Sequence record: PV261925.1
Reading direction: 5' to 3' (one strand)
DNA length: 64,000 nucleotides
Under the pieces are notes generated by a model, which made no database searches, was not told the origin of the DNA, and saw nothing but the letters and a program-made list of their open reading frames with translations. Both the position numbers and the translations under genes were made by a program. Positions 1 through 64,000 of the stretch are shown piece after piece (position 1 is the stretch's first letter; each line of letters begins with the position of its first letter).

Positions 1-2
1 GT

Positions 3-31
3 AGTATAAGGGTTTTGACCTTGTGAGTCAA
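3..31 (-). promoter_or_regulatory. sigma70-like promoter TTGACT-N17-TATACT (target lies left of the window)
   Basis: Minus strand reads TTGACT (31-26), 17-nt spacer, TATACT (8-3). Confidence 0.6.
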
Positions 32-33
32 GA

Positions 34-53
34 GGACAGTAATTAAACTGTCC
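34..53. repeat. perfect inverted repeat GGACAGT-N6-ACTGTCC just 3' of the tRNA(CAT)
   Basis: ggacagt 34-40 and actgtcc 47-53; could be a terminator or a protein-binding palindrome. Confidence 0.55.
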
Positions 54-55
54 AA

Positions 56-128
56 TGGGGGATGTGGGGATCGAACCCACCTTTCTCCTGTTATGAGCAG
101 GGTGCTTTCACCAGAGAGCTAAACCCCC
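56..128 (-). tRNA. tRNA with CAT anticodon (elongator Met or lysidine-Ile2)
   Basis: Cloverleaf GGGGGTTTAGCTC...CCTG-CTCATAA-CAGG...GTGGG-TTCGATC-CCCAC; G1-C72 paired and no three G-C pairs in the anticodon stem, so not an initiator; CCA not encoded. Confidence 0.9.
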
Positions 129-132
129 AAGG

Positions 133-204
133 TAGGACTGCTGGGAATTGAACCCAGGTCACACCGTTATAAGCAGTGGGCCTTAACCGTTAGGCGACAG
201 TCCC
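133..204 (-). tRNA. tRNA-Ile(TAT)
   Basis: GGGACTG acceptor stem, anticodon arm CACTG-CTTATAA-CGGTG, T arm CTGGG-TTCAATT-CCCAG. Confidence 0.9.
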
Positions 205-377
205 TAGGGAGCTTCGTTATTATTATTTGTATACATGTCTATTAAAGGATCATCTGCTGGTATCATTACTGCAGCAGATCCATTCTCATTAACTATCCCT
301 ATATGTTCTCCATCTTCTACTCTTTGTATCAGTTCATCCCATCTCTCTTGAAATTCTTGCACCGTGAAGACTTCCAT
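204..377 (-). CDS. 57-aa Phd/YefM antitoxin-like protein (not in the ORF track)
   Basis: Manual translation MEVFTVQEFQERWDELIQRVEDGEHIGIVNENGSAAVMIPADDPLIDMYTNNNNEAP*; fits the Phd pattern (short strand, helix, v..Ge.i.I..ng..avlvp). Confidence 0.65.
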   Translation of the reverse strand: MEVFTVQEFQERWDELIQRVEDGEHIGIVNENGSAAVMIPADDPLIDMYTNNNNEAP

Positions 378-412
378 AATTGATAATATTTAGTGGGGGA
401 TTGGTTACCCAA

Positions 413-486
413 TCGGAATGACAGGATTCGAACCTGCGACCCCTGCTTCCCAAAAGCAGTGCTCTACCAAACTGAGCTACATTCCG
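413..486 (-). tRNA. tRNA-Pro(TGG)
   Basis: CGGAATG/CATTCCG acceptor, CTGCT-TTTGGGA-AGCAG anticodon arm, GGTTCGAATCC T loop. Confidence 0.95.
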
Positions 487-573
487 TGGCGGAAAGGGTG
501 GGATTCGAACCCACGGTGCTACTAACACGACAGTTTTCAAGACTGTTGCCTTAAACCACTCGGCCACCTTTCC
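487..573 (-). tRNA. tRNA-Ser(TGA), CCA encoded
   Basis: GGAAAGG acceptor, ACAGT-CTTGAAA-ACTGT anticodon arm, long variable arm, ends GCCA. Confidence 0.95.
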
Positions 574-586
574 GTGTGTCTTATCT

Positions 587-614
587 ATCATACCACATCT
601 AGTGTGGTTGTCAA
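587..614 (-). promoter_or_regulatory. sigma70-like promoter for tRNA-Ser/Pro
   Basis: TTGACA (614-609), 16-nt spacer containing a CCACA/TGTGG hairpin, extended -10 TGGTATGAT (-10 at 592-587). Confidence 0.6.
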
Positions 615-1168
615 GTATAAGTATATGCGATTGTCATTCTTGGATGTTTACTTAGAACATTGGGAGCAAACCCCATGTGTTCCAAATGTGCAGGGAATAA
701 CACTGCGTCGTTAGGAATGAATGATTGATAAAGATATTCTTTGTCTTCAGTCATTACAACAAACTCACCTCCCCATACACTATTCCAAGAAGGATTCGCA
801 AAAATTAAAAGAGTCCAACTTCCAAATGAGCCATCAGTATGAAAGGTAGACTCTTGACCAAAAAACTGAATGTTGGTATTAACTCTATTTAATGTCAGAT
901 TTTGTTTGATAATTTTCTGACACTGATACTTGAGTAGAGTACCATACTTAATCAGTGTAAGGTTATCACCAATGGTATTGAATTTTGATAATGGTTTCAT
1001 CAAACATCCCATATTGGGATGGTCTTCCTCATAACTATCGTTCTTGGTGAATCTCCAGGTATTGTATTTTGAATCCAGTTCGTCGTTCAGTAAAAAGAAA
1101 TCCTTTGTATCAAGTATGTTCTTAATACGATAGATGTTATCTTTGACTTCAACGAACCTCAAAATCAA
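611..1168 (-). CDS. 2OG-Fe(II) oxygenase superfamily protein
   Basis: HxD (FHTDG), W..vWGGE, distal His (HLEHMG) and R-x-T (PRMTIA) motifs of the prolyl-hydroxylase-like fold. Confidence 0.8.
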   Translation of the reverse strand: MILRFVEVKDNIYRIKNILDTKDFFLLNDELDSKYNTWRFTKNDSYEEDHPNMGCLMKPLSKFNTIGDNLTLIKYGTLLKYQCQKIIKQNLTLNRVNTNIQFFGQESTFHTDGSFGSWTLLIFANPSWNSVWGGEFVVMTEDKEYLYQSFIPNDAVLFPAHLEHMGFAPNVLSKHPRMTIAYTYT

Positions 1169-1397
1169 GTCTCCTCACTTTTCTTTTTCTCCTCTCTTCC
1201 TGATAGGAGAGATCAGAGTTACTAAGGAAACTTTTTGGAATTGTTTCCTTATTGGATTCTACCATCACTACTTTAGACAAGTCAACTGCAGTAACCTTGT
1301 CTTCAATTACCGTCATCATATTGGGACAACCACAACAATGTGTGTGATGGTCACTTCGGATTTCTTTGTTACACTGTTTGCATCTTACAGTAATCAT
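1149..1397 (-). CDS. small Cys-rich (Zn-ribbon-like) hypothetical protein
   Basis: CKQC...HCCGCPN; resembles a conserved cyanophage ORF. Confidence 0.75.
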   Translation of the reverse strand: MITVRCKQCNKEIRSDHHTHCCGCPNMMTVIEDKVTAVDLSKVVMVESNKETIPKSFLSNSDLSYQEERRKRKVRRLDFEVR

Positions 1398-1419
1398 GGG
1401 TCATGTTTGTAATTCGATA

Positions 1420-1491
1420 TGGGAGTTACAAGATTCGAACTTGTGACCAATTGCGTGTAAAGCAACTGCGCTACCGCTGCGCTAAACTCCC
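1420..1491 (-). tRNA. tRNA-Val(TAC)
   Basis: GGGAGTT/AACTCCC acceptor, GTTGC-TTTACAC-GCAAT anticodon arm. Confidence 0.93.
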
Positions 1492-1497
1492 TCAAGG

Positions 1498-1579
1498 TGG
1501 GTGGTCTTGGATTTGAACCAAGGTAGGCAGAGCCAATGGATTTACAGTCCATCTCCTTTAACCACTCGGACAACCACCC
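1498..1579 (-). tRNA. tRNA-Tyr(GTA)
   Basis: GGGTGGT/ACCACCC acceptor, ATGGA-CTGTAAA-TCCAT anticodon arm, long variable arm. Confidence 0.95.
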
Positions 1580-1582
1580 TAA

Positions 1583-1655
1583 CTGACCCACCAGGGCTCG
1601 AACCTGGGACAGGCTGATTAACAGTCAGCTGCTCTACCAACTGAGCTATAGGTCA
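1583..1655 (-). tRNA. tRNA-Asn(GTT)
   Basis: TGACCTA/TGGGTCA acceptor, GCTGA-CTGTTAA-TCAGC anticodon arm, G73. Confidence 0.95.
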
Positions 1656-1846
1656 TTGGATTTTTCCTCTTTGGCGGTCTTGAAGTAAAGTTTGTAATAC
1701 CGTTGTTTCATTTCTGAAATGGTATTCATGTCCTCTTCGTACCCCATGTATTTAAGGAGTTGAAAAGAACCCTCAAGTTCACTGATCAATCTTAACATAT
1801 TGATTGAAGATCTGTCAAGACCTCCAAACTCATACTCTTTACTCAT
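1646..1846 (-). CDS. 66-aa hypothetical protein (start reassigned to MSKEYEF)
   Basis: The track ORF 1646..1996 runs through tRNA-Thr/Ala; the plausible start is the ATG at 1846, preceded by GGAGG. Confidence 0.75.
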   Translation of the reverse strand: MSKEYEFGGLDRSSINMLRLISELEGSFQLLKYMGYEEDMNTISEMKQRYYKLYFKTAKEEKSNDL

Positions 1847-1862
1847 AAACCTCCTAGGAGGA

Positions 1863-1935
1863 TGGAGAATAGGAGACTCGAACTCCTGACAGCCTGCTTG
1901 CAAAGCAGGTGCTCTACCAACTGAGCTAATTCCCC
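1863..1935 (-). tRNA. tRNA-Ala(TGC)
   Basis: GGGGAAT/ATTCTCC acceptor with G3-U70, CCTGC-TTTGCAA-GCAGG anticodon arm. Confidence 0.95.
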
Positions 1936-2010
1936 TGGAGCCTCTGACAAGATTTGAACTTGCGACCTGAGCTTTACAAAAGCCCTGCTCTACCACTGAG
2001 CTACGGAGGC
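1936..2010 (-). tRNA. tRNA-Thr(TGT), CCA encoded
   Basis: GCCTCCG acceptor, GGGCT-TTTGTAA-AGCTC anticodon arm, ends TCCA. Confidence 0.95.
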
Positions 2011-2222
2011 ATGGGTGGGTAGAAGGATTACATTATACCTTCAACAGAGGGGTCTCACTAATGTTAATGATACCTCTGAACTTTCAGGACCCTTGGTATG
2101 GGTTCTCATGCCTCCTGTCTCCAGGTCACATGGTGGCCACCACAGCCTTCCTTACTATACAATGTTGGGTGCTTGACCACACCAACTTTTCTGTCATACC
2201 CTATGGAGATGATCAATCTCCA
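2011..2222 (-). ncRNA. about 210-nt structured RNA between tRNA-Arg and tRNA-Thr, manA-RNA-motif-like
   Basis: Multiple stems: GGAGAT/ATCTCC, long-range GGTATG/CATACC, GTTGG/CCAAC, TGGTG/CACCA, CTGAA/TTCAG, AGAGG/CCTCT, GAAGG/CCTTC. No convincing ORF. Family name is from recollection that manA RNAs occur beside cyanophage tRNAs. Confidence 0.55.
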
Positions 2223-2223
2223 A

Positions 2224-2297
2224 CGACTCAAGTAGGATTCGAACCTACGACCGACTGCTTAGAAGGCAGTTGCTCTATCCAGCTGAGCTATTGAGTC
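2224..2297 (-). tRNA. tRNA-Arg(TCT)
   Basis: GACTCAA/TTGAGTC acceptor, ACTGC-CTTCTAA-GCAGT anticodon arm. Confidence 0.95.
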
Positions 2298-2300
2298 AAG

Positions 2301-2344
2301 TGGTAGTTCCTATCGCCTCTAACCCTGAACTACCAAGGGGGTTA
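2301..2344 (-). other. compact H-type pseudoknot candidate
   Basis: TAACCC pairs with GGGTTA; TGGTAGTTC pairs with GAACTACCA; the two stems are interleaved. Confidence 0.45.
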
Positions 2345-2350
2345 CAGCAG

Positions 2351-2743
2351 TCAACGGAACTGGTTATTACCTGTTCCAGAGTTCCAACCACCTGGACCTT
2401 CATGGAAGTTCTCAGAACCTCCTTGTGTCTCTTTGACAGTGTTCCAGTTCTTAGTCGCCAATTCATACATCTCTTGATGAATGTTTGGTGACTCGACCTG
2501 GTGGGTGGTCTCCCTCTCGACCTTCTTATTATGGTCGATCTCCTTCTGTTTGTCAAGGGCTTTTTTGGTGAGGACTGGTTTTCCAAACCAAGGATCCTCA
2601 GGAAGAATGACAGGTGCAGGAACAGACCTGAAGGTTGCAATAGGTTTCTTTACCTTACTGACAACCTTTTTAATAATACCTTCACTTTTAGGAATAAAGA
2701 TATTATAGATTGATTTGAGTTTAGTCTTAATCTTCTTAATCAT
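2351..2743 (-). CDS. hypothetical protein
   Basis: 130-aa ORF; 4-nt overlap with the upstream gene; cyanophage-like C-terminal GPGGW motif. Confidence 0.75.
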   Translation of the reverse strand: MIKKIKTKLKSIYNIFIPKSEGIIKKVVSKVKKPIATFRSVPAPVILPEDPWFGKPVLTKKALDKQKEIDHNKKVERETTHQVESPNIHQEMYELATKNWNTVKETQGGSENFHEGPGGWNSGTGNNQFR

Positions 2744-3345
2744 ACCAAAATCATTCGTTTAGTGTAGTCATATGCATAGTGTTCACGGTATCCCTTGATA
2801 CCCCAACCCAACCAGTAGTAGGAGGGTACCATGTATTGTCTCACAGTTAGACCACCACCTTCGAACTCAGGTAGCACCTTTTGGAACTGGCTCTCGTTCA
2901 CCATGTAACGAACCTGACAGTCTAGTTCACTCGGGTTACATTTATATTTAGCGGCAAAGTTTCCGAGACCACGATAACGACCAATAGAAGTCCATTGAAT
3001 CAGACCATAACCACCAGCATGACACTGGTTATAATTTACTCTTGCACCACCTTCACAGATGTTAGGATGAAAGTTACTTTCTGACCTGATGTTACCCATG
3101 ATCGTTGCAAGTGCATTACGATCAGTGATACGAGTCTGTTCTTGAAGTTGTGCGAGAACATATCTCTCATTAGGACTGCAATCAGGACAATCCCATGTCT
3201 TCCTTACAACTTCGATGGGAACAGCCTTCTCTTCATTCACAGTCACATCCACAGATGGTGGATTTTTAATCTCATCAGTTGTGGCATATGCACAAGCCGA
3301 AGGAATAATAGTTGCCAATGCAAATGGAAGAAGTTTTTTAAACAT
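2740..3345 (-). CDS. phage tail-type lysozyme / cell-wall hydrolase domain protein with signal peptide
   Basis: ALATIMGNIRSESNF and GYGLIQWT motifs; hydrophobic N-terminus from MFKKLLP (start moved to 3345). Confidence 0.75.
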   Translation of the reverse strand: MFKKLLPFALATIIPSACAYATTDEIKNPPSVDVTVNEEKAVPIEVVRKTWDCPDCSPNERYVLAQLQEQTRITDRNALATIMGNIRSESNFHPNICEGGARVNYNQCHAGGYGLIQWTSIGRYRGLGNFAAKYKCNPSELDCQVRYMVNESQFQKVLPEFEGGGLTVRQYMVPSYYWLGWGIKGYREHYAYDYTKRMILV

Positions 3346-3394
3346 TAAATTAAATAGAATTCGACATTCACCTCCCATCAAAGATTTGGGTGAC

Positions 3395-3817
3395 TCAAAA
3401 ATAATCCTTGCGGTAATATCGACCAAGGATGTTGGAATTGTAGTACAAGGGTGTCTCATCTGTCAACCTTTGAGACAGGACTTCATTGAGGAACAATTGT
3501 CTGGTCTCCTCAAAATTAACCTTTCCCTTCGTACTATGTAGGGACAAAATCTTACGAGAAAATTTATCCTTGCCCAGAAGAGTAACATCCTCCTTTAGTT
3601 CTGGACAAGATCCATAATATTTTTTCCAGTCAGATTCTGACTTTACTTTTCTACTCTTACCTTTTGGTTTTCTAAACGACCAAAAATACTTTCTACCAAT
3701 GTAACACCGCTCGTTGACGTTATTGGTAATGAGATAAACAAAGCCAAAGTTGTCCCCAATAGAATCAGAGGTAAAGGGTTTACCTTCAAAGTACCAGGGG
3801 TTCTCGTAGTCACACAC
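3395..3817 (-). CDS. GIY-YIG family nuclease
   Basis: GFVYLITN...YIGRK, YYGS, conserved Glu (NFEET) and YN; the type usually found next to nrdB in T4-like cyanophages. Confidence 0.8.
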   Translation of the reverse strand: MCDYENPWYFEGKPFTSDSIGDNFGFVYLITNNVNERCYIGRKYFWSFRKPKGKSRKVKSESDWKKYYGSCPELKEDVTLLGKDKFSRKILSLHSTKGKVNFEETRQLFLNEVLSQRLTDETPLYYNSNILGRYYRKDYF

Positions 3818-3958
3818 TCAGTCTTCTTCATAGTCCTGAAATATGTAGTCATCAATTTTTTTGGCTTTGATTTCTCTACAATATTGGATGTAAAGTCCTA
3901 TTGCGTAATCATTCCAATCATCAAAGCTTGAATCCTGAGAATGTGTCTTTCTTGACAT
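3818..3958 (-). CDS. 46-aa acidic hypothetical protein (not in the ORF track)
   Basis: MSRKTHSQDSSFDDWNDYAIGLYIQYCREIKAKKIDDYIFQDYEED*; fills the nrdB-GIY-YIG gap, and its stop abuts the next GTG. Confidence 0.45.
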   Translation of the reverse strand: MSRKTHSQDSSFDDWNDYAIGLYIQYCREIKAKKIDDYIFQDYEED

Positions 3959-5114
3959 CTTGTTTGATACCACCAACCACGTAGCTCTCTACCTCCGTCT
4001 CCTGCGGTGCGACTTGAAGACCCTTAGAAGAGATCCAATGTTGTGTCCAAGGGAGAGGATTGTTCTTTGCGGCGACATCGTACACAGGCTTAAGACCAAT
4101 TGCTTTCATTCTGCGATTGGCAACCCACTCAACATACTTCTTCAGAAGTGTGTCATTCAAACCAATCATACTTCCATCTCTGAAGAGATAGTCAGCCCAT
4201 CTCTTCTCTTCGTTGACAGCCTTGTCAAACATGGCATACAACCACTCTTCTTCTTCCTTCATGATCTGTTGCATCTCAGGATCATCACCTGATCTCCACT
4301 TGTTCAGGATGTTCTGAGTGATGGCAAGGTGCTGATTTTCATCTCTTGCAATCAGGGAGATGATCTTTGCTGATCCCTCCATGAGTTTGAGTTCACCAAA
4401 GGCGAAACTACAAGCAAAACTAACGTAGAACCTAATACCCTCAAGAATGTTAACGTTTGCAACTGCTCTGAACAATTTACGTTTGACATCTTTGATTTCC
4501 CATTTAGATGATGGTGATTGACGGAAGTCTTCCTTCCACATATTACCATTACCCCATTGTTGGGCACTGTTGATAAAGTCATCATATGACTCAGTGACAC
4601 TCTTGGCACGTTCAAGAATTCTCTCGTCGGTGATGATGTGATCAAAAATATCTGATGGATCAGGGTAGATATTTTTGATGATGTATGTGTAAGAGCGACT
4701 ATGGATCATCTCCATAAATCCCCAGACTTCCATACATGCTTCAAGTTCAGGAAGAGAACAGTAGGGAATGAATGCCATCCCTGGTCCTCTACCCTGAATT
4801 GAATCCAACATAATCTGATACTTCAGGTTAGAAGTATAGATGTGTTTCTGTTCTGGTCTGAGTAATTGATAGTCTGCTCTGTCCTTTTGAAGGGAGACCT
4901 CCTCAGGTCTCCAGAAATATCCGAGTTGTTGTGTTGTCAGTTTTTCAAAGACTGGATACTTGTAAGAATCGTATCTTTGAACTCCCAACGGTTTTCCAAA
5001 AAACATTGGTTGTTTTTTAGAGTCATGGACTTCGGTGTTGAATACCGTCATCCTATCCACCTTATCCATCGTAACATTATCCACCGATGAAACCTTAAAC
5101 TGCACAGGATTCAC
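3921..5114 (-). CDS. nrdB: ribonucleotide reductase class Ia beta subunit
   Basis: FWRPEEV, EMIHSRSY (iron ligand and Tyr radical), LEGIRFYVSF, RDENQH, PQETEVESY. Confidence 0.98.
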   Translation of the reverse strand: MNPVQFKVSSVDNVTMDKVDRMTVFNTEVHDSKKQPMFFGKPLGVQRYDSYKYPVFEKLTTQQLGYFWRPEEVSLQKDRADYQLLRPEQKHIYTSNLKYQIMLDSIQGRGPGMAFIPYCSLPELEACMEVWGFMEMIHSRSYTYIIKNIYPDPSDIFDHIITDERILERAKSVTESYDDFINSAQQWGNGNMWKEDFRQSPSSKWEIKDVKRKLFRAVANVNILEGIRFYVSFACSFAFGELKLMEGSAKIISLIARDENQHLAITQNILNKWRSGDDPEMQQIMKEEEEWLYAMFDKAVNEEKRWADYLFRDGSMIGLNDTLLKKYVEWVANRRMKAIGLKPVYDVAAKNNPLPWTQHWISSKGLQVAPQETEVESYVVGGIKQDVKKDTFSGFKL

Positions 5115-7395
5115 ACTCTCCCTCCTCTACTGATTCTAATTCTTCTAACAAATTATTGAGGTCCGACTTCTCTTCTACTACTTCATCCGTCTTGATGTCG
5201 TAGGTGTTCTGGTAATAAGAAGTCTTCCAACCATACTTATATGTAGTCAGAAGGTCATTTGCCATCTGAGAAACAGGGACCTCATTGTCAGGATAGTTCT
5301 CTGGATTGTAACTCCAGTTACCAGAAATGGCTTGGTCAAAGAACTTCTGCATGACAGACACCACGTTAATGTATCCCTGGTTACTTTTCATCTCCCAGAG
5401 GAGAGTATAATTATTTTTAAGCGTTTGATAAGACGGGACAATTTGTTTAAGGGGGCCCTTCTTGCTCTTCTTAATGGACAGATAGTCTCTAGGTGGCTCA
5501 ATTCCATTTGTTGCGTTTGACACAACGGAACTGCTCTCCGATGGCATCTGAGCAGACAGTGTTGAGTGCCGTAGTCCGTGGGTGGTGATAGATGCTCTAA
5601 GACCTTCCCAATCATGTGTAAGCTCCTGTGTAGAAATCTCATCGACATCCTTCTTGTACGTGTCGATAGGAAGGATCCCATCAGAGTACTTAGTTCTACC
5701 AAAGTATTCACAGTGTCCCTTTTCTTTGGCAATTTCATTGGACGATTTGAGAAGGTAATACTGGAAGGACTCAGACAATCCATGAACTGCATCCCATGCC
5801 TCTTGGGAGTCATAGCTATACCCTAACTTGGCCAGATAGTGTGCAAGTCCAATGAACCCTACTCCAAGGGACCTACGGGCCTTTGTGGCGATCTCAGCCA
5901 CCTTAACAGGATACTCCTGGTAGTCAATCAATTCTTCAAGACCACGAACTGACAGGTCACACAGATCCTCCAGTTCCTCATCAGACTTGATCTTACCTAC
6001 GTTGACCGCAGACAGAATACACAGAGCAATCTCACCTGGCATCTCCTCATCGATATGACTCAGTGGTTCTGTAGGAAGAGTAATTTCCTGACACAGATTA
6101 CTCATTGTCACACGATCCTTGAAGGAAGAGTGAGAATTACAATGGTCGATGTTCATGATATAGATACGACCAGTCTCTGCTCTCTCTTTTAAGAGATCCA
6201 GAATGAGTTCTTGAGCTCCAACAGTTTTTCTTGGTACAGACTTATCTTGTTCATAACCCACATAGAGATCGTCAAATCGATCAGTACCAAAAGCATCATA
6301 GAGACCTGGCGTGTCATGCGGTGAGAATAAGCTAATCTCTCCATCCGCAATGAAACGTTCGTAGAAAATCTTTGATAGTTGGATTGAATAGTCAAGTTTA
6401 CGTACCCTATTATCTTCCGTTCCTTTGTTGTTCTTGAGAACTAGGATGTCTTCGATTTCTTGGTGCCAGATTGGGAAGTGGACAGTTGCGCTTCCACCTC
6501 GAATGCCATTTTGAGTGCAGCATCTGACAGTTGCCTCAAACTTTTTGAGGAATGGTACAACACCTGTGTGTTGAACTTCTCCACCTCTGATTTTAGCGTT
6601 GATACCACGGATTCTGCCTGCGTTGATACCGATACCCGCCCTTTGTGCAACGTATCTGCCGATAGCCATATCAGAACTAAAGATGCTATCGAGGGAGTCA
6701 TCAACATCAACAAGAACACAGCTAGCAAATTGTCGAAGTGGAGTTCGCACTCCTGCCATGATAGGTGTGGGAATGTTGATTCGGTGTCTGGAGATTGCGT
6801 CGTAGTATCTTTTGACATAAGACAGTCGAGTTTCTTTAGGATATTCCTGGAAGATAGTCAGGGCGATCATGATATACATGAACTGTGGAGTCTCGTAGAC
6901 CTGACCAGTACTTCTATCCTGTACTAGGTATTTATCCACAACCTGCCTCAAACCAGCATAGGTGAACAGGTAGTCACGATGATGGTCGATGTATGACTCA
7001 GCCTTCTGAATCTCTTCAATAGAGTACTTAGTGAAGATCCCTTTGTCATACACACCCTCATAGGCAAGTCTCTGGATGTGATCGACGAGAGATGGCATCT
7101 CATGCATCTTGCCAAAGAGTTGCTTCCTGATTGCAAACAGAAGGAGACGTGCAGCAACAAACTGATAATTGGGATGATCCAGATCAATCAAGTCAGACGC
7201 ACTCTTGATAAGAATCTCTTGGATCTCTTGAGTGGTAATACCATCATAGAACTGAATACCAGAAGTCATCTCAACCTGACTTGCAGATACACCAGCCAAA
7301 CCACTGGTTGCTTCATCAACCATCTTGTGCATCTTGTCCAGGTCCAGTTTCTCTACCGAACCATTTCTCTTAGTAACTTTCAATCCGTTGCTCAT
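5095..7395 (-). CDS. nrdA: ribonucleotide reductase class Ia alpha subunit
   Basis: N-terminal ATP cone (VTKRNG), PTPIMAG, ASCVL, SNLCQEI, KTSYY, C-terminal CESCAV. Confidence 0.98.
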   Translation of the reverse strand: MSNGLKVTKRNGSVEKLDLDKMHKMVDEATSGLAGVSASQVEMTSGIQFYDGITTQEIQEILIKSASDLIDLDHPNYQFVAARLLLFAIRKQLFGKMHEMPSLVDHIQRLAYEGVYDKGIFTKYSIEEIQKAESYIDHHRDYLFTYAGLRQVVDKYLVQDRSTGQVYETPQFMYIMIALTIFQEYPKETRLSYVKRYYDAISRHRINIPTPIMAGVRTPLRQFASCVLVDVDDSLDSIFSSDMAIGRYVAQRAGIGINAGRIRGINAKIRGGEVQHTGVVPFLKKFEATVRCCTQNGIRGGSATVHFPIWHQEIEDILVLKNNKGTEDNRVRKLDYSIQLSKIFYERFIADGEISLFSPHDTPGLYDAFGTDRFDDLYVGYEQDKSVPRKTVGAQELILDLLKERAETGRIYIMNIDHCNSHSSFKDRVTMSNLCQEITLPTEPLSHIDEEMPGEIALCILSAVNVGKIKSDEELEDLCDLSVRGLEELIDYQEYPVKVAEIATKARRSLGVGFIGLAHYLAKLGYSYDSQEAWDAVHGLSESFQYYLLKSSNEIAKEKGHCEYFGRTKYSDGILPIDTYKKDVDEISTQELTHDWEGLRASITTHGLRHSTLSAQMPSESSSVVSNATNGIEPPRDYLSIKKSKKGPLKQIVPSYQTLKNNYTLLWEMKSNQGYINVVSVMQKFFDQAISGNWSYNPENYPDNEVPVSQMANDLLTTYKYGWKTSYYQNTYDIKTDEVVEEKSDLNNLLEELESVEEGECESCAV

Positions 7396-8384
7396 ATCTT
7401 TTTCCAGGTTGTAAATTTGAGTTTTGCTTGTAAACCACTATATGTGTTTGATTCTACTATCTCTTGAACTTTATGTCCAGATAGAACCATGTCATTTATG
7501 TCTTTGTCTCTGATGGTGGAGGGCCAGATGACAACTCGTTCTCCCCGTTCAATACATCGTTCAATTCGAGCAACAATTTCTTTATTACGGGGTTCATTAT
7601 CGTATACAAAAACTTTGTCGCTTCCTTCAAGATCACTAACTTCACCATCACTACCACACAAAGCCACACTATTGTTGATGAAAGTGCTGTCGAAGGGTCC
7701 TTCGACCACATAGACTGGTAGTTTCTTATCGATTGTGTCAATCCCGTAAACTTTGGGTGCATCGTCGTCCAACATGATGGTTAAGTATTTAATAGGGTTT
7801 GTAGACAGTGCTCTACCCTGCACACCTATCAGTTTGTTATCCCTGACAAGAGGTATCACAATCCTCTGTTCACCATACTTTGGGTTATCAAATGACCCTG
7901 GTTTGATACTATTGACAAACGACTGAAAGTTCTCGGCATAGTAATACTCACCCTTGAAGATTGCTCTATCCATGAGGTATCTCTTAGAAATACCTACACT
8001 GAATGCATCAGGTAAATCAATCTTAATCTTTTCTTTGAAGACGGGTTTAGATGTCTCTAACTTCTTAAAGATGTCTTCTGGATTTTCTGTCTGAAAATTC
8101 TTACCACTCTTCCCATCCTTAAACTTTTCGAACACATACTCCTTGTGTGTCTCTGGGTCAAGTTCCTTCAAGAAACTATTGAAGGAAATACTGATACCAC
8201 AATTGTGACACTTGTAGTTGGTATTGTTCTTTACGCGATACAGATACCCTCGTGCCTTATTCTTCTGCTTCTGACTGTCACCACAGATAGGACAACGGAA
8301 GTTGTACAGATGTGGTTTTACCTTTTTGAACTTTGGTAGTCGTGAGGAAATCAGATTGATGTACTTTACATCAATAAAATCCAT
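7392..8384 (-). CDS. gp61: DNA primase (T4 gp61-like)
   Basis: Zn-binding CPICGDS...CHNC, TOPRIM VEGPFDS, DNEPRN, KDINDM. Confidence 0.95.
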   Translation of the reverse strand: MDFIDVKYINLISSRLPKFKKVKPHLYNFRCPICGDSQKQKNKARGYLYRVKNNTNYKCHNCGISISFNSFLKELDPETHKEYVFEKFKDGKSGKNFQTENPEDIFKKLETSKPVFKEKIKIDLPDAFSVGISKRYLMDRAIFKGEYYYAENFQSFVNSIKPGSFDNPKYGEQRIVIPLVRDNKLIGVQGRALSTNPIKYLTIMLDDDAPKVYGIDTIDKKLPVYVVEGPFDSTFINNSVALCGSDGEVSDLEGSDKVFVYDNEPRNKEIVARIERCIERGERVVIWPSTIRDKDINDMVLSGHKVQEIVESNTYSGLQAKLKFTTWKKI

Positions 8385-8385
8385 A

Positions 8386-8769
8386 TCACCTAGTATAACT
8401 CGTTTCTATTGTAGAGACTTCTGTGGGTCCTGTCAAGAGTTGTGGGAAGGCTGTCATGACCCTCATACCTATCGATAGGACAGCAAGACCACCTACAGCC
8501 ATCCAGACCCTCTTCTCTAGTCCACGTATTCGTTGCAATACGATGTCATGATCCCCGTCCATTTTATCACGGAGTTTGTCAATTTTAGCAAAGAGTACTG
8601 TGTCGATTTCTTCTTGTTTCGATATACGTTCTTCATGTACTGCAAGCATCCTACTTACAGTAGTATTTACTTCAGATAATTTTTCGATTGCTGCGTCGAT
8701 ACGGAGGACAATTGGTTTTAAGTCCTCTATCTTTTGTTCTAGTACTGCAATCTTAATTTGATTGTCCAT
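8386..8769 (-). CDS. coiled-coil protein with C-terminal transmembrane segment
   Basis: Heptad-rich body followed by VWMAVGGLAVLSIGM. Confidence 0.75.
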   Translation of the reverse strand: MDNQIKIAVLEQKIEDLKPIVLRIDAAIEKLSEVNTTVSRMLAVHEERISKQEEIDTVLFAKIDKLRDKMDGDHDIVLQRIRGLEKRVWMAVGGLAVLSIGMRVMTAFPQLLTGPTEVSTIETSYTR

Positions 8770-9061
8770 GGGGCTTAAAATATGGATTGAATTCCAACGC
8801 CTTTTTCTTAGCCTTCTTATCCTTTCTCTTCTGTTGCCTGTCCATCAGGTCTTTAATCGCCTTCTTCACATACTTATTACGACCATCTAATTTAAGGGTG
8901 GGATCATAACCAGCAGTAGGACCAGCAGCAGGGGAGGAGCCACTAAATCCACCAGATCCCCCAGGAGGATTTGCCACCATGCCTTCCTCATTGACACTGA
9001 ACTCATTATACATTGCTGTACGAAATGCATCTACAAACCTGTCAATCTTGTCCTTATCCAT
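8753..9061 (-). CDS. hypothetical protein
   Basis: 102-aa ORF in the coupled gene train; Gly/Pro linker and basic C-terminus. Confidence 0.7.
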   Translation of the reverse strand: MDKDKIDRFVDAFRTAMYNEFSVNEEGMVANPPGGSGGFSGSSPAAGPTAGYDPTLKLDGRNKYVKKAIKDLMDRQQKRKDKKAKKKALEFNPYFKPHGQSN

Positions 9062-9434
9062 TAGAAATACCTTTTAGAGCATCTAAGCATGTTTGATCTA
9101 ATTCAATATCATGTATGTAACTTTTTGGATAGTCTGGCAACTTATCCAAGAACACAACAAATGTTTTTATTGGAGACCACAAACTCTTATCGATTTTGTA
9201 GAACAACATTGGTGTTGTTGCGTCACCAAAAATATTATACAGAATGATGAAATGATTTATTAAAAGATGAACCTTTAAATCACCACTTGTCTTATACCGT
9301 TTAAGGAGTCTTTTGATGTATCTGAATCGACTCAGATCTTTATCAAAATCCTCCCTTGTAACGGCTTGGGGATTCTCATAATTTTTAATCGCGAAGATGA
9401 GGAAGTTCTCCTCATTCAATTCATTAAAAAGCAT
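9054..9434 (-). CDS. conserved T4-like hypothetical protein
   Basis: MLFNELNEENF...FAIKNY.NP...F.DL.RFRYIKRLL...NH.I.LYN.FG pattern, common in T4-like phages. Confidence 0.8.
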   Translation of the reverse strand: MLFNELNEENFLIFAIKNYENPQAVTREDFDKDLSRFRYIKRLLKRYKTSGDLKVHLLINHFIILYNIFGDATTPMLFYKIDKSLWSPIKTFVVFLDKLPDYPKSYIHDIELDQTCLDALKGISNG

Positions 9435-9437
9435 TTA

Positions 9438-9965
9438 TCATTCAGCAGTAGGGTAGTCAATACCACCAGTTGTAATACCAGACATAGCAACCAGAGTCTC
9501 TTTCTTGACTCTCAGATTACCAAGGTTGTCAAGATAGGTTGTAACACCAACCCAACCTTCATGAGTTACAGAGTACTCAGTGTTTGAGGTGATACCTTCA
9601 CCTTGAGTGTTTACACCATATACCAGTGAGTCAGGTGTACCATATGATGCTTCACTGTAAACAGAATTGAGTACAGATGACTTAGGAAGTTGAGATACGG
9701 TGAAGTTTGCACCAGCAATAGCTGCACCACTCAGACCCATGGTTGAACCGATGGTCAGTGATTCAGAGTTAGCGATACTTACAATAACAGCATCACCATA
9801 ATATGTGTTTCCACTACCTCTAGTACCAAAGCGAATTACATCACCCTCTGCACAACCACCATCAATACCAAATGATGTGCCAGAACCAGTGACAACTCCT
9901 GTAGAGTAGTTCAGGGAAACTGTACCTGCAGATCCCACATTGTCGTTGTTTCCCCAAAGTGCCAT
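9438..9965 (-). CDS. probable virion structural protein (start reassigned to MALWG)
   Basis: MALWG N-terminus and HEGWV...ETLVAM C-terminus; TATAAATA late promoter upstream. Confidence 0.7.
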   Translation of the reverse strand: MALWGNNDNVGSAGTVSLNYSTGVVTGSGTSFGIDGGCAEGDVIRFGTRGSGNTYYGDAVIVSIANSESLTIGSTMGLSGAAIAGANFTVSQLPKSSVLNSVYSEASYGTPDSLVYGVNTQGEGITSNTEYSVTHEGWVGVTTYLDNLGNLRVKKETLVAMSGITTGGIDYPTAE

Positions 9966-9999
9966 GTCTTGTGCCCTTGTAAAGTTACTTTCTTTCAAA

Positions 10000-10007
10000 T
10001 ATTTATA
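10000..10007 (-). promoter_or_regulatory. T4-type late promoter TATAAATA
   Basis: Perfect match 35 nt upstream of the ATG at 9965; gp55 is encoded in the window. Confidence 0.7.
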
Positions 10008-10033
10008 AAAAAATAGGAGACAAGAATGTCTCC
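10007..10033 (-). terminator. intrinsic terminator
   Basis: GGAGACA-TTCT-TGTCTCC followed by a TATTTTTT tract. Confidence 0.7.
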
Positions 10034-10039
10034 GTTATA

Positions 10040-10240
10040 TCATTCTTCTCTGGTTTTAATTGCCTTTGCAACTACCTCAAGAAGTTCATCATCCATATCT
10101 GTCTTAGTAAGTTTAACTGCTTTACCAAGAATTACCAAACAAACATCAATCAGTTTCTCACCCAGTTCTTCATTCTCAGGAATCTTTGCAACCGCATCAG
10201 AAATAATCTTTGATGCAAATGGAAGTAAAAATGATAGCAT
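10040..10240 (-). CDS. 66-aa hypothetical protein
   Basis: Amphipathic ORF ending in TxxDDxL, like small phage membrane-associated proteins. Confidence 0.75.
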   Translation of the reverse strand: MLSFLLPFASKIISDAVAKIPENEELGEKLIDVCLVILGKAVKLTKTDMDDELLEVVAKAIKTREE

Positions 10241-10271
10241 GGTGAATACCTAGTACTATCTTATATAGGAA

Positions 10272-11081
10272 TCAGTCTCTTGCTGAGGTATGTTTTGACA
10301 TAATTTTTGTTTCTCTTTCTTGAGCTTTAGTCCGACCGTACTTAGACTGAAGTTTATTACGGAAGGAACGTTGTGCTGCTTGACGATCACCCTCAGAAGG
10401 TTTTGATCCACGTTCTTGTTTAGGTTGACGTGACCCTGGATTTTCTTTGCGGAACTTGTCAACTATTCCCTTATACTTTCCTTCCTTTTCATACCCAGCA
10501 ACCTTCTTACCCTGTGCTTCTACTTCTGGATTTCTTTCTTCCTTGGCAAGTTTAGTTGCAGTAGCATACATTACAGACTTGGCATCATCACCATATCTCT
10601 TTTCAAAACCACCCTTGGACTTCTTCATGCCCTTTACAATTCTTTCTTTCTCCTCTTTCTCATCAGAAGAAAGGGTTCTTTCCTGAACTTGTGTTGGAGA
10701 CTGGGCACTCTTCTTTCTCTCCTTCGCAATCTTCATATCAGTCTTTGCAATATCGGCTTCTTTCTTAGCCCTTCTCATCATGAGTGCTTCAAGATTCTCT
10801 TCTACCTTACCAGGCTTTCTACCTTCTTTCTTGTCCTTCTCATCTTGCATACGTTTGAGATCTTCAGCACTTAACTTCTCGTCAAGTTCTGTGACTTCAA
10901 GAATTGTTGCACCAATCTCGTCGAATGCTTCTGTCATCTGTGGGTTGATGACGATCTTGTTCTTTACTTCTTTCGTATCAATCTTTCTCTCAGACTTCTT
11001 ATCAGTCTTTGGTTCTGAGGAAGGAACATCTACAACCTCTCTGAGATCCTCTCTCCAATTAGAAAATTTATTTCTCTTCAT
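10272..11081 (-). CDS. highly charged hypothetical protein, possible internal head protein
   Basis: K/E-rich low-complexity sequence, FSNWREDL N-terminus; CTAAATA at 11114-11120 upstream. Confidence 0.75.
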   Translation of the reverse strand: MKRNKFSNWREDLREVVDVPSSEPKTDKKSERKIDTKEVKNKIVINPQMTEAFDEIGATILEVTELDEKLSAEDLKRMQDEKDKKEGRKPGKVEENLEALMMRRAKKEADIAKTDMKIAKERKKSAQSPTQVQERTLSSDEKEEKERIVKGMKKSKGGFEKRYGDDAKSVMYATATKLAKEERNPEVEAQGKKVAGYEKEGKYKGIVDKFRKENPGSRQPKQERGSKPSEGDRQAAQRSFRNKLQSKYGRTKAQERETKIMSKHTSARD

Positions 11082-11090
11082 GTTACTAGA

Positions 11091-12389
11091 TTAGATACTC
11101 TTTTTCTTGTAGTTATTTAGAAATTCTCTGAAATTTGATTTAGGTCCTTTGTATGGCTTACCACCGTCTTGAAGGTTTGTCTTATCTCCCTTTTCAAATC
11201 CTGGTGTCATGTCAGCAACATGTTTGAAGTATCCTGTCGTGCCAGTCAGAGTGTTTGGTTTCTTAGGAAGTCTCATCTTACGATCCATCTTGACTTCATT
11301 ATACTCACGAAGATCACGAATCCAAGACTTGAACATGATATCTTCTTCGGTAACACAGATCAGATAATTAGTTCCTCTACGAACAATCTTACCGACCAAT
11401 CCAGTGTTTAAGTTTTCTACCAATTGATTAATCTTAAAGATCTTACCAGTCACATAGTTTTCACGAAGATTCTTCCAGTCAAACTTGGGAGCAATCTGCC
11501 AAAGTGACCAACCCTCCTCAACATTCATTGCCTTACGAACTGTAGTCATGATTGACTTAGCAGTTGCGTCGTCAATGTTATCAGGAACACCTGATCTGAA
11601 TGTATCAAAGTCACCTTCTGCTGCAGCCTTTCTCATCTTAGATGCAGACATACCAGCTACACCTTCTGCATCATCCTCTCTCTGACCTGCTGAAATAGTC
11701 TCAATCTCATCGAAATCATACAGGTCACCATTGTATTTCTGAGCCAGGTTGTCAAACTCACCAACTCTATCAGAACCTACAACGATCTTGATGTTTGAGT
11801 ATCCCTCACCTGAAGCAATCTTAAGTGCATCAAAGATAGTCTTCACACTCTCATCATTGATGATTGATTCCTCATGATCGGGGAACATCTTCTTCATCAA
11901 ATCAGTCTTCTGACCTGGTTCTAATGGATTCTTCTTGGGGTCATTTGATCTTGAAGGGTAGATTCTAAGATCACCATCACCAGCAACTTGAGCAGAAGCA
12001 TCAAGAAGTTTCTTATGACCAGTGGTAGGGGGATTAAATCTACCAAACACTAGTGTCAGTGTCTCACCAGTCTTATCTCCACCCGTTACTTCGTTTCCTT
12101 CTTCCTCTCCACCACTCTGTCTCTTGCCACCTTCTACTTCAGGTTGTGCAGTTCTCTTCTGTGTTTGCTGTTCTGGAGTTTTGTATTGTGCAGCCTTACC
12201 TGTCTCCTGTCTTTCTGCACCACCCTTTCTATCAGTGAATCTCAGTTCACCAGCTTCTGTTCTAGCAACAATATTACCAGCCTTATCAACCCAGTTTCCC
12301 TGACCATCACCAGTCAGACCAAGCTGCTTCGCCTTAGTGGAAGCCTTAGTCTGTCTTGCTTCAGAAAAGAAATTTAAGAAACTCTTCAT
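11091..12389 (-). CDS. cytidylyltransferase-like (HxGH) nucleotidyltransferase
   Basis: FGRFNPPTTGHKKL, KKNPL, VVGSDR, MSASKMRKAA; start at MKSFLNFFSE (or 12398). Confidence 0.85.
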   Translation of the reverse strand: MKSFLNFFSEARQTKASTKAKQLGLTGDGQGNWVDKAGNIVARTEAGELRFTDRKGGAERQETGKAAQYKTPEQQTQKRTAQPEVEGGKRQSGGEEEGNEVTGGDKTGETLTLVFGRFNPPTTGHKKLLDASAQVAGDGDLRIYPSRSNDPKKNPLEPGQKTDLMKKMFPDHEESIINDESVKTIFDALKIASGEGYSNIKIVVGSDRVGEFDNLAQKYNGDLYDFDEIETISAGQREDDAEGVAGMSASKMRKAAAEGDFDTFRSGVPDNIDDATAKSIMTTVRKAMNVEEGWSLWQIAPKFDWKNLRENYVTGKIFKINQLVENLNTGLVGKIVRRGTNYLICVTEEDIMFKSWIRDLREYNEVKMDRKMRLPKKPNTLTGTTGYFKHVADMTPGFEKGDKTNLQDGGKPYKGPKSNFREFLNNYKKKSI

Positions 12390-12416
12390 TTCTATCAATA
12401 CCTTATATTTTATTTA

Positions 12417-14480
12417 TTAGAAGAACCTGGTGTTCTTATTATACTTGGAAATAAATGACTTTCCATAAGAAGTGGACACTCTTTTGACTGTCTCATACTC
12501 CTCCTTGAAGACCTTACCAGCCTTCTTATCGTCAAGAATATCCTGATCGATAAGACCAAGTTCAATTAACTTTTTGTTGACAGCCTTTGGTTCTCTTGCT
12601 TCATTTCCTGCAGAAATAGCTTCTGCCCAACCATCCATATATCTCTGTCTATCTGCTGGTTTTGCATTAGCCATGGACTGTAGAAACCCACGGTATACAT
12701 TTTCCTGAAGTGCTACTGTTCTTCTACCTGATTTATCAGTGATACCTCTACTTAATCCTGTTGCTTTAAGTAATTGTTTACCAAGTTTCGACTTCATACC
12801 ATTTGCTTTCTTCTTATCCTTTGGATCGGTTGCAACTTTACGGAACTCGTCTCTTAGACTTGTGTATCTACCATCGTCTTCACCGAAGTGTTCTTGTAAG
12901 ATTTCTCTAGTAACTCCGTCACCAAGACCCTTACCACCCTCACCAAGAAGTGTCTTTACAAGTTGATCACCTACATCACCGATTTGGTTTTGTTTCTCAA
13001 ACAACTTCTCGATACCACCAAAATCTTCCTCTGATTTATCTTTATGAACATCAACTTCTCTCTCAAAGAAGTCTTTCATAGACATATCAACTTTCTTCTG
13101 GTTGATATTAGAGTTGATCAGGGTAAAGTTATCATCATTTTCTCTCTGTTCCCACTCTTCTTTACCTGGTGCACCACCATCTTTATTGTTAAAACCACGA
13201 ACGTGTTCTAAGTCCATGGCTTGAAGATCAAGAGGAAGACCAGTATATGCATCACGACCACCTTGTTCAAGGTAGATACGCCACATCAACTTTGCTCTAT
13301 CCTTATTATTAGCTGCACCTCGTCTTACTGTCCCATCTTCATTTCTACCAAGATAGTGCATGTCCTTATGTGCCTTATCATCTGACACATACTTATCATT
13401 GGTAACCTGACCCTTACCACTCAAAGATTTCTTGAATGCATCTGGAAGAATATCAAAGGAAGCATCGATAAACTCATCTGATACTTTGTTAGATCTTACC
13501 GAATCAACAAACTTTTTGATCTGTTCTGGTGATCCATCACCATATCCCTCCATCAAACGATCACGGTTTGCCATGAGGTTTTGAACATCGGCATATCCTA
13601 GGTTATTCTTACCTGCACCAGCATTCACTCTTCCTTCAAACGTCTTTGCATGAGCCATTGACTGAAGGAAGGATCTCTTGTCAGTTGCACTTGGAATAGT
13701 TGACAAAGATTCTTGGAACTTTGCGAACTTCTTCTCCATCATCTTTCTCTGACGATCAGCCAGAGTCTTCATCATGGTCTCAGCTTCTTTAGTGAACTCC
13801 TCATATTCACTATCAAATGCATCATCATCATTAGCATAATCAATCTCATCCTGAGTTTCTGCTACAGCATCATCAAGAGTTTTATAATCTTCAACATCTA
13901 TCTGTTCTGCCTCGGCATCATTCAGTGCCTGGATCTCGGCATTTCTCTTTTCTGCATCAGCTGCTGATTGTGCTTCAATATCAGCCAGTGCAGCAGCTTC
14001 TGCTTCTTTCTCCGTCTTTAATTGTGCAATGATATCTTGTGCTTGTTGTTTGATCTGATTCTTTCTACTTGGGCTCATGGCATCACCACGACCACGCATC
14101 AATCCTTTCTCTACTTCTTTTACATCACCATTCTCAACGGACGTAGAAGTAGGACCACCAGGAACAACTCTACCCATCTGGTCAGTAACAGATGCAGTGG
14201 CTTGTTGTTCTGGTTTTGGTGCGTCCTTTCTAAAATCAGAAAGGGTTTTTGGTTCTTGGGCTTGTTGTGGTTCTTGTGATTTAGGTTGTTCAGGTTGAGT
14301 CAGTTGAACAAGTTTAGTCTGTCCCTTCCCAACAACCTCACTCTTATGTGTGACCTGACCAGTCTTAGGATCTTTCCACTTTCCATAACCAGCATATTCC
14401 AGACCCATCTCACGGGCATCATCGGCTGCACCCTCCTTGAGGAAGGTGTCAGCCTTTTTCAGATATTTAAAAACGTCCAT
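12417..14480 (-). CDS. 687-aa protein with an HNH endonuclease motif
   Basis: QGGRDAYTGLPL...DLEHV...DNFTLINSNINQKK at about 13090-13280; otherwise coiled-coil and low-complexity. Confidence 0.7.
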   Translation of the reverse strand: MDVFKYLKKADTFLKEGAADDAREMGLEYAGYGKWKDPKTGQVTHKSEVVGKGQTKLVQLTQPEQPKSQEPQQAQEPKTLSDFRKDAPKPEQQATASVTDQMGRVVPGGPTSTSVENGDVKEVEKGLMRGRGDAMSPSRKNQIKQQAQDIIAQLKTEKEAEAAALADIEAQSAADAEKRNAEIQALNDAEAEQIDVEDYKTLDDAVAETQDEIDYANDDDAFDSEYEEFTKEAETMMKTLADRQRKMMEKKFAKFQESLSTIPSATDKRSFLQSMAHAKTFEGRVNAGAGKNNLGYADVQNLMANRDRLMEGYGDGSPEQIKKFVDSVRSNKVSDEFIDASFDILPDAFKKSLSGKGQVTNDKYVSDDKAHKDMHYLGRNEDGTVRRGAANNKDRAKLMWRIYLEQGGRDAYTGLPLDLQAMDLEHVRGFNNKDGGAPGKEEWEQRENDDNFTLINSNINQKKVDMSMKDFFEREVDVHKDKSEEDFGGIEKLFEKQNQIGDVGDQLVKTLLGEGGKGLGDGVTREILQEHFGEDDGRYTSLRDEFRKVATDPKDKKKANGMKSKLGKQLLKATGLSRGITDKSGRRTVALQENVYRGFLQSMANAKPADRQRYMDGWAEAISAGNEAREPKAVNKKLIELGLIDQDILDDKKAGKVFKEEYETVKRVSTSYGKSFISKYNKNTRFF

Positions 14481-14491
14481 CAGACCCTATA

Positions 14492-15709
14492 TCAGTCTTC
14501 CCAACTATTTACCTTCTCTTCAATCGCCTTCAGTTCAGCTTCAGAGAACTTAACTGATTCCTCAACACCTTTACCAGCCTTATACAGTGGTTTACCAGTC
14601 TTAACATTCTTCATACCAGCTTTGTAGTTCTGATATGCTTTGGTGTTACCCTTCTTGTCAGCCATGGTAACTTCATACTCCTCTTTCTTCGTCAGATTCG
14701 CTTTACGATACTCAAGGTCAGCACGAGTACCTCTATCCATCTTACCCTGAGACTTGGGTTTGGTCTTGCCACCTACATCAGGTTGCATACCAGGGTTTGC
14801 TGCCTTAACTCTGCGACCGTGAGTGTATTCAGCACCAGATTGCTTGGAGTCACCAGACACCATCTTGCCACCCTGTGAACGGGAGTCGGCATACTCTTTG
14901 TCGGACTGACCGTGTTTGCCCTTATAGACCTCTTCAACTTTCTCTTTCTTCTTACCCATTGCCTTACCAATGGCCTTACGGCGCTTCATCAGATACTCGT
15001 CTGAAGAATCCTCGTCACCATCATTATCTACATCACCATCTTCCTTACCTACGGGGTCAAGTTTCTTCTCATAGATAGATGCATATGCATCACCCCAACC
15101 CTTACGGATTTGTGATACTTCTTCGAAGTGTGGGTTCTTCATCTTAGAACCCATCTTCTCCATATCCTTACGAGCCTTCTCGTTGTTCTCCTGCCTCTTC
15201 TTCATATCTGTCTCCAGATATGACTTGTCAGCCTTCTCAACCAACTGAAGGAGAAGAGTCTTGACATTCAGTGACTCTTGTGCAACCAACTGACCATGAG
15301 TTCTTTGAACTCTTTTCTCTTGGTTGAATCTTGCTGACCAAGACTCCTGAAGTCTCTTATTATATCTGTACTTCCCAAACTCCTCTAGAGCAATTGTAGA
15401 TGCCTTAGAATCAATTACATCAAATGCTTTGTTCAGGGACTCACACAGTCTGTCAATCTTTGCCTGTCTACCAGCAATGCTCGACTCAACGAACATCTCA
15501 CTGAAGATTGTATGTGCAGAATCTACTGAGTAACCTTTCTGGAACATCTCTTCCAGAACACTCTCTACAATTTCATCAAGATCAGTGTCAGTCAAAGCAG
15601 AGAGATTCATCTCAGAGATCTCATCCCTTACAGAAGTCAATTCTTCTTTTGCTTCGGTGTTATGGACAGCAGCATATGCTTCCATAAAGTTACGCATTGA
15701 TGAAGACAT
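14492..15709 (-). CDS. charged modular hypothetical protein, possible internal head protein
   Basis: 405 aa with AYxxV/IY repeats and DGDVDNDGDEDSSD motif; ATAAATA at 15738-15744 upstream. Confidence 0.75.
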   Translation of the reverse strand: MSSSMRNFMEAYAAVHNTEAKEELTSVRDEISEMNLSALTDTDLDEIVESVLEEMFQKGYSVDSAHTIFSEMFVESSIAGRQAKIDRLCESLNKAFDVIDSKASTIALEEFGKYRYNKRLQESWSARFNQEKRVQRTHGQLVAQESLNVKTLLLQLVEKADKSYLETDMKKRQENNEKARKDMEKMGSKMKNPHFEEVSQIRKGWGDAYASIYEKKLDPVGKEDGDVDNDGDEDSSDEYLMKRRKAIGKAMGKKKEKVEEVYKGKHGQSDKEYADSRSQGGKMVSGDSKQSGAEYTHGRRVKAANPGMQPDVGGKTKPKSQGKMDRGTRADLEYRKANLTKKEEYEVTMADKKGNTKAYQNYKAGMKNVKTGKPLYKAGKGVEESVKFSEAELKAIEEKVNSWED

Positions 15710-15720
15710 CTTTTTACAAA

Positions 15721-15930
15721 TTACTTTTTCTTATCTTTATTTATGTCTTCGAGGTATTCTCTTTCGTTTTCATAGATCGAAGAGGGGTTCATATAAAGAT
15801 GAATCCCCTCTTGAATACCTGGTATCAACCACTCGTCTAGATTTTTACAATTGTCCCAATTGACTGGTTGAATACAATTCATCACTACCACAGACCAAAA
15901 GGCTGTGGCATAATTAATAAACGTTGTCAT
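15721..15930 (-). CDS. hypothetical protein with hydrophobic N-terminus
   Basis: Start reassigned to MTTFINY, giving an ATGA overlap with the upstream ORF. Confidence 0.7.
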   Translation of the reverse strand: MTTFINYATAFWSVVVMNCIQPVNWDNCKNLDEWLIPGIQEGIHLYMNPSSIYENEREYLEDINKDKKK

Positions 15931-16091
15931 AATTCCTGTTTCCAAACAAGTTGATGAGCCATTTTGTCCCTCAACCCATTGATACGTTTTTCATCAAAAT
16001 GAGCAAAGTTAGGATACTTCTCAACCTTTTTATAATAGTGAAGTGCATTGAGAATGATTGTGTAATCCTCCATGCTCAAATCAAACTTCAC
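15927..16091 (-). CDS. 54-aa hypothetical protein (not in the ORF track)
   Basis: GTG start: MKFDLSMEDYTIILNALHYYKKVEKYPNFAHFDEKRINGLRDKMAHQLVWKQEL*; 4-nt overlaps at both ends. Confidence 0.65.
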   Translation of the reverse strand: MKFDLSMEDYTIILNALHYYKKVEKYPNFAHFDEKRINGLRDKMAHQLVWKQEL

Positions 16092-16354
16092 AGTTTACCA
16101 CCAACAAAACCACTGTTTACAACTCTTGTGTATTGATCAAGAGTACCATCCTGTTCACACTGAAGATGCCATCTTGTCATGTAGACAACACCGTCTTTCT
16201 CTAGTCCTGTCAACATTTTACGACCTTCTTTGGTCATAGTACTGTAAAGACCAAAACGTGTCTTCCAAACATAAAATGTGTCATCAATAACTTCAGCATC
16301 TTCTGGAAGATCAAAAAATGCTTCAAGTTTGTTTACTGTAGATGTCTCAATCAT
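16088..16354 (-). CDS. hypothetical protein
   Basis: 88-aa ORF coupled to its neighbours. Confidence 0.7.
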   Translation of the reverse strand: MIETSTVNKLEAFFDLPEDAEVIDDTFYVWKTRFGLYSTMTKEGRKMLTGLEKDGVVYMTRWHLQCEQDGTLDQYTRVVNSGFVGGKL

Positions 16355-16589
16355 TAAACATACCTCTGTCTTTCATAAACTGTAGAGTCTCTTTCATATT
16401 TCCAATATGAGTATAACCCAATGCAACCTGGGGATAAGTTGCTTCTTTACCAAACTCAGACTCAAACGCACGTTGTGTGAAATGATTATTCAGTTGATAC
16501 TCCAGGATTTCAATCTGAAGATTCTTGAGGAGAGATGTGATTCTCTCACACTCCTGATTACCATTAGTGTAAACTACAGCCTTAGTCAC
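16347..16589 (-). CDS. glutaredoxin/thioredoxin-fold protein lacking CxxC
   Basis: AVVYTNGNQEC...ATYPQV...HIGNMKE matches the Grx TxPQV/IGG region; GTG start at 16589. Confidence 0.7.
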   Translation of the reverse strand: MTKAVVYTNGNQECERITSLLKNLQIEILEYQLNNHFTQRAFESEFGKEATYPQVALGYTHIGNMKETLQFMKDRGMFND

Positions 16590-26110: not shown

Positions 26111-26139
26111 ATTATACCAACAAAAAAGGGAGGTGTCAA
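26111..26139 (-). promoter_or_regulatory. consensus sigma70 promoter TTGACA-N17-TATAAT, upstream of the DNA polymerase operon
   Basis: TTGACA 26139-26134, TATAAT 26116-26111; overlaps the 3' arm of a terminator hairpin. Confidence 0.85.
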
Positions 26140-26163
26140 ACTGGATTGTGCCAGTTACCTCCC
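26122..26163 (-). terminator. intrinsic terminator
   Basis: GGGAGGT...ACCTCCC enclosing AACTGG/CCAGTT, then a T6 tract. Confidence 0.7.
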
Positions 26164-26195
26164 CGTCTGCGGCGACGATATTCAGTTTTATTTAT

Positions 26196-26270
26196 TCAGT
26201 TTTTGGGAGTGAGCGAAAATGCCCCACCCATAACTACTCCGAAGATTGCGATTGTTGCTAAGATTTCCAT
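26196..26270 (-). CDS. 24-aa single-pass membrane peptide (not in the ORF track)
   Basis: MEILATIAIFGVVMGGAFSLTPKN*. Confidence 0.55.
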   Translation of the reverse strand: MEILATIAIFGVVMGGAFSLTPKN

Positions 26271-26283
26271 AGGTCAGGATGTA

Positions 26284-26367
26284 TTATGGTAGTACAGGTG
26301 AGAGAACTGCCCAACTAAAAAGAGAAGATACAGTTCCTAACAAAAGAGTGGCGGTAGTGAAATTCAT
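26284..26367 (-). CDS. 27-aa hydrophobic peptide (not in the ORF track)
   Basis: MNFTTATLLLGTVSSLFSWAVLSPVLP*, with a GGAGG RBS upstream. Confidence 0.6.
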   Translation of the reverse strand: MNFTTATLLLGTVSSLFSWAVLSPVLP

Positions 26368-26466
26368 AATCCGTCCTCCAAGTTACATAATTATATAGAA
26401 AAAAGTGTATCATAGTGATACAATTTTGTATCAACGACTACGTATTAATACTTATCCTGTTTTGAT

Positions 26467-26892
26467 TTAAAGATAATCTTTTCTTTGGTGGTGTTCTGGA
26501 ATTACTTTGGTAAGTGTAATTGACAGAAGTCCGTCTTCAAATACGACGTTGGAGACCTCAGTGTCGTCAGCGAGGGTCCAGGATCTCTCAAAGTTTCTTT
26601 GAGCCAATCCCTTGTGGATAAATGATCCCTCTTCATCAGGTGATTCTTTCTCCCCCCTGACAAAAAGTTTTCCATACTCGGTGTAAGCATGTACCTGTTC
26701 CTTCTTAAATCCTGCTAGTGCAATTTCTAATCTAGTTTCTGTGCTATTTACCTGGATTACGTTATATGGAGGGTAATTGTGTACTGAAGTGTTAAAAACT
26801 CTTTCAAAATATTCATCCATTCCAATTGAGTTCTTTGCAATTCGATCCATCAGCTGATCCAAATTGGCAGCATTATACTTTGCTAGTGTCAT
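26467..26892 (-). CDS. hsp20: small heat-shock protein (Hsp20/IbpA family)
   Basis: YPPYN, EIALAGF, HKGLAQRNF, FEDGLL.I alpha-crystallin motifs. Confidence 0.95.
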   Translation of the reverse strand: MTLAKYNAANLDQLMDRIAKNSIGMDEYFERVFNTSVHNYPPYNVIQVNSTETRLEIALAGFKKEQVHAYTEYGKLFVRGEKESPDEEGSFIHKGLAQRNFERSWTLADDTEVSNVVFEDGLLSITLTKVIPEHHQRKDYL

Positions 26893-26957
26893 GTGACTTC
26901 TCCTTTTAAAGCGAGAGTGTGTTGTGTGGACCCTTACGGCGTCCAGTACTAATTATA
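26893..26957 (-). promoter_or_regulatory. hsp20 promoter (extended -10 TGTTATAAT) with a ROSE-like 5' UTR
   Basis: GGAC-GCC-GTAA-GGG-TCC hairpin, then CTC-G-CTT/TTAA/AAGGAG stem that pairs UCGCU with the SD. Confidence 0.55.
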
Positions 26958-26966
26958 ACAGATACG

Positions 26967-26997
26967 AAAAAAAGGAGTGTAGTATAAACCACACTCC
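26967..26997 (-). terminator. intrinsic terminator after regA
   Basis: GGAGTGTGG-TTTATA-CTACACTCC followed by T7. Confidence 0.75.
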
Positions 26998-27048
26998 CTT
27001 ATGGGGGTTTCCGATTGTAGAGTGTGCCGCACGAAAGACACGTATTAT

Positions 27049-27486
27049 TTATTCTCCCTCTTCGGTCTTTCCTCTCTTACCAATGTTGTATTTCTGTTCC
27101 AGAGTCCAGTCTTGTTTATCTTTGTAAGACAGAACTTTGATCTGATTCAATGGTGCGATATCAATAATTGAATCTTCATTGAGGATAGTAATGAGTCCCC
27201 AATCAGAAAGAAGCTTAGTAATACGATTCCTACGCTGAACATCATTAATAGTAAGGTTAGCGTATTTCCCATCTAGGGCAAACAGTTCCTTAAAGTGAAC
27301 AATGTAATACTTACCTTGCTTATGAAGGATATGGCAAGACTGATACAGCTTCTTTTCTTTCCTAGAAGCAACACCAATACGAGTCAGAGTCTCTCTTACT
27401 TTGAGAAAGTCATCAGGTTCATTCAACCTGATCTCAACCATTTTTTCTTGAGACCAAGTTACCTGAGGTTCAACAGTTTGGGTCAT
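27049..27486 (-). CDS. regA: translational repressor RegA
   Basis: DDFLKVRETLTRIGVASRK...YQSCHILHKQGKYYIVHFKELFALDG. Confidence 0.97.
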   Translation of the reverse strand: MTQTVEPQVTWSQEKMVEIRLNEPDDFLKVRETLTRIGVASRKEKKLYQSCHILHKQGKYYIVHFKELFALDGKYANLTINDVQRRNRITKLLSDWGLITILNEDSIIDIAPLNQIKVLSYKDKQDWTLEQKYNIGKRGKTEEGE

Positions 27487-27863
27487 TTCGTTCCACCAGT
27501 GTCAAGTCGTTGTTTGATAAATTCAATTTGTTCATTAGACAGAATTTTCAGTACTTGAGATGCTTTCTCATTATTATAACCATAATAACGTTTTACATAC
27601 TCTAAATCTGATACCTTCTCTTTTCTAAGCCAAGGAGAGAATCTTTTCTTCTTTCTCAGAATATTTATATAAAAATTATATTGCATGTCCTTATCTAAGA
27701 AATGATACCTATTCATTTCGTTAGCAAATAACACACAATCCAAGTGACCTGACAGACACTTATTAATAATAAAGGGAGGATATTCTCTTGCTAGAGTGGG
27801 GTCTTCATCGAGAATATTCTCCTTGTTAAAGTTGATTGAATTCAACCAATCTTTCAATTCCAT
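27483..27863 (-). CDS. gp62: clamp loader small subunit (T4 gp62-like)
   Basis: YPPFIINKCLS...RKKKRFSPW...YYGYN.EKA. Confidence 0.93.
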   Translation of the reverse strand: MELKDWLNSINFNKENILDEDPTLAREYPPFIINKCLSGHLDCVLFANEMNRYHFLDKDMQYNFYINILRKKKRFSPWLRKEKVSDLEYVKRYYGYNNEKASQVLKILSNEQIEFIKQRLDTGGTK

Positions 27864-27864
27864 A

Positions 27865-28152
27865 TCAAAGGATCAACTTTTTACTAGGGGTTTTCAATGG
27901 AGAGAACATCTCCTCATACTGTTCTACCAGTTCGTCATTAACGTTGGCAGTATAGACAATCCACTTCTTATTGATCTCCAGTTCCTTCTCTTCACGTTTT
28001 AGGAGAGGAGCATAAGGTGCAAAACCAAGACGACCATCACCTTGATTAAATGCAACAATAGGATTCATGATAACAAGACTATCCTCTTTATTCTCAAGGA
28101 CATCTGCAACCACATCCTCACCAGAGGACATACGAAATACTTTGACGTTCAT
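27865..28152 (-). CDS. hypothetical protein (Sm-like)
   Basis: VKVFRMSSGEDVVA...GFAPYAP; resembles the ORFs at 25537-26086. Confidence 0.75.
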   Translation of the reverse strand: MNVKVFRMSSGEDVVADVLENKEDSLVIMNPIVAFNQGDGRLGFAPYAPLLKREEKELEINKKWIVYTANVNDELVEQYEEMFSPLKTPSKKLIL

Positions 28153-28178
28153 AATTTTGTTCGATAATGATTATATTT

Positions 28179-28568
28179 TCAGCCACCGTCAACTTGACAG
28201 CCAACAAGGGCACCACCAACTACACCAGTTGGGATTGACCAGATCCAGTTCTTCTTCGTGGCTAGAGTTCCACCAGCGGCACCACCAAGAATACCACCAA
28301 TGATAGAACCTTCGACACACGAATTGTCATCTACATCACTCTGAGGAGTGTAAGGTTGTGTTCGAGCTTGGTTCTCACAAGGAACCTCAACTCTCTCATT
28401 AAACTTTTTTACGTACCCAGGACTATTACGTGTACCTGGAACATACTCTTCACGGTAAACATTCTTATAACATTTGGTTTGTTGTGACCCACCTGGTTGA
28501 TAATAGTTCTCAGCCAAGACTGGGATTGGAACAAACAATAAGGCCATTACTGCGAATACTTTGTTCAT
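28179..28568 (-). CDS. exported protein with glycine-zipper C-terminus
   Basis: Signal peptide; GSIIGGILGGAAGG...GVVGGALVG. Confidence 0.75.
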   Translation of the reverse strand: MNKVFAVMALLFVPIPVLAENYYQPGGSQQTKCYKNVYREEYVPGTRNSPGYVKKFNERVEVPCENQARTQPYTPQSDVDDNSCVEGSIIGGILGGAAGGTLATKKNWIWSIPTGVVGGALVGCQVDGG

Positions 28569-29512
28569 TTGAAGTTACACTCCACCATGATTTCAGTTAG
28601 ACAAGCCAACATATTTATTTCTTGATCCGCGACGAAAGAACTTTGATACTGATACTTAGCAATAATGAGAACAGCAGCAGCGATCCCACTACCATCCAAC
28701 TTTGAATATATTGCGTCGTAAACACTACGAAGAAGAACGTGAGGGTCATTATCAAGATTATCCACGACCCACTTCCTGACCTTTGGAAAATCTTTGTCCT
28801 TAAGGCTTTTGAATAAATCATCGGTTTTTACGTTACTAAAGGCAGCAAGGATACCAGAGTCAATCTTACCACTGACAGAGTATCGTTGGAGTTCATTAAG
28901 AACTCGTCTCCAATCAGGGAAGTGTTTCTGGATTAGTTCGACAAGAACTTTCGGATCATATTCCACACTCTCTGTCTCAAGAATAGTCCTGAGACGCTGG
29001 AAGAACTTGGCTGCAAGTTCTTGTCGTTCTTTTCCTTTGATAGAGAAATCGACAACGGCGCACCTGGAGTGGAGCGGTTCAATAATTTTGTTCTTGTAGT
29101 TACAGGTGAAGATGAATCGACAGTTACCAATAAACTCCTCAGTAAATGCCCGTAGACAGAGTTGTACATCTGGGGTCGTGTTATCTGCCTCATCAATGAT
29201 GATGACTTTGTGTTTTGCAGTTGATGAAAGTGAGACGGTCGAAGCGAAATTCTTCGCATTGTTTCTGACCGTATCGAGAAAACGTCCCTCATCGGATCCG
29301 TTGATGACATAATAATCTACTCCAAGTTCATGACAAAGTGCTTTGGCCACCGTGGTTTTACCACAACCAGGAGGACCAGATAGAAGAAGGTTTGGAACCT
29401 CACCTTTCTCTACAAATTTTTGAAATGTATTCTTGATCCCATCAGGAAGAATACAGTCCTCAATAGTCTGGGGTCGGTAAGATTCAACCCAGACAAATTC
29501 ATTACGACTCAT
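28565..29512 (-). CDS. gp44: clamp loader large subunit (T4 gp44-like)
   Basis: WVESYRPQ, GPPGCGKTT, IIDEAD, PLHSRC. Confidence 0.96.
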   Translation of the reverse strand: MSRNEFVWVESYRPQTIEDCILPDGIKNTFQKFVEKGEVPNLLLSGPPGCGKTTVAKALCHELGVDYYVINGSDEGRFLDTVRNNAKNFASTVSLSSTAKHKVIIIDEADNTTPDVQLCLRAFTEEFIGNCRFIFTCNYKNKIIEPLHSRCAVVDFSIKGKERQELAAKFFQRLRTILETESVEYDPKVLVELIQKHFPDWRRVLNELQRYSVSGKIDSGILAAFSNVKTDDLFKSLKDKDFPKVRKWVVDNLDNDPHVLLRSVYDAIYSKLDGSGIAAAVLIIAKYQYQSSFVADQEINMLACLTEIMVECNFK

Positions 29513-29514
29513 AA

Positions 29515-30207
29515 TTAATTACGATGGTTTTTTCTGATAATCTTGTCCTGTAAATTGTGCAAGATAAAGTATGGATCTTTACTTGCGTCTTCTAGATTTT
29601 CATGATAAGTTGGTTCAATATAGTTTAACGCACTTGTCAACCCCTGATACATATCATACTCAAACGGATCTTTGAGTTGTGAATGTGTCCAGAATATAAC
29701 TGCATCTCTATGTCCTTTAGTGACAGTATTGACCCTATGAGGTGTTCCAGTTTTATACGTGACTGAACTACCTGCAGGTGGTTTGAATTTTACTTCTTCA
29801 CCATTGATCCACAAACATAGTTCTCCTCCCTCAAAGTCATCATTGAGAAATATCGTTGTACTAAAATCACCAAGTTGAGCATGATCATGATGAGGTTTAT
29901 AAAACCCTCCAACTTCAGTTCTACTTACTAGTGGAGTTGCACTATTTCTTGCAACAGTAAACTCAATAAACTTAATCCTCGTATCCATTCTACTGAAGAC
30001 AATATCAGACAAGGATTGGTTACCCTGTGAAGTAAACTCACATTGAAAGTTTGTCTTAATCTTTAATTTTTCTTCGTCACTACTATCAGATTGGACACTC
30101 TGATGACCATCGACCCAAACAGACTCAATATCAATCAACCGATAGATTTCATTGATATCATTTTCAGTAAGATTATTTTCAATCAGAAGATAGTCTGTCA
30201 TACCCAT
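29515..30207 (-). CDS. PKHD-type (PiuC/YbiX-like) 2OG-Fe(II) hydroxylase
   Basis: YKPHHD, STTIFLND.FEGGEL, HRVNTVTKGHR. Confidence 0.8.
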   Translation of the reverse strand: MGMTDYLLIENNLTENDINEIYRLIDIESVWVDGHQSVQSDSSDEEKLKIKTNFQCEFTSQGNQSLSDIVFSRMDTRIKFIEFTVARNSATPLVSRTEVGGFYKPHHDHAQLGDFSTTIFLNDDFEGGELCLWINGEEVKFKPPAGSSVTYKTGTPHRVNTVTKGHRDAVIFWTHSQLKDPFEYDMYQGLTSALNYIEPTYHENLEDASKDPYFILHNLQDKIIRKNHRN

Positions 30208-30722
30208 TCAGGTTTACGATCTGGGATACGAAGATAGTTATCTTTTACCCAGGGTTTAGATGCAATATACATTTTATACGCATCAAATGTAGAAATACTT
30301 GTATCGTACTTGAATTCTTCAGGCATGGCACGAACAAACGGTGTGTGTGTTCCACTTCTTCCTGTAGGATCACCTGTAGGAAGTATTTCTTTTGCTGCAA
30401 GAAGAGAATGAAAACAAGTATGAATTTTACCATACCTCATCTTGTATTCATCACACAAAGCGATACCGTGGTGAAGTAACCATTGCCAGTTCATCACGAA
30501 CTCACTTGCCCAGATGGTACAGGGATGGTTACGGAAGGCACCCTTCTCGGTGCTGTAAGGGGTTCCGTCGGCCTTAGGGATGGTCCCAAACCCATGACCC
30601 CATTTGTCTGAACAGACGATAGACAACATCTGACAGGTCTCTAGAGGCATCTTGACAATATGTTTGTCAGGGAGAACTTTGGCAGACTCCCATGGACATT
30701 CACTGGTTACAAAGATATTCAT
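30198..30722 (-). CDS. pyrimidine-dimer DNA glycosylase (Pyr_excise/DenV)-like protein
   Basis: MNIFV...DKHIVKMPLETCQML...NHPCTIW...EY..RY.K.H; family assignment from motif memory. Confidence 0.65.
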   Translation of the reverse strand: MNIFVTSECPWESAKVLPDKHIVKMPLETCQMLSIVCSDKWGHGFGTIPKADGTPYSTEKGAFRNHPCTIWASEFVMNWQWLLHHGIALCDEYKMRYGKIHTCFHSLLAAKEILPTGDPTGRSGTHTPFVRAMPEEFKYDTSISTFDAYKMYIASKPWVKDNYLRIPDRKPEWV

Positions 30723-31054
30723 TCTAAAGGTCTCTTGAAAGTTTCAGAAACTAAATCAGTTGCACCCATTGCCTCGTACATATAAGTTGCACCAGACCTT
30801 GGGTTTGTGTGTTCACCGCATGTAAACACATCACAGACTGCCATACCATTCTCAGGCCATGTGTGGATTGAGATATGAGACTCTGCAAGTAGAGCCACGG
30901 CAGTAACTCCTTGAGGTTGAAATTTATGGGATTGAATACCAAGGAGTGTACTCTCTGACAACGAGGCAGCATTCGCAAGAACGTTACGAATGTGAGCCTC
31001 ATCATCTAATAACCCAAAAGGACAACCCTTCAACGTGAAGAGTATATGTCTCAT
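30719..31054 (-). CDS. speD: S-adenosylmethionine decarboxylase proenzyme
   Basis: FQPQGVTAVALLAESHISIHTWPE...DVFTCG, with the ES cleavage site. Confidence 0.95.
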   Translation of the reverse strand: MRHILFTLKGCPFGLLDDEAHIRNVLANAASLSESTLLGIQSHKFQPQGVTAVALLAESHISIHTWPENGMAVCDVFTCGEHTNPRSGATYMYEAMGATDLVSETFKRPLE

Positions 31055-31719
31055 CAGCCGAAAGTGGAATCAGGTTCCAGAGCGATATAATAGGTCACGT
31101 CGATGTTCTGATTCTGGAAACGGGACAGAAGTTTTTCTGACACAACCACGTCGTAGTTACCAGGAACAATCTTCAGGTTCTCTTCTTTGAAGTTGAATAC
31201 GAAATCATTGTCAGTCTCACCAACAACAATAGAGAAGTCATTAGAAGTATCGTTCTTCTTGTCACGAGCAACAAGTTTGATGACACCAGCTTCACCGATG
31301 ACAGAGATATCGGGAAGTTGATAGACAGATGCAGCCTTCTTCAGTTTCTCCAGTTGTTGACTGGTCAGTTGGAAACAAACATCTTCAGTCGGAAGAGTAA
31401 TCTCTTTCTCAGGAGGTGCAACGATCACAGACGGATCTGCAAAGAAATACTTAGAACGGGAACGACCTTCTTTGATCACAACGTACTGATCATTGTCAAA
31501 ATCAAGATCGGGACTTTGATGAAGAGACAGACCATTGAGGAACTGGTTCAGATCGTAGATACCGAAGTCTTTAGGGAACTGTTCGGATACATTGGCTTCA
31601 ACCAGGATGTTCTTCATCACTGAGATAGAACGCAGTTTCTGTCCCTCTTTGAACAGGATAGACTGGTTGATCGAAGAGAAGTTCTTCAGGAGAGATACAG
31701 TAGATTCAGAAAGTTTCAT
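31054..31719 (-). CDS. gp45: DNA polymerase sliding clamp (T4 gp45-like)
   Basis: MKLSESTV.LLKNFSSINQSI...FGIYDLNQFL...YYIALE; start reassigned to 31719. Confidence 0.95.
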   Translation of the reverse strand: MKLSESTVSLLKNFSSINQSILFKEGQKLRSISVMKNILVEANVSEQFPKDFGIYDLNQFLNGLSLHQSPDLDFDNDQYVVIKEGRSRSKYFFADPSVIVAPPEKEITLPTEDVCFQLTSQQLEKLKKAASVYQLPDISVIGEAGVIKLVARDKKNDTSNDFSIVVGETDNDFVFNFKEENLKIVPGNYDVVVSEKLLSRFQNQNIDVTYYIALEPDSTFG

Positions 31720-32119
31720 AATTACCTTTTGGTTGCTTGTTGATGCCAGAGAAATGATAGAGGAGGATACAATAGTGGATTGCTTTGAGGATGTCAAGTT
31801 TAGACTTGCCTTCCTTCTTACCAAACCGTGAGAGATACTTTATAGCGTTGGATCGACAGAATGCTTCTGAGTCACCGATACTGTCGATCAGATCAAGTGT
31901 CTGAGTCTTGTTGTCGTTTGCGTAATGTGCTTTGTACGTACCACCAAGATAGTCACGGATTTCTTTTAGGATTACATCCTCCTCATATTTCCAGAAACCA
32001 TTATCATTATTCAAATTCAAATCCATTTTAAATTCATTAACAGGTGTAAGAGGAGTATACTCAAACCCCTCCTCAGGTAGCTCATTCATTACATCATACA
32101 ATAAGGACCATGAGATCAT
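31706..32119 (-). CDS. DUF3310-like protein
   Basis: HY...QTLDLI...FCRSNAIKYLSRFGKK...DILKAIHY; start uncertain. Confidence 0.7.
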   Translation of the reverse strand: MISWSLLYDVMNELPEEGFEYTPLTPVNEFKMDLNLNNDNGFWKYEEDVILKEIRDYLGGTYKAHYANDNKTQTLDLIDSIGDSEAFCRSNAIKYLSRFGKKEGKSKLDILKAIHYCILLYHFSGINKQPKGNYETF

Positions 32120-32123
32120 TCTA

Positions 32124-33212
32124 TCAACTTTCCATAGTGTTGTCAACATTAAGGACATCAATACTGTCAGTATTCATGGTGAAGTCTGCGTCCACTTTGT
32201 CATACAGTTCCAGGAATGCAGACTTGGTTTCATCGTCGAATCGATTGATACAAACTTGAATGGCTTTGGCTTTATCACCAAAGATAGAGTATGCACGGAC
32301 GATATGAACCAGACGACGGGTAGAGATAATCTCATCAATACCACCATCATAGAAGGTCTTACGGATGATGTCAGCCCAGTCTACCAGGTGCTTACAGAAG
32401 TCTTTGTCATCACAACCAGACTCAAGAATTTTCTGTTCTGTAGCAGGAGTCGGATAAGACTGTTCAAAGGTCACACAGAAACGCTCAAGGAATGCTTCGT
32501 TGAGAACATTGGTGCCAATGAACCGACCATCTTCAGAACCCTTACCTTTAGTATTGGCGGTGGCAATGACTTGGAAACCTTCGGCAGGTTTGACAAACTT
32601 ACCAATCTTCTTAAGGAAGACACCCTTACCTTCGAGAATAGATTGGAGACACAGGATCTTGTTAGATGCCAGGTCAACTTCATCTAGAAGTAGTACAGCT
32701 CCCCTTTCCAGAGCCTCGATGACGGGTCCGTTATGCCAAACAGTTTCACCATTAACAAGACGAAAGCCACCAATAAGATCATCCTCATCAGTCTCGATCG
32801 TAATGTTGACACGGATCAGTTCCCTCTTGAGTTGGGCACAAGCCTGTTCAACCAAGAACGTTTTACCGTTTCCAGAGAGACCCGTAATGAATGAAGGGTA
32901 GAAAAGACGGGACTTAATAATTTTTTTGATATCGCTGAAGTTACCAAAAGTGACGAAGGAATCATCTTTCTGAGGAATCAGGTCTTGTTCGATTGCAGGA
33001 AGAGCAGCAGGTGCTTGATAGTTTTGTTCCAGTTTCTCTTGAACCGTCAGGTTCCACTTACCACGACCAACTTTGTAGTCATTGAGTTTCTTAGTGACAG
33101 TCTGATAACTTACGTCATTCATGGCACACCATCCACGAATATCACCAGTGGTGACCTCAGGTCCGTAGGTGTCTTGAAGAGAAGCAATGATGGAAGAAGT
33201 AGTGAGTGCCAT
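32124..33212 (-). CDS. cobS: CobS/MoxR-like AAA+ ATPase
   Basis: GLSGNGKT, LLDEVD, TANTKG, NEAFLERF; start reassigned to MALTTS. Confidence 0.88.
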   Translation of the reverse strand: MALTTSSIIASLQDTYGPEVTTGDIRGWCAMNDVSYQTVTKKLNDYKVGRGKWNLTVQEKLEQNYQAPAALPAIEQDLIPQKDDSFVTFGNFSDIKKIIKSRLFYPSFITGLSGNGKTFLVEQACAQLKRELIRVNITIETDEDDLIGGFRLVNGETVWHNGPVIEALERGAVLLLDEVDLASNKILCLQSILEGKGVFLKKIGKFVKPAEGFQVIATANTKGKGSEDGRFIGTNVLNEAFLERFCVTFEQSYPTPATEQKILESGCDDKDFCKHLVDWADIIRKTFYDGGIDEIISTRRLVHIVRAYSIFGDKAKAIQVCINRFDDETKSAFLELYDKVDADFTMNTDSIDVLNVDNTMES

Positions 33213-33293
33213 AACGTGGTGTGTGTTCAACATAGCTATAATACGACAAAACCACCCGTATGGGGTGGTGCCTGTGACAGTTGTCCGATTGGG

Positions 33294-35414
33294 TCAACTG
33301 ATGATGTCAACAAACTGACTCAATACTTTCCTATTTAGAGACTTGGCATTGAGATTTTTGACAAACGCGGATTTGATTTTTGCCTTGGTTGCTCCTTCTT
33401 CTACATCAAACTCAGTGTCATTATCGAGAGAAGAAGAAAGAATACCAAAGTAAGAAGTATAACCACTGGTCTTGATTACAATCGACTTGTCCTTTTTGAC
33501 CTTCTTATATGACTCTTCAGTCATGGTCCTATCATAACGGCGACAAAACCCTTTGAAATCGGAGTTACTTGACAGACGGAAACCAATCACATTGACACCA
33601 GGATTCATTTGTTTCAAGTCCTCAAGAAGAATCTCAGTGAACTTGTAAAACTCTGAGTTAATTTGATAGGTATGTCCAGTCTTACGATTACGGAGGTAAT
33701 CACCAACGTAACAACGACCAGAACCCATACGTTCATCATCATAGTAATGATTTGTCTTGTAATAAGGAAGGGGATTTGCCTCACCATCAGTCAGAATTAC
33801 AGTGTTAACCTTTTGAACTTTATGTTTCTGTTGGAACTGAGGAATGATTTTGTGTAGACAAACAATAGCCTCATTCAAAGGTGTACCAGAAAGACTATAT
33901 CCGTGGGGAATCATATAATCTACCCAACGAACAGTAGCATATACAATACGCCACAGTGACTTCATCTGTTTATCAAGTTCTTTCTTGTTCACGTCACTGG
34001 TCAAGAAGTGAAGAAGACTGAAATCAGGACTTACAATCATATCAAACTCTTTGACCTCTTGAATAGGACTATCAAGATAGGCTTGAAACTTAGAATCTTT
34101 CAGGTAACTGTTAGTAAATGCATAAACATCAAAGGGAATATTGACCTTATTACAGAACATAACCAGATTGAACAACTGTTTGGTAGTTTCAAGCAAACAA
34201 TCAGCCATGGAACCAGACCAATCCAGAATAAAGATTAGACCGTGGTTTTTACCATCAGGAATGACATTCACCTTCCTGAAGAGATCTTCATTGTATTTGT
34301 AGGTATGGAGTTTAGTACAATCGAGAGTACCAGTCTTAGACGTGAATGAACGAGAGTAAGCATCGGCAGACTTCTTACACTCAAACTCCTTCACAAGATA
34401 GTTGACTTCTTTCTGTGCAGACTTCTTGTATTTTTCATACTCTTTGTCAGCAATATCAAAGTTTCTTGGTTCCGTCGTCCTCGTCTTTTCACAGTATGCA
34501 TCGTAATACTCTTTTAGAGTCAACTGATCGATCCAAGATTCATTCAGTTCTTCATGAATAGCTTTGTTAGATACAATAACCTTTTCAACATCAACAGATG
34601 GGACCTCAAGATAACTTGAAGATGGCATACCAGGTTTGATATCACCATTAAATTCTTCTTTACCAGACTCAAACATGTCGTCAGTATGAACTTCAAGATC
34701 GGGAGAGTTCTTATTCATACGACCCTCTGACATATCTTCAAGTTCACCAAAGTTCTCTTCATTCTCTTCTTCACGACGTTCAGCTTCTTCTTGCATCTCT
34801 TCATGAGTCATTTCCTCACCACCTGTATTAGACGGATTAGGAAGAGAAATTGCTTCAGGTTTTTTATTGTCAAAACCACCCTTCACAAACTTGAAGAGTT
34901 CTTCGGCAACCAGAACAGCATCGGCAAAGGTCTCAGTGTTTGCCATCATATCAATGAACTTCATCTCTTCATCAGAGATAGGAACCTCAACAAAGTTACC
35001 AATCTTGAAGTAAAGGTTGGCACGGTCAGCCAGATTGTAAGTAGAAATATCATCATCCTCAAGACCAAAGAAATCATCTTCTGCGAGTTCTTGGTAACCT
35101 TTGTAGAAACTTTTCGCCAGACCAGGATACCGACGTTTCATTAGTTTCTCAATACGTGCATCTTCAACCACGTTGACAAACTGTTTAGGAATACGATCTT
35201 CCCATGACCAGTCATTAGGAGTGAACAGAGCGTGTCCAACCTCATGACCCACCAACATATCGTATACAGTGTTAGACGCCCTCTTCCACATCGGGAGGGT
35301 CAACACACGACGTTCTACATCAAACTGTGCGGTCTCCACGTTACGGTTCTCAACCACCATGTTCTCAGTGGCTAGAAGTTTGGCAAGTTGGGATTTGATT
35401 TCGTAATTGATCAT
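33294..35414 (-). CDS. CobT-like protein: N-terminal HExxH metallopeptidase-like domain plus C-terminal vWA domain
   Basis: GHEVGHAL, NVVEDARIE, MIDAS LDWSGSM, GTPL, LTDGE. Confidence 0.82.
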   Translation of the reverse strand: MINYEIKSQLAKLLATENMVVENRNVETAQFDVERRVLTLPMWKRASNTVYDMLVGHEVGHALFTPNDWSWEDRIPKQFVNVVEDARIEKLMKRRYPGLAKSFYKGYQELAEDDFFGLEDDDISTYNLADRANLYFKIGNFVEVPISDEEMKFIDMMANTETFADAVLVAEELFKFVKGGFDNKKPEAISLPNPSNTGGEEMTHEEMQEEAERREEENEENFGELEDMSEGRMNKNSPDLEVHTDDMFESGKEEFNGDIKPGMPSSSYLEVPSVDVEKVIVSNKAIHEELNESWIDQLTLKEYYDAYCEKTRTTEPRNFDIADKEYEKYKKSAQKEVNYLVKEFECKKSADAYSRSFTSKTGTLDCTKLHTYKYNEDLFRKVNVIPDGKNHGLIFILDWSGSMADCLLETTKQLFNLVMFCNKVNIPFDVYAFTNSYLKDSKFQAYLDSPIQEVKEFDMIVSPDFSLLHFLTSDVNKKELDKQMKSLWRIVYATVRWVDYMIPHGYSLSGTPLNEAIVCLHKIIPQFQQKHKVQKVNTVILTDGEANPLPYYKTNHYYDDERMGSGRCYVGDYLRNRKTGHTYQINSEFYKFTEILLEDLKQMNPGVNVIGFRLSSNSDFKGFCRRYDRTMTEESYKKVKKDKSIVIKTSGYTSYFGILSSSLDNDTEFDVEEGATKAKIKSAFVKNLNAKSLNRKVLSQFVDIIS

Positions 35415-35500
35415 GGTGGTCTGTCTCGATGTAGCTACAATACAACGAAACCCACCTGTTTCTCGGGTGGGTTGGACAGTTTATATATTGGCACATACAC

Positions 35501-35527
35501 CAAACCCGACCTTTTTAGGGGTCGGGT
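35501..35527 (-). terminator. intrinsic terminator candidate
   Basis: ACCCGACC...GGTCGGGT followed by TTT. Confidence 0.5.
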
Positions 35528-35554
35528 CTTCGGTCAGTATTCTCCGTTTAAAAA

Positions 35555-35728
35555 TTAATCTGCTGTTAGGACGTGTCTACAGAACCTCCTGGCGGAACTA
35601 TCTATGATACCACATTCTGAAATGCATTGGAAGTATTCGGATACTTGATCATATTTGTCATCAACTGTTATTTTTTCATCCCACTCCCAGGATGCAAGTT
35701 CATTACGTGAGACAAGATTTTTCATCAT
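35555..35728 (-). CDS. 57-aa hypothetical protein
   Basis: Start reassigned to MMKNLVSR; YFQCI.EC...C motif. Confidence 0.65.
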   Translation of the reverse strand: MMKNLVSRNELASWEWDEKITVDDKYDQVSEYFQCISECGIIDSSARRFCRHVLTAD

Positions 35729-35798
35729 AACCTCCAATTCACACATTATATAGTGATATTTGTGTAACTTCACGAACATTTGTGTGATTGTTACTTTA

Positions 35799-37508
35799 TT
35801 AAATTTTTCTTGAGAAACCTTTATGTTTTTCAAACTTGACTACATTTTCAAACTTATCGTCCATACCAGTTTTGTGACTGATAACGAATATGTTTGCGTC
35901 TTTGATAGTGTATCGAATAATTTTGAGGAACTCATCCGTTCCAAAACCGTCTAGTGAACTATCGAAGACCTCATCCATAATGAGGAGATTTGTATTAACT
36001 GAGTTCTTGACCCTTGCAATTTCCCTCCAAGTGAATAGTAGTGCTAGGTCAATTCTCATTTTCTCCCCTTCACTAAATGACGGATAAGAAAAGTCTTCGT
36101 GAATGGGAGATTCTACAGTTTCGTTGAATTCTTCATCAAGTTTGAAATTAATGTAAAAGTCCATCATCTGTAGATACTTATTAACTTGTTGGTTAATAAG
36201 TGGTAGATACTTTTTGATGATCTTTGCTTTTACACCACCGTCTTTGAGCAGACTATAGATGAAATCGTGGTAAGAAATATTGTCCTTGTGCTTTACCAGT
36301 TCATCATATGTCTTATCAAGACTATCTCGTAAGGTTTCTAACTTCTCATGCTCAGAATTTCGGTTCTCGATCTGACTGGCAACAGTTTGAATTTCTGATT
36401 CCAGTCCCCTGATCTGTCGTTGAAAACCAGAGATCTGTACATTGAAAGAAGAAATGTCATTAAGTGTTTCTGAGATTTTAGTGGATACAGTTTTAAAATG
36501 TGATTCCCTCAGTTCCTCATCTTTAATCGCCGATTGGAGTTTTTCAAACCCTTCTCTGAGCTCTTCTGCCTTAGATTGGGAATCACTAATTCTATTTACT
36601 CTAAACAACTCCTCAATGTCCTGATTACAGGTAGGACAAACCGTATTCTCAGTAAAAAATTTATGTTCCTTGACAATACTTTGTATACGTTGAGACAGTT
36701 TACCTTTGATACTACCAAACTCCCTCAATCTATCCTGGGCATTATCAACAGTTTTCAACTCCTTTTGAAGGTACTCCAATACTTCTTCTTGTTCAAAACT
36801 CTGTTTGAAGCATCTCTCAATTTCTTGATTCAGACCCTCAATCTTATCAGTCTTCTTCTTGATAGTATCCTTACTCTGACTCTCAATCTTTTCGATAAAG
36901 TCTTTTTGCATATCGACCTTATCTTTCAAGTTCTCCTTCTTCAGTTCTAGAGTCCTGACCTCATCACGAATACCACGTATCTTACCTTTGATGACATCAT
37001 TCATCGAAGAGAAGATCTTGATATCCAATAGATCTTCTACCACTTCTCTACGTGCAGAGGTGGGGAGTTGCATGAATGGAACAAAGGTAGAAGAACCAAG
37101 AATCACGATCTGTGTGAATGACTTGTAGTTCATCTTCAACACATTCTGTTCTAACCACTTCTGTTGATCTAATGCAGACGCGGATTGATCTAACTCTTCA
37201 TCATTACGATAAATCTTGAAGATGTTTGGTTTGATTCCACGTTGAATCTTCCACTGAACAGAGTTCACATCAAACTCAATCTCCACAAGACAAGCCTTCT
37301 CGTTTGTAGAGTTGATCAACTGTGCTTTATTAATCTTACGAAAAGACTTACCGTACAGAACAAAAGTCAGTGCATCAAGAATGGTGGACTTACCTGCACC
37401 ATTTGATCCAATGATCAATGTCGTACTCGTTTCGTTAAGATTGACTTCTGTTGGGTGGTTCCCCGTTGATAAAAAGTTTTGCCACTTAATCTTTTTGAAA
37501 ACTATCAT
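35799..37508 (-). CDS. gp46: recombination endonuclease ATPase subunit (T4 gp46, Rad50-like)
   Basis: GSNGAGKST, CPTC hook, FSEGEK, MDEVFD. Confidence 0.96.
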   Translation of the reverse strand: MIVFKKIKWQNFLSTGNHPTEVNLNETSTTLIIGSNGAGKSTILDALTFVLYGKSFRKINKAQLINSTNEKACLVEIEFDVNSVQWKIQRGIKPNIFKIYRNDEELDQSASALDQQKWLEQNVLKMNYKSFTQIVILGSSTFVPFMQLPTSARREVVEDLLDIKIFSSMNDVIKGKIRGIRDEVRTLELKKENLKDKVDMQKDFIEKIESQSKDTIKKKTDKIEGLNQEIERCFKQSFEQEEVLEYLQKELKTVDNAQDRLREFGSIKGKLSQRIQSIVKEHKFFTENTVCPTCNQDIEELFRVNRISDSQSKAEELREGFEKLQSAIKDEELRESHFKTVSTKISETLNDISSFNVQISGFQRQIRGLESEIQTVASQIENRNSEHEKLETLRDSLDKTYDELVKHKDNISYHDFIYSLLKDGGVKAKIIKKYLPLINQQVNKYLQMMDFYINFKLDEEFNETVESPIHEDFSYPSFSEGEKMRIDLALLFTWREIARVKNSVNTNLLIMDEVFDSSLDGFGTDEFLKIIRYTIKDANIFVISHKTGMDDKFENVVKFEKHKGFSRKI

Positions 37509-37767
37509 ATTCAGAATCAGGAGGAATCACAATGTCGTCTGAGGTTATTACAGTATATCTGTGATCATGCATCTCACAGGTCTTGATCATTATCTCATCG
37601 TCTACTTCTAACACATTCATCTCAGGGTAGTCAAGTTCTTCCAGTTGTATGGCATATCTTTCTGCGTCGTCTTCTTCACAGAAGATATAAAGAACCTGTT
37701 CACCCTGTTCATCAACTACAGAGTAGGCACCTTCTTTTTCTTTACCAGCAACTGTAATGATGAACAT
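37486..37767 (-). CDS. hypothetical protein (DUF3110-like)
   Basis: EGAYSV...LYIF.EEDDAERYA..LE...VIPP. Confidence 0.7.
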   Translation of the reverse strand: MFIITVAGKEKEGAYSVVDEQGEQVLYIFCEEDDAERYAIQLEELDYPEMNVLEVDDEIMIKTCEMHDHRYTVITSDDIVIPPDSEYDSFQKD

Positions 37768-38807
37768 TATACGACCTCACACGCCTCTTGGTATATTTCT
37801 TTGATGAGAGACTGAATTACTGTTTTATTTAACTCAGTTTCAGATTCATCAATATAACGACTCAGGATAGACATCGTATCTTCAGACTCTTCTGCTTCAA
37901 ACTCCTCTGACTCATCGAGTTGGAAGTTCTCTACAATCTTCAGATCAGCAACACCAGAGGTATAGAGTTTGTCGATGAACTTCTCAAACTTCTTAGTGTC
38001 TGTCTTCTTTCTTACGATGACCTTAACGATTTTATTCTCATACTCAGAGGTATTGAATGTCTGATGATCAGTGTCTTCGTAGAAGATCTTGTAGAACAGT
38101 CTATGAGGATTGTTTATGGATTGATGTTCCAGGGATTCAGTATCAAAAATAGTGAAGCCTCTGGGACTTTCGACATCATTCCAGAACATTTCATAGGGAT
38201 TACCAAGATAGTACACGGTCCCATTGTCGGATCGAGAGTGATAATGTCCCGAAAAGACTTTCCTGAACTTATTAAAGGCTCTTGCGTCGTGACCGTGCTC
38301 CATGATGTGGCCAGGGGTTGCGACAAACCCGTTAAGTTCGAGGTGTCCCATTGCGACTGGACACTTTGTCTTCTTGATAATGTTGTTGGTTTCCTTTTCG
38401 TTTTGTTCGTTGATCCAAGGAAGGAATAGAATGGGGAGATCACCCACAGATACTTCTGTAGGAGAAGAATAAACCTCAACATTATCATATTCTTTCAGGA
38501 GAAGATCAACAGCATTGATTTCGTTTGTGTTCTTGTAGTATGCATCATGATTACCGACCATCAGATGCATCTTGATACCACGATCCTTGAGAGGATTAAA
38601 CACAACTCTCTTGGCCCACTTCAGTGATTTGAATTCAATACCCTTTCGGCTATCAAACGCATCACCCATATGAATGACAGTATCAATACCTTCTTTGTCT
38701 ATGGTTGGAAAGAAGACATCGTTGTAGAACTTTTCAAAGTAATCGTGAAAGAGTTTAGAACCTTTACGAGCGCCGTAGTGAGTATCAGTTATTATTGCAA
38801 CACGCAT
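37767..38807 (-). CDS. gp47: recombination endonuclease nuclease subunit (T4 gp47, Mre11-like)
   Basis: DTHYG, GDAFD, GNHD, GHLE, SGHYH. Confidence 0.96.
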   Translation of the reverse strand: MRVAIITDTHYGARKGSKLFHDYFEKFYNDVFFPTIDKEGIDTVIHMGDAFDSRKGIEFKSLKWAKRVVFNPLKDRGIKMHLMVGNHDAYYKNTNEINAVDLLLKEYDNVEVYSSPTEVSVGDLPILFLPWINEQNEKETNNIIKKTKCPVAMGHLELNGFVATPGHIMEHGHDARAFNKFRKVFSGHYHSRSDNGTVYYLGNPYEMFWNDVESPRGFTIFDTESLEHQSINNPHRLFYKIFYEDTDHQTFNTSEYENKIVKVIVRKKTDTKKFEKFIDKLYTSGVADLKIVENFQLDESEEFEAEESEDTMSILSRYIDESETELNKTVIQSLIKEIYQEACEVV

Positions 38808-38809
38808 CT

Positions 38810-39190
38810 TTATCGATATTTTTCTAAGTATAACACTGCAGCACGTAATCTGTCAAGGTTGTCACCCAGATTACCAAGGCCTCTGTTACACATACAACAC
38901 AACAATCCTCTTACTTCACCTGTGTCATGGTTGTGATCTACAGCAAGTCTCCTACCACTAACACACTCTTGATTACAAATGGCACAGACACCACCTTGTT
39001 TTTCAGACAATGTGTTGTAATGTTCAAGGTTGATATCATAGGTTCTCTTTAGGTAGTTCTCAAATATTACCTCTTTGTTTTTTTGGTAATACTGTTGTTC
39101 CTTTTTCTTTTTGTTTGCCCTGTCATACTGAGCCTTGAACTTCTCAGGGTTGTCCTCCCTCCACTTTTTTACCTTCTCAGCCTTATTCAT
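38810..39190 (-). CDS. endonuclease VII-family (HNH-like) putative homing endonuclease
   Basis: YLKRTYDI...QGGVCAIC...LAVDHNH.TGEVRGLLCCMCNRGLG. Confidence 0.85.
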   Translation of the reverse strand: MNKAEKVKKWREDNPEKFKAQYDRANKKKKEQQYYQKNKEVIFENYLKRTYDINLEHYNTLSEKQGGVCAICNQECVSGRRLAVDHNHDTGEVRGLLCCMCNRGLGNLGDNLDRLRAAVLYLEKYR

Positions 39191-39213
39191 CAGTATCAGT
39201 AAAACTGTACTAT

Positions 39214-39516
39214 TTATTGATATGGATGTCTAGGGTTAAACTCTTCCATGGGTTGGGATTTAGTCAGATCTCTACGACCTTGGTTCTTGATGACAATGAA
39301 TGCATCTTTGTTGTACTTACGAGTACCAATAGGTGATTGCCACTTCTTATTGTACTCTTCACCAACATCAATACCAGAGACAGCTGTTCCACCAATCTCT
39401 ACACTAATCTCGTCAAGTTCATCCCAACCAAGGGTATTGATTGCTTCCAGTATTTGAGCTTTCACTCTCAAAGGGTTGTACATAACACGTTCTTCTGGAT
39501 CCAGTTTTCCAATCAT
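39214..39516 (-). CDS. conserved cyanophage hypothetical protein
   Basis: 100-aa ORF coupled to gp55; KWQSPIGTRKYNKDAFIVIKN. Confidence 0.75.
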   Translation of the reverse strand: MIGKLDPEERVMYNPLRVKAQILEAINTLGWDELDEISVEIGGTAVSGIDVGEEYNKKWQSPIGTRKYNKDAFIVIKNQGRRDLTKSQPMEEFNPRHPYQ

Positions 39517-39992
39517 GAATTTCTCAGTTTTTGATGCACTGCATCTTTAATACTATTATAATCAGAGTAGTTACCAATGTCAAGGTCGTTGGCATCAAAG
39601 ACTTCATCGAAGTCAGTTCTTTCTAGGATCTTGTTCTTGATCTCTAACTGTTTCTTCTCTTGAGAGATCCTTCTCAGGAATGCATAGTAGATGATCTGAG
39701 TAAAGTATGCAAAGGGGTTCTTTGACTTCTCAGGATTAAAGTTATGAATATATCTCACACAGTTCTCAATACCATCACAAATCATGTCATCTTTGAACAT
39801 GTAGTTGACAAAGTTTGGTTTGTATGACAAGTGATTTGCAATCTTCAGAAAGCACTCACCAATGTAACGAGGAATTTCTGGTTTGGGTTGATCATTGAGT
39901 TTTGCTTTCTCCACTCGTGCAAAGTAGTTCTCAAGTGCGTTCAGAAACTCCTTGTTATTTACATAGTGTTCTGCATTTCTGGGTTTAGGCAT
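39513..39992 (-). CDS. gp55: late-transcription sigma factor (T4 gp55-like)
   Basis: HYVNNKEF, YMFKDDMI.DGIENC, NPFAYFTQI...AFLRRI; start reassigned to MPKPRN. Confidence 0.95.
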   Translation of the reverse strand: MPKPRNAEHYVNNKEFLNALENYFARVEKAKLNDQPKPEIPRYIGECFLKIANHLSYKPNFVNYMFKDDMICDGIENCVRYIHNFNPEKSKNPFAYFTQIIYYAFLRRISQEKKQLEIKNKILERTDFDEVFDANDLDIGNYSDYNSIKDAVHQKLRNS

Positions 39993-40014
39993 AATGGTTC
40001 TTTTTGTTGTCTTT

Positions 40015-40043
40015 ATTATATCAGAGATATCAAGTGTTGACAA
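40015..40043 (-). promoter_or_regulatory. sigma70-like promoter for gp55, TTGTCA-N17-TATAAT
   Basis: -35 at 40043-40038, -10 at 40020-40015. Confidence 0.7.
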
Positions 40044-40102
40044 GGTATCAAAAGCCATATAGACTAGGCTTGTCCAGGATGATAGATAAGTTATAGGTAC
40101 TA

Positions 40103-40489
40103 CTAAGAGGACTTATAAAGCTTCTCCAAGACTTCCTTAGTATCCCTTACATTCCCTAAGTAACCCATCCTTCTATCTAACTTAGCAAAGTTACCTTGGT
40201 TTGTTTTTCTAATGTAGTCTTGATAGTTCATAATCATTTCAATGTTCTCTGATTCAGACATTGTGAGAACATCTTCTAGATTAATTACAAATAGATCTTC
40301 ATGCGAAGTCTTTAACCATGGTTCAAACTTGTAACCAGTAATTGAACCTCTTGTTTTAATTGGTTGAACACAAATAGGATGAGAGATGAGAAGCATAGTT
40401 CTATCATCTTCATCAGATGCTGCTACCTTACAAAAGATTTCATCACCACATTTGAGTTTGATTGTTGCGTAAAAATCATCCTCTATCAT
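40103..40489 (-). CDS. conserved hypothetical protein (Sm-like)
   Basis: FYATIKLKCGDEI...PWLK; usual neighbour of uvsW and gp55. Confidence 0.78.
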   Translation of the reverse strand: MIEDDFYATIKLKCGDEIFCKVAASDEDDRTMLLISHPICVQPIKTRGSITGYKFEPWLKTSHEDLFVINLEDVLTMSESENIEMIMNYQDYIRKTNQGNFAKLDRRMGYLGNVRDTKEVLEKLYKSS

Positions 40490-40503
40490 ACAATCTCCTT
40501 TTT

Positions 40504-41970
40504 CTAGTCTTTTATGTCAATAGTATAAATGTCGTAATTGAACTGTTCTGAAACATAGATCTTCACTCTTTCAATAAAGTGATTCAATGTGTAATTCTTT
40601 CTTGATCCAATAGTAAAGTCATCTGCAATATCATAAAGTTTTGCACTAACCTTATCTTTGCCTTTACGTAGGACTCTACCAATACTTTGTAAGTTTCTTA
40701 CTCTAGATTTTGATGGAGAGGCAAATATTACGTTATGAAGGTTCTTAATATTAATACCAGTACTGAATGTTCCGTAAGATGCGACGATGATAGCGTCTTT
40801 TTCTTTTTCAGTAATCTCCCTTACTTGTTCTCTATCCTCGGCATCTACACCACCATGAATAAAAAATACTTTACGGTCTTCACTTACCTTTTTATTTATT
40901 AAGTCAAATAAGATGGCACCATGAGCCTCCACTCTGGAATACAACACCAGACTATTACCATCTAAATCTCTGACTAGATTCGTAATAAAATTATTCCTCT
41001 TCTCATGTGATATCAGATATTGAATCTCATCTTCATAGGTATCAAACTTCTTAGGTCTATACTTCAGAACAAGACACTGAATATCAAGTTCAGCAAGGTG
41101 TCCTTCCTCTTGTAGTTTCTTTGTTTGAGTGACTTTATATGATGGACCAAAGAGTCCCTCTAACACCCATTTATGGGTCTGAGAGCCGTCTAGTGTCCCC
41201 GTAAACCCGTATCTATACTTAGCATGATGTAACTTGTCCATAATGCCAATAAGAGACTTACTCTTAAAAAGGTGGGCCTCGTCACCAATGACTACATCAT
41301 ACTCCTCAAAGAACTTACGATCCAACTGATAGACAGATTGCCAAGTGGTAATGGTTACCTCATTTGTATTGACTCTCTCACGTCCAGCATAAATTCTGTG
41401 ACAATGATTCTCTGCATCCCAACCATATTGTTGGAAGTCCTTGAACATCTGTTCTACAAGAGATGTGGTAGGAACAACCAATAGAATTTTATTACCACGT
41501 GCAACGTGATATCTCACTACAGAGTAAATCATAAAAGATTTGCCAGAACCCGTAGGAGAGATGAGTAGTTTCCTGTTATACCTTAATGCTTCGTATACAC
41601 CTTCTACCTGATAGTCACGAGGACTGATACCAGGTGATATACTTTCCATATAATCTTTAGTACCACCCTGACTTACAAAGTCATTCACTTCAAATGGTGG
41701 ACCGTAGAATTTATTATTTAAAAACTTATACGTATATCCTGCACTCTCACAGAATGCAATAATCTTATCAAGAAGACCCACATAGATTCTCTTGGTCTTC
41801 ATGTTGAATAGATGAACAAATCCATCCCAGTACTTACTCCGATACTGGGGCATGAATTTTTTATTTGGAACCTCAAAGGTGAACCTATCTCTCAGTTCAT
41901 ACTCGATGTGTGGTTCTGTCGTAATCTTTAGGTAAACTTCGTTTACCTTTTCTATAGTCAAATCAGCCAT
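40504..41970 (-). CDS. uvsW: SF2 DNA helicase UvsW
   Basis: SPTGSGKS, GDEAH, TGT, STGINI, QSIGRVLR. Confidence 0.96.
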   Translation of the reverse strand: MADLTIEKVNEVYLKITTEPHIEYELRDRFTFEVPNKKFMPQYRSKYWDGFVHLFNMKTKRIYVGLLDKIIAFCESAGYTYKFLNNKFYGPPFEVNDFVSQGGTKDYMESISPGISPRDYQVEGVYEALRYNRKLLISPTGSGKSFMIYSVVRYHVARGNKILLVVPTTSLVEQMFKDFQQYGWDAENHCHRIYAGRERVNTNEVTITTWQSVYQLDRKFFEEYDVVIGDEAHLFKSKSLIGIMDKLHHAKYRYGFTGTLDGSQTHKWVLEGLFGPSYKVTQTKKLQEEGHLAELDIQCLVLKYRPKKFDTYEDEIQYLISHEKRNNFITNLVRDLDGNSLVLYSRVEAHGAILFDLINKKVSEDRKVFFIHGGVDAEDREQVREITEKEKDAIIVASYGTFSTGINIKNLHNVIFASPSKSRVRNLQSIGRVLRKGKDKVSAKLYDIADDFTIGSRKNYTLNHFIERVKIYVSEQFNYDIYTIDIKD

Positions 41971-41999
41971 ACATGTAGGTTCTCACCTACAAGTATTTA

Positions 42000-42185
42000 T
42001 TACATATTTTCAAACTTATATTGTAAAACAATCCGATATAGAAAGTCTTTCATAAAATTTAATCTTGCTTGTTCATCAGGATGACCACCAGGCCATTTCT
42101 CATAATGAAACTTCACAGAGTTGTAGATAAGATAGACATCTTCAATATCTAAATCTAATTCTACATAAGGTCTTTCTTCTTCCAT
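42000..42185 (-). CDS. 61-aa hypothetical protein
   Basis: WPGGHPDEQ motif typical of small cyanophage ORFs; coupled to uvsY. Confidence 0.7.
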   Translation of the reverse strand: MEEERPYVELDLDIEDVYLIYNSVKFHYEKWPGGHPDEQARLNFMKDFLYRIVLQYKFENM

Positions 42186-42619
42186 TAACCTAACCCTGAA
42201 CTAAATCTCATGAACTCAATACTGTTTTTGATTTGATATGTTCGATTCCCAATCTGTTTAAGAATCTCTTCTATATATCTCAACATCACTTCGTAATACT
42301 CACACTTCAACGAAATTCCTGAGAGTCTCTCATCAGCGTCCAAATATTTTTGCATAGTGTCTTTATCTCGGATCTTTTTGGGAAACGGATCTTTGACATA
42401 AACATCAGGGTCTGCTTTACCCGAATAGTACTCATATCTTTCGTGCCTTACATTCTTTTTTTGTTGTTCTGCTTTTTTCCTCAACAACATGAGGTTATTA
42501 TAAATGTCATAATATTTTGAGTGCAGAACTGGAATGTTCAGAGACTCGGTATGTAAGTTGTCAATGTCAATTTTAGAATCCTTTTCCCACATCTGTTGAA
42601 GTGTAGGTAGGTCAATCAT
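42185..42619 (-). CDS. uvsY: recombination mediator UvsY
   Basis: DSKIDIDNLH.ESL.IP.LHSKY...YYSGKA...R.YQIKNSIEF..F..G. Confidence 0.9.
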   Translation of the reverse strand: MIDLPTLQQMWEKDSKIDIDNLHTESLNIPVLHSKYYDIYNNLMLLRKKAEQQKKNVRHERYEYYSGKADPDVYVKDPFPKKIRDKDTMQKYLDADERLSGISLKCEYYEVMLRYIEEILKQIGNRTYQIKNSIEFMRFSSGLG

Positions 42620-43168
42620 TTAGCAACACTCAAATGCTTCTATAGTATAGTTAGAATACTTGAAGGTGACATCAGCTGTCAAGTATTCTACATCAGTTCC
42701 TGTTGCGTCAAACTGAATGTCTGACAATGTGGTAGGAAATAAGTCCTTAAACTTGACCGCAAACACTGGTCTATTGATACCGTTCAGGATAGTGAGGGTT
42801 CCATCAGAGAACAAGTTAATCTCGCTGTTGGGTGTCTGTTTGACGGGACCAGTCTTTTGGAATGCATAAATCTCATCAAGACTTTCAGGGAAACCAATAC
42901 CTCTTAACCAGGTTTGTATCTCCATATAATTCTCAAGACCTGCGTCAATCAAGAAACGAATTCTTAAGTCATTGAATTCTAAGATATCACCAGGTCTTGG
43001 AATTTGTCTTGTATAACTTGGTTGTACCAAAGTTCCCATGACAAGACCAGGTACATTGATTGCATTACCAAAGAACCCAAGTTTAGGTGCCCTGTTGACA
43101 GTGAAACTAAACCCAGTAGCCTGTAGAAAGTTTCTATCAGATATCTGGTTTGTAAGAGGTTGTGTCAT
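42620..43168 (-). CDS. gp3: tail completion / sheath stabiliser (T4 gp3-like)
   Basis: NFL..TGF.F...P, F.DL.IRFLID..LENY.EI..W, FKDLFP..LS...FD. Confidence 0.85.
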   Translation of the reverse strand: MTQPLTNQISDRNFLQATGFSFTVNRAPKLGFFGNAINVPGLVMGTLVQPSYTRQIPRPGDILEFNDLRIRFLIDAGLENYMEIQTWLRGIGFPESLDEIYAFQKTGPVKQTPNSEINLFSDGTLTILNGINRPVFAVKFKDLFPTTLSDIQFDATGTDVEYLTADVTFKYSNYTIEAFECC

Positions 43169-43169
43169 T

Positions 43170-43331
43170 TTATTCGTTTACTACAAGACCTGCATACCTG
43201 ATATATTCTTCTCTGGCATCAGCTTCAGTGGTGAATTGTTTTCTTTCTGAAAACTTATCAGTCCACTGTTCTCTACCTTTGTAATATACCTCTTTGTCAC
43301 AGACCAATTTCTTAATAAAAGATGCCATCAT
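43170..43331 (-). CDS. 53-aa hypothetical protein (not in the ORF track)
   Basis: MMASFIKKLVCDKEVYYKGREQWTDKFSERKQFTTEADAREEYIRYAGLVVNE*; ATAAATA at 43351-43357 upstream. Confidence 0.6.
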   Translation of the reverse strand: MMASFIKKLVCDKEVYYKGREQWTDKFSERKQFTTEADAREEYIRYAGLVVNE

Positions 43332-43366
43332 CCTATAAGTGGTTTATGTGTATTTATTTGTATAAA

Positions 43367-44470
43367 TTACCCAATATAGAAAACACTTGCAATAGAAGCT
43401 ATTGTGTTAGCCGTTTGACTTGAACCTGGATACCAAGTAAATGCAAAATCTATTTCATCATCTGCTGTAAGATCAGCGTAAAATATATCAGTAAAGGTCC
43501 AGTGAGTATTACTCGAAGCAGAAGATTCTCCACAATTGTGCCAACGATCGGTAAACACAGAAGGAGTACCTAATGCAGTTCCATTAACTCTTGGTACTAC
43601 TTTCATTGCTCTGATTCTATATGCAGAACTTGCTATCATACCCTCTACAGTGCAATGTAAACGATATCTACCACTAAGTGGTACAACCAGTCTATTGCTA
43701 CTAGTCGTAAACCCACCACGATTGAAAGCAAAAGTATTAAGACCTAAAGTATGAGTAGAACCATCACCACCAGTTATGCTCTGGCTTAATCTGTATATCT
43801 GACACTCTGCATGATTATAAGTCTTGATAACACCACCAGAAAGAATATCCATTCTTTGTGTGTTATTAGTTCCAAAAATTAAACTATTATTTTCATAGTT
43901 CCAAAGATAACCAATACCAGCGTCAGTTTCTGATAAAAGGAGGCCTGCTGCAGCAGTAGAACCAGTTCCAGCATTCTTCAACTCAATTCTAGATTGATTA
44001 TCGGATGTACCACCATAAACAACAAGTGTTTTTGAATTTGGAGTAAGACCAATAGTTGTAGTGCCAATACCAACATCACCACGACTACCGATACGCATTC
44101 GGTCAGTATTACCTGCTCTTAATTTTAAATCATCCCCCTCTGCACCAACACCAACGTAAGCATCTGATGTTGTGGTGTTGTCACTTAATGTCAAATAAGC
44201 GGATTCACCATCATTTCTTTTAACAGATGCCATTAAAGAAGTACCACCACCAGCAACTGTCAGTTTTCTTCCTGGAATGGTTGAACCAATACCGACATTA
44301 CCACTAGTAATGTGCATTCCATTACGACCAGTGATAATACCAATAGAATCTACACTGGTGACATCTTCATAAGTGACCGTACCTGCAATGGATACAGTAT
44401 CATTTACCCCACCAATAGTAATCTTATTACCACTTCTAGGGTTAATATTATTAGTGAGGATATTTGACAT
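43367..44470 (-). CDS. tail-fibre-like virion protein with C1q-like C-terminal domain
   Basis: GNVGIG and ERMRI-type fibre repeats; C-terminal F....n.LVVP.SGRY beta-jelly-roll pattern. Confidence 0.65.
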   Translation of the reverse strand: MSNILTNNINPRSGNKITIGGVNDTVSIAGTVTYEDVTSVDSIGIITGRNGMHITSGNVGIGSTIPGRKLTVAGGGTSLMASVKRNDGESAYLTLSDNTTTSDAYVGVGAEGDDLKLRAGNTDRMRIGSRGDVGIGTTTIGLTPNSKTLVVYGGTSDNQSRIELKNAGTGSTAAAGLLLSETDAGIGYLWNYENNSLIFGTNNTQRMDILSGGVIKTYNHAECQIYRLSQSITGGDGSTHTLGLNTFAFNRGGFTTSSNRLVVPLSGRYRLHCTVEGMIASSAYRIRAMKVVPRVNGTALGTPSVFTDRWHNCGESSASSNTHWTFTDIFYADLTADDEIDFAFTWYPGSSQTANTIASIASVFYIG

Positions 44471-44490
44471 CGATCAAAGATACTTTTCTT

Positions 44491-44982
44491 CTATTTATCA
44501 AGTAATCTCCATCTATATCCCCCTGCAGACTTTCTCTTTCCACTACATGCCATACTTATCATACTGACAGAGACATTAGCAAAATCTGCTGCTTCCTGAA
44601 GACTGTCAAATACTTCTTCTGTATCAATGTTTACAACTGACTTGGCAACAGCTTTAGACAAGATTCTCTTTTTCTCCTCTGAACAAGGAACACCATAAGA
44701 CCCACCATCTCCACCGAGTGTAGCATTATACTCTGGTTTAATTTTATCAATCCAATATATCTCTCTAATTCCCTGGTCTTCTTTACTACACTCTTCTAAT
44801 ACAGCCCAATCGAAGGAATCTCTTCCATATTTGATAAGTGCATTGGGGAATGGGTGATTATATCTCATATTGTTTGCATACCACCAATGGGTGCTCTCTC
44901 GTTGTCTTAAACGTTTATAAGTTGTACGACCGATATACTTTTTTCCATTTACTTTATTGGTCACCTGATAGATATATGCCAT
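44491..44982 (-). CDS. GIY-YIG (Seg-like) putative homing endonuclease with NUMOD-type C-terminus
   Basis: AYIYQVTN.VNGKKYIGRT, REIYWI, YNATLGG, FDSLQEAA...AGGYRW. Confidence 0.88.
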   Translation of the reverse strand: MAYIYQVTNKVNGKKYIGRTTYKRLRQRESTHWWYANNMRYNHPFPNALIKYGRDSFDWAVLEECSKEDQGIREIYWIDKIKPEYNATLGGDGGSYGVPCSEEKKRILSKAVAKSVVNIDTEEVFDSLQEAADFANVSVSMISMACSGKRKSAGGYRWRLLDK

Positions 44983-45004
44983 GACGATTAATTAGCTTCT
45001 TAAC

Positions 45005-45012
45005 TATTTATA
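45005..45012 (-). promoter_or_regulatory. T4-type late promoter TATAAATA
   Basis: Perfect match between the gp23 terminator and the Seg-like gene. Confidence 0.75.
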
Positions 45013-45023
45013 TAATTAAACAT

Positions 45024-45050
45024 AAAAAAAAGACCCCCCGAAGGAGGTCT
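45024..45050 (-). terminator. intrinsic terminator after gp23
   Basis: AGACCTCC-TTCG-GGGGGTCT followed by a T7 tract (UUCG tetraloop). Confidence 0.9.
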
Positions 45051-45073
45051 TGATAATCTGATGAAGCCAAGGC

Positions 45074-46504
45074 CTACATAAGATTTTTGACTGCAACACG
45101 TCTGTAGTAACGGTTGGAGTTAACTCTGAGTCTGCCAAGACCTTGGTCAATACCTTCAGCGAATGGGTTAGCAACGAGACCGTAACGGGTCTTGAAGCCG
45201 ATTTTTGGCTGGAAGGTGTTCTCACCGACGGCACGAACCATCTGGAGAGGAACATAAGGACAATAGAACAGACCAGCGTCATAAGGTGAAGAACCCTTAT
45301 AACCGACGACATAGTACTGGTTACCACCGTTGGTTGCAGCGTTAGCAGCAGACAGGTTAGCAGAATATGGGTCGATGTAGACGCGGAACTTACCGTTGAT
45401 GGTACCAGCGAAGGTGTTGCCGGTGTCGTCAACGTTCAGGTTAGCGTTGAGTGCTGGGGTGTAGTCGAGGATACCAGCCATGGTCAGTGCGGAAGCAACG
45501 TCTGCGGAACACAGAATCATGTTGCCCTTGCCACGACGAGTTCTTTGAGCAATCGCGTTAGCGTCTCTCTCGATCTGGAACAGAAGACCCTTGAACTTCT
45601 CAACAGACCAACGACCGTTGGAGTCAACGTCGAGGTCAAATACACCAGCAGTTGCAGTGTTAGAAACGGCACCTTGCTCAGCAGTCTTATAGATGGTTCT
45701 GATGACTTCGCGGTTGATTTCAGCAAGAATCTCGGTTGAGAGAATGTTTGCCAACTCAGCCTCAGCATTCAGACCATGGATTGCCTTGAGGTCTTGTGCC
45801 AGTTCCAAGGAGTACTCAGCCTTGAGTGCTCTTGACTTAGCGGTTACAGTGACTTTCTCGATCGAGAATGCCATCTGGTTGAAGTGATCGCCAGTACCTG
45901 AACCCAGGTTCTCAGCGTCACCAGTTACCATACCCTGGCCTACGTTGTAGCCAGTGGATGATGCAGAACCAACAGGGTTCAGAACTGATGGGTTAGTGCC
46001 AGACTGTGAGGTTGTACCCAGACCAGCATTAGCATCAGACATGCCTGCGGTCAGGTTGAAGCCGTCATCCTGACCAGAGAATGCGGTATCGACTTCGTTG
46101 TAGAAGGTCTCGGAGCCAGACTGGTTCTCGTAGCGAGATCTCATTGCGAAGATCAGGCCAGTAGGACCGTTCATTGGCTGAACGCCTGCGAGGTCATATG
46201 CGACCAGGTTAGGCATTGCGCGTCTGATCAGGGAGATCAGAACAGGGTCGAAACCAGCGGTAGGACCAGCGGCAGGTGAGTCAGCACCAAAACCACCAGA
46301 TGCACCAGCAGCGTTAGCAGCGTTGGTTGGGGTTTCCATCAGGTTGATACCTGACTGGAATGCTTGCTCCTCACGGAGGAATTTTTCTTGGTTTTCGAGC
46401 AGGACTGCGGTTACAGCTCTTCTGTGAGTGTCCTTGATGGGATCAAGACCTTCATAGTCGAGAAGTGGACTCCACTTTTCCTGCAGATGTTCGGATTGAA
46501 ACAT
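45074..46504 (-). CDS. gp23: major capsid protein (T4 gp23-like)
   Basis: QPMNGPTGLIFAMR, KSRALKAEYSLELAQDLKAIHG, FQPKIGFKTRYG. Confidence 0.98.
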   Translation of the reverse strand: MFQSEHLQEKWSPLLDYEGLDPIKDTHRRAVTAVLLENQEKFLREEQAFQSGINLMETPTNAANAAGASGGFGADSPAAGPTAGFDPVLISLIRRAMPNLVAYDLAGVQPMNGPTGLIFAMRSRYENQSGSETFYNEVDTAFSGQDDGFNLTAGMSDANAGLGTTSQSGTNPSVLNPVGSASSTGYNVGQGMVTGDAENLGSGTGDHFNQMAFSIEKVTVTAKSRALKAEYSLELAQDLKAIHGLNAEAELANILSTEILAEINREVIRTIYKTAEQGAVSNTATAGVFDLDVDSNGRWSVEKFKGLLFQIERDANAIAQRTRRGKGNMILCSADVASALTMAGILDYTPALNANLNVDDTGNTFAGTINGKFRVYIDPYSANLSAANAATNGGNQYYVVGYKGSSPYDAGLFYCPYVPLQMVRAVGENTFQPKIGFKTRYGLVANPFAEGIDQGLGRLRVNSNRYYRRVAVKNLM

Positions 46505-46545
46505 TTGCTTTTACCTAATAGTTGTTGTTTGAATGAATGTTAAAT

Positions 46546-47607
46546 TCACTTTTTGAATGCACCAAGTGCTCTCATGTACTGTTCCATACCTGTAGAGGTA
46601 GGAGCAGGGGTTGAATCTACACTTTCAGAGATTGTCTGAGGTGCTTCAGATTTCGCGGAAGGTGCCTTGGAGAAGTATGACTCCTTCAGGGTCTCCAGCT
46701 TTTCACGATATTCTTCTTCACTTTCAAACTCTACACTTTCAGCAAGTGAAGCGAGCTTCTCTTTCTGGGTCTCAGCAAGACCTTCAGAGACAACTGAAAG
46801 AACGATGTCTGCGGTGGACTCAGCGAGTCTCTTATTCAGACCAATGTTCTTCTCAATCTGCTCATTGAGTTTAGTCTCCATATCATCAAGTTTTTCTACC
46901 ATGCTCTCAAGTACATCATATTTTTCTTCAGGGATAGTTACATAATGTTCTTCAAAAAGACCCTTCATGCCAGACAGGAAGGATTCAGTCATTTCGGTCT
47001 TGAGACCATGTTCGATAGCCAACTCATTCTCGGTCATCCACTCTTCGCAGACATATTCGAGATATGCGTCAACTCTCTCGGTGAGTTCACCCTTAAGGGC
47101 TTGTCTCTCCTCATCCAGACGCTCGGCATACTGGACTTCCAGGGATTCCTGGATTTCTTTGATTTTTGAGGTTAATGCAGCTTCAAAGATGACACGTGCC
47201 TTTTCTTTGAATTCTTCGGAGAGCTCTTCACCACCGAGGAGTGCATTTACGTCCTCTTCGATGTCAACAGTCTCTTCGGTAACTTCTTCGGATTCGGATA
47301 CAATCTCTTCCTCTTCGAGGACTTCCTCTTCGGTTTCGATTTCTTCCTTAGCCATTTTCTTCATTGGATCAGCAGCTTTTGCACCCTTATTAACTACATC
47401 CTTGACAGTAGCGATCTTAGGCTCTCTGAGCTTTGCAGAATCGTTGTCAGGCTTGTAGTTCTCAGGGGTAGGACCACCGAGATCTTCGTAGGAAGTTGAC
47501 AGGCCTTCGCCTGGGCTGGAAAGCTTAGGCATACCTTCAGCAGGTTTAGCGTTCGCGTTCACAGCAGTTTTAGATTGCTCCATTTCTTGTAAATCTCCAC
47601 GAGACAT
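46546..47607 (-). CDS. gp22: prohead core scaffold (T4 gp22-like)
   Basis: Acidic coiled coil; IFEAAL, YLEYV..EW...N, F.EHY; gene order. Confidence 0.92.
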   Translation of the reverse strand: MSRGDLQEMEQSKTAVNANAKPAEGMPKLSSPGEGLSTSYEDLGGPTPENYKPDNDSAKLREPKIATVKDVVNKGAKAADPMKKMAKEEIETEEEVLEEEEIVSESEEVTEETVDIEEDVNALLGGEELSEEFKEKARVIFEAALTSKIKEIQESLEVQYAERLDEERQALKGELTERVDAYLEYVCEEWMTENELAIEHGLKTEMTESFLSGMKGLFEEHYVTIPEEKYDVLESMVEKLDDMETKLNEQIEKNIGLNKRLAESTADIVLSVVSEGLAETQKEKLASLAESVEFESEEEYREKLETLKESYFSKAPSAKSEAPQTISESVDSTPAPTSTGMEQYMRALGAFKK

Positions 47608-47644
47608 TTGAAGTTACTCCGATTAACCTTTTTTAATCTATATT

Positions 47645-47652
47645 TATTTATA
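47645..47652 (-). promoter_or_regulatory. T4-type late promoter TATAAATA (tandem with ATAAATA at 47641-47647)
   Basis: Perfect match upstream of gp22/gp23. Confidence 0.8.
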
Positions 47653-47674
47653 AATTGTATATTTCAATAACTTA

Positions 47675-48325
47675 TCAAAGATTGTTTAAAAAGTTATTGA
47701 ACAGATCAAGTTTCTTCTCATCAAGTTGACCTTGAGTTACAAGAGTGTTGATCTGCTTGTAGGTTTTCTTGGCGGCCTGTTCTCTAAGGATACCACCATC
47801 CCAAACCCACTCTTTTCCTTCCATAATACCTTCAACGAAAGCATCTGGTGCAGAAGGATCAGCAACGATATCAGCAGCAGTTGCTAACATGAAGTCGTCA
47901 CCAACAATGTTTACACCTTCTCTGGTTTGCTTGAGTGACCCAATACCTCTACTAGAAACACCCAATTTAACTCCTTCTCCGATGAGTGACTTCGCAATGT
48001 TACCCATTGGTGTTGATAAGATTTTTGCTTTACCAATGAAATTATTTCCGTCTTCTTTGAGTGAAATAATTTTGTGACTGACGCGATCAAGATTAACAGT
48101 CGGGCCGTCTGGGTGTCCGAGTTCTCCAAGAGCCCTCCCAGAATTAATATGGTTTTCTGTGTATCTTTGGACTTCCTTTCTCAGGCCTTCCATTTGATAC
48201 ATTCTGCCATTACGATTACAGATGTTACCCTGAAGGAAGATACCCTCAATGTACATATGTTTCTTACCGCCCTTCTCTTCGACGATAAAATCAACTGACT
48301 CGATTTCTTCTCTGATTAGTTTCAT
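47675..48325 (-). CDS. gp21: prohead protease (T4 gp21-like)
   Basis: NRNGRMY, GELGHP, GVSSRGIGS, DIVADPSAPDA. Confidence 0.96.
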   Translation of the reverse strand: MKLIREEIESVDFIVEEKGGKKHMYIEGIFLQGNICNRNGRMYQMEGLRKEVQRYTENHINSGRALGELGHPDGPTVNLDRVSHKIISLKEDGNNFIGKAKILSTPMGNIAKSLIGEGVKLGVSSRGIGSLKQTREGVNIVGDDFMLATAADIVADPSAPDAFVEGIMEGKEWVWDGGILREQAAKKTYKQINTLVTQGQLDEKKLDLFNNFLNNL

Positions 48326-48330
48326 TGTTC

Positions 48331-48879
48331 TCAGGATCTTTGTACTTGTTGGATAAAGGCCTTACCTGTTCCAGATTCTGTCTTGACTGCAACTTTGAAA
48401 GACTTTCTCAATGTTGCGTCAGGTGATGTAAATACATCGGTAACAGAACTAGAGTTATAGTTAACAGTAATTCTTGTGCTGAAATAACCACCAACACCAG
48501 AAGTATTGTTGACAGCAGTAACTTCTTGATGCTCAAAGTCAAAGTTAGACTGACCTGAGACTGTAAGTGTAACCATGTCACCTACATCAAATGGGCTTCC
48601 AGTTCCCTGTGGGAAATCAATAGTAGTTGTAGTACCAGTTGTGATACCAACAACTTTCTGTGCGGATACAGGACCAAGAGAAATTTCTGCCGTATCAAAA
48701 GTAGGTACGTAGAAATGCTCGTTGGTTGCAGTAGGGTTTCCACCATACGTGACATAAACACCAGCACTCTCTGCTACAATCCTTAGTGAATCGCATTGCT
48801 GTTGAATTGCACTAGATTGAGTAGAACCAGTGCCAGTGGTTAATGTAGTATTGATCCCTACGGGTCTAGAAGCTGACAT
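48331..48879 (-). CDS. hypothetical virion protein
   Basis: Thr/Ser/Gly-rich beta protein within the head gene cluster. Confidence 0.72.
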   Translation of the reverse strand: MSASRPVGINTTLTTGTGSTQSSAIQQQCDSLRIVAESAGVYVTYGGNPTATNEHFYVPTFDTAEISLGPVSAQKVVGITTGTTTTIDFPQGTGSPFDVGDMVTLTVSGQSNFDFEHQEVTAVNNTSGVGGYFSTRITVNYNSSSVTDVFTSPDATLRKSFKVAVKTESGTGKAFIQQVQRS

Positions 48880-48910
48880 TATGTTTCAATAGTTCTATAA
48901 TACTTATTTA

Positions 48911-49129
48911 TTATTCTTCGGTCTCTTCTTCAGCTTCACCATAAGAAGCTTCAGTTTCGATCTCTTCTTCTGCCTCAACTTCAGGTGCATCAAAGATGGA
49001 TGCTGCTACGTTGGGACGGTTTGCTTCAATCTTTTCTGCACTTTTAGCAAAAAGGATATCCTTGATTTTATCACTAATTTGTGATGAAGACTCGTCGGGA
49101 CTGACGAGCATATCCATAAGTTCGTCCAT
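48911..49129 (-). CDS. small acidic prohead core protein (gp67/gp68 position)
   Basis: Position after the portal gene; acidic tail. Confidence 0.65.
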   Translation of the reverse strand: MDELMDMLVSPDESSSQISDKIKDILFAKSAEKIEANRPNVAASIFDAPEVEAEEEIETEASYGEAEEETEE

Positions 49130-49155
49130 AAAAATAATGTATCTACAATTTGTAT

Positions 49156-50838
49156 TTAGATTTCACCACCAGGAGGATTCTTAGTTGTCCCAGGAGCCTC
49201 TGGATCTTTAGGTGAAGTTGGTGCCTGCATTGGGTCAATTGGTGCACCACCTGCAGGAGGCATACCAGGTGCTGGTGGCATACCTGTCATTGGATCAACC
49301 ATAGCATTAGGATCAGGAATTACACCATTTTCAATTTCCTTCTCAATCAATTCATCCTGTTCAATAATCTCTTCATCAGTCTGACGGAGAATATTTCTTC
49401 TTACATAATCCTGTGAGTAATACTTACCAACATAAGGTTCTGCAAGAGCAGCAAGGTTCAGTCTTTCAGTAGTGAGTTCTGCATTCTTGAGTTCTGCAAA
49501 ATGATTGTCATACAGGAAGTCATACTGAATATGATCTGCCATATACTCCCAATCTTCAGGAGTGACAATATTCTTCAGAATCAATTGTGTTCTCAACATG
49601 TCACTGAACATTGCTGAGAATCTCTTTCTCATTCTACCAACAAACTTGGAGAACTTGATTTCATCTCTCAAGATTTCAGAAGAACGACCCATTGAGAAAC
49701 CAGTGTCACCTTCGATTCTAGTCTCAGGAACATTCAGAGCTCTGTAAAGTTTTCTCTGGAAGTAGTTAATATCAGTAATTTCACCAAGGTTTTGACCACC
49801 AGGAAGTGTAGTAATCTCAGTACCACGACCACCTTCTCTTCTAGGAAGCCAGAAGTCTTCCATCATGGACATAAACTTCTTGTCATCACGCATCTCACCA
49901 GTGTTTGCGTCATAGACCATCTTGTTTCTATAACGCATCATGACATCACGAAGGTATTGTTCTGCCTTTACCTTAGGAAGATTGCCAACGTCAATGTAGA
50001 AAATTCTACGTTCTGGTGCTCTTGAAAGTCTGTAGATAACCAATGAATCCTCAATCATCATCAACTGATTGAGTGGTTTGATTGCCTTATGCATCCAGGA
50101 CAATGTGAGTCCTTTGTTTCTATCTACCAAACCAGAAGTACAATAGGTGACAGAATCACGGGTCATCTTGATACCCTTTTGTGGATTCCCACCATAACCA
50201 GCACGGGATGTTCCCATGTCTGGTGTGTACATGAAGAACTCTTCTACCTCTGGGAAGTTAAATGCAAGATTGTTTGATGCACCAAAGTCATCTCTTGCCT
50301 GTTGAAGACTATCGTTACCTTGTTTCTTTAACTTACGGACATATCTAATCTTAGATGCGTCAATATATCTGAGTTCTTGAATACCTTCTTGAGGATTCTT
50401 TTGGTCGATGACCTTGTTATAGTAGAGTCTTCCGTCAATATACCAGTTACGGAAAATCTCATGTGCCTTCTTATCAAAGTCAAGAAGTTCGAGAATATAA
50501 CTAAACTCTTCTCTTACAATCTTTTTGATTTTATCACTTGCATTCAGATTGGACAGTTCAATCTTTACAGGTGAATCGTTTGTATCAGATACAATTGCTT
50601 CGTTTACAATATCTTCAATCGCACTATCACACTCTGGATAGAGTGCCATCTGTCTATATCTTCTGATGAGATCGGTCTCATTTTTGTAGAGACCCTCAAT
50701 ATCTAAGTTATAACTACCAAAAAACCCACTACTAGCGAAGTTCTCAGATCCATCTTGATTAGAGGGTGGAATCGGAGAGACTACGCCAGAAGGGGTCTTT
50801 TCGCTATCTTCAATTGAAAAACCAAATAATCTGGCCAT
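49156..50838 (-). CDS. gp20: portal protein (T4 gp20-like)
   Basis: WYIDGR, YRLSRAPERRIFYIDVGNLPK, MEDFWLPRREGGRGTEI. Confidence 0.98.
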   Translation of the reverse strand: MARLFGFSIEDSEKTPSGVVSPIPPSNQDGSENFASSGFFGSYNLDIEGLYKNETDLIRRYRQMALYPECDSAIEDIVNEAIVSDTNDSPVKIELSNLNASDKIKKIVREEFSYILELLDFDKKAHEIFRNWYIDGRLYYNKVIDQKNPQEGIQELRYIDASKIRYVRKLKKQGNDSLQQARDDFGASNNLAFNFPEVEEFFMYTPDMGTSRAGYGGNPQKGIKMTRDSVTYCTSGLVDRNKGLTLSWMHKAIKPLNQLMMIEDSLVIYRLSRAPERRIFYIDVGNLPKVKAEQYLRDVMMRYRNKMVYDANTGEMRDDKKFMSMMEDFWLPRREGGRGTEITTLPGGQNLGEITDINYFQRKLYRALNVPETRIEGDTGFSMGRSSEILRDEIKFSKFVGRMRKRFSAMFSDMLRTQLILKNIVTPEDWEYMADHIQYDFLYDNHFAELKNAELTTERLNLAALAEPYVGKYYSQDYVRRNILRQTDEEIIEQDELIEKEIENGVIPDPNAMVDPMTGMPPAPGMPPAGGAPIDPMQAPTSPKDPEAPGTTKNPPGGEI

Positions 50839-50873
50839 TATGATTAAACTAGACTGTCTTGTCTAGTTATTTA

Positions 50874-51506
50874 TCACTCAATCAGAACTTCACCAGCGTT
50901 AGAACCAGTAGACTGCAGTGAGTTGCCGATAGTGAAATACTGAATATCGAATTCAACATCGAAAGTTTCGAGTTGATCACCGTCGTCATAGCTCAGTGCA
51001 ATCTCACTAATTCTGGTTGGGAAGATGTCATAGAACTTGTAAGTTCTCAGGACTGCTGAGTTACCACCTTCATTAGTGGTGGCAAATCTCTCAGCACCTC
51101 TACCCAGTTGAGTGACATATGCATCAGTCATGTAAGATGATGGGTTGGTAACACCAGTTGCATCATCCAGTTTACTGATGGTATTTGCCCATCTTTCAAA
51201 CGCAGTTCTGAGTTGGAAGTCCTCATCATTGATGATTGTAACTGTCCATGCATCAAACGTTCTGTCACCAGCAACCTTCAGATTTCTACCTCTGAAAGGA
51301 ACTTGGAAAGAGCTGGTGTTTGAAGCAGGAAGTTGTGCAGCCTTACAGAGGAACTTGAAAGTTCCATTTTCTGACTGATCACCACTACCCCATGCATCAG
51401 CAATTGCTGATGGGAAGGTAGGAATCGAGACTTCGAATAGGTTGGGGCGGGCCCCACCGCCCGCCAGTCTTGATTTAAATTGTGATAGGGTTTTTGTTTC
51501 TGCCAT
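50874..51506 (-). CDS. gp19: tail tube protein (T4 gp19-like)
   Basis: GGARPNLF, FRGR.LKVAGDRTF..WT.T..ND, DIFP. Confidence 0.95.
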   Translation of the reverse strand: MAETKTLSQFKSRLAGGGARPNLFEVSIPTFPSAIADAWGSGDQSENGTFKFLCKAAQLPASNTSSFQVPFRGRNLKVAGDRTFDAWTVTIINDEDFQLRTAFERWANTISKLDDATGVTNPSSYMTDAYVTQLGRGAERFATTNEGGNSAVLRTYKFYDIFPTRISEIALSYDDGDQLETFDVEFDIQYFTIGNSLQSTGSNAGEVLIE

Positions 51507-51537
51507 TGGTAAATCCTCCTTTTATTATTTACTATAA

Positions 51538-53967
51538 TCAAACAGTCCCTACAACTTCCTGGAAGTCAACACCAGTTCTGGTGGCAACGAATGTCAGGGT
51601 GATGTAGTTGATAGACTTGGTTGGCTTCAGGAAGATGTCAGCTCTGAACTCATTGTTGTCAATGATGTCAGGTGTATTGTTTGTTTCGTCACAAACTACG
51701 AGGAAGTCATACAGACCTCTCTTTGCCTGAACATCTCTGAGGTATGGTTCAACAATGTTCACGAAATTAGCTCTCGTGTTGTCATCATTGAGTTCAAAGA
51801 GTTGTGAGTTAGCAGCACCCTCAAGTGCTTGTTCTACTGTAAGGAACAATCTTCTTACGTTGATTCTGTCGAACGCAGATGAGTAAGCCAGAGCTGTCTT
51901 ATCACCAAAGAGAACAATACCAGAACCCCTCTGAGAAATGATGGAGTTGATTCTTGCTCCGTAGAGCTCATCTCTTTGATTCTTCGATGGGTTATATGCC
52001 ATCTTGACTGCGTTATTCAGGTTTCCTCTCTGGAGACCAGCAGGTGAGAACCATGGATAAGCTTCAATAGAAGTTCTGACACAAAGACCAGCAACGTCAC
52101 CGTTAGTTGGGATGTAACGGAATTGGTTGTTGAATCTGTCGAAGGTGTACTTATAACCTGTGTCGAAGATCGCGTAAGACGAAGATGACAATGGGCTATA
52201 GAACTGAAGTACGTTCTGTGTTTGAGTAGCAGAGCTGGTTACATTAACAACGTTATCTCTGTGTGGGGAGATAGTTGCAATACAATCCTTTCTACCTTCT
52301 GCAAGAGAAATCAGATAGTTAGCTTTTGCTTGTGACTGACTTTCGACTGCAAGACCTGGACCCATGAGGAGGTAGTCAACGGCAATCTCATCCTTATCAG
52401 CAAACAGTTGGTAACCATTTACCAAGTCAGAAAGGTCAGCACTCATACCCTTGTTAGCACTGTAGTCAACACCACCCAAGAGTGTGTAACTTACATTACC
52501 GATAGAGGAGAACTTAGTAGCTAAAGCTTCCTGACCCCAGAGACCTTCGGATACGGTATATGGAGTGAAGTTAGTAGAGAACCCAGATGCAGTTGGAAGT
52601 GTATTCCAATAAGTATCTTCAGCTTGTGATGGGTTATAACCAGCAAAGATGAAGTTGGAGTTCAGTGCGATGTAATCCTTATAGTAGGTCTTAGTTGGAT
52701 TGTCGCCATCCGCGACTGCGTCTTGTGCTTTAGACAGAGATGTGAAGGTCTCAAGGATGTTACCCTGAACACCAGTTACGTCTCCAGTGTCATCAACAAC
52801 AACGACGTGAATACCATCATTCTTACCACCTCTAGAGGTGACATACTGGTTATCAACAGGTCTCTCTGCAACGTTTCTCCAGTAAACTGTTGAGTTGGTA
52901 AGACCCAGTGTCTGTTCACCGTACCAATCCTTAACTGCGCCAGCGGTAACTGTACCACTTGCCGTTCCCGAATTGTTGGTAACATTAAGAATGTCAGCTT
53001 CAACGAATGATGCTGCTTGGTTGTACTGTTGATAAGTAACAGGAGTAACTGTACCAGCGGTAGAAACCAGGTTCTGGAAGGTAACTGCTGTACCTACAGT
53101 TGGGAGTGAAGCTGCAATACCAGCAGACAATGTGACTGAAGTGTCAGCAACGAAACCAGTAATTTCGATTGAACCACTACCAGGAGCCAAGAAATAATTG
53201 CCAGTTGTAATACCTGATGTGCTGTTTACACTAACGATTGTAGTACCAGCAGCTCCAGTTGCAGAAGTAGTTGTAACACCGATAGTCAGATAATCTTCGG
53301 AGGTTGGGAATACTCTCTCAAGAACTCTAACTTCGATTGTGCTGTTACCGTTCTGTGCGTCAGTGTTAACACCTGTGATGATACCCTTGAGGTGACCAGA
53401 GAAAGAATTAACTGCACCAGCTTCAGGGATTGATATGCTGTTTCTAGCAGCAGATACACCGTAACCAACAACCAGGTTTGATGCACCAGGGTTAGTAGTA
53501 GCAACACTGACGATTTGGTCAGACTTGTTATCGATGGTACAAACCTTCAGGCTGTTTGCCCATGTACCAGGGTTTCTTGATGCCCAGTAGTAGCTTGTGT
53601 CGCTTCTATGGTTGAGTTCGTAGTCATCAACATTTTCGATAAGAAGACCAGTTGTTGATGCTGCACCAACACCTGCATTACCGTTGTTCAGACTTGTGCC
53701 AGATACTCTGACAACTTTGAGGATTCCACCATAAGAGAGGAATGAATTACCTGTCATCCAGTACTCATACTGTCTGTCAGTGCCAATTGGCTGACCAAAA
53801 GTATCCAGGAATTGTTGTTGTGTCTCAATAGTAATTGGCTCATTGACAGGTCCGATTGGGAATGGACCAGCAATTGCACCAATGTTGTCAAGAACGTTCT
53901 CAGCTCTTCCAACAGTTAAGTCAACTTCCCTGACTAATACTCCTGGAGATAATTGAGGAGTAGCCAT
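51538..53967 (-). CDS. gp18: tail sheath protein (T4 gp18-like)
   Basis: SPGVLVRE, PWFSPAG, FDRINVRRLF, KPTKSINYI. Confidence 0.96.
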   Translation of the reverse strand: MATPQLSPGVLVREVDLTVGRAENVLDNIGAIAGPFPIGPVNEPITIETQQQFLDTFGQPIGTDRQYEYWMTGNSFLSYGGILKVVRVSGTSLNNGNAGVGAASTTGLLIENVDDYELNHRSDTSYYWASRNPGTWANSLKVCTIDNKSDQIVSVATTNPGASNLVVGYGVSAARNSISIPEAGAVNSFSGHLKGIITGVNTDAQNGNSTIEVRVLERVFPTSEDYLTIGVTTTSATGAAGTTIVSVNSTSGITTGNYFLAPGSGSIEITGFVADTSVTLSAGIAASLPTVGTAVTFQNLVSTAGTVTPVTYQQYNQAASFVEADILNVTNNSGTASGTVTAGAVKDWYGEQTLGLTNSTVYWRNVAERPVDNQYVTSRGGKNDGIHVVVVDDTGDVTGVQGNILETFTSLSKAQDAVADGDNPTKTYYKDYIALNSNFIFAGYNPSQAEDTYWNTLPTASGFSTNFTPYTVSEGLWGQEALATKFSSIGNVSYTLLGGVDYSANKGMSADLSDLVNGYQLFADKDEIAVDYLLMGPGLAVESQSQAKANYLISLAEGRKDCIATISPHRDNVVNVTSSATQTQNVLQFYSPLSSSSYAIFDTGYKYTFDRFNNQFRYIPTNGDVAGLCVRTSIEAYPWFSPAGLQRGNLNNAVKMAYNPSKNQRDELYGARINSIISQRGSGIVLFGDKTALAYSSAFDRINVRRLFLTVEQALEGAANSQLFELNDDNTRANFVNIVEPYLRDVQAKRGLYDFLVVCDETNNTPDIIDNNEFRADIFLKPTKSINYITLTFVATRTGVDFQEVVGTV

Positions 53968-54048
53968 GTTTTCTCTCTCCTATGGGTCTCAGTTTAACTA
54001 CTAATATTTAGAAATTTGACTGTTTTGAGAGGGTAAACATGACGTAAA

Positions 54049-54279
54049 CTACCAATCTGGATATTCCCACCGAGACTTTGGGCACTTATCCTTCTTTCTT
54101 TCCTTAACACCCTCAATAAAACACTCCTTACAAATGTAGGAATATGATGAGGGAACTGCTCCTCTATCCTTCCTTGTTCTATAAAAACCATCCACAAGGT
54201 TCTTGACTTCGCCACAACTCTTACACTTTCTATCAGTCAGAAAGAGATGGTTGAGTTCTAATTGTTCGTCAAGGTTCAT
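54049..54279 (-). CDS. small Zn-finger hypothetical protein
   Basis: CKSC...CKEC. Confidence 0.72.
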   Translation of the reverse strand: MNLDEQLELNHLFLTDRKCKSCGEVKNLVDGFYRTRKDRGAVPSSYSYICKECFIEGVKERKKDKCPKSRWEYPDW

Positions 54280-55946
54280 TAGTAATTAGTCCAAAGTGTC
54301 CATCCACCAGCATTGGTACCATACTCATCATATGGACTTGCTGTAGACCACCTATCGCCATCTGTGTCAACAAAAGACCCTTCATCGAGACCATCATTCA
54401 TAAAACCAAATGGTGCCATGTCTTGTTCAATTTGGTTCTTCTGTTCCTCATATAATCTCTTTCTAACGTCCTGGTCAGTCAACTCTTTGAAGTAGTCCTG
54501 AGCAACCAACCATGCATAGATGACAAGACACATTGCAAGGTCATCATTACAACCTTCTTCTGCCTCGAATGAGTTTCCTTTAGAGATAAAGGTTGTCAGT
54601 TCTGAGATAATCTCATAGTCATTGAATATGAGTTTATTCTCCTCAATCATTGTCTTGAGGTTAAGTGCACCAACCTTCTTGACAGTCTTTGACATCTTGA
54701 CACCAAGTTGGGTTTTTGTTCCAGAGAAACCCTGACCAACAACCTGACCTGCTCTACCTCTCATTGCACACATAAGTAGGTTCTGATATTCTAAGTCATA
54801 TTGAAGAATAGCAGCAATCTGGTCTCCAATATCATTGACCTCACATAGAATGAATGCATTGTTATATGACTTTGCAATCTCCCAAATAATGTTGGGAAAC
54901 AACATCGGTTTGATGGTATTATTACGATACTTTGCTACTATCTTATGGGGAAAAGTTGTGATATCAGCGACGATAAATGCAGAGTAGTCTTCTCCAACAC
55001 CTCTAGCGACATCAACAGTAACCACATAGTCATGGTCTGATTTTGGTTCTTCATGGACATCTAATCCAGCACTCTGTTTGATTGGGTTATCGTATACAAG
55101 AGTTTTCAGTTTACTGGGTGCAATCAGTGTATCGACAGAACCAAGGAACTCACACTCAAACTCAATTTTGAATTGTTGTTCAGACGTGTTCTTAATAGTC
55201 TGTTCTTTCCAGACTTCGTCCCTTCCAGGGACTTCAGACCAATGAACGTCTGTTGGTATATATTCATTCTTACCTTTTTCGGCATCATGCCACATACGGT
55301 AGAAATGATTCATACCGTGTGGGGTAGAGACGATAATTACTTTCGTTGATTTACCAGAAGTAATAGTAGGATAAACAGAGGCAAAGAAGGCATCTGCAAT
55401 ATGGTTTGGAACGAACGCAAATTCGTCGAGGAAGAGAATGTTAAACGACATGCCTCGGACAGCACTTGCAGACGTAGAAGCAGCCAGTATCTTTGAGCCA
55501 TTTTCTAATTCAATGTTACCTTTGTTCCATACAAGAATACCTTGTTGCATCCATTTAGGAAGGTTCTCATATGCTGTTGCTAGTCTACCTAACAATTCAC
55601 GAGCTGTCGTGGCTTTGTTTGCTAGGATACCAATATTAACACTATCGTTGAAAATAGCATAATGTAAAAGATAAGATACACAAGTAGTGGACTTACCTGT
55701 CTGTCGTGGCATTTTACAGATGTTAAATCTGTTGTTGTGGAAGTTGTTGATAAGTTTTTCTTGGAATTCATAAGTCTTAAATGGTTGAAGACCATGGTCC
55801 AAGGTCACAATCTGTACATAGTTTTGTGCAAAGTAAACTGGGTCTTCCTTACACTTAATGTATTCCTCAATCTGTTCTTTAGTAAACTCAATTGGGGTAT
55901 TCGCCTTCTTGAGAAGAGGATTACCCAAATATACATCATTACTCAT
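54279..55946 (-). CDS. gp17: terminase large subunit (T4 gp17-like)
   Basis: PRQTGKST, LDEFAF, STP.G, VDVARG, DDLAM. Confidence 0.97.
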   Translation of the reverse strand: MSNDVYLGNPLLKKANTPIEFTKEQIEEYIKCKEDPVYFAQNYVQIVTLDHGLQPFKTYEFQEKLINNFHNNRFNICKMPRQTGKSTTCVSYLLHYAIFNDSVNIGILANKATTARELLGRLATAYENLPKWMQQGILVWNKGNIELENGSKILAASTSASAVRGMSFNILFLDEFAFVPNHIADAFFASVYPTITSGKSTKVIIVSTPHGMNHFYRMWHDAEKGKNEYIPTDVHWSEVPGRDEVWKEQTIKNTSEQQFKIEFECEFLGSVDTLIAPSKLKTLVYDNPIKQSAGLDVHEEPKSDHDYVVTVDVARGVGEDYSAFIVADITTFPHKIVAKYRNNTIKPMLFPNIIWEIAKSYNNAFILCEVNDIGDQIAAILQYDLEYQNLLMCAMRGRAGQVVGQGFSGTKTQLGVKMSKTVKKVGALNLKTMIEENKLIFNDYEIISELTTFISKGNSFEAEEGCNDDLAMCLVIYAWLVAQDYFKELTDQDVRKRLYEEQKNQIEQDMAPFGFMNDGLDEGSFVDTDGDRWSTASPYDEYGTNAGGWTLWTNY

Positions 55947-55952
55947 AAAAAA

Positions 55953-57512
55953 TCAATCCTCAATAAAAGTAACAGCACATTCTGCCCTTTGTAGGTTAGA
56001 ATCAGAAGAAATTGCCATTGTAAGTGTTCTTTGTGGTGGTAAAACAATTCTTAGTGACTCAAGATCAATTGTTTCTGGAGCACCGTTTGTGACACAAAAT
56101 ACTGCTATTGGTTCTCCACCAATAATTTGAGCATCAGATCTTGAATATGATGATGCATTTCCAAGAGGTTCATAATCAAGAGGATTGTCAGTTGGAGCAT
56201 CAAGATATAAGTATAGAAAACAAGGTGCTGTTGATGATGCTGTTGTTAGAGCACTTACTTTTTTGATTAAGAGTTCTCTCTGATTAATTTTATTATTGTC
56301 AATCAAACCACTCTTTAAACTTAAAAGATGGTATTTTATGTTAGTGGTATTCATTCCACCAGTCTTTGATCTAAAGGCAGCGATTGGATTAGTTGTTGTA
56401 TTCACAAGACCTTCAATCGCACCCATCATAGATGCGCCAGATACTGTTACACCAGTACCAGTATTGCCATCTAATTCAGCAGCTACATAACCAATTTTGA
56501 GTGATGGATTATCTAAGTGGACATTATTATTTTGGTTAGTATAATGAATATGATGGACAGGCATAATATCGCCAGTTTGTTGATTCTCAACAGCTAGTCT
56601 TATTTCACCAACACCCAACCAACGATAATTAATTTGATATACATTTAACTTTGTTGGATCTATTTTCATATTAGATGGATTTGTACTTCCACCAACACCA
56701 GTTAAAGTATCGTGATTCCAATCTTCTTGGTATGTCCATTCATTTGTTTGATTTACTCCTACCTGAGAGGTTGATCCTGTTGCTACAAGATCACCATCAC
56801 TTACGATTGAAAATGTTCCTGATAATGGACCAACAGTTGTAGATAAGAAATCTAGATATCCATTTTTACGATCAACTATCCATCCATTATATGTGTGTGT
56901 TCCAATACCAGTTGCATTTTGAGTTGATGTTCCTGCACCAATACTAACAGTGGTTGCAATTCCAGCAAGTGTTACTGTAATATTTTCTGTACCACTCGCT
57001 GGTGTTGTGATGAGAAATCTGTGAATATGTGCCTTACCACCATTCGCTCTTAAAAAACCAAACTTTCCTTCAGTGCTGTATCCGACCTGAAGTGCTTGTT
57101 CTTGAGAGAAGAAACCTGCTCTTTGTGTATACCCTGTTGCAATACCAGAAAACTGTGCTGTAAATCTTCCAAGAGCACCTTGTCCTGGACGATATCTTAC
57201 TGCTCTTTTAGAACGAATAACACCATACCCATAAGCACCAGTTCCACTTTCAACTTGCATGAGAGTTGAAGAAGTGGTTATACCAGTCCCATTTGTAAAT
57301 AATTCAAACCTATCTGAGTTTAAACCATATATGGCATCAAGTTGAAATATTGGATAAATTTGAGAGACAATTTGTTCTCCAAATGCACCACTTCCACTTG
57401 CAGTTCCACCACAGTTATCAATGTTGCCGTATCTGTCGGCACACATGTATACTTCAAATAAACTTCTTTCTTGGTTTAGATAATCTTGATTAATCTTATT
57501 CCACTGAGCCAT
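55953..57512 (-). CDS. virion structural protein, function unknown
   Basis: 519 aa, beta-rich; RY.PGQG and I.Y.WLGVG motifs. Confidence 0.72.
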   Translation of the reverse strand: MAQWNKINQDYLNQERSLFEVYMCADRYGNIDNCGGTASGSGAFGEQIVSQIYPIFQLDAIYGLNSDRFELFTNGTGITTSSTLMQVESGTGAYGYGVIRSKRAVRYRPGQGALGRFTAQFSGIATGYTQRAGFFSQEQALQVGYSTEGKFGFLRANGGKAHIHRFLITTPASGTENITVTLAGIATTVSIGAGTSTQNATGIGTHTYNGWIVDRKNGYLDFLSTTVGPLSGTFSIVSDGDLVATGSTSQVGVNQTNEWTYQEDWNHDTLTGVGGSTNPSNMKIDPTKLNVYQINYRWLGVGEIRLAVENQQTGDIMPVHHIHYTNQNNNVHLDNPSLKIGYVAAELDGNTGTGVTVSGASMMGAIEGLVNTTTNPIAAFRSKTGGMNTTNIKYHLLSLKSGLIDNNKINQRELLIKKVSALTTASSTAPCFLYLYLDAPTDNPLDYEPLGNASSYSRSDAQIIGGEPIAVFCVTNGAPETIDLESLRIVLPPQRTLTMAISSDSNLQRAECAVTFIED

Positions 57513-57515
57513 AAT

Positions 57516-57833
57516 TTATACCCAATCTAATTTTGCTGGATGATACCTTTTATCGTCTTTAATCTTTATTGATTTATCAGAGTTTTCTCTCACATAAATC
57601 TGTTGAACAATTGCACCAGGATACTCATCTTGAAGAAACTCTGCAAGTTGATTTCTTGATGGAATACCATTTTCAGTAACCATAGAAATTCTATGAATAC
57701 TACCTTGATACATTACATCTGCAGAAAACTCTTCACCTACACTTTGAGTGTTTGAATCGGAACCATTTACGATAAGTGTGTCAACATGTTGAATATTGAC
57801 ACTTTCTTGAAGAAAATCTTGAAAACTTTTCAT
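57516..57833 (-). CDS. hypothetical protein with capsid-targeting-like leader
   Basis: N-terminus MKSFQDFLQES. Confidence 0.72.
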   Translation of the reverse strand: MKSFQDFLQESVNIQHVDTLIVNGSDSNTQSVGEEFSADVMYQGSIHRISMVTENGIPSRNQLAEFLQDEYPGAIVQQIYVRENSDKSIKIKDDKRYHPAKLDWV

Positions 57834-57834
57834 A

Positions 57835-59127
57835 TCAACAGTTCCATGCTCTAAGGGACTTATTGATTCTGCTATCGGGATCGTTAGCAGTTTTGGAAGA
57901 AGTCAATTTCTTCTTCATACCTTTCATTCTTGCACAGAAAGATGCTCTTCTCTTATTACCAACTTTCTTTGATGGTGCTTTTAAATCAGAGCCAGGGTTA
58001 TCTCTCTCGTAGGACTTACGACCCTTCTCATTTAATCCTCCCTCTTTGTTTTGTCCCTCTTTACGAGTCCAGGCTGCTCCTTCCGAGACTTCCATAGAAC
58101 CATCATCATTAGTGCTTACTTCTTTAGCATTCTCATCCCAGTAGGAACCACCATATGCACAGTCAGATCTAGTTTCCAACTTCTTACACTTTGGACAATA
58201 CTTTAACTCACTCCCTTCTTTTACACCAACATTCAGAACTGCATCTGTAGGTTGGAATGTTGTAAGGTCAAATCTTTGAACCATACAACCTGGATAGACT
58301 TTTGCAAGTGCATCCTGAACTTCATTTCTTGATGGTTTCTTCACTTCAGGGAAGAAGAGCTTCATCATCATATACTTACCTCTCCAGGTAAATGCTACAG
58401 CATAAACATTGCCAGTCTGTGCTGGAACTCTGGTTGACTCCTCAATGGCATCTTTGAGTGGAAGTTCACCTTTGAGTTTTGCAATAACTTGTTCTCTCAC
58501 ACTTCCCTTTGGTACACAGTTAGGGACCATACGGTTACCCTTTTTCTTCATACCTCTTTGTTCGTGGGTTTTCCAACAAGCTTCATCAACAACTTCTACT
58601 TCAATACCATTCTTTCTCATGGCATCGATTTGGAGTTCTGTGAACTCAGGGAGTGCCAAGAACTCTTCTTTCTTGGTTGAACTACCCCAGTTTTTAGCAC
58701 CCTTCTTGCGACACTTTACCAATGCCCCAGAAGCATATGCAGAAGGCCATACGGAATAACGTGACTTGACCTTATGGTAACAAGCATCTTTCTTGCCCGA
58801 ACCCTTACCCTTCTTATCCTCTTCGTTAAAGGTTTCTTCTTTCATTTTCTTCTTAGGTTTGTCGGTTGAAACGTAAGTTGGTTTTGCAGCACCACTCTTT
58901 TGTTGTTGATTGGGGTCTGCAGCCTTCTTTCTTCTTTGAGCAGATTTTCTTTCTGCAGGAGTCATACTCGCTCTTTTAGATGAAGAAACACACTTTGGTG
59001 TACCCTCACCAGGTTCATCACTTGCACAGGTACCACCTGTCACAACATTAACCCAACCACTTTTACCATCTTTAGATTTGGATCCTTTGAACCACTTGTG
59101 GAGATTACCTTCCTGCATTTTGATCAA
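57835..59127 (-). CDS. mosaic basic protein made of short Cys-containing modules
   Basis: Modules such as KKDACYHKVKSRYSVWPSAYASG and GGLNEKGRKSY...RRASFCARM; ATAAATA at 59138-59144. Confidence 0.75.
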   Translation of the reverse strand: MIKMQEGNLHKWFKGSKSKDGKSGWVNVVTGGTCASDEPGEGTPKCVSSSKRASMTPAERKSAQRRKKAADPNQQQKSGAAKPTYVSTDKPKKKMKEETFNEEDKKGKGSGKKDACYHKVKSRYSVWPSAYASGALVKCRKKGAKNWGSSTKKEEFLALPEFTELQIDAMRKNGIEVEVVDEACWKTHEQRGMKKKGNRMVPNCVPKGSVREQVIAKLKGELPLKDAIEESTRVPAQTGNVYAVAFTWRGKYMMMKLFFPEVKKPSRNEVQDALAKVYPGCMVQRFDLTTFQPTDAVLNVGVKEGSELKYCPKCKKLETRSDCAYGGSYWDENAKEVSTNDDGSMEVSEGAAWTRKEGQNKEGGLNEKGRKSYERDNPGSDLKAPSKKVGNKRRASFCARMKGMKKKLTSSKTANDPDSRINKSLRAWNC

Positions 59128-59143
59128 AGATTTTAATTATTTA

Positions 59144-60091
59144 TCAGATACCGATTGATGTATAGGTATTCAGTTCGAATGCTAATGATTTCCATTCAGA
59201 ACCAAGATACATCTGTACTTTGTTCTCGGTCGTATTAAAAATCAATGCACCTTGAGTTACAGTTAATGCATCTCTCTCGGACGTTGTTAGTGTTGGTGGA
59301 TAGAACTGTGAAGATGCAGTAATGATTCCTGAGACAGTGGTGTTTGATGACACATTTTCAGTACCACCTGCACCAGCAGAAATACCAGTTAAATTAGAAC
59401 CATCACCATAATATGTGTCTGCATATACATTTGCAAACCTAGTACTATTTGTTCCTATATCTACAGTACTATCAGAATTTGCTAAGATATTTCCAGTAAA
59501 TGTTGAGCTTCCATTTACTGTAAGACTTGTACCATTTAAGAGTTGAAGACTATCACTTCTGAATCTTGCAGAAATATTTTGTGACCCACCTTTAATGTGA
59601 GCAAATTCAATGATACCATCTTCGGTTCCATTACTGGCATCTAAGATCTTACCAGTAATCTTAGCGTAATTTCTTTCTACACCAGTATCACTTTCACCAG
59701 CAAACTTAATCTGTCCCAGATAATCTCCATCATCTGGGGAAGCACTATTCCTATAAAGTTTGAATTCTGGTGCAGCGGAGCTTCCTGTGTCTGTAGAGAC
59801 AATAGTAACGTTGGATGTTATGTTACCATTAAAATTTACGTTGTTATTAAACGTTGTGATGCCAGATATGTTTATTCTTCCATCATAACTGATACCAGTT
59901 GCACCATAATTTTCAACCCATGGGTTGACGACAGATACTGTGGTTCCAATACCAATACCACCAGTATCGACTTTTAAAAATAATTTACCATCATAAGTAT
60001 TAAGTGCTAATTCACCCGTCTCCAGATTCGAGAGTGCAGGAATCTTTCCCGCTACAGATGAGCGCTTAAACTTTACCTTTGGAGCCGCCAT
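59144..60091 (-). CDS. tail-fibre-like protein
   Basis: Mtd_N-like N-terminus (FKRS...GELALNT.DGKL), SPDDGDYLG.I.F, C-terminal GALIFNTT...QMY.G.EW. Confidence 0.72.
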   Translation of the reverse strand: MAAPKVKFKRSSVAGKIPALSNLETGELALNTYDGKLFLKVDTGGIGIGTTVSVVNPWVENYGATGISYDGRINISGITTFNNNVNFNGNITSNVTIVSTDTGSSAAPEFKLYRNSASPDDGDYLGQIKFAGESDTGVERNYAKITGKILDASNGTEDGIIEFAHIKGGSQNISARFRSDSLQLLNGTSLTVNGSSTFTGNILANSDSTVDIGTNSTRFANVYADTYYGDGSNLTGISAGAGGTENVSSNTTVSGIITASSQFYPPTLTTSERDALTVTQGALIFNTTENKVQMYLGSEWKSLAFELNTYTSIGI

Positions 60092-60140
60092 TATAACACC
60101 TGGTATATACCGTAAAACACTTATATAAGTGTATTAATAT

Positions 60141-60377
60141 TTATTCGAACGTTCCACCGTCACCCGCGGTCTTCTTTGTTCTAGTTGTCTTGGGTTTTTG
60201 GTCCACAGACTTTAAAGATTCTATCTGTGCTTCTTGTTCCCTCACCTTTGTTGTCAACGCTTCAACCAAATCAGTCAACTGTCTAATTTTTGCATTAGTT
60301 GCAATTGATTGAGTGAACAAATCATTAGAAGTAGTTTGATATGATGAGATCAAATACTTTATATCATTTTCATTCAT
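60141..60377 (-). CDS. coiled-coil protein, possible fibre assembly chaperone
   Basis: Heptad repeat; ends DGGTF like neighbouring fibre genes. Confidence 0.7.
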   Translation of the reverse strand: MNENDIKYLISSYQTTSNDLFTQSIATNAKIRQLTDLVEALTTKVREQEAQIESLKSVDQKPKTTRTKKTAGDGGTFE

Positions 60378-60379
60378 AG

Positions 60380-60404
60380 AAAAAGAGGGTATTGCTACCC
60401 TCTT
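60380..60404 (-). terminator. intrinsic terminator after the fibre gene
   Basis: AAGAGGGTA-GCAA-TACCCTCTT followed by TTT (GNRA loop). Confidence 0.8.
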
Positions 60405-60425
60405 ATTTATTTTGTTATCTTAGGT

Positions 60426-62195
60426 TCAGAATGTACCACCGTCGATGGTTGCGTTCTCAATCAGAACCTCACCACTCGAACACTTGATAACTTCCTGAAC
60501 TCCACTACATCCACCGATGTGGAGAGAACCTACTTCAAGTGCACCAGCTGCATTTGAAGTCAGAACACCTGAAGATTCAGATACATCGGAAGAAACAACG
60601 ATTCTTGAAGTCGAGTCATCCCAATATACAGCAGCCTTCTTAGCAGAAGACGTGAAGTAGTTGAAGATAACACCGATATCCTTATCGAGGTCAGAAGATG
60701 GTGCAGAACCATCAACCATACCCAGTTCCAAGAGTTGGTCTTCAATGGTTGTTTGTGATGTATTAACCTGAGTGGTTGAACCATTGACAATCAGGTTACC
60801 CTGAACTGTAAGGTTTTGGTTACAAGCAACAGCACCAGTTGAATTGGTGATTGTAATTGCGGTAGTACCATCATTGGCCTGAAGATTAGTAGCCTTTACA
60901 GTTGGAGTTGTAAGTGAAGTTGTGACTGTAACTGCATCGGGGAGTCCGACAGTAAGAGTCTGTCCAGAAGCAGAAGTCTCAATCTCATTTGCGGTACCAG
61001 AAATAGTCAGAGATTGGGAGTCGAGGTCAACAGCACCAGTTCCAGAATCACCAGCAAGGTCAAGATCTTGTGCAGTAATGTTTGTATCAACGTAGTCTTT
61101 TACTGCAGCAGATGTTGGGATGGTAGTATCATTGTCATTAGATGCGATACCCTCAGACTCAATAACAATTGCAGCTGCTGCAAAGTCAGCTACAGCCAAA
61201 TTGGTAATTGAGTTACCAGTACCATCAGCATCAAAAGTCTTATTGGTTAAGGTATCAGATGATGATGCCGTGATGAAAGCAGATGTTGCATTACTATAAT
61301 TTGCAAGATCATTATCAACTACAAAGTCATATTCTCCATTCGTATCATCATATGAAACAGTGATACGAGTTTGTGTACCAGCTGTAATTGCAGCACCAAC
61401 AATATCCTCAATTCTTTCTGCTTGAAGTGTTACTGCACCTGAAGTAACTGAGAAGTCAGTTGCATCGAAAGAAGCAACACCCTTATTTGAAGTTGATGCA
61501 TCTTCACCTGCAACCGTGATAGTAGCACCAGAGTGAGTAACATCAACTCCTTCACCACCAAGGATTGAGAATCCGTGGGATGTTGCAGTCGTGATACCAC
61601 TATCAGTCGTCACATACTTGACAACGTTGTCAGTTAATGAAACGGCACCGCTAGAGACACTGAAATCATTACTGTTGAAAGAAGCAACACCCTTGTTTGA
61701 AGTAGATGCATCTTCTGCAGAAATAGTTACTGTGTCATTAGTAATAGCAGTATCAATGCCTTCACCACCTGTGAAAGTCAGAGTACCACCAGTGCTAAAT
61801 GTGTCAGATCCACTATCACCAGTGATTGTGAAATCGGATGCAGCTGGAGCAGCAAATGACAGTCCACCATTACCATCACTGGTAAGTAAGTCTCCGTTAT
61901 TGCCATCATCTGCTGGCATTGTCAGAGTATAACTTGCTGCCAGAGAATCTGGTGATTTAATGGTTACTGAGTTAGTACCATTGTTTGTGCCTTCGACAAG
62001 CTTTACACCACTACCAGTGGATGCAGTACCTACTGACCAATATCTACCAGAACCAACGAATTGGTTCAATGCAGTAGTAGAATTTACACCAACATACAAA
62101 TCATATGAATCGGTTGTAAAACCAGGCTCACCCGCACGAAGGGCAGGGAGGTTGGCTAATACACCTCTCTTAAACTGAATTACTGGTGCTGCCAC
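60426..62195 (-). CDS. tail fibre protein
   Basis: Mtd_N-like N-terminus, internal 70-aa repeat, C-terminal IDGGTF. Confidence 0.8.
   Translation of the reverse strand: MAAPVIQFKRGVLANLPALRAGEPGFTTDSYDLYVGVNSTTALNQFVGSGRYWSVGTASTGSGVKLVEGTNNGTNSVTIKSPDSLAASYTLTMPADDGNNGDLLTSDGNGGLSFAAPAASDFTITGDSGSDTFSTGGTLTFTGGEGIDTAITNDTVTISAEDASTSNKGVASFNSNDFSVSSGAVSLTDNVVKYVTTDSGITTATSHGFSILGGEGVDVTHSGATITVAGEDASTSNKGVASFDATDFSVTSGAVTLQAERIEDIVGAAITAGTQTRITVSYDDTNGEYDFVVDNDLANYSNATSAFITASSSDTLTNKTFDADGTGNSITNLAVADFAAAAIVIESEGIASNDNDTTIPTSAAVKDYVDTNITAQDLDLAGDSGTGAVDLDSQSLTISGTANEIETSASGQTLTVGLPDAVTVTTSLTTPTVKATNLQANDGTTAITITNSTGAVACNQNLTVQGNLIVNGSTTQVNTSQTTIEDQLLELGMVDGSAPSSDLDKDIGVIFNYFTSSAKKAAVYWDDSTSRIVVSSDVSESSGVLTSNAAGALEVGSLHIGGCSGVQEVIKCSSGEVLIENATIDGGTF
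61430..61780 (-). repeat. 70-aa (210-nt) tandem repeat in the fibre gene
   Basis: GGEG...EDASTSNKGVASF..DFSV.SGAV.L occurs twice; DNA match at 61471 and 61681. Confidence 0.85.
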
Positions 62196-62248
62196 GAGCT
62201 ACCCTCCTTCTTCGTATAAAGATACACTTTTTATATTATTATTTAGAT

Positions 62249-62488
62249 TTAGAAAGACCCACCGTCATATGATCTTGTGGTGATTTTATCCACCTCAAGG
62301 AGGGATTCAACTTGATCTATAAAAGAATCTTCTAAATCATTATCTTCAGCTGCTGATATTAAAATAGGTGAATTATTGATAATATCCCTCAATCTAAATC
62401 TTCCTGCTGCTGCATCGTATTGAAGTACTGCAGGAATAGTCTTATCCTCTGGATTTAAATCATCAGTATCGATTACTCTTAATGGCAT
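62249..62488 (-). CDS. hypothetical protein ending in DGGSF
   Basis: 79 aa; resembles the next gene. Confidence 0.7.
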   Translation of the reverse strand: MPLRVIDTDDLNPEDKTIPAVLQYDAAAGRFRLRDIINNSPILISAAEDNDLEDSFIDQVESLLEVDKITTRSYDGGSF

Positions 62489-62811
62489 CAGAAGCCACCT
62501 CCATCAATATCTCCACCCTCAATATTTCCAAGGTTTATTTCATCTTCAAGTTCTCTTATAAATGAATCCGCAATGTCACCATCTTCGGCTGCTCTTTCAA
62601 GTAAGACATCTGCTGTAGTCAATTCAAACTTCTTAGTTATATTATTAAAGGTAACAAATAGACCATCTTTTGTATCATCAAGAACACCAAAACTGGTATC
62701 ACCCATATCACCAAGAGTGGTGGGTTGTCTTACGTTTTTAACTAAAGTTTTGGTTGTTTGTTTTTTAGAGATACTTTTGGCACCAGAGGCACCTTTTCTT
62801 ACAGTTGCCAT
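62488..62811 (-). CDS. hypothetical protein ending in DGGGF
   Basis: 107 aa; D.DV...DG pattern of fibre-associated proteins. Confidence 0.72.
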   Translation of the reverse strand: MATVRKGASGAKSISKKQTTKTLVKNVRQPTTLGDMGDTSFGVLDDTKDGLFVTFNNITKKFELTTADVLLERAAEDGDIADSFIRELEDEINLGNIEGGDIDGGGF

Positions 62812-63146
62812 TAGGTTGAAATACCAGCGGTTACCATAGCAGACCCCTCTACCATTCTTGAAACCGAACCACTACCAGATGTCAATACTACATCATAATA
62901 ATATCTACCTGGTTTCAGATTTACGGTTTTGCCTGCTGTCATTGCAATTGAAACTTCACCAGTCAGTCCAACAATAGAGACAGAAAATGATTCGGATGAT
63001 GGTGAACCTGGATACTTTTTAATTTTAGATACACCAGAGAATCCGCTCAAATTAGAAGCACTTCCATCAGATTCAGTAGAAGTAAAACTTTCACTGAAGT
63101 CTGTGCCTTGAGCAATGACTATGTTGACAACAGGAGTAGCGGCCAT
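62811..63146 (-). CDS. BppU-like Ig-fold virion protein
   Basis: I.QGTDF...GRYYYDV...RMVEG...VT. Confidence 0.7.
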   Translation of the reverse strand: MAATPVVNIVIAQGTDFSESFTSTESDGSASNLSGFSGVSKIKKYPGSPSSESFSVSIVGLTGEVSIAMTAGKTVNLKPGRYYYDVVLTSGSGSVSRMVEGSAMVTAGIST

Positions 63147-63157
63147 CTCTTATTTTT

Positions 63158-63586
63158 TTAACTATTTAGATCTTTGTTGACGTTTTTCAACATTTTTTGC
63201 AAATCTGCTGTACTGCCAACAAAAAGTGCATTATTAGTTACAGAAGTAGGTCCCTTCTTATCTTCCTCATTTACATCTTTAAGTTTTTTCTGTAAATCCA
63301 TCAATTTATCAGTTGCGTCAGAGACATTCTTAATCAACTGACCTGCAACTTCATATGCACGAGGCATTTCACTCTCTTGAGCAAGTTCTAAGATACCGTT
63401 GATTGCTTCTTGTCCTTTTTCAATGATCGAATATAAATTACCCCTAGTATACTCGTAGTCTTTACGGATATCTTCGTTGGAGTTTTCAAATTTTGTGATT
63501 TGTCTTTCGACATCATCCTTCTTTTCTGTCTTAACTTCAATCGGTTCGACATCAAATGTTTCGTTGAGCTTTTCATACTTATCCAT
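63158..63586 (-). CDS. gp16: terminase small subunit (T4 gp16-like)
   Basis: DYEYTRGNL, PRAYEV, NNALFVGSTADL. Confidence 0.93.
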   Translation of the reverse strand: MDKYEKLNETFDVEPIEVKTEKKDDVERQITKFENSNEDIRKDYEYTRGNLYSIIEKGQEAINGILELAQESEMPRAYEVAGQLIKNVSDATDKLMDLQKKLKDVNEEDKKGPTSVTNNALFVGSTADLQKMLKNVNKDLNS

Positions 63587-63595
63587 GGGTTAACC

Positions 63596-64000
63596 TCAGA
63601 AGACATTACCATCAAACCCGAAATCGTCTCCAAGTTCTATCTGTACATTGTCATTGTTATTAATAGTGTACACCTTGGAACCAAGAACGTGGTTCTGAAG
63701 AGGAGACTTATCTTCAGCTCTCCTTACCACCAACTTATTGTCTGCTACGGTCTCAACATACATCTCTTCTTGGTCAATATAGATGTAAGAACCTTCTGGA
63801 ATTGCTGAACCATTTTCAACATCAATCACAGTTTCATTCATATCAACATTTTCAGCAAGTAATGTTGCTACTACACCATCATAATCTTTGATAGCTCTTG
63901 GTGTGACCTGATAAGTAACATCTCTCTCATACTTATTGGACTTGGATCCAGCAATGTATCCAACAGTAACCTTCTTAATGATATCGTTAGAGACATCCTT
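63596..64000 (-). CDS. gp15: C-terminal part of tail sheath stabiliser gp15 (5' end outside the window)
   Basis: The frame is open to the window edge (KDVSNDIIKKVTVGYIAG...); gene order gp15-gp16. Confidence 0.8.
   Translation of the reverse strand, partial: KDVSNDIIKKVTVGYIAGSKSNKYERDVTYQVTPRAIKDYDGVVATLLAENVDMNETVIDVENGSAIPEGSYIYIDQEEMYVETVADNKLVVRRAEDKSPLQNHVLGSKVYTINNNDNVQIELGDDFGFDGNVF

Follow-up and report, generated by a model that had tools for sequence, protein, structure and literature searches.

The window analysed here, a stretch of 64,000 nucleotides from sequence record PV261925.1, contains a complete open reading frame on the minus strand at 12417..14480, which begins with ATG, ends in a stop codon at 12417-12419 and encodes a protein of 687 amino acids whose N-terminus reads MDVFKYLKKADTFLKEG. 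The reading frame is real. Over its length, Synechococcus phage RB11-B is 100% identical to the window (protein XYR95870.1) and phages S-B05 and S-H68 are nearly identical to it; all three genomes carry the gene under the annotation 'hypothetical protein'. As it encodes an HNH domain, we refer to it as the HNH gene. It belongs to a block with the order p405, HNH, cytidyltransferase, p269 and p186, which is conserved in around 40 related loci gathered with a seven-sequence alignment. The first gene of the operon, p405, lies at 14492..15709 (minus strand), and 11 nt separate its stop codon from the start of the HNH gene. On the other side, a cytidyltransferase/NMNAT-like protein (CytT, 432 amino acids from its ATG) is encoded at 11091..12389 (minus strand). 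The HNH proteins found at the same syntenic position across the loci measure 600-900 amino acids and share 33-100% identity; the S-CRM01 homologue is g51.

An ATAAATA motif resembling a late promoter is located at 15738..15744 (minus strand), 29 nt ahead of the ATG of p405, and p405 is preceded by this motif in 35 loci out of 35. Since the gap between p405 and the HNH gene is so short, one motif would serve both genes, and on this arrangement it probably drives a p405-HNH operon. A late promoter of the form NATAAATA has been described in cyanophages (PMC2984593). The window holds 22 ATAAATA sites, all on the coding strand, against an expectation of 10.9, and none of 100 shuffles reaches this number. 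One such motif precedes CytT (12411-12417), and the HNH gene has a copy of its own in S-CRM01 (loci L002 and L040) and in loci L006, L008 and L043. Among public sequencing runs, the locus is seen only in metagenomes, and the scraps of it in three RNA libraries are too slight to inform on transcription or timing.

The protein, all of whose parts are encoded on the minus strand, consists of a fast-evolving N-terminal portion and a conserved basic core of some 430 residues (residues ~261-687), in which the HNH domain is set between two helical domains. Residues 1-16 (14433..14480) form a predicted capsid-targeting propeptide with F4, L7 and a hydrophobic-x-Glu site (F-L-K-E16, then G17). They are followed by a conserved leader motif, A..A.E.GL.Y.G.G.W.DP.TG..., in residues 17-60 (14301..14432), common to the adjacent cytidyltransferase. 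Composition and identity across loci define a low-complexity, fast-evolving linker in residues 61-260 (13701..14300), rich in Q, P and S up to residue 140 and in A, E, D and Q from residue 141 to 260, where it bears a net charge of -19; residues 231-260 appear as a single long helix in the AF2 model. Identity between loci amounts to 30-59% over the N-terminal 229 residues, against 79-97% for the cores of the same loci. The core opens with a conserved helical subdomain (residues 261-328; 13497..13700) with the motif GR.N.G.GKN.LG...YGDGSPE and pLDDT >90, for which the ESM Atlas returned no structural matches except small viral HNH proteins. The HNH nuclease domain, of the beta-beta-alpha-metal, Cas9/HNH_4 type, covers residues 329-484 (13029..13496) and is assigned from invariant residues, profile and model. 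The conserved basic helical C-terminal domain (residues 485-687; 12420..13028) displays the motifs GL.RG..D.SGRR, N.YRGF and GW..A and pLDDT mostly >90; its structural matches are generic helical bundles only, with atlas feature search scores <=0.46. ESM Atlas feature searches with the N- and C-terminal parts gave scores <=0.63, a meaningless level.

A sequence-only reading of this DNA had placed a Cas9-type HNH motif with its His and both Asn residues at about 13090-13280, and both the motif and its position hold. The catalytic motif comprises residues 403-463 (nt 13092-13274, minus strand), with the catalytic codons of E425 at 13206-13208, H426 at 13203-13205, N451 at 13128-13130 and N460 at 13101-13103. 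Across 65 aligned relatives, some as low as ~20% in identity, no columns other than H426, N451 and N460 are invariant, and conservation of E425, Q406, G414, R395 and K463 is >=90%. In the profile alignment, which matches the Cas9 HNH motif residue by residue, D-H of Cas9 stands opposite E425-H426, the N of DNKVL opposite N451, the N of NRGK opposite N460, and K opposite K463. We take the Cas9 counterparts of E425, H426, N451 and N460 to be D839, H840, N854 and N863. The family profile matches Cas9 HNH domains in the PDB at 1.2e-4 (8pj9) and 1.2e-3 (6o56, the SpCas9 HNH), and the Pfam HNH_4 model (PF13395) is matched by 10 of the 65 members at E <= 0.01, with a best E of 9e-6; one member scores 21.3 bits, slightly below the 22-bit cut-off. 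Detection worked only with family-level profiles, and the 687-residue sequence alone finds no meaningful match in Pfam (E <= 0.1), NCBIfam, PADLOC or the PDB sequences.

Structure prediction points the same way. The AF2 model has a pLDDT of 93.5 for residues 230-687 and 88.4 for residues 329-484. When the whole model is used in a fold search, the helical domains weaken the signal (E 0.64 in Foldseek, with nothing informative from AFDB clusters), and the domain was therefore folded alone. Residues 329-484 are modelled as a beta hairpin and a helix, for which the top 24 Foldseek matches (best E 3.7e-3, probability 1.0) and the top seven VIA matches (Z 5.6-6.7) are all Cas9 HNH domains; T4 endonuclease VII matches less well (Z 4.3). 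The profiles and the model confirm the HNH domain as genuine, of the Cas9/HNH_4 type and a predicted nuclease.

The absence of Cys-Zn pairs and of RuvC motifs, also remarked on at first reading, proves correct. The protein has no Cys-Zn pairs because its composition includes zero cysteines, and scans with Pfam, NCBIfam and PADLOC reveal no RuvC motif or family in the protein or its 65 relatives. One distant member matches Cas9 HMMs over the HNH part alone (7.5e-9 in PADLOC, 7.6e-8 for TIGR01865); across the protein and its 65 relatives, matches to Cas9 models are confined to the HNH segment and lie far under the full-length cut-offs. No CRISPR-array-like direct repeats occur within 9000-17000 and no Rfam families within 8000-21000. 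The protein is a relative of the Cas9 HNH domain, not of RNA-guided enzymes.

The leader, that is the first ~60 residues, is found only in the HNH and CytT families, as judged by a leader HMM across ~50 loci. The N-termini of the two proteins match each other in BLASTP with an E of 9e-5, and positions 1-60 of phrog_3561 match the CytT N-terminus at 1.3e-14. A kinase-like protein of locus L007 was considered as a further sharer of the leader and rejected, its BLAST match being of low complexity and the leader HMM missing it. In the CytT leader, MKSFLNFFSE/A (the slash marking the putative cleavage point), M1, K2, F4, F7, E10 and A11 are invariant in 31 loci, and positions 4, 7, 8 and 10 match the T4 IPIII/IPII leader MKTYQEFIAE/A. 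In the T4 capsid-targeting sequence (CTS), positions 4 and 7 are responsible for targeting and positions 8 and 10 for processing (PMC9026906). The HNH leader is less like the T4 CTS than the CytT leader is. In 37 of 40 HNH leaders from fetched loci, positions 13-25, mostly 16-17, hold the pattern [LIV]-x-E with a small or acidic residue directly after it, a count to be read in the light of the motif being short and frequent by chance. By analogy with the T4 IPIII/IPII leader, E16/G17 is the predicted point of gp21 cleavage. The enzyme that would be expected to cut the leader, a head maturation protease of the T4 gp21 type, is encoded in the window (47675..48325, minus strand; PHROG 7.6e-83), together with the gp22 scaffold (46546-47607; 1.5e-109), the gp23 capsid protein (45074-46504; 2.4e-168) and the gp20 portal (49156-50838; 6.4e-221).

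Mass spectrometry of the virions of S-SCSM1, whose genome is without the HNH gene, detected homologues of p405, CytT, p269 and p186. The p405 homologue is annotated there as 'virion protein', and the CytT orthologue (NMNAT) aligns with CytT at 50% identity from residue 1. Cytidyltransferases recur in cyanophage virion proteomes (PMC10665884). The earlier suggestion that the HNH protein is packaged in the head gains indirect support from this late-promoter block with its virion-detected homologues, from the leader shared with CytT and from the gp21 context.

A Cas9-type HNH domain behind a T4-style leader suggests that the protein is probably packed in the head and injected with the DNA. We give roughly even chances to the reading that it is a modular virion cargo of a T4-like cyanomyovirus, namely a packaged, processed and ejected nuclease. 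Under this reading the gene would be transcribed late from the ATAAATA ahead of p405, and the two-part leader, composed of a T4-type CTS and the ~45-residue motif shared with CytT, would direct the protein into the gp22 core of the prohead. There gp21 would remove residues 1-16, and the mature protein would remain in the head beside the DNA until ejected into the next host, as are the head proteins Alt and IPI-III of T4. At 75 kDa the protein is large for tail passage, yet T4 Alt is of similar size and is ejected. Its most likely predicted activity would be metal-dependent nicking or cutting of host DNA, or of competing or defence DNA, in the newly infected cell. Cyanomyoviruses are missing the denA, denB and ndd genes of T4 (PMC2984593), and their route of host DNA degradation has been called 'as yet undescribed'. 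Since an active nuclease in the capsid can destroy the genome (PMC9026906), a silencing mechanism must be assumed. DNA modification, autoinhibition by the acidic linker and the need for a host cofactor are candidate means by which the packaged genome might be spared. We found no natural head-packaged nuclease cargo in the literature open to search.

The distribution and variation of the family bear on whether the protein acts in the next host or in the cell that produces it. It might be an unpackaged late nuclease of the producer cell, engaged in late degradation of host DNA or in debranching and trimming akin to T4 endonuclease VII, with the leader serving another purpose. The HNH fold and the putative late promoter fit such a role equally well, and endonuclease VII itself is among the structural matches. 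However, a tblastn search finds the family in only 9 of ~460 CytT-bearing cyanophage records, a figure that undercounts divergent alleles, and in S-B43 the gene is reduced to a remnant of 187 amino acids. An essential DNA-processing role fits poorly with a family missing from most cyanomyoviruses and with the shortened S-B43 copy. The loss of all but 187 residues in S-B43, which marks the gene as dispensable, also counts against the cargo reading. The core is also replaced by other alleles behind a constant leader, which is unexpected for a housekeeping resolvase. At this locus in RN05-S the leader is retained, with ~70% identity across the first 200 residues, and the HNH behind it is a different one. 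Two ACG-2014f isolates are 86% identical over residues 1-210, and their bodies share one weak segment of 27% identity; both bodies are HNH domains of the family, and the divergent allele retains the catalytic set with D-H instead of E-H. The 892-residue protein of ACG-2014f C9 seemed unrelated past the leader and was taken for a case of true cargo swapping, a candidate dropped when the family HMM identified it as a very divergent HNH allele. From these sequence comparisons, the locus appears to evolve in the manner of effectors, the leader staying constant and the bodies changing. The virion-detected homologues of the block partners, one of which has the leader in common with the HNH protein, likewise argue against a purely intracellular role, which we regard as unlikely.

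Doubtful to a greater degree is a virion protein whose HNH domain binds DNA without cutting it, such as a pilot or genome-end protein with a part in guarding or steering the DNA on ejection. A silent domain would remove the problem of a nuclease lying beside packaged DNA, and Glu stands in front of the catalytic His where Asp is usual; but the catalytic set of E/D-H, N, N and K is invariant or nearly so down to 20% identity, the divergent ACG-2014f allele included, as is typical of active enzymes. Most phage HNH genes are either free-standing homing endonucleases or terminase-associated HNH genes of the HK97 gp74 type, and we consider either identity highly improbable here, given the fixed syntenic position in ~40 loci at 33-100% identity, the length of 687 amino acids, the putative late promoter and the leader, the absence of a conserved target gene that it interrupts or adjoins, the neighbouring p405 and CytT with no adjoining terminase gene and the portal 35 kb off, the headful packaging of T4-like phages, and the quite different look of the window's typical small homing endonuclease (44491-44982); the initial judgement that the protein is unlike a free-standing homing endonuclease is upheld.

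If the protein is indeed a packaged nuclease, DNA modification is one candidate for sparing the phage genome. The cmo genes lie 2.6 kb upstream of the HNH gene (17126..19748, minus strand; CmoX 17126-18244, CmoY 18241-19056, CmoA 19053-19748) and constitute a DNA 5-carboxymethylcytosine/glycine hypermodification system (PMC12783734). Co-occurrence with this operon holds in one direction: an HNH-family gene is present in all cmoA-bearing cyanophage loci examined, whereas about half of the HNH loci have no cmo genes locally. The association is one-way. HNH cores 95-97% identical to that of the window adjoin different modification genes or none, and three unrelated methyltransferase types are inserted beside the HNH gene. 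CmoX was characterised in S-B43, yet the HNH gene of that phage is only the 187-residue remnant. The loci lacking cmo, the similar cores next to other modifications and the S-B43 remnant disfavour a tight coupling, and the cmo operon as a self-protection partner of the HNH protein is possible but unproven. A wider reading, which we hold to be rather improbable, is that the leader-bearing HNH genes are polymorphic virion-delivered nuclease effectors which together with phage DNA modifications would make up an 'inverted restriction-modification' system. This would account for the three methyltransferase types beside the gene and for the HNH gene at every cmoA locus, and, if true, would supply the 'as yet undescribed' route by which cyanomyoviruses degrade host DNA.

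A large share of marine Synechococcus and Prochlorococcus falls victim to T4-like cyanophages. A head-borne nuclease that enters the cell together with the genome would, if true, add a new kind to the natural phage cargo, which to our knowledge comprises RNA polymerases, methyltransferase-helicases, small anti-restriction proteins and an ADP-ribosyltransferase. It would also carry the principle of T4 capsid targeting over to an abundant group of marine viruses and give a function to PHROG 3561, several hundred proteins without a known one. With its conserved leader and exchangeable nuclease bodies, the family lends itself to natural tests of how enzymes inside the capsid are kept off the genome packaged with them, and the one-way association with 5-carboxymethylcytosine yields a concrete hypothesis on what the modification protects against.

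Among known systems, the HNH domain of Cas9 and IscB (PF13395) shares with the protein the motif order Y-L-x-Q-x-G-x-D-x-Y-T-G ... (D/E)-H ... N ... N-x-x-K, the beta-beta-alpha-metal fold and the absence of zinc-binding Cys. Cas9 and IscB differ in possessing RuvC, a REC lobe and a PAM-interacting domain, of which the HNH protein has none; it also has no nearby CRISPR array or Rfam RNA, has Glu for Asp before the His and, unlike Cas9 and IscB, embeds the domain in unmatched helical domains. The Dar system of P1 consists of head-packaged anti-restriction proteins, one of which, the methyltransferase-helicase DarB, shields phage DNA, whereas the protein described here is a predicted nuclease of a T4-like rather than P1-like phage. 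In the engineered T4 fusions of the Black laboratory, a 10-residue CTS brings a nuclease into the head, where it is processed and stays active (PMC9026906). Once activated, such a fusion destroys the packaged genome (PMC9026906). These fusions are artificial, and a natural counterpart would need to spare its own DNA. The internal proteins and Alt of T4 are small basic proteins or an ADP-ribosyltransferase, in contrast to a ~75-kDa HNH protein whose packaging and cleavage are predicted; their bodies have no sequence homology with the HNH protein, and T4 internal proteins lack the extra conserved motif of ~45 residues in its leader. The HNH protein nevertheless resembles them in a short CTS-like leader pattern that places an aromatic residue at position 4 and a hydrophobic one at position 7 ahead of a putative hydrophobic-x-Glu cleavage site, in phage-encoded gp21, gp22 and gp23, in a putative late promoter and in a polymorphic locus where the leader is constant and the bodies vary, and the leader of the neighbouring CytT is nearly a copy of that of T4 IPIII.

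The gene considered here occupies positions 12417-14480 of the minus strand, which carries every gene of the region, and encodes a protein of 687 residues with the N-terminus MDVFKYLKKADTFLKEG. Over its 2,064 nt it matches Synechococcus phage RB11-B at 100% identity, and S-B05 and S-H68 at 99.9-100%. All three are T4-like cyanomyoviruses, isolated on Synechococcus MW02 and LTWRED, whose genomes label the gene 'hypothetical protein'. The sequence-only reading had singled out a Cas9-type HNH motif (residues 403-463, nt 13092-13274, minus strand) in a protein lacking Cys-Zn pairs and RuvC. HMMER, run exhaustively over 1.8 billion cluster representatives, yielded 147 relatives. The 65 of these that were aligned extend to identities as low as about 20%; H426, N451 and N460 are the only three columns without variation, and E425, Q406, G414, R395 and K463 reach 90% conservation or more. 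The profile of the 65 sequences matches Cas9 HNH domains in the PDB (E = 1.2e-4 for St3Cas9, 1.2e-3 for the SpCas9 HNH domain), in an alignment where the Asp-His, the two Asn and the Lys of Cas9 pair with E425-H426, with N451 and N460, and with K463, respectively. Pfam HNH_4 is matched by 10 of the 65 members, and Cas9 HMMs hit one distant member, the matches being confined to its HNH part (7.5e-9 and 7.6e-8). The window protein's own sequence matches none of the curated models, and the motif escapes routine annotation.

The predicted structure agrees. An AlphaFold2 model of residues 230-687 (71-sequence alignment; pLDDT 93.5, pTM 0.86) has Cas9 HNH domains as its best, though weak, PDB matches. 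Residues 329-484 folded alone (pLDDT 88) match more clearly: Cas9 HNH domains take the top 24 places in Foldseek (best E 3.7e-3, probability 1.0) and the top seven in VIA (Z 5.6-6.7), ahead of the HNH nucleases PtuB, GVE2, Gme and T4 endonuclease VII. Profile, conservation and fold thus support the HNH assignment and bear out the motif, and the protein is a relative of the Cas9/IscB HNH domain. It contains no cysteine at all; the sequence-only reading had noted the lack of Cys-Zn pairs. No RuvC domain was found in the protein, no Rfam RNA in 8000-21000 and no repeat array in 9000-17000, and an RNA-guided nuclease was rejected as its identity. Structure searches with the helical domains on either side (residues 261-328 and 485-687) gave no informative match. 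The nuclease core is basic (pI 8.6) and is immediately preceded by a strongly acidic stretch (residues 141-260, window 13701-14057, net charge -19), which could be an autoinhibitory DNA mimic; E257, invariant within F-Q-E-S in close homologues, could mark a second protease site.

The N-terminus is shared with a neighbour. Within their first 70 residues, only two window proteins carry the motif G(L/Y)...G.G.W.D: the HNH protein and the product of the adjacent cytidyltransferase gene (CytT; 11091-12389, minus strand). Their N-termini align (E = 9e-5), the PHROG of the HNH family matches CytT residues 1-60 at 1.3e-14, and a leader HMM run against all ORFs of about 50 loci recovered the HNH and CytT families alone. 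The CytT leader follows M-K-S-F-(F/L)-x-F-(F/L/I)-x-E-A, with M1, K2, F4, F7, E10 and A11 invariant across 31 loci. In the window it reads MKSFLNFFSE/A (the slash marks the predicted cleavage point), a near-copy of the capsid-targeting sequence of T4 IPIII; the T4 genome gives MKTYQEFIAE then A for both IPIII and IPII. Agreement falls at positions 4, 7, 8 and 10, and T4 genetics assigns positions 4 and 7 to targeting and 8 and 10 to processing (PMC9026906). The NMNAT detected in S-SCSM1 virions begins MKSFLQFLKE/A, followed by the same GL...G.GW.D motif. A leader of this type may account for the recurrence of cytidyltransferases in cyanophage virions, where they are found again and again (PMC10665884). 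The longer HNH leader, MDVFKYLKKADTFLKE/G, has an aromatic residue at position 4 and a hydrophobic one at 7, and 37 of 40 sequences show [LIV]-x-E around position 16; distant members carry variants such as ...GFIAE/Q and ...SFITE/A. We infer from these features a predicted capsid-targeting signal cleaved by gp21, the prohead protease, whose gene the window encodes along with T4-type gp20 portal, gp22 scaffold and gp23 capsid genes. Other family branches (P0127, P0129, P0131, P0133, P0136, P0144, P0147, P0153, P0159; also P0163, P0172, P0176, P0205, P0234) replace the T4-type leader with other conserved N-termini, L..EW.YR...G.PD..N..HL or ...GPEKWLSRSL, which may act in targeting in different types of phage; the sole context seen for these branches (L005) holds no annotated genes.

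Across 40 IMG/VR loci and several isolate genomes the gene order is shared: MazG, a variable insert, p405 (14492-15709), HNH, a second variable insert, CytT, p269, p186, further genes and gp61 primase. The late promoter of cyanophages, NATAAATA, has ATAAATA as its core (PMC2984593). The window contains 22 copies of this motif against 10.9 expected, all on the coding (minus) strand and placed 22-44 nt ahead of structural and virion-block genes (for example 10000-10006, 12411-12417, 15738-15744, 47641-47651, 48905-48911 and 50868-50874). The 22 sites can serve to map late promoters across the window; one precedes a 163-aa homing-endonuclease-like ORF (44491-44982, minus strand; PHROG 314, 3.9e-27) directly downstream of the major capsid gene. 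The site nearest p405 lies 29 nt upstream, and only 11 nt separate p405 from HNH, which has its own upstream motif in S-CRM01 (L002/L040), L006, L008 and L043. The motif precedes p405 in 35/35 loci, CytT in 30/36, p186 in 29/29 and p269 in 22/29; the block is therefore a predicted late-gene island inside the replication-gene region. The virion proteome of S-SCSM1 is known from mass spectrometry (PMC9602691), and the genome's annotation marks the counterparts of p405, CytT (named NMNAT in that phage), p269 and p186 at the syntenic positions as virion proteins that were detected; the HNH gene is absent from the block there. RB11-B labels CytT 'tail fiber protein' and p405 'cytidyltransferase', both probably wrongly. 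Many relatives (L021, L027, L039, L046 and ACG-2014f, L004 11071-11763) carry a sigma-70-like gene of about 230 aa between HNH and cytidyltransferase, missing from the window. In distant relatives (L006, 145-4789; L007, 10001-14788) an 814-aa protein of unknown function comes after the HNH protein, and in L007 the two form a single 1,595-aa fusion; three N6/N4 methyltransferases and a cytidyltransferase come next.

The explanation we favour, at about even confidence, is that the HNH protein would be made late, targeted by its leader into the phage head, packaged there and then ejected as a nuclease. The main rival, a late nuclease left unpackaged in the cytoplasm, would share the late promoters but not give the leader its predicted role, and we think it unlikely. 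A non-catalytic DNA-binding virion protein sits poorly with three invariant catalytic columns and is less likely again. A homing or terminase-associated role, for a leader-bearing protein of this block, is very improbable. The chief objection to a packaged nuclease is its restraint, since an engineered fusion of a capsid-targeting sequence to a nuclease, once activated, destroys packaged T4 DNA (PMC9026906); how a natural one would be held in check is also the most interesting point. In the searchable literature we met no phage nuclease described as naturally packaged in the head, which is no proof of novelty.

A complete cmo operon (CmoA, CmoY, CmoX; 17126-19748, minus strand) lies 2.6 kb upstream. 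In S-B43, whose CmoA is 100% identical to the window's, these enzymes make 5-carboxymethylcytosine and its glycine amide (PMC12783734). Related loci replace CmoY with a 465-aa glutamine-amidotransferase-type asparagine synthetase homologue (e.g. L008 4780-6177), and RN05-S lacks it, which implies different final modifications. The co-occurrence that the sequence-only reading had proposed as a check holds in one direction: in the loci examined cmoA implies HNH, not the reverse. Among cyanophage isolates cmoA occurs only in S-B05, RB11-B, S-B43, RN05-S and S-CRM01, and all five carry an HNH-family gene or remnant, in S-CRM01 60 kb away; all 12 IMG/VR cmoA loci long enough to tell have HNH downstream. 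In the other direction, cmo genes lie near the HNH gene in only about 15 of 32 loci, and cores sharing 95-97% identity with that of the window are accompanied by CmoY in some cases, by a different amide ligase in others and by no cmo genes in yet others. N6/N4 methyltransferases or Dam adjoin HNH in other loci; a methyltransferase lies in the block in 22 of 38 HNH loci against 0 of 5 HNH-less cyanomyoviruses (Fisher p 0.02, the loci being phylogenetically non-independent). The pattern is suggestive of a functional link with DNA modification, but common descent together with a recombination hot spot also accounts for it.

The locus is variable. Metagenome contigs end exactly at the gene boundary (12419), and S-B43 retains only the last 187 codons beside a rearrangement; this remnant (L003 8974-9537, 100% identical) directly adjoins baseplate genes on the opposite strand, at either a rearrangement breakpoint or an assembly permutation. 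Among S-B05-like phages of one clade, identity is 79-97% in the core (residues 230-687) and only 30-59% in the first 229 residues; at larger distances the pattern inverts and the leader part is better kept than the body. RN05-S, a close RB11-B relative, encodes at the same locus an 859-aa protein whose first 200 or so residues are about 70% identical to the window's and whose body is a different HNH matching Cas9d/IscB models. Two ACG-2014f isolates are 86% identical over residues 1-210, their bodies sharing one weak 27%-identical segment and both still being family HNH domains. A nuclease body that diversifies and can be dispensed with, behind a leader that stays constant, resembles both arms-race effectors and the polymorphic internal-protein locus of T4.
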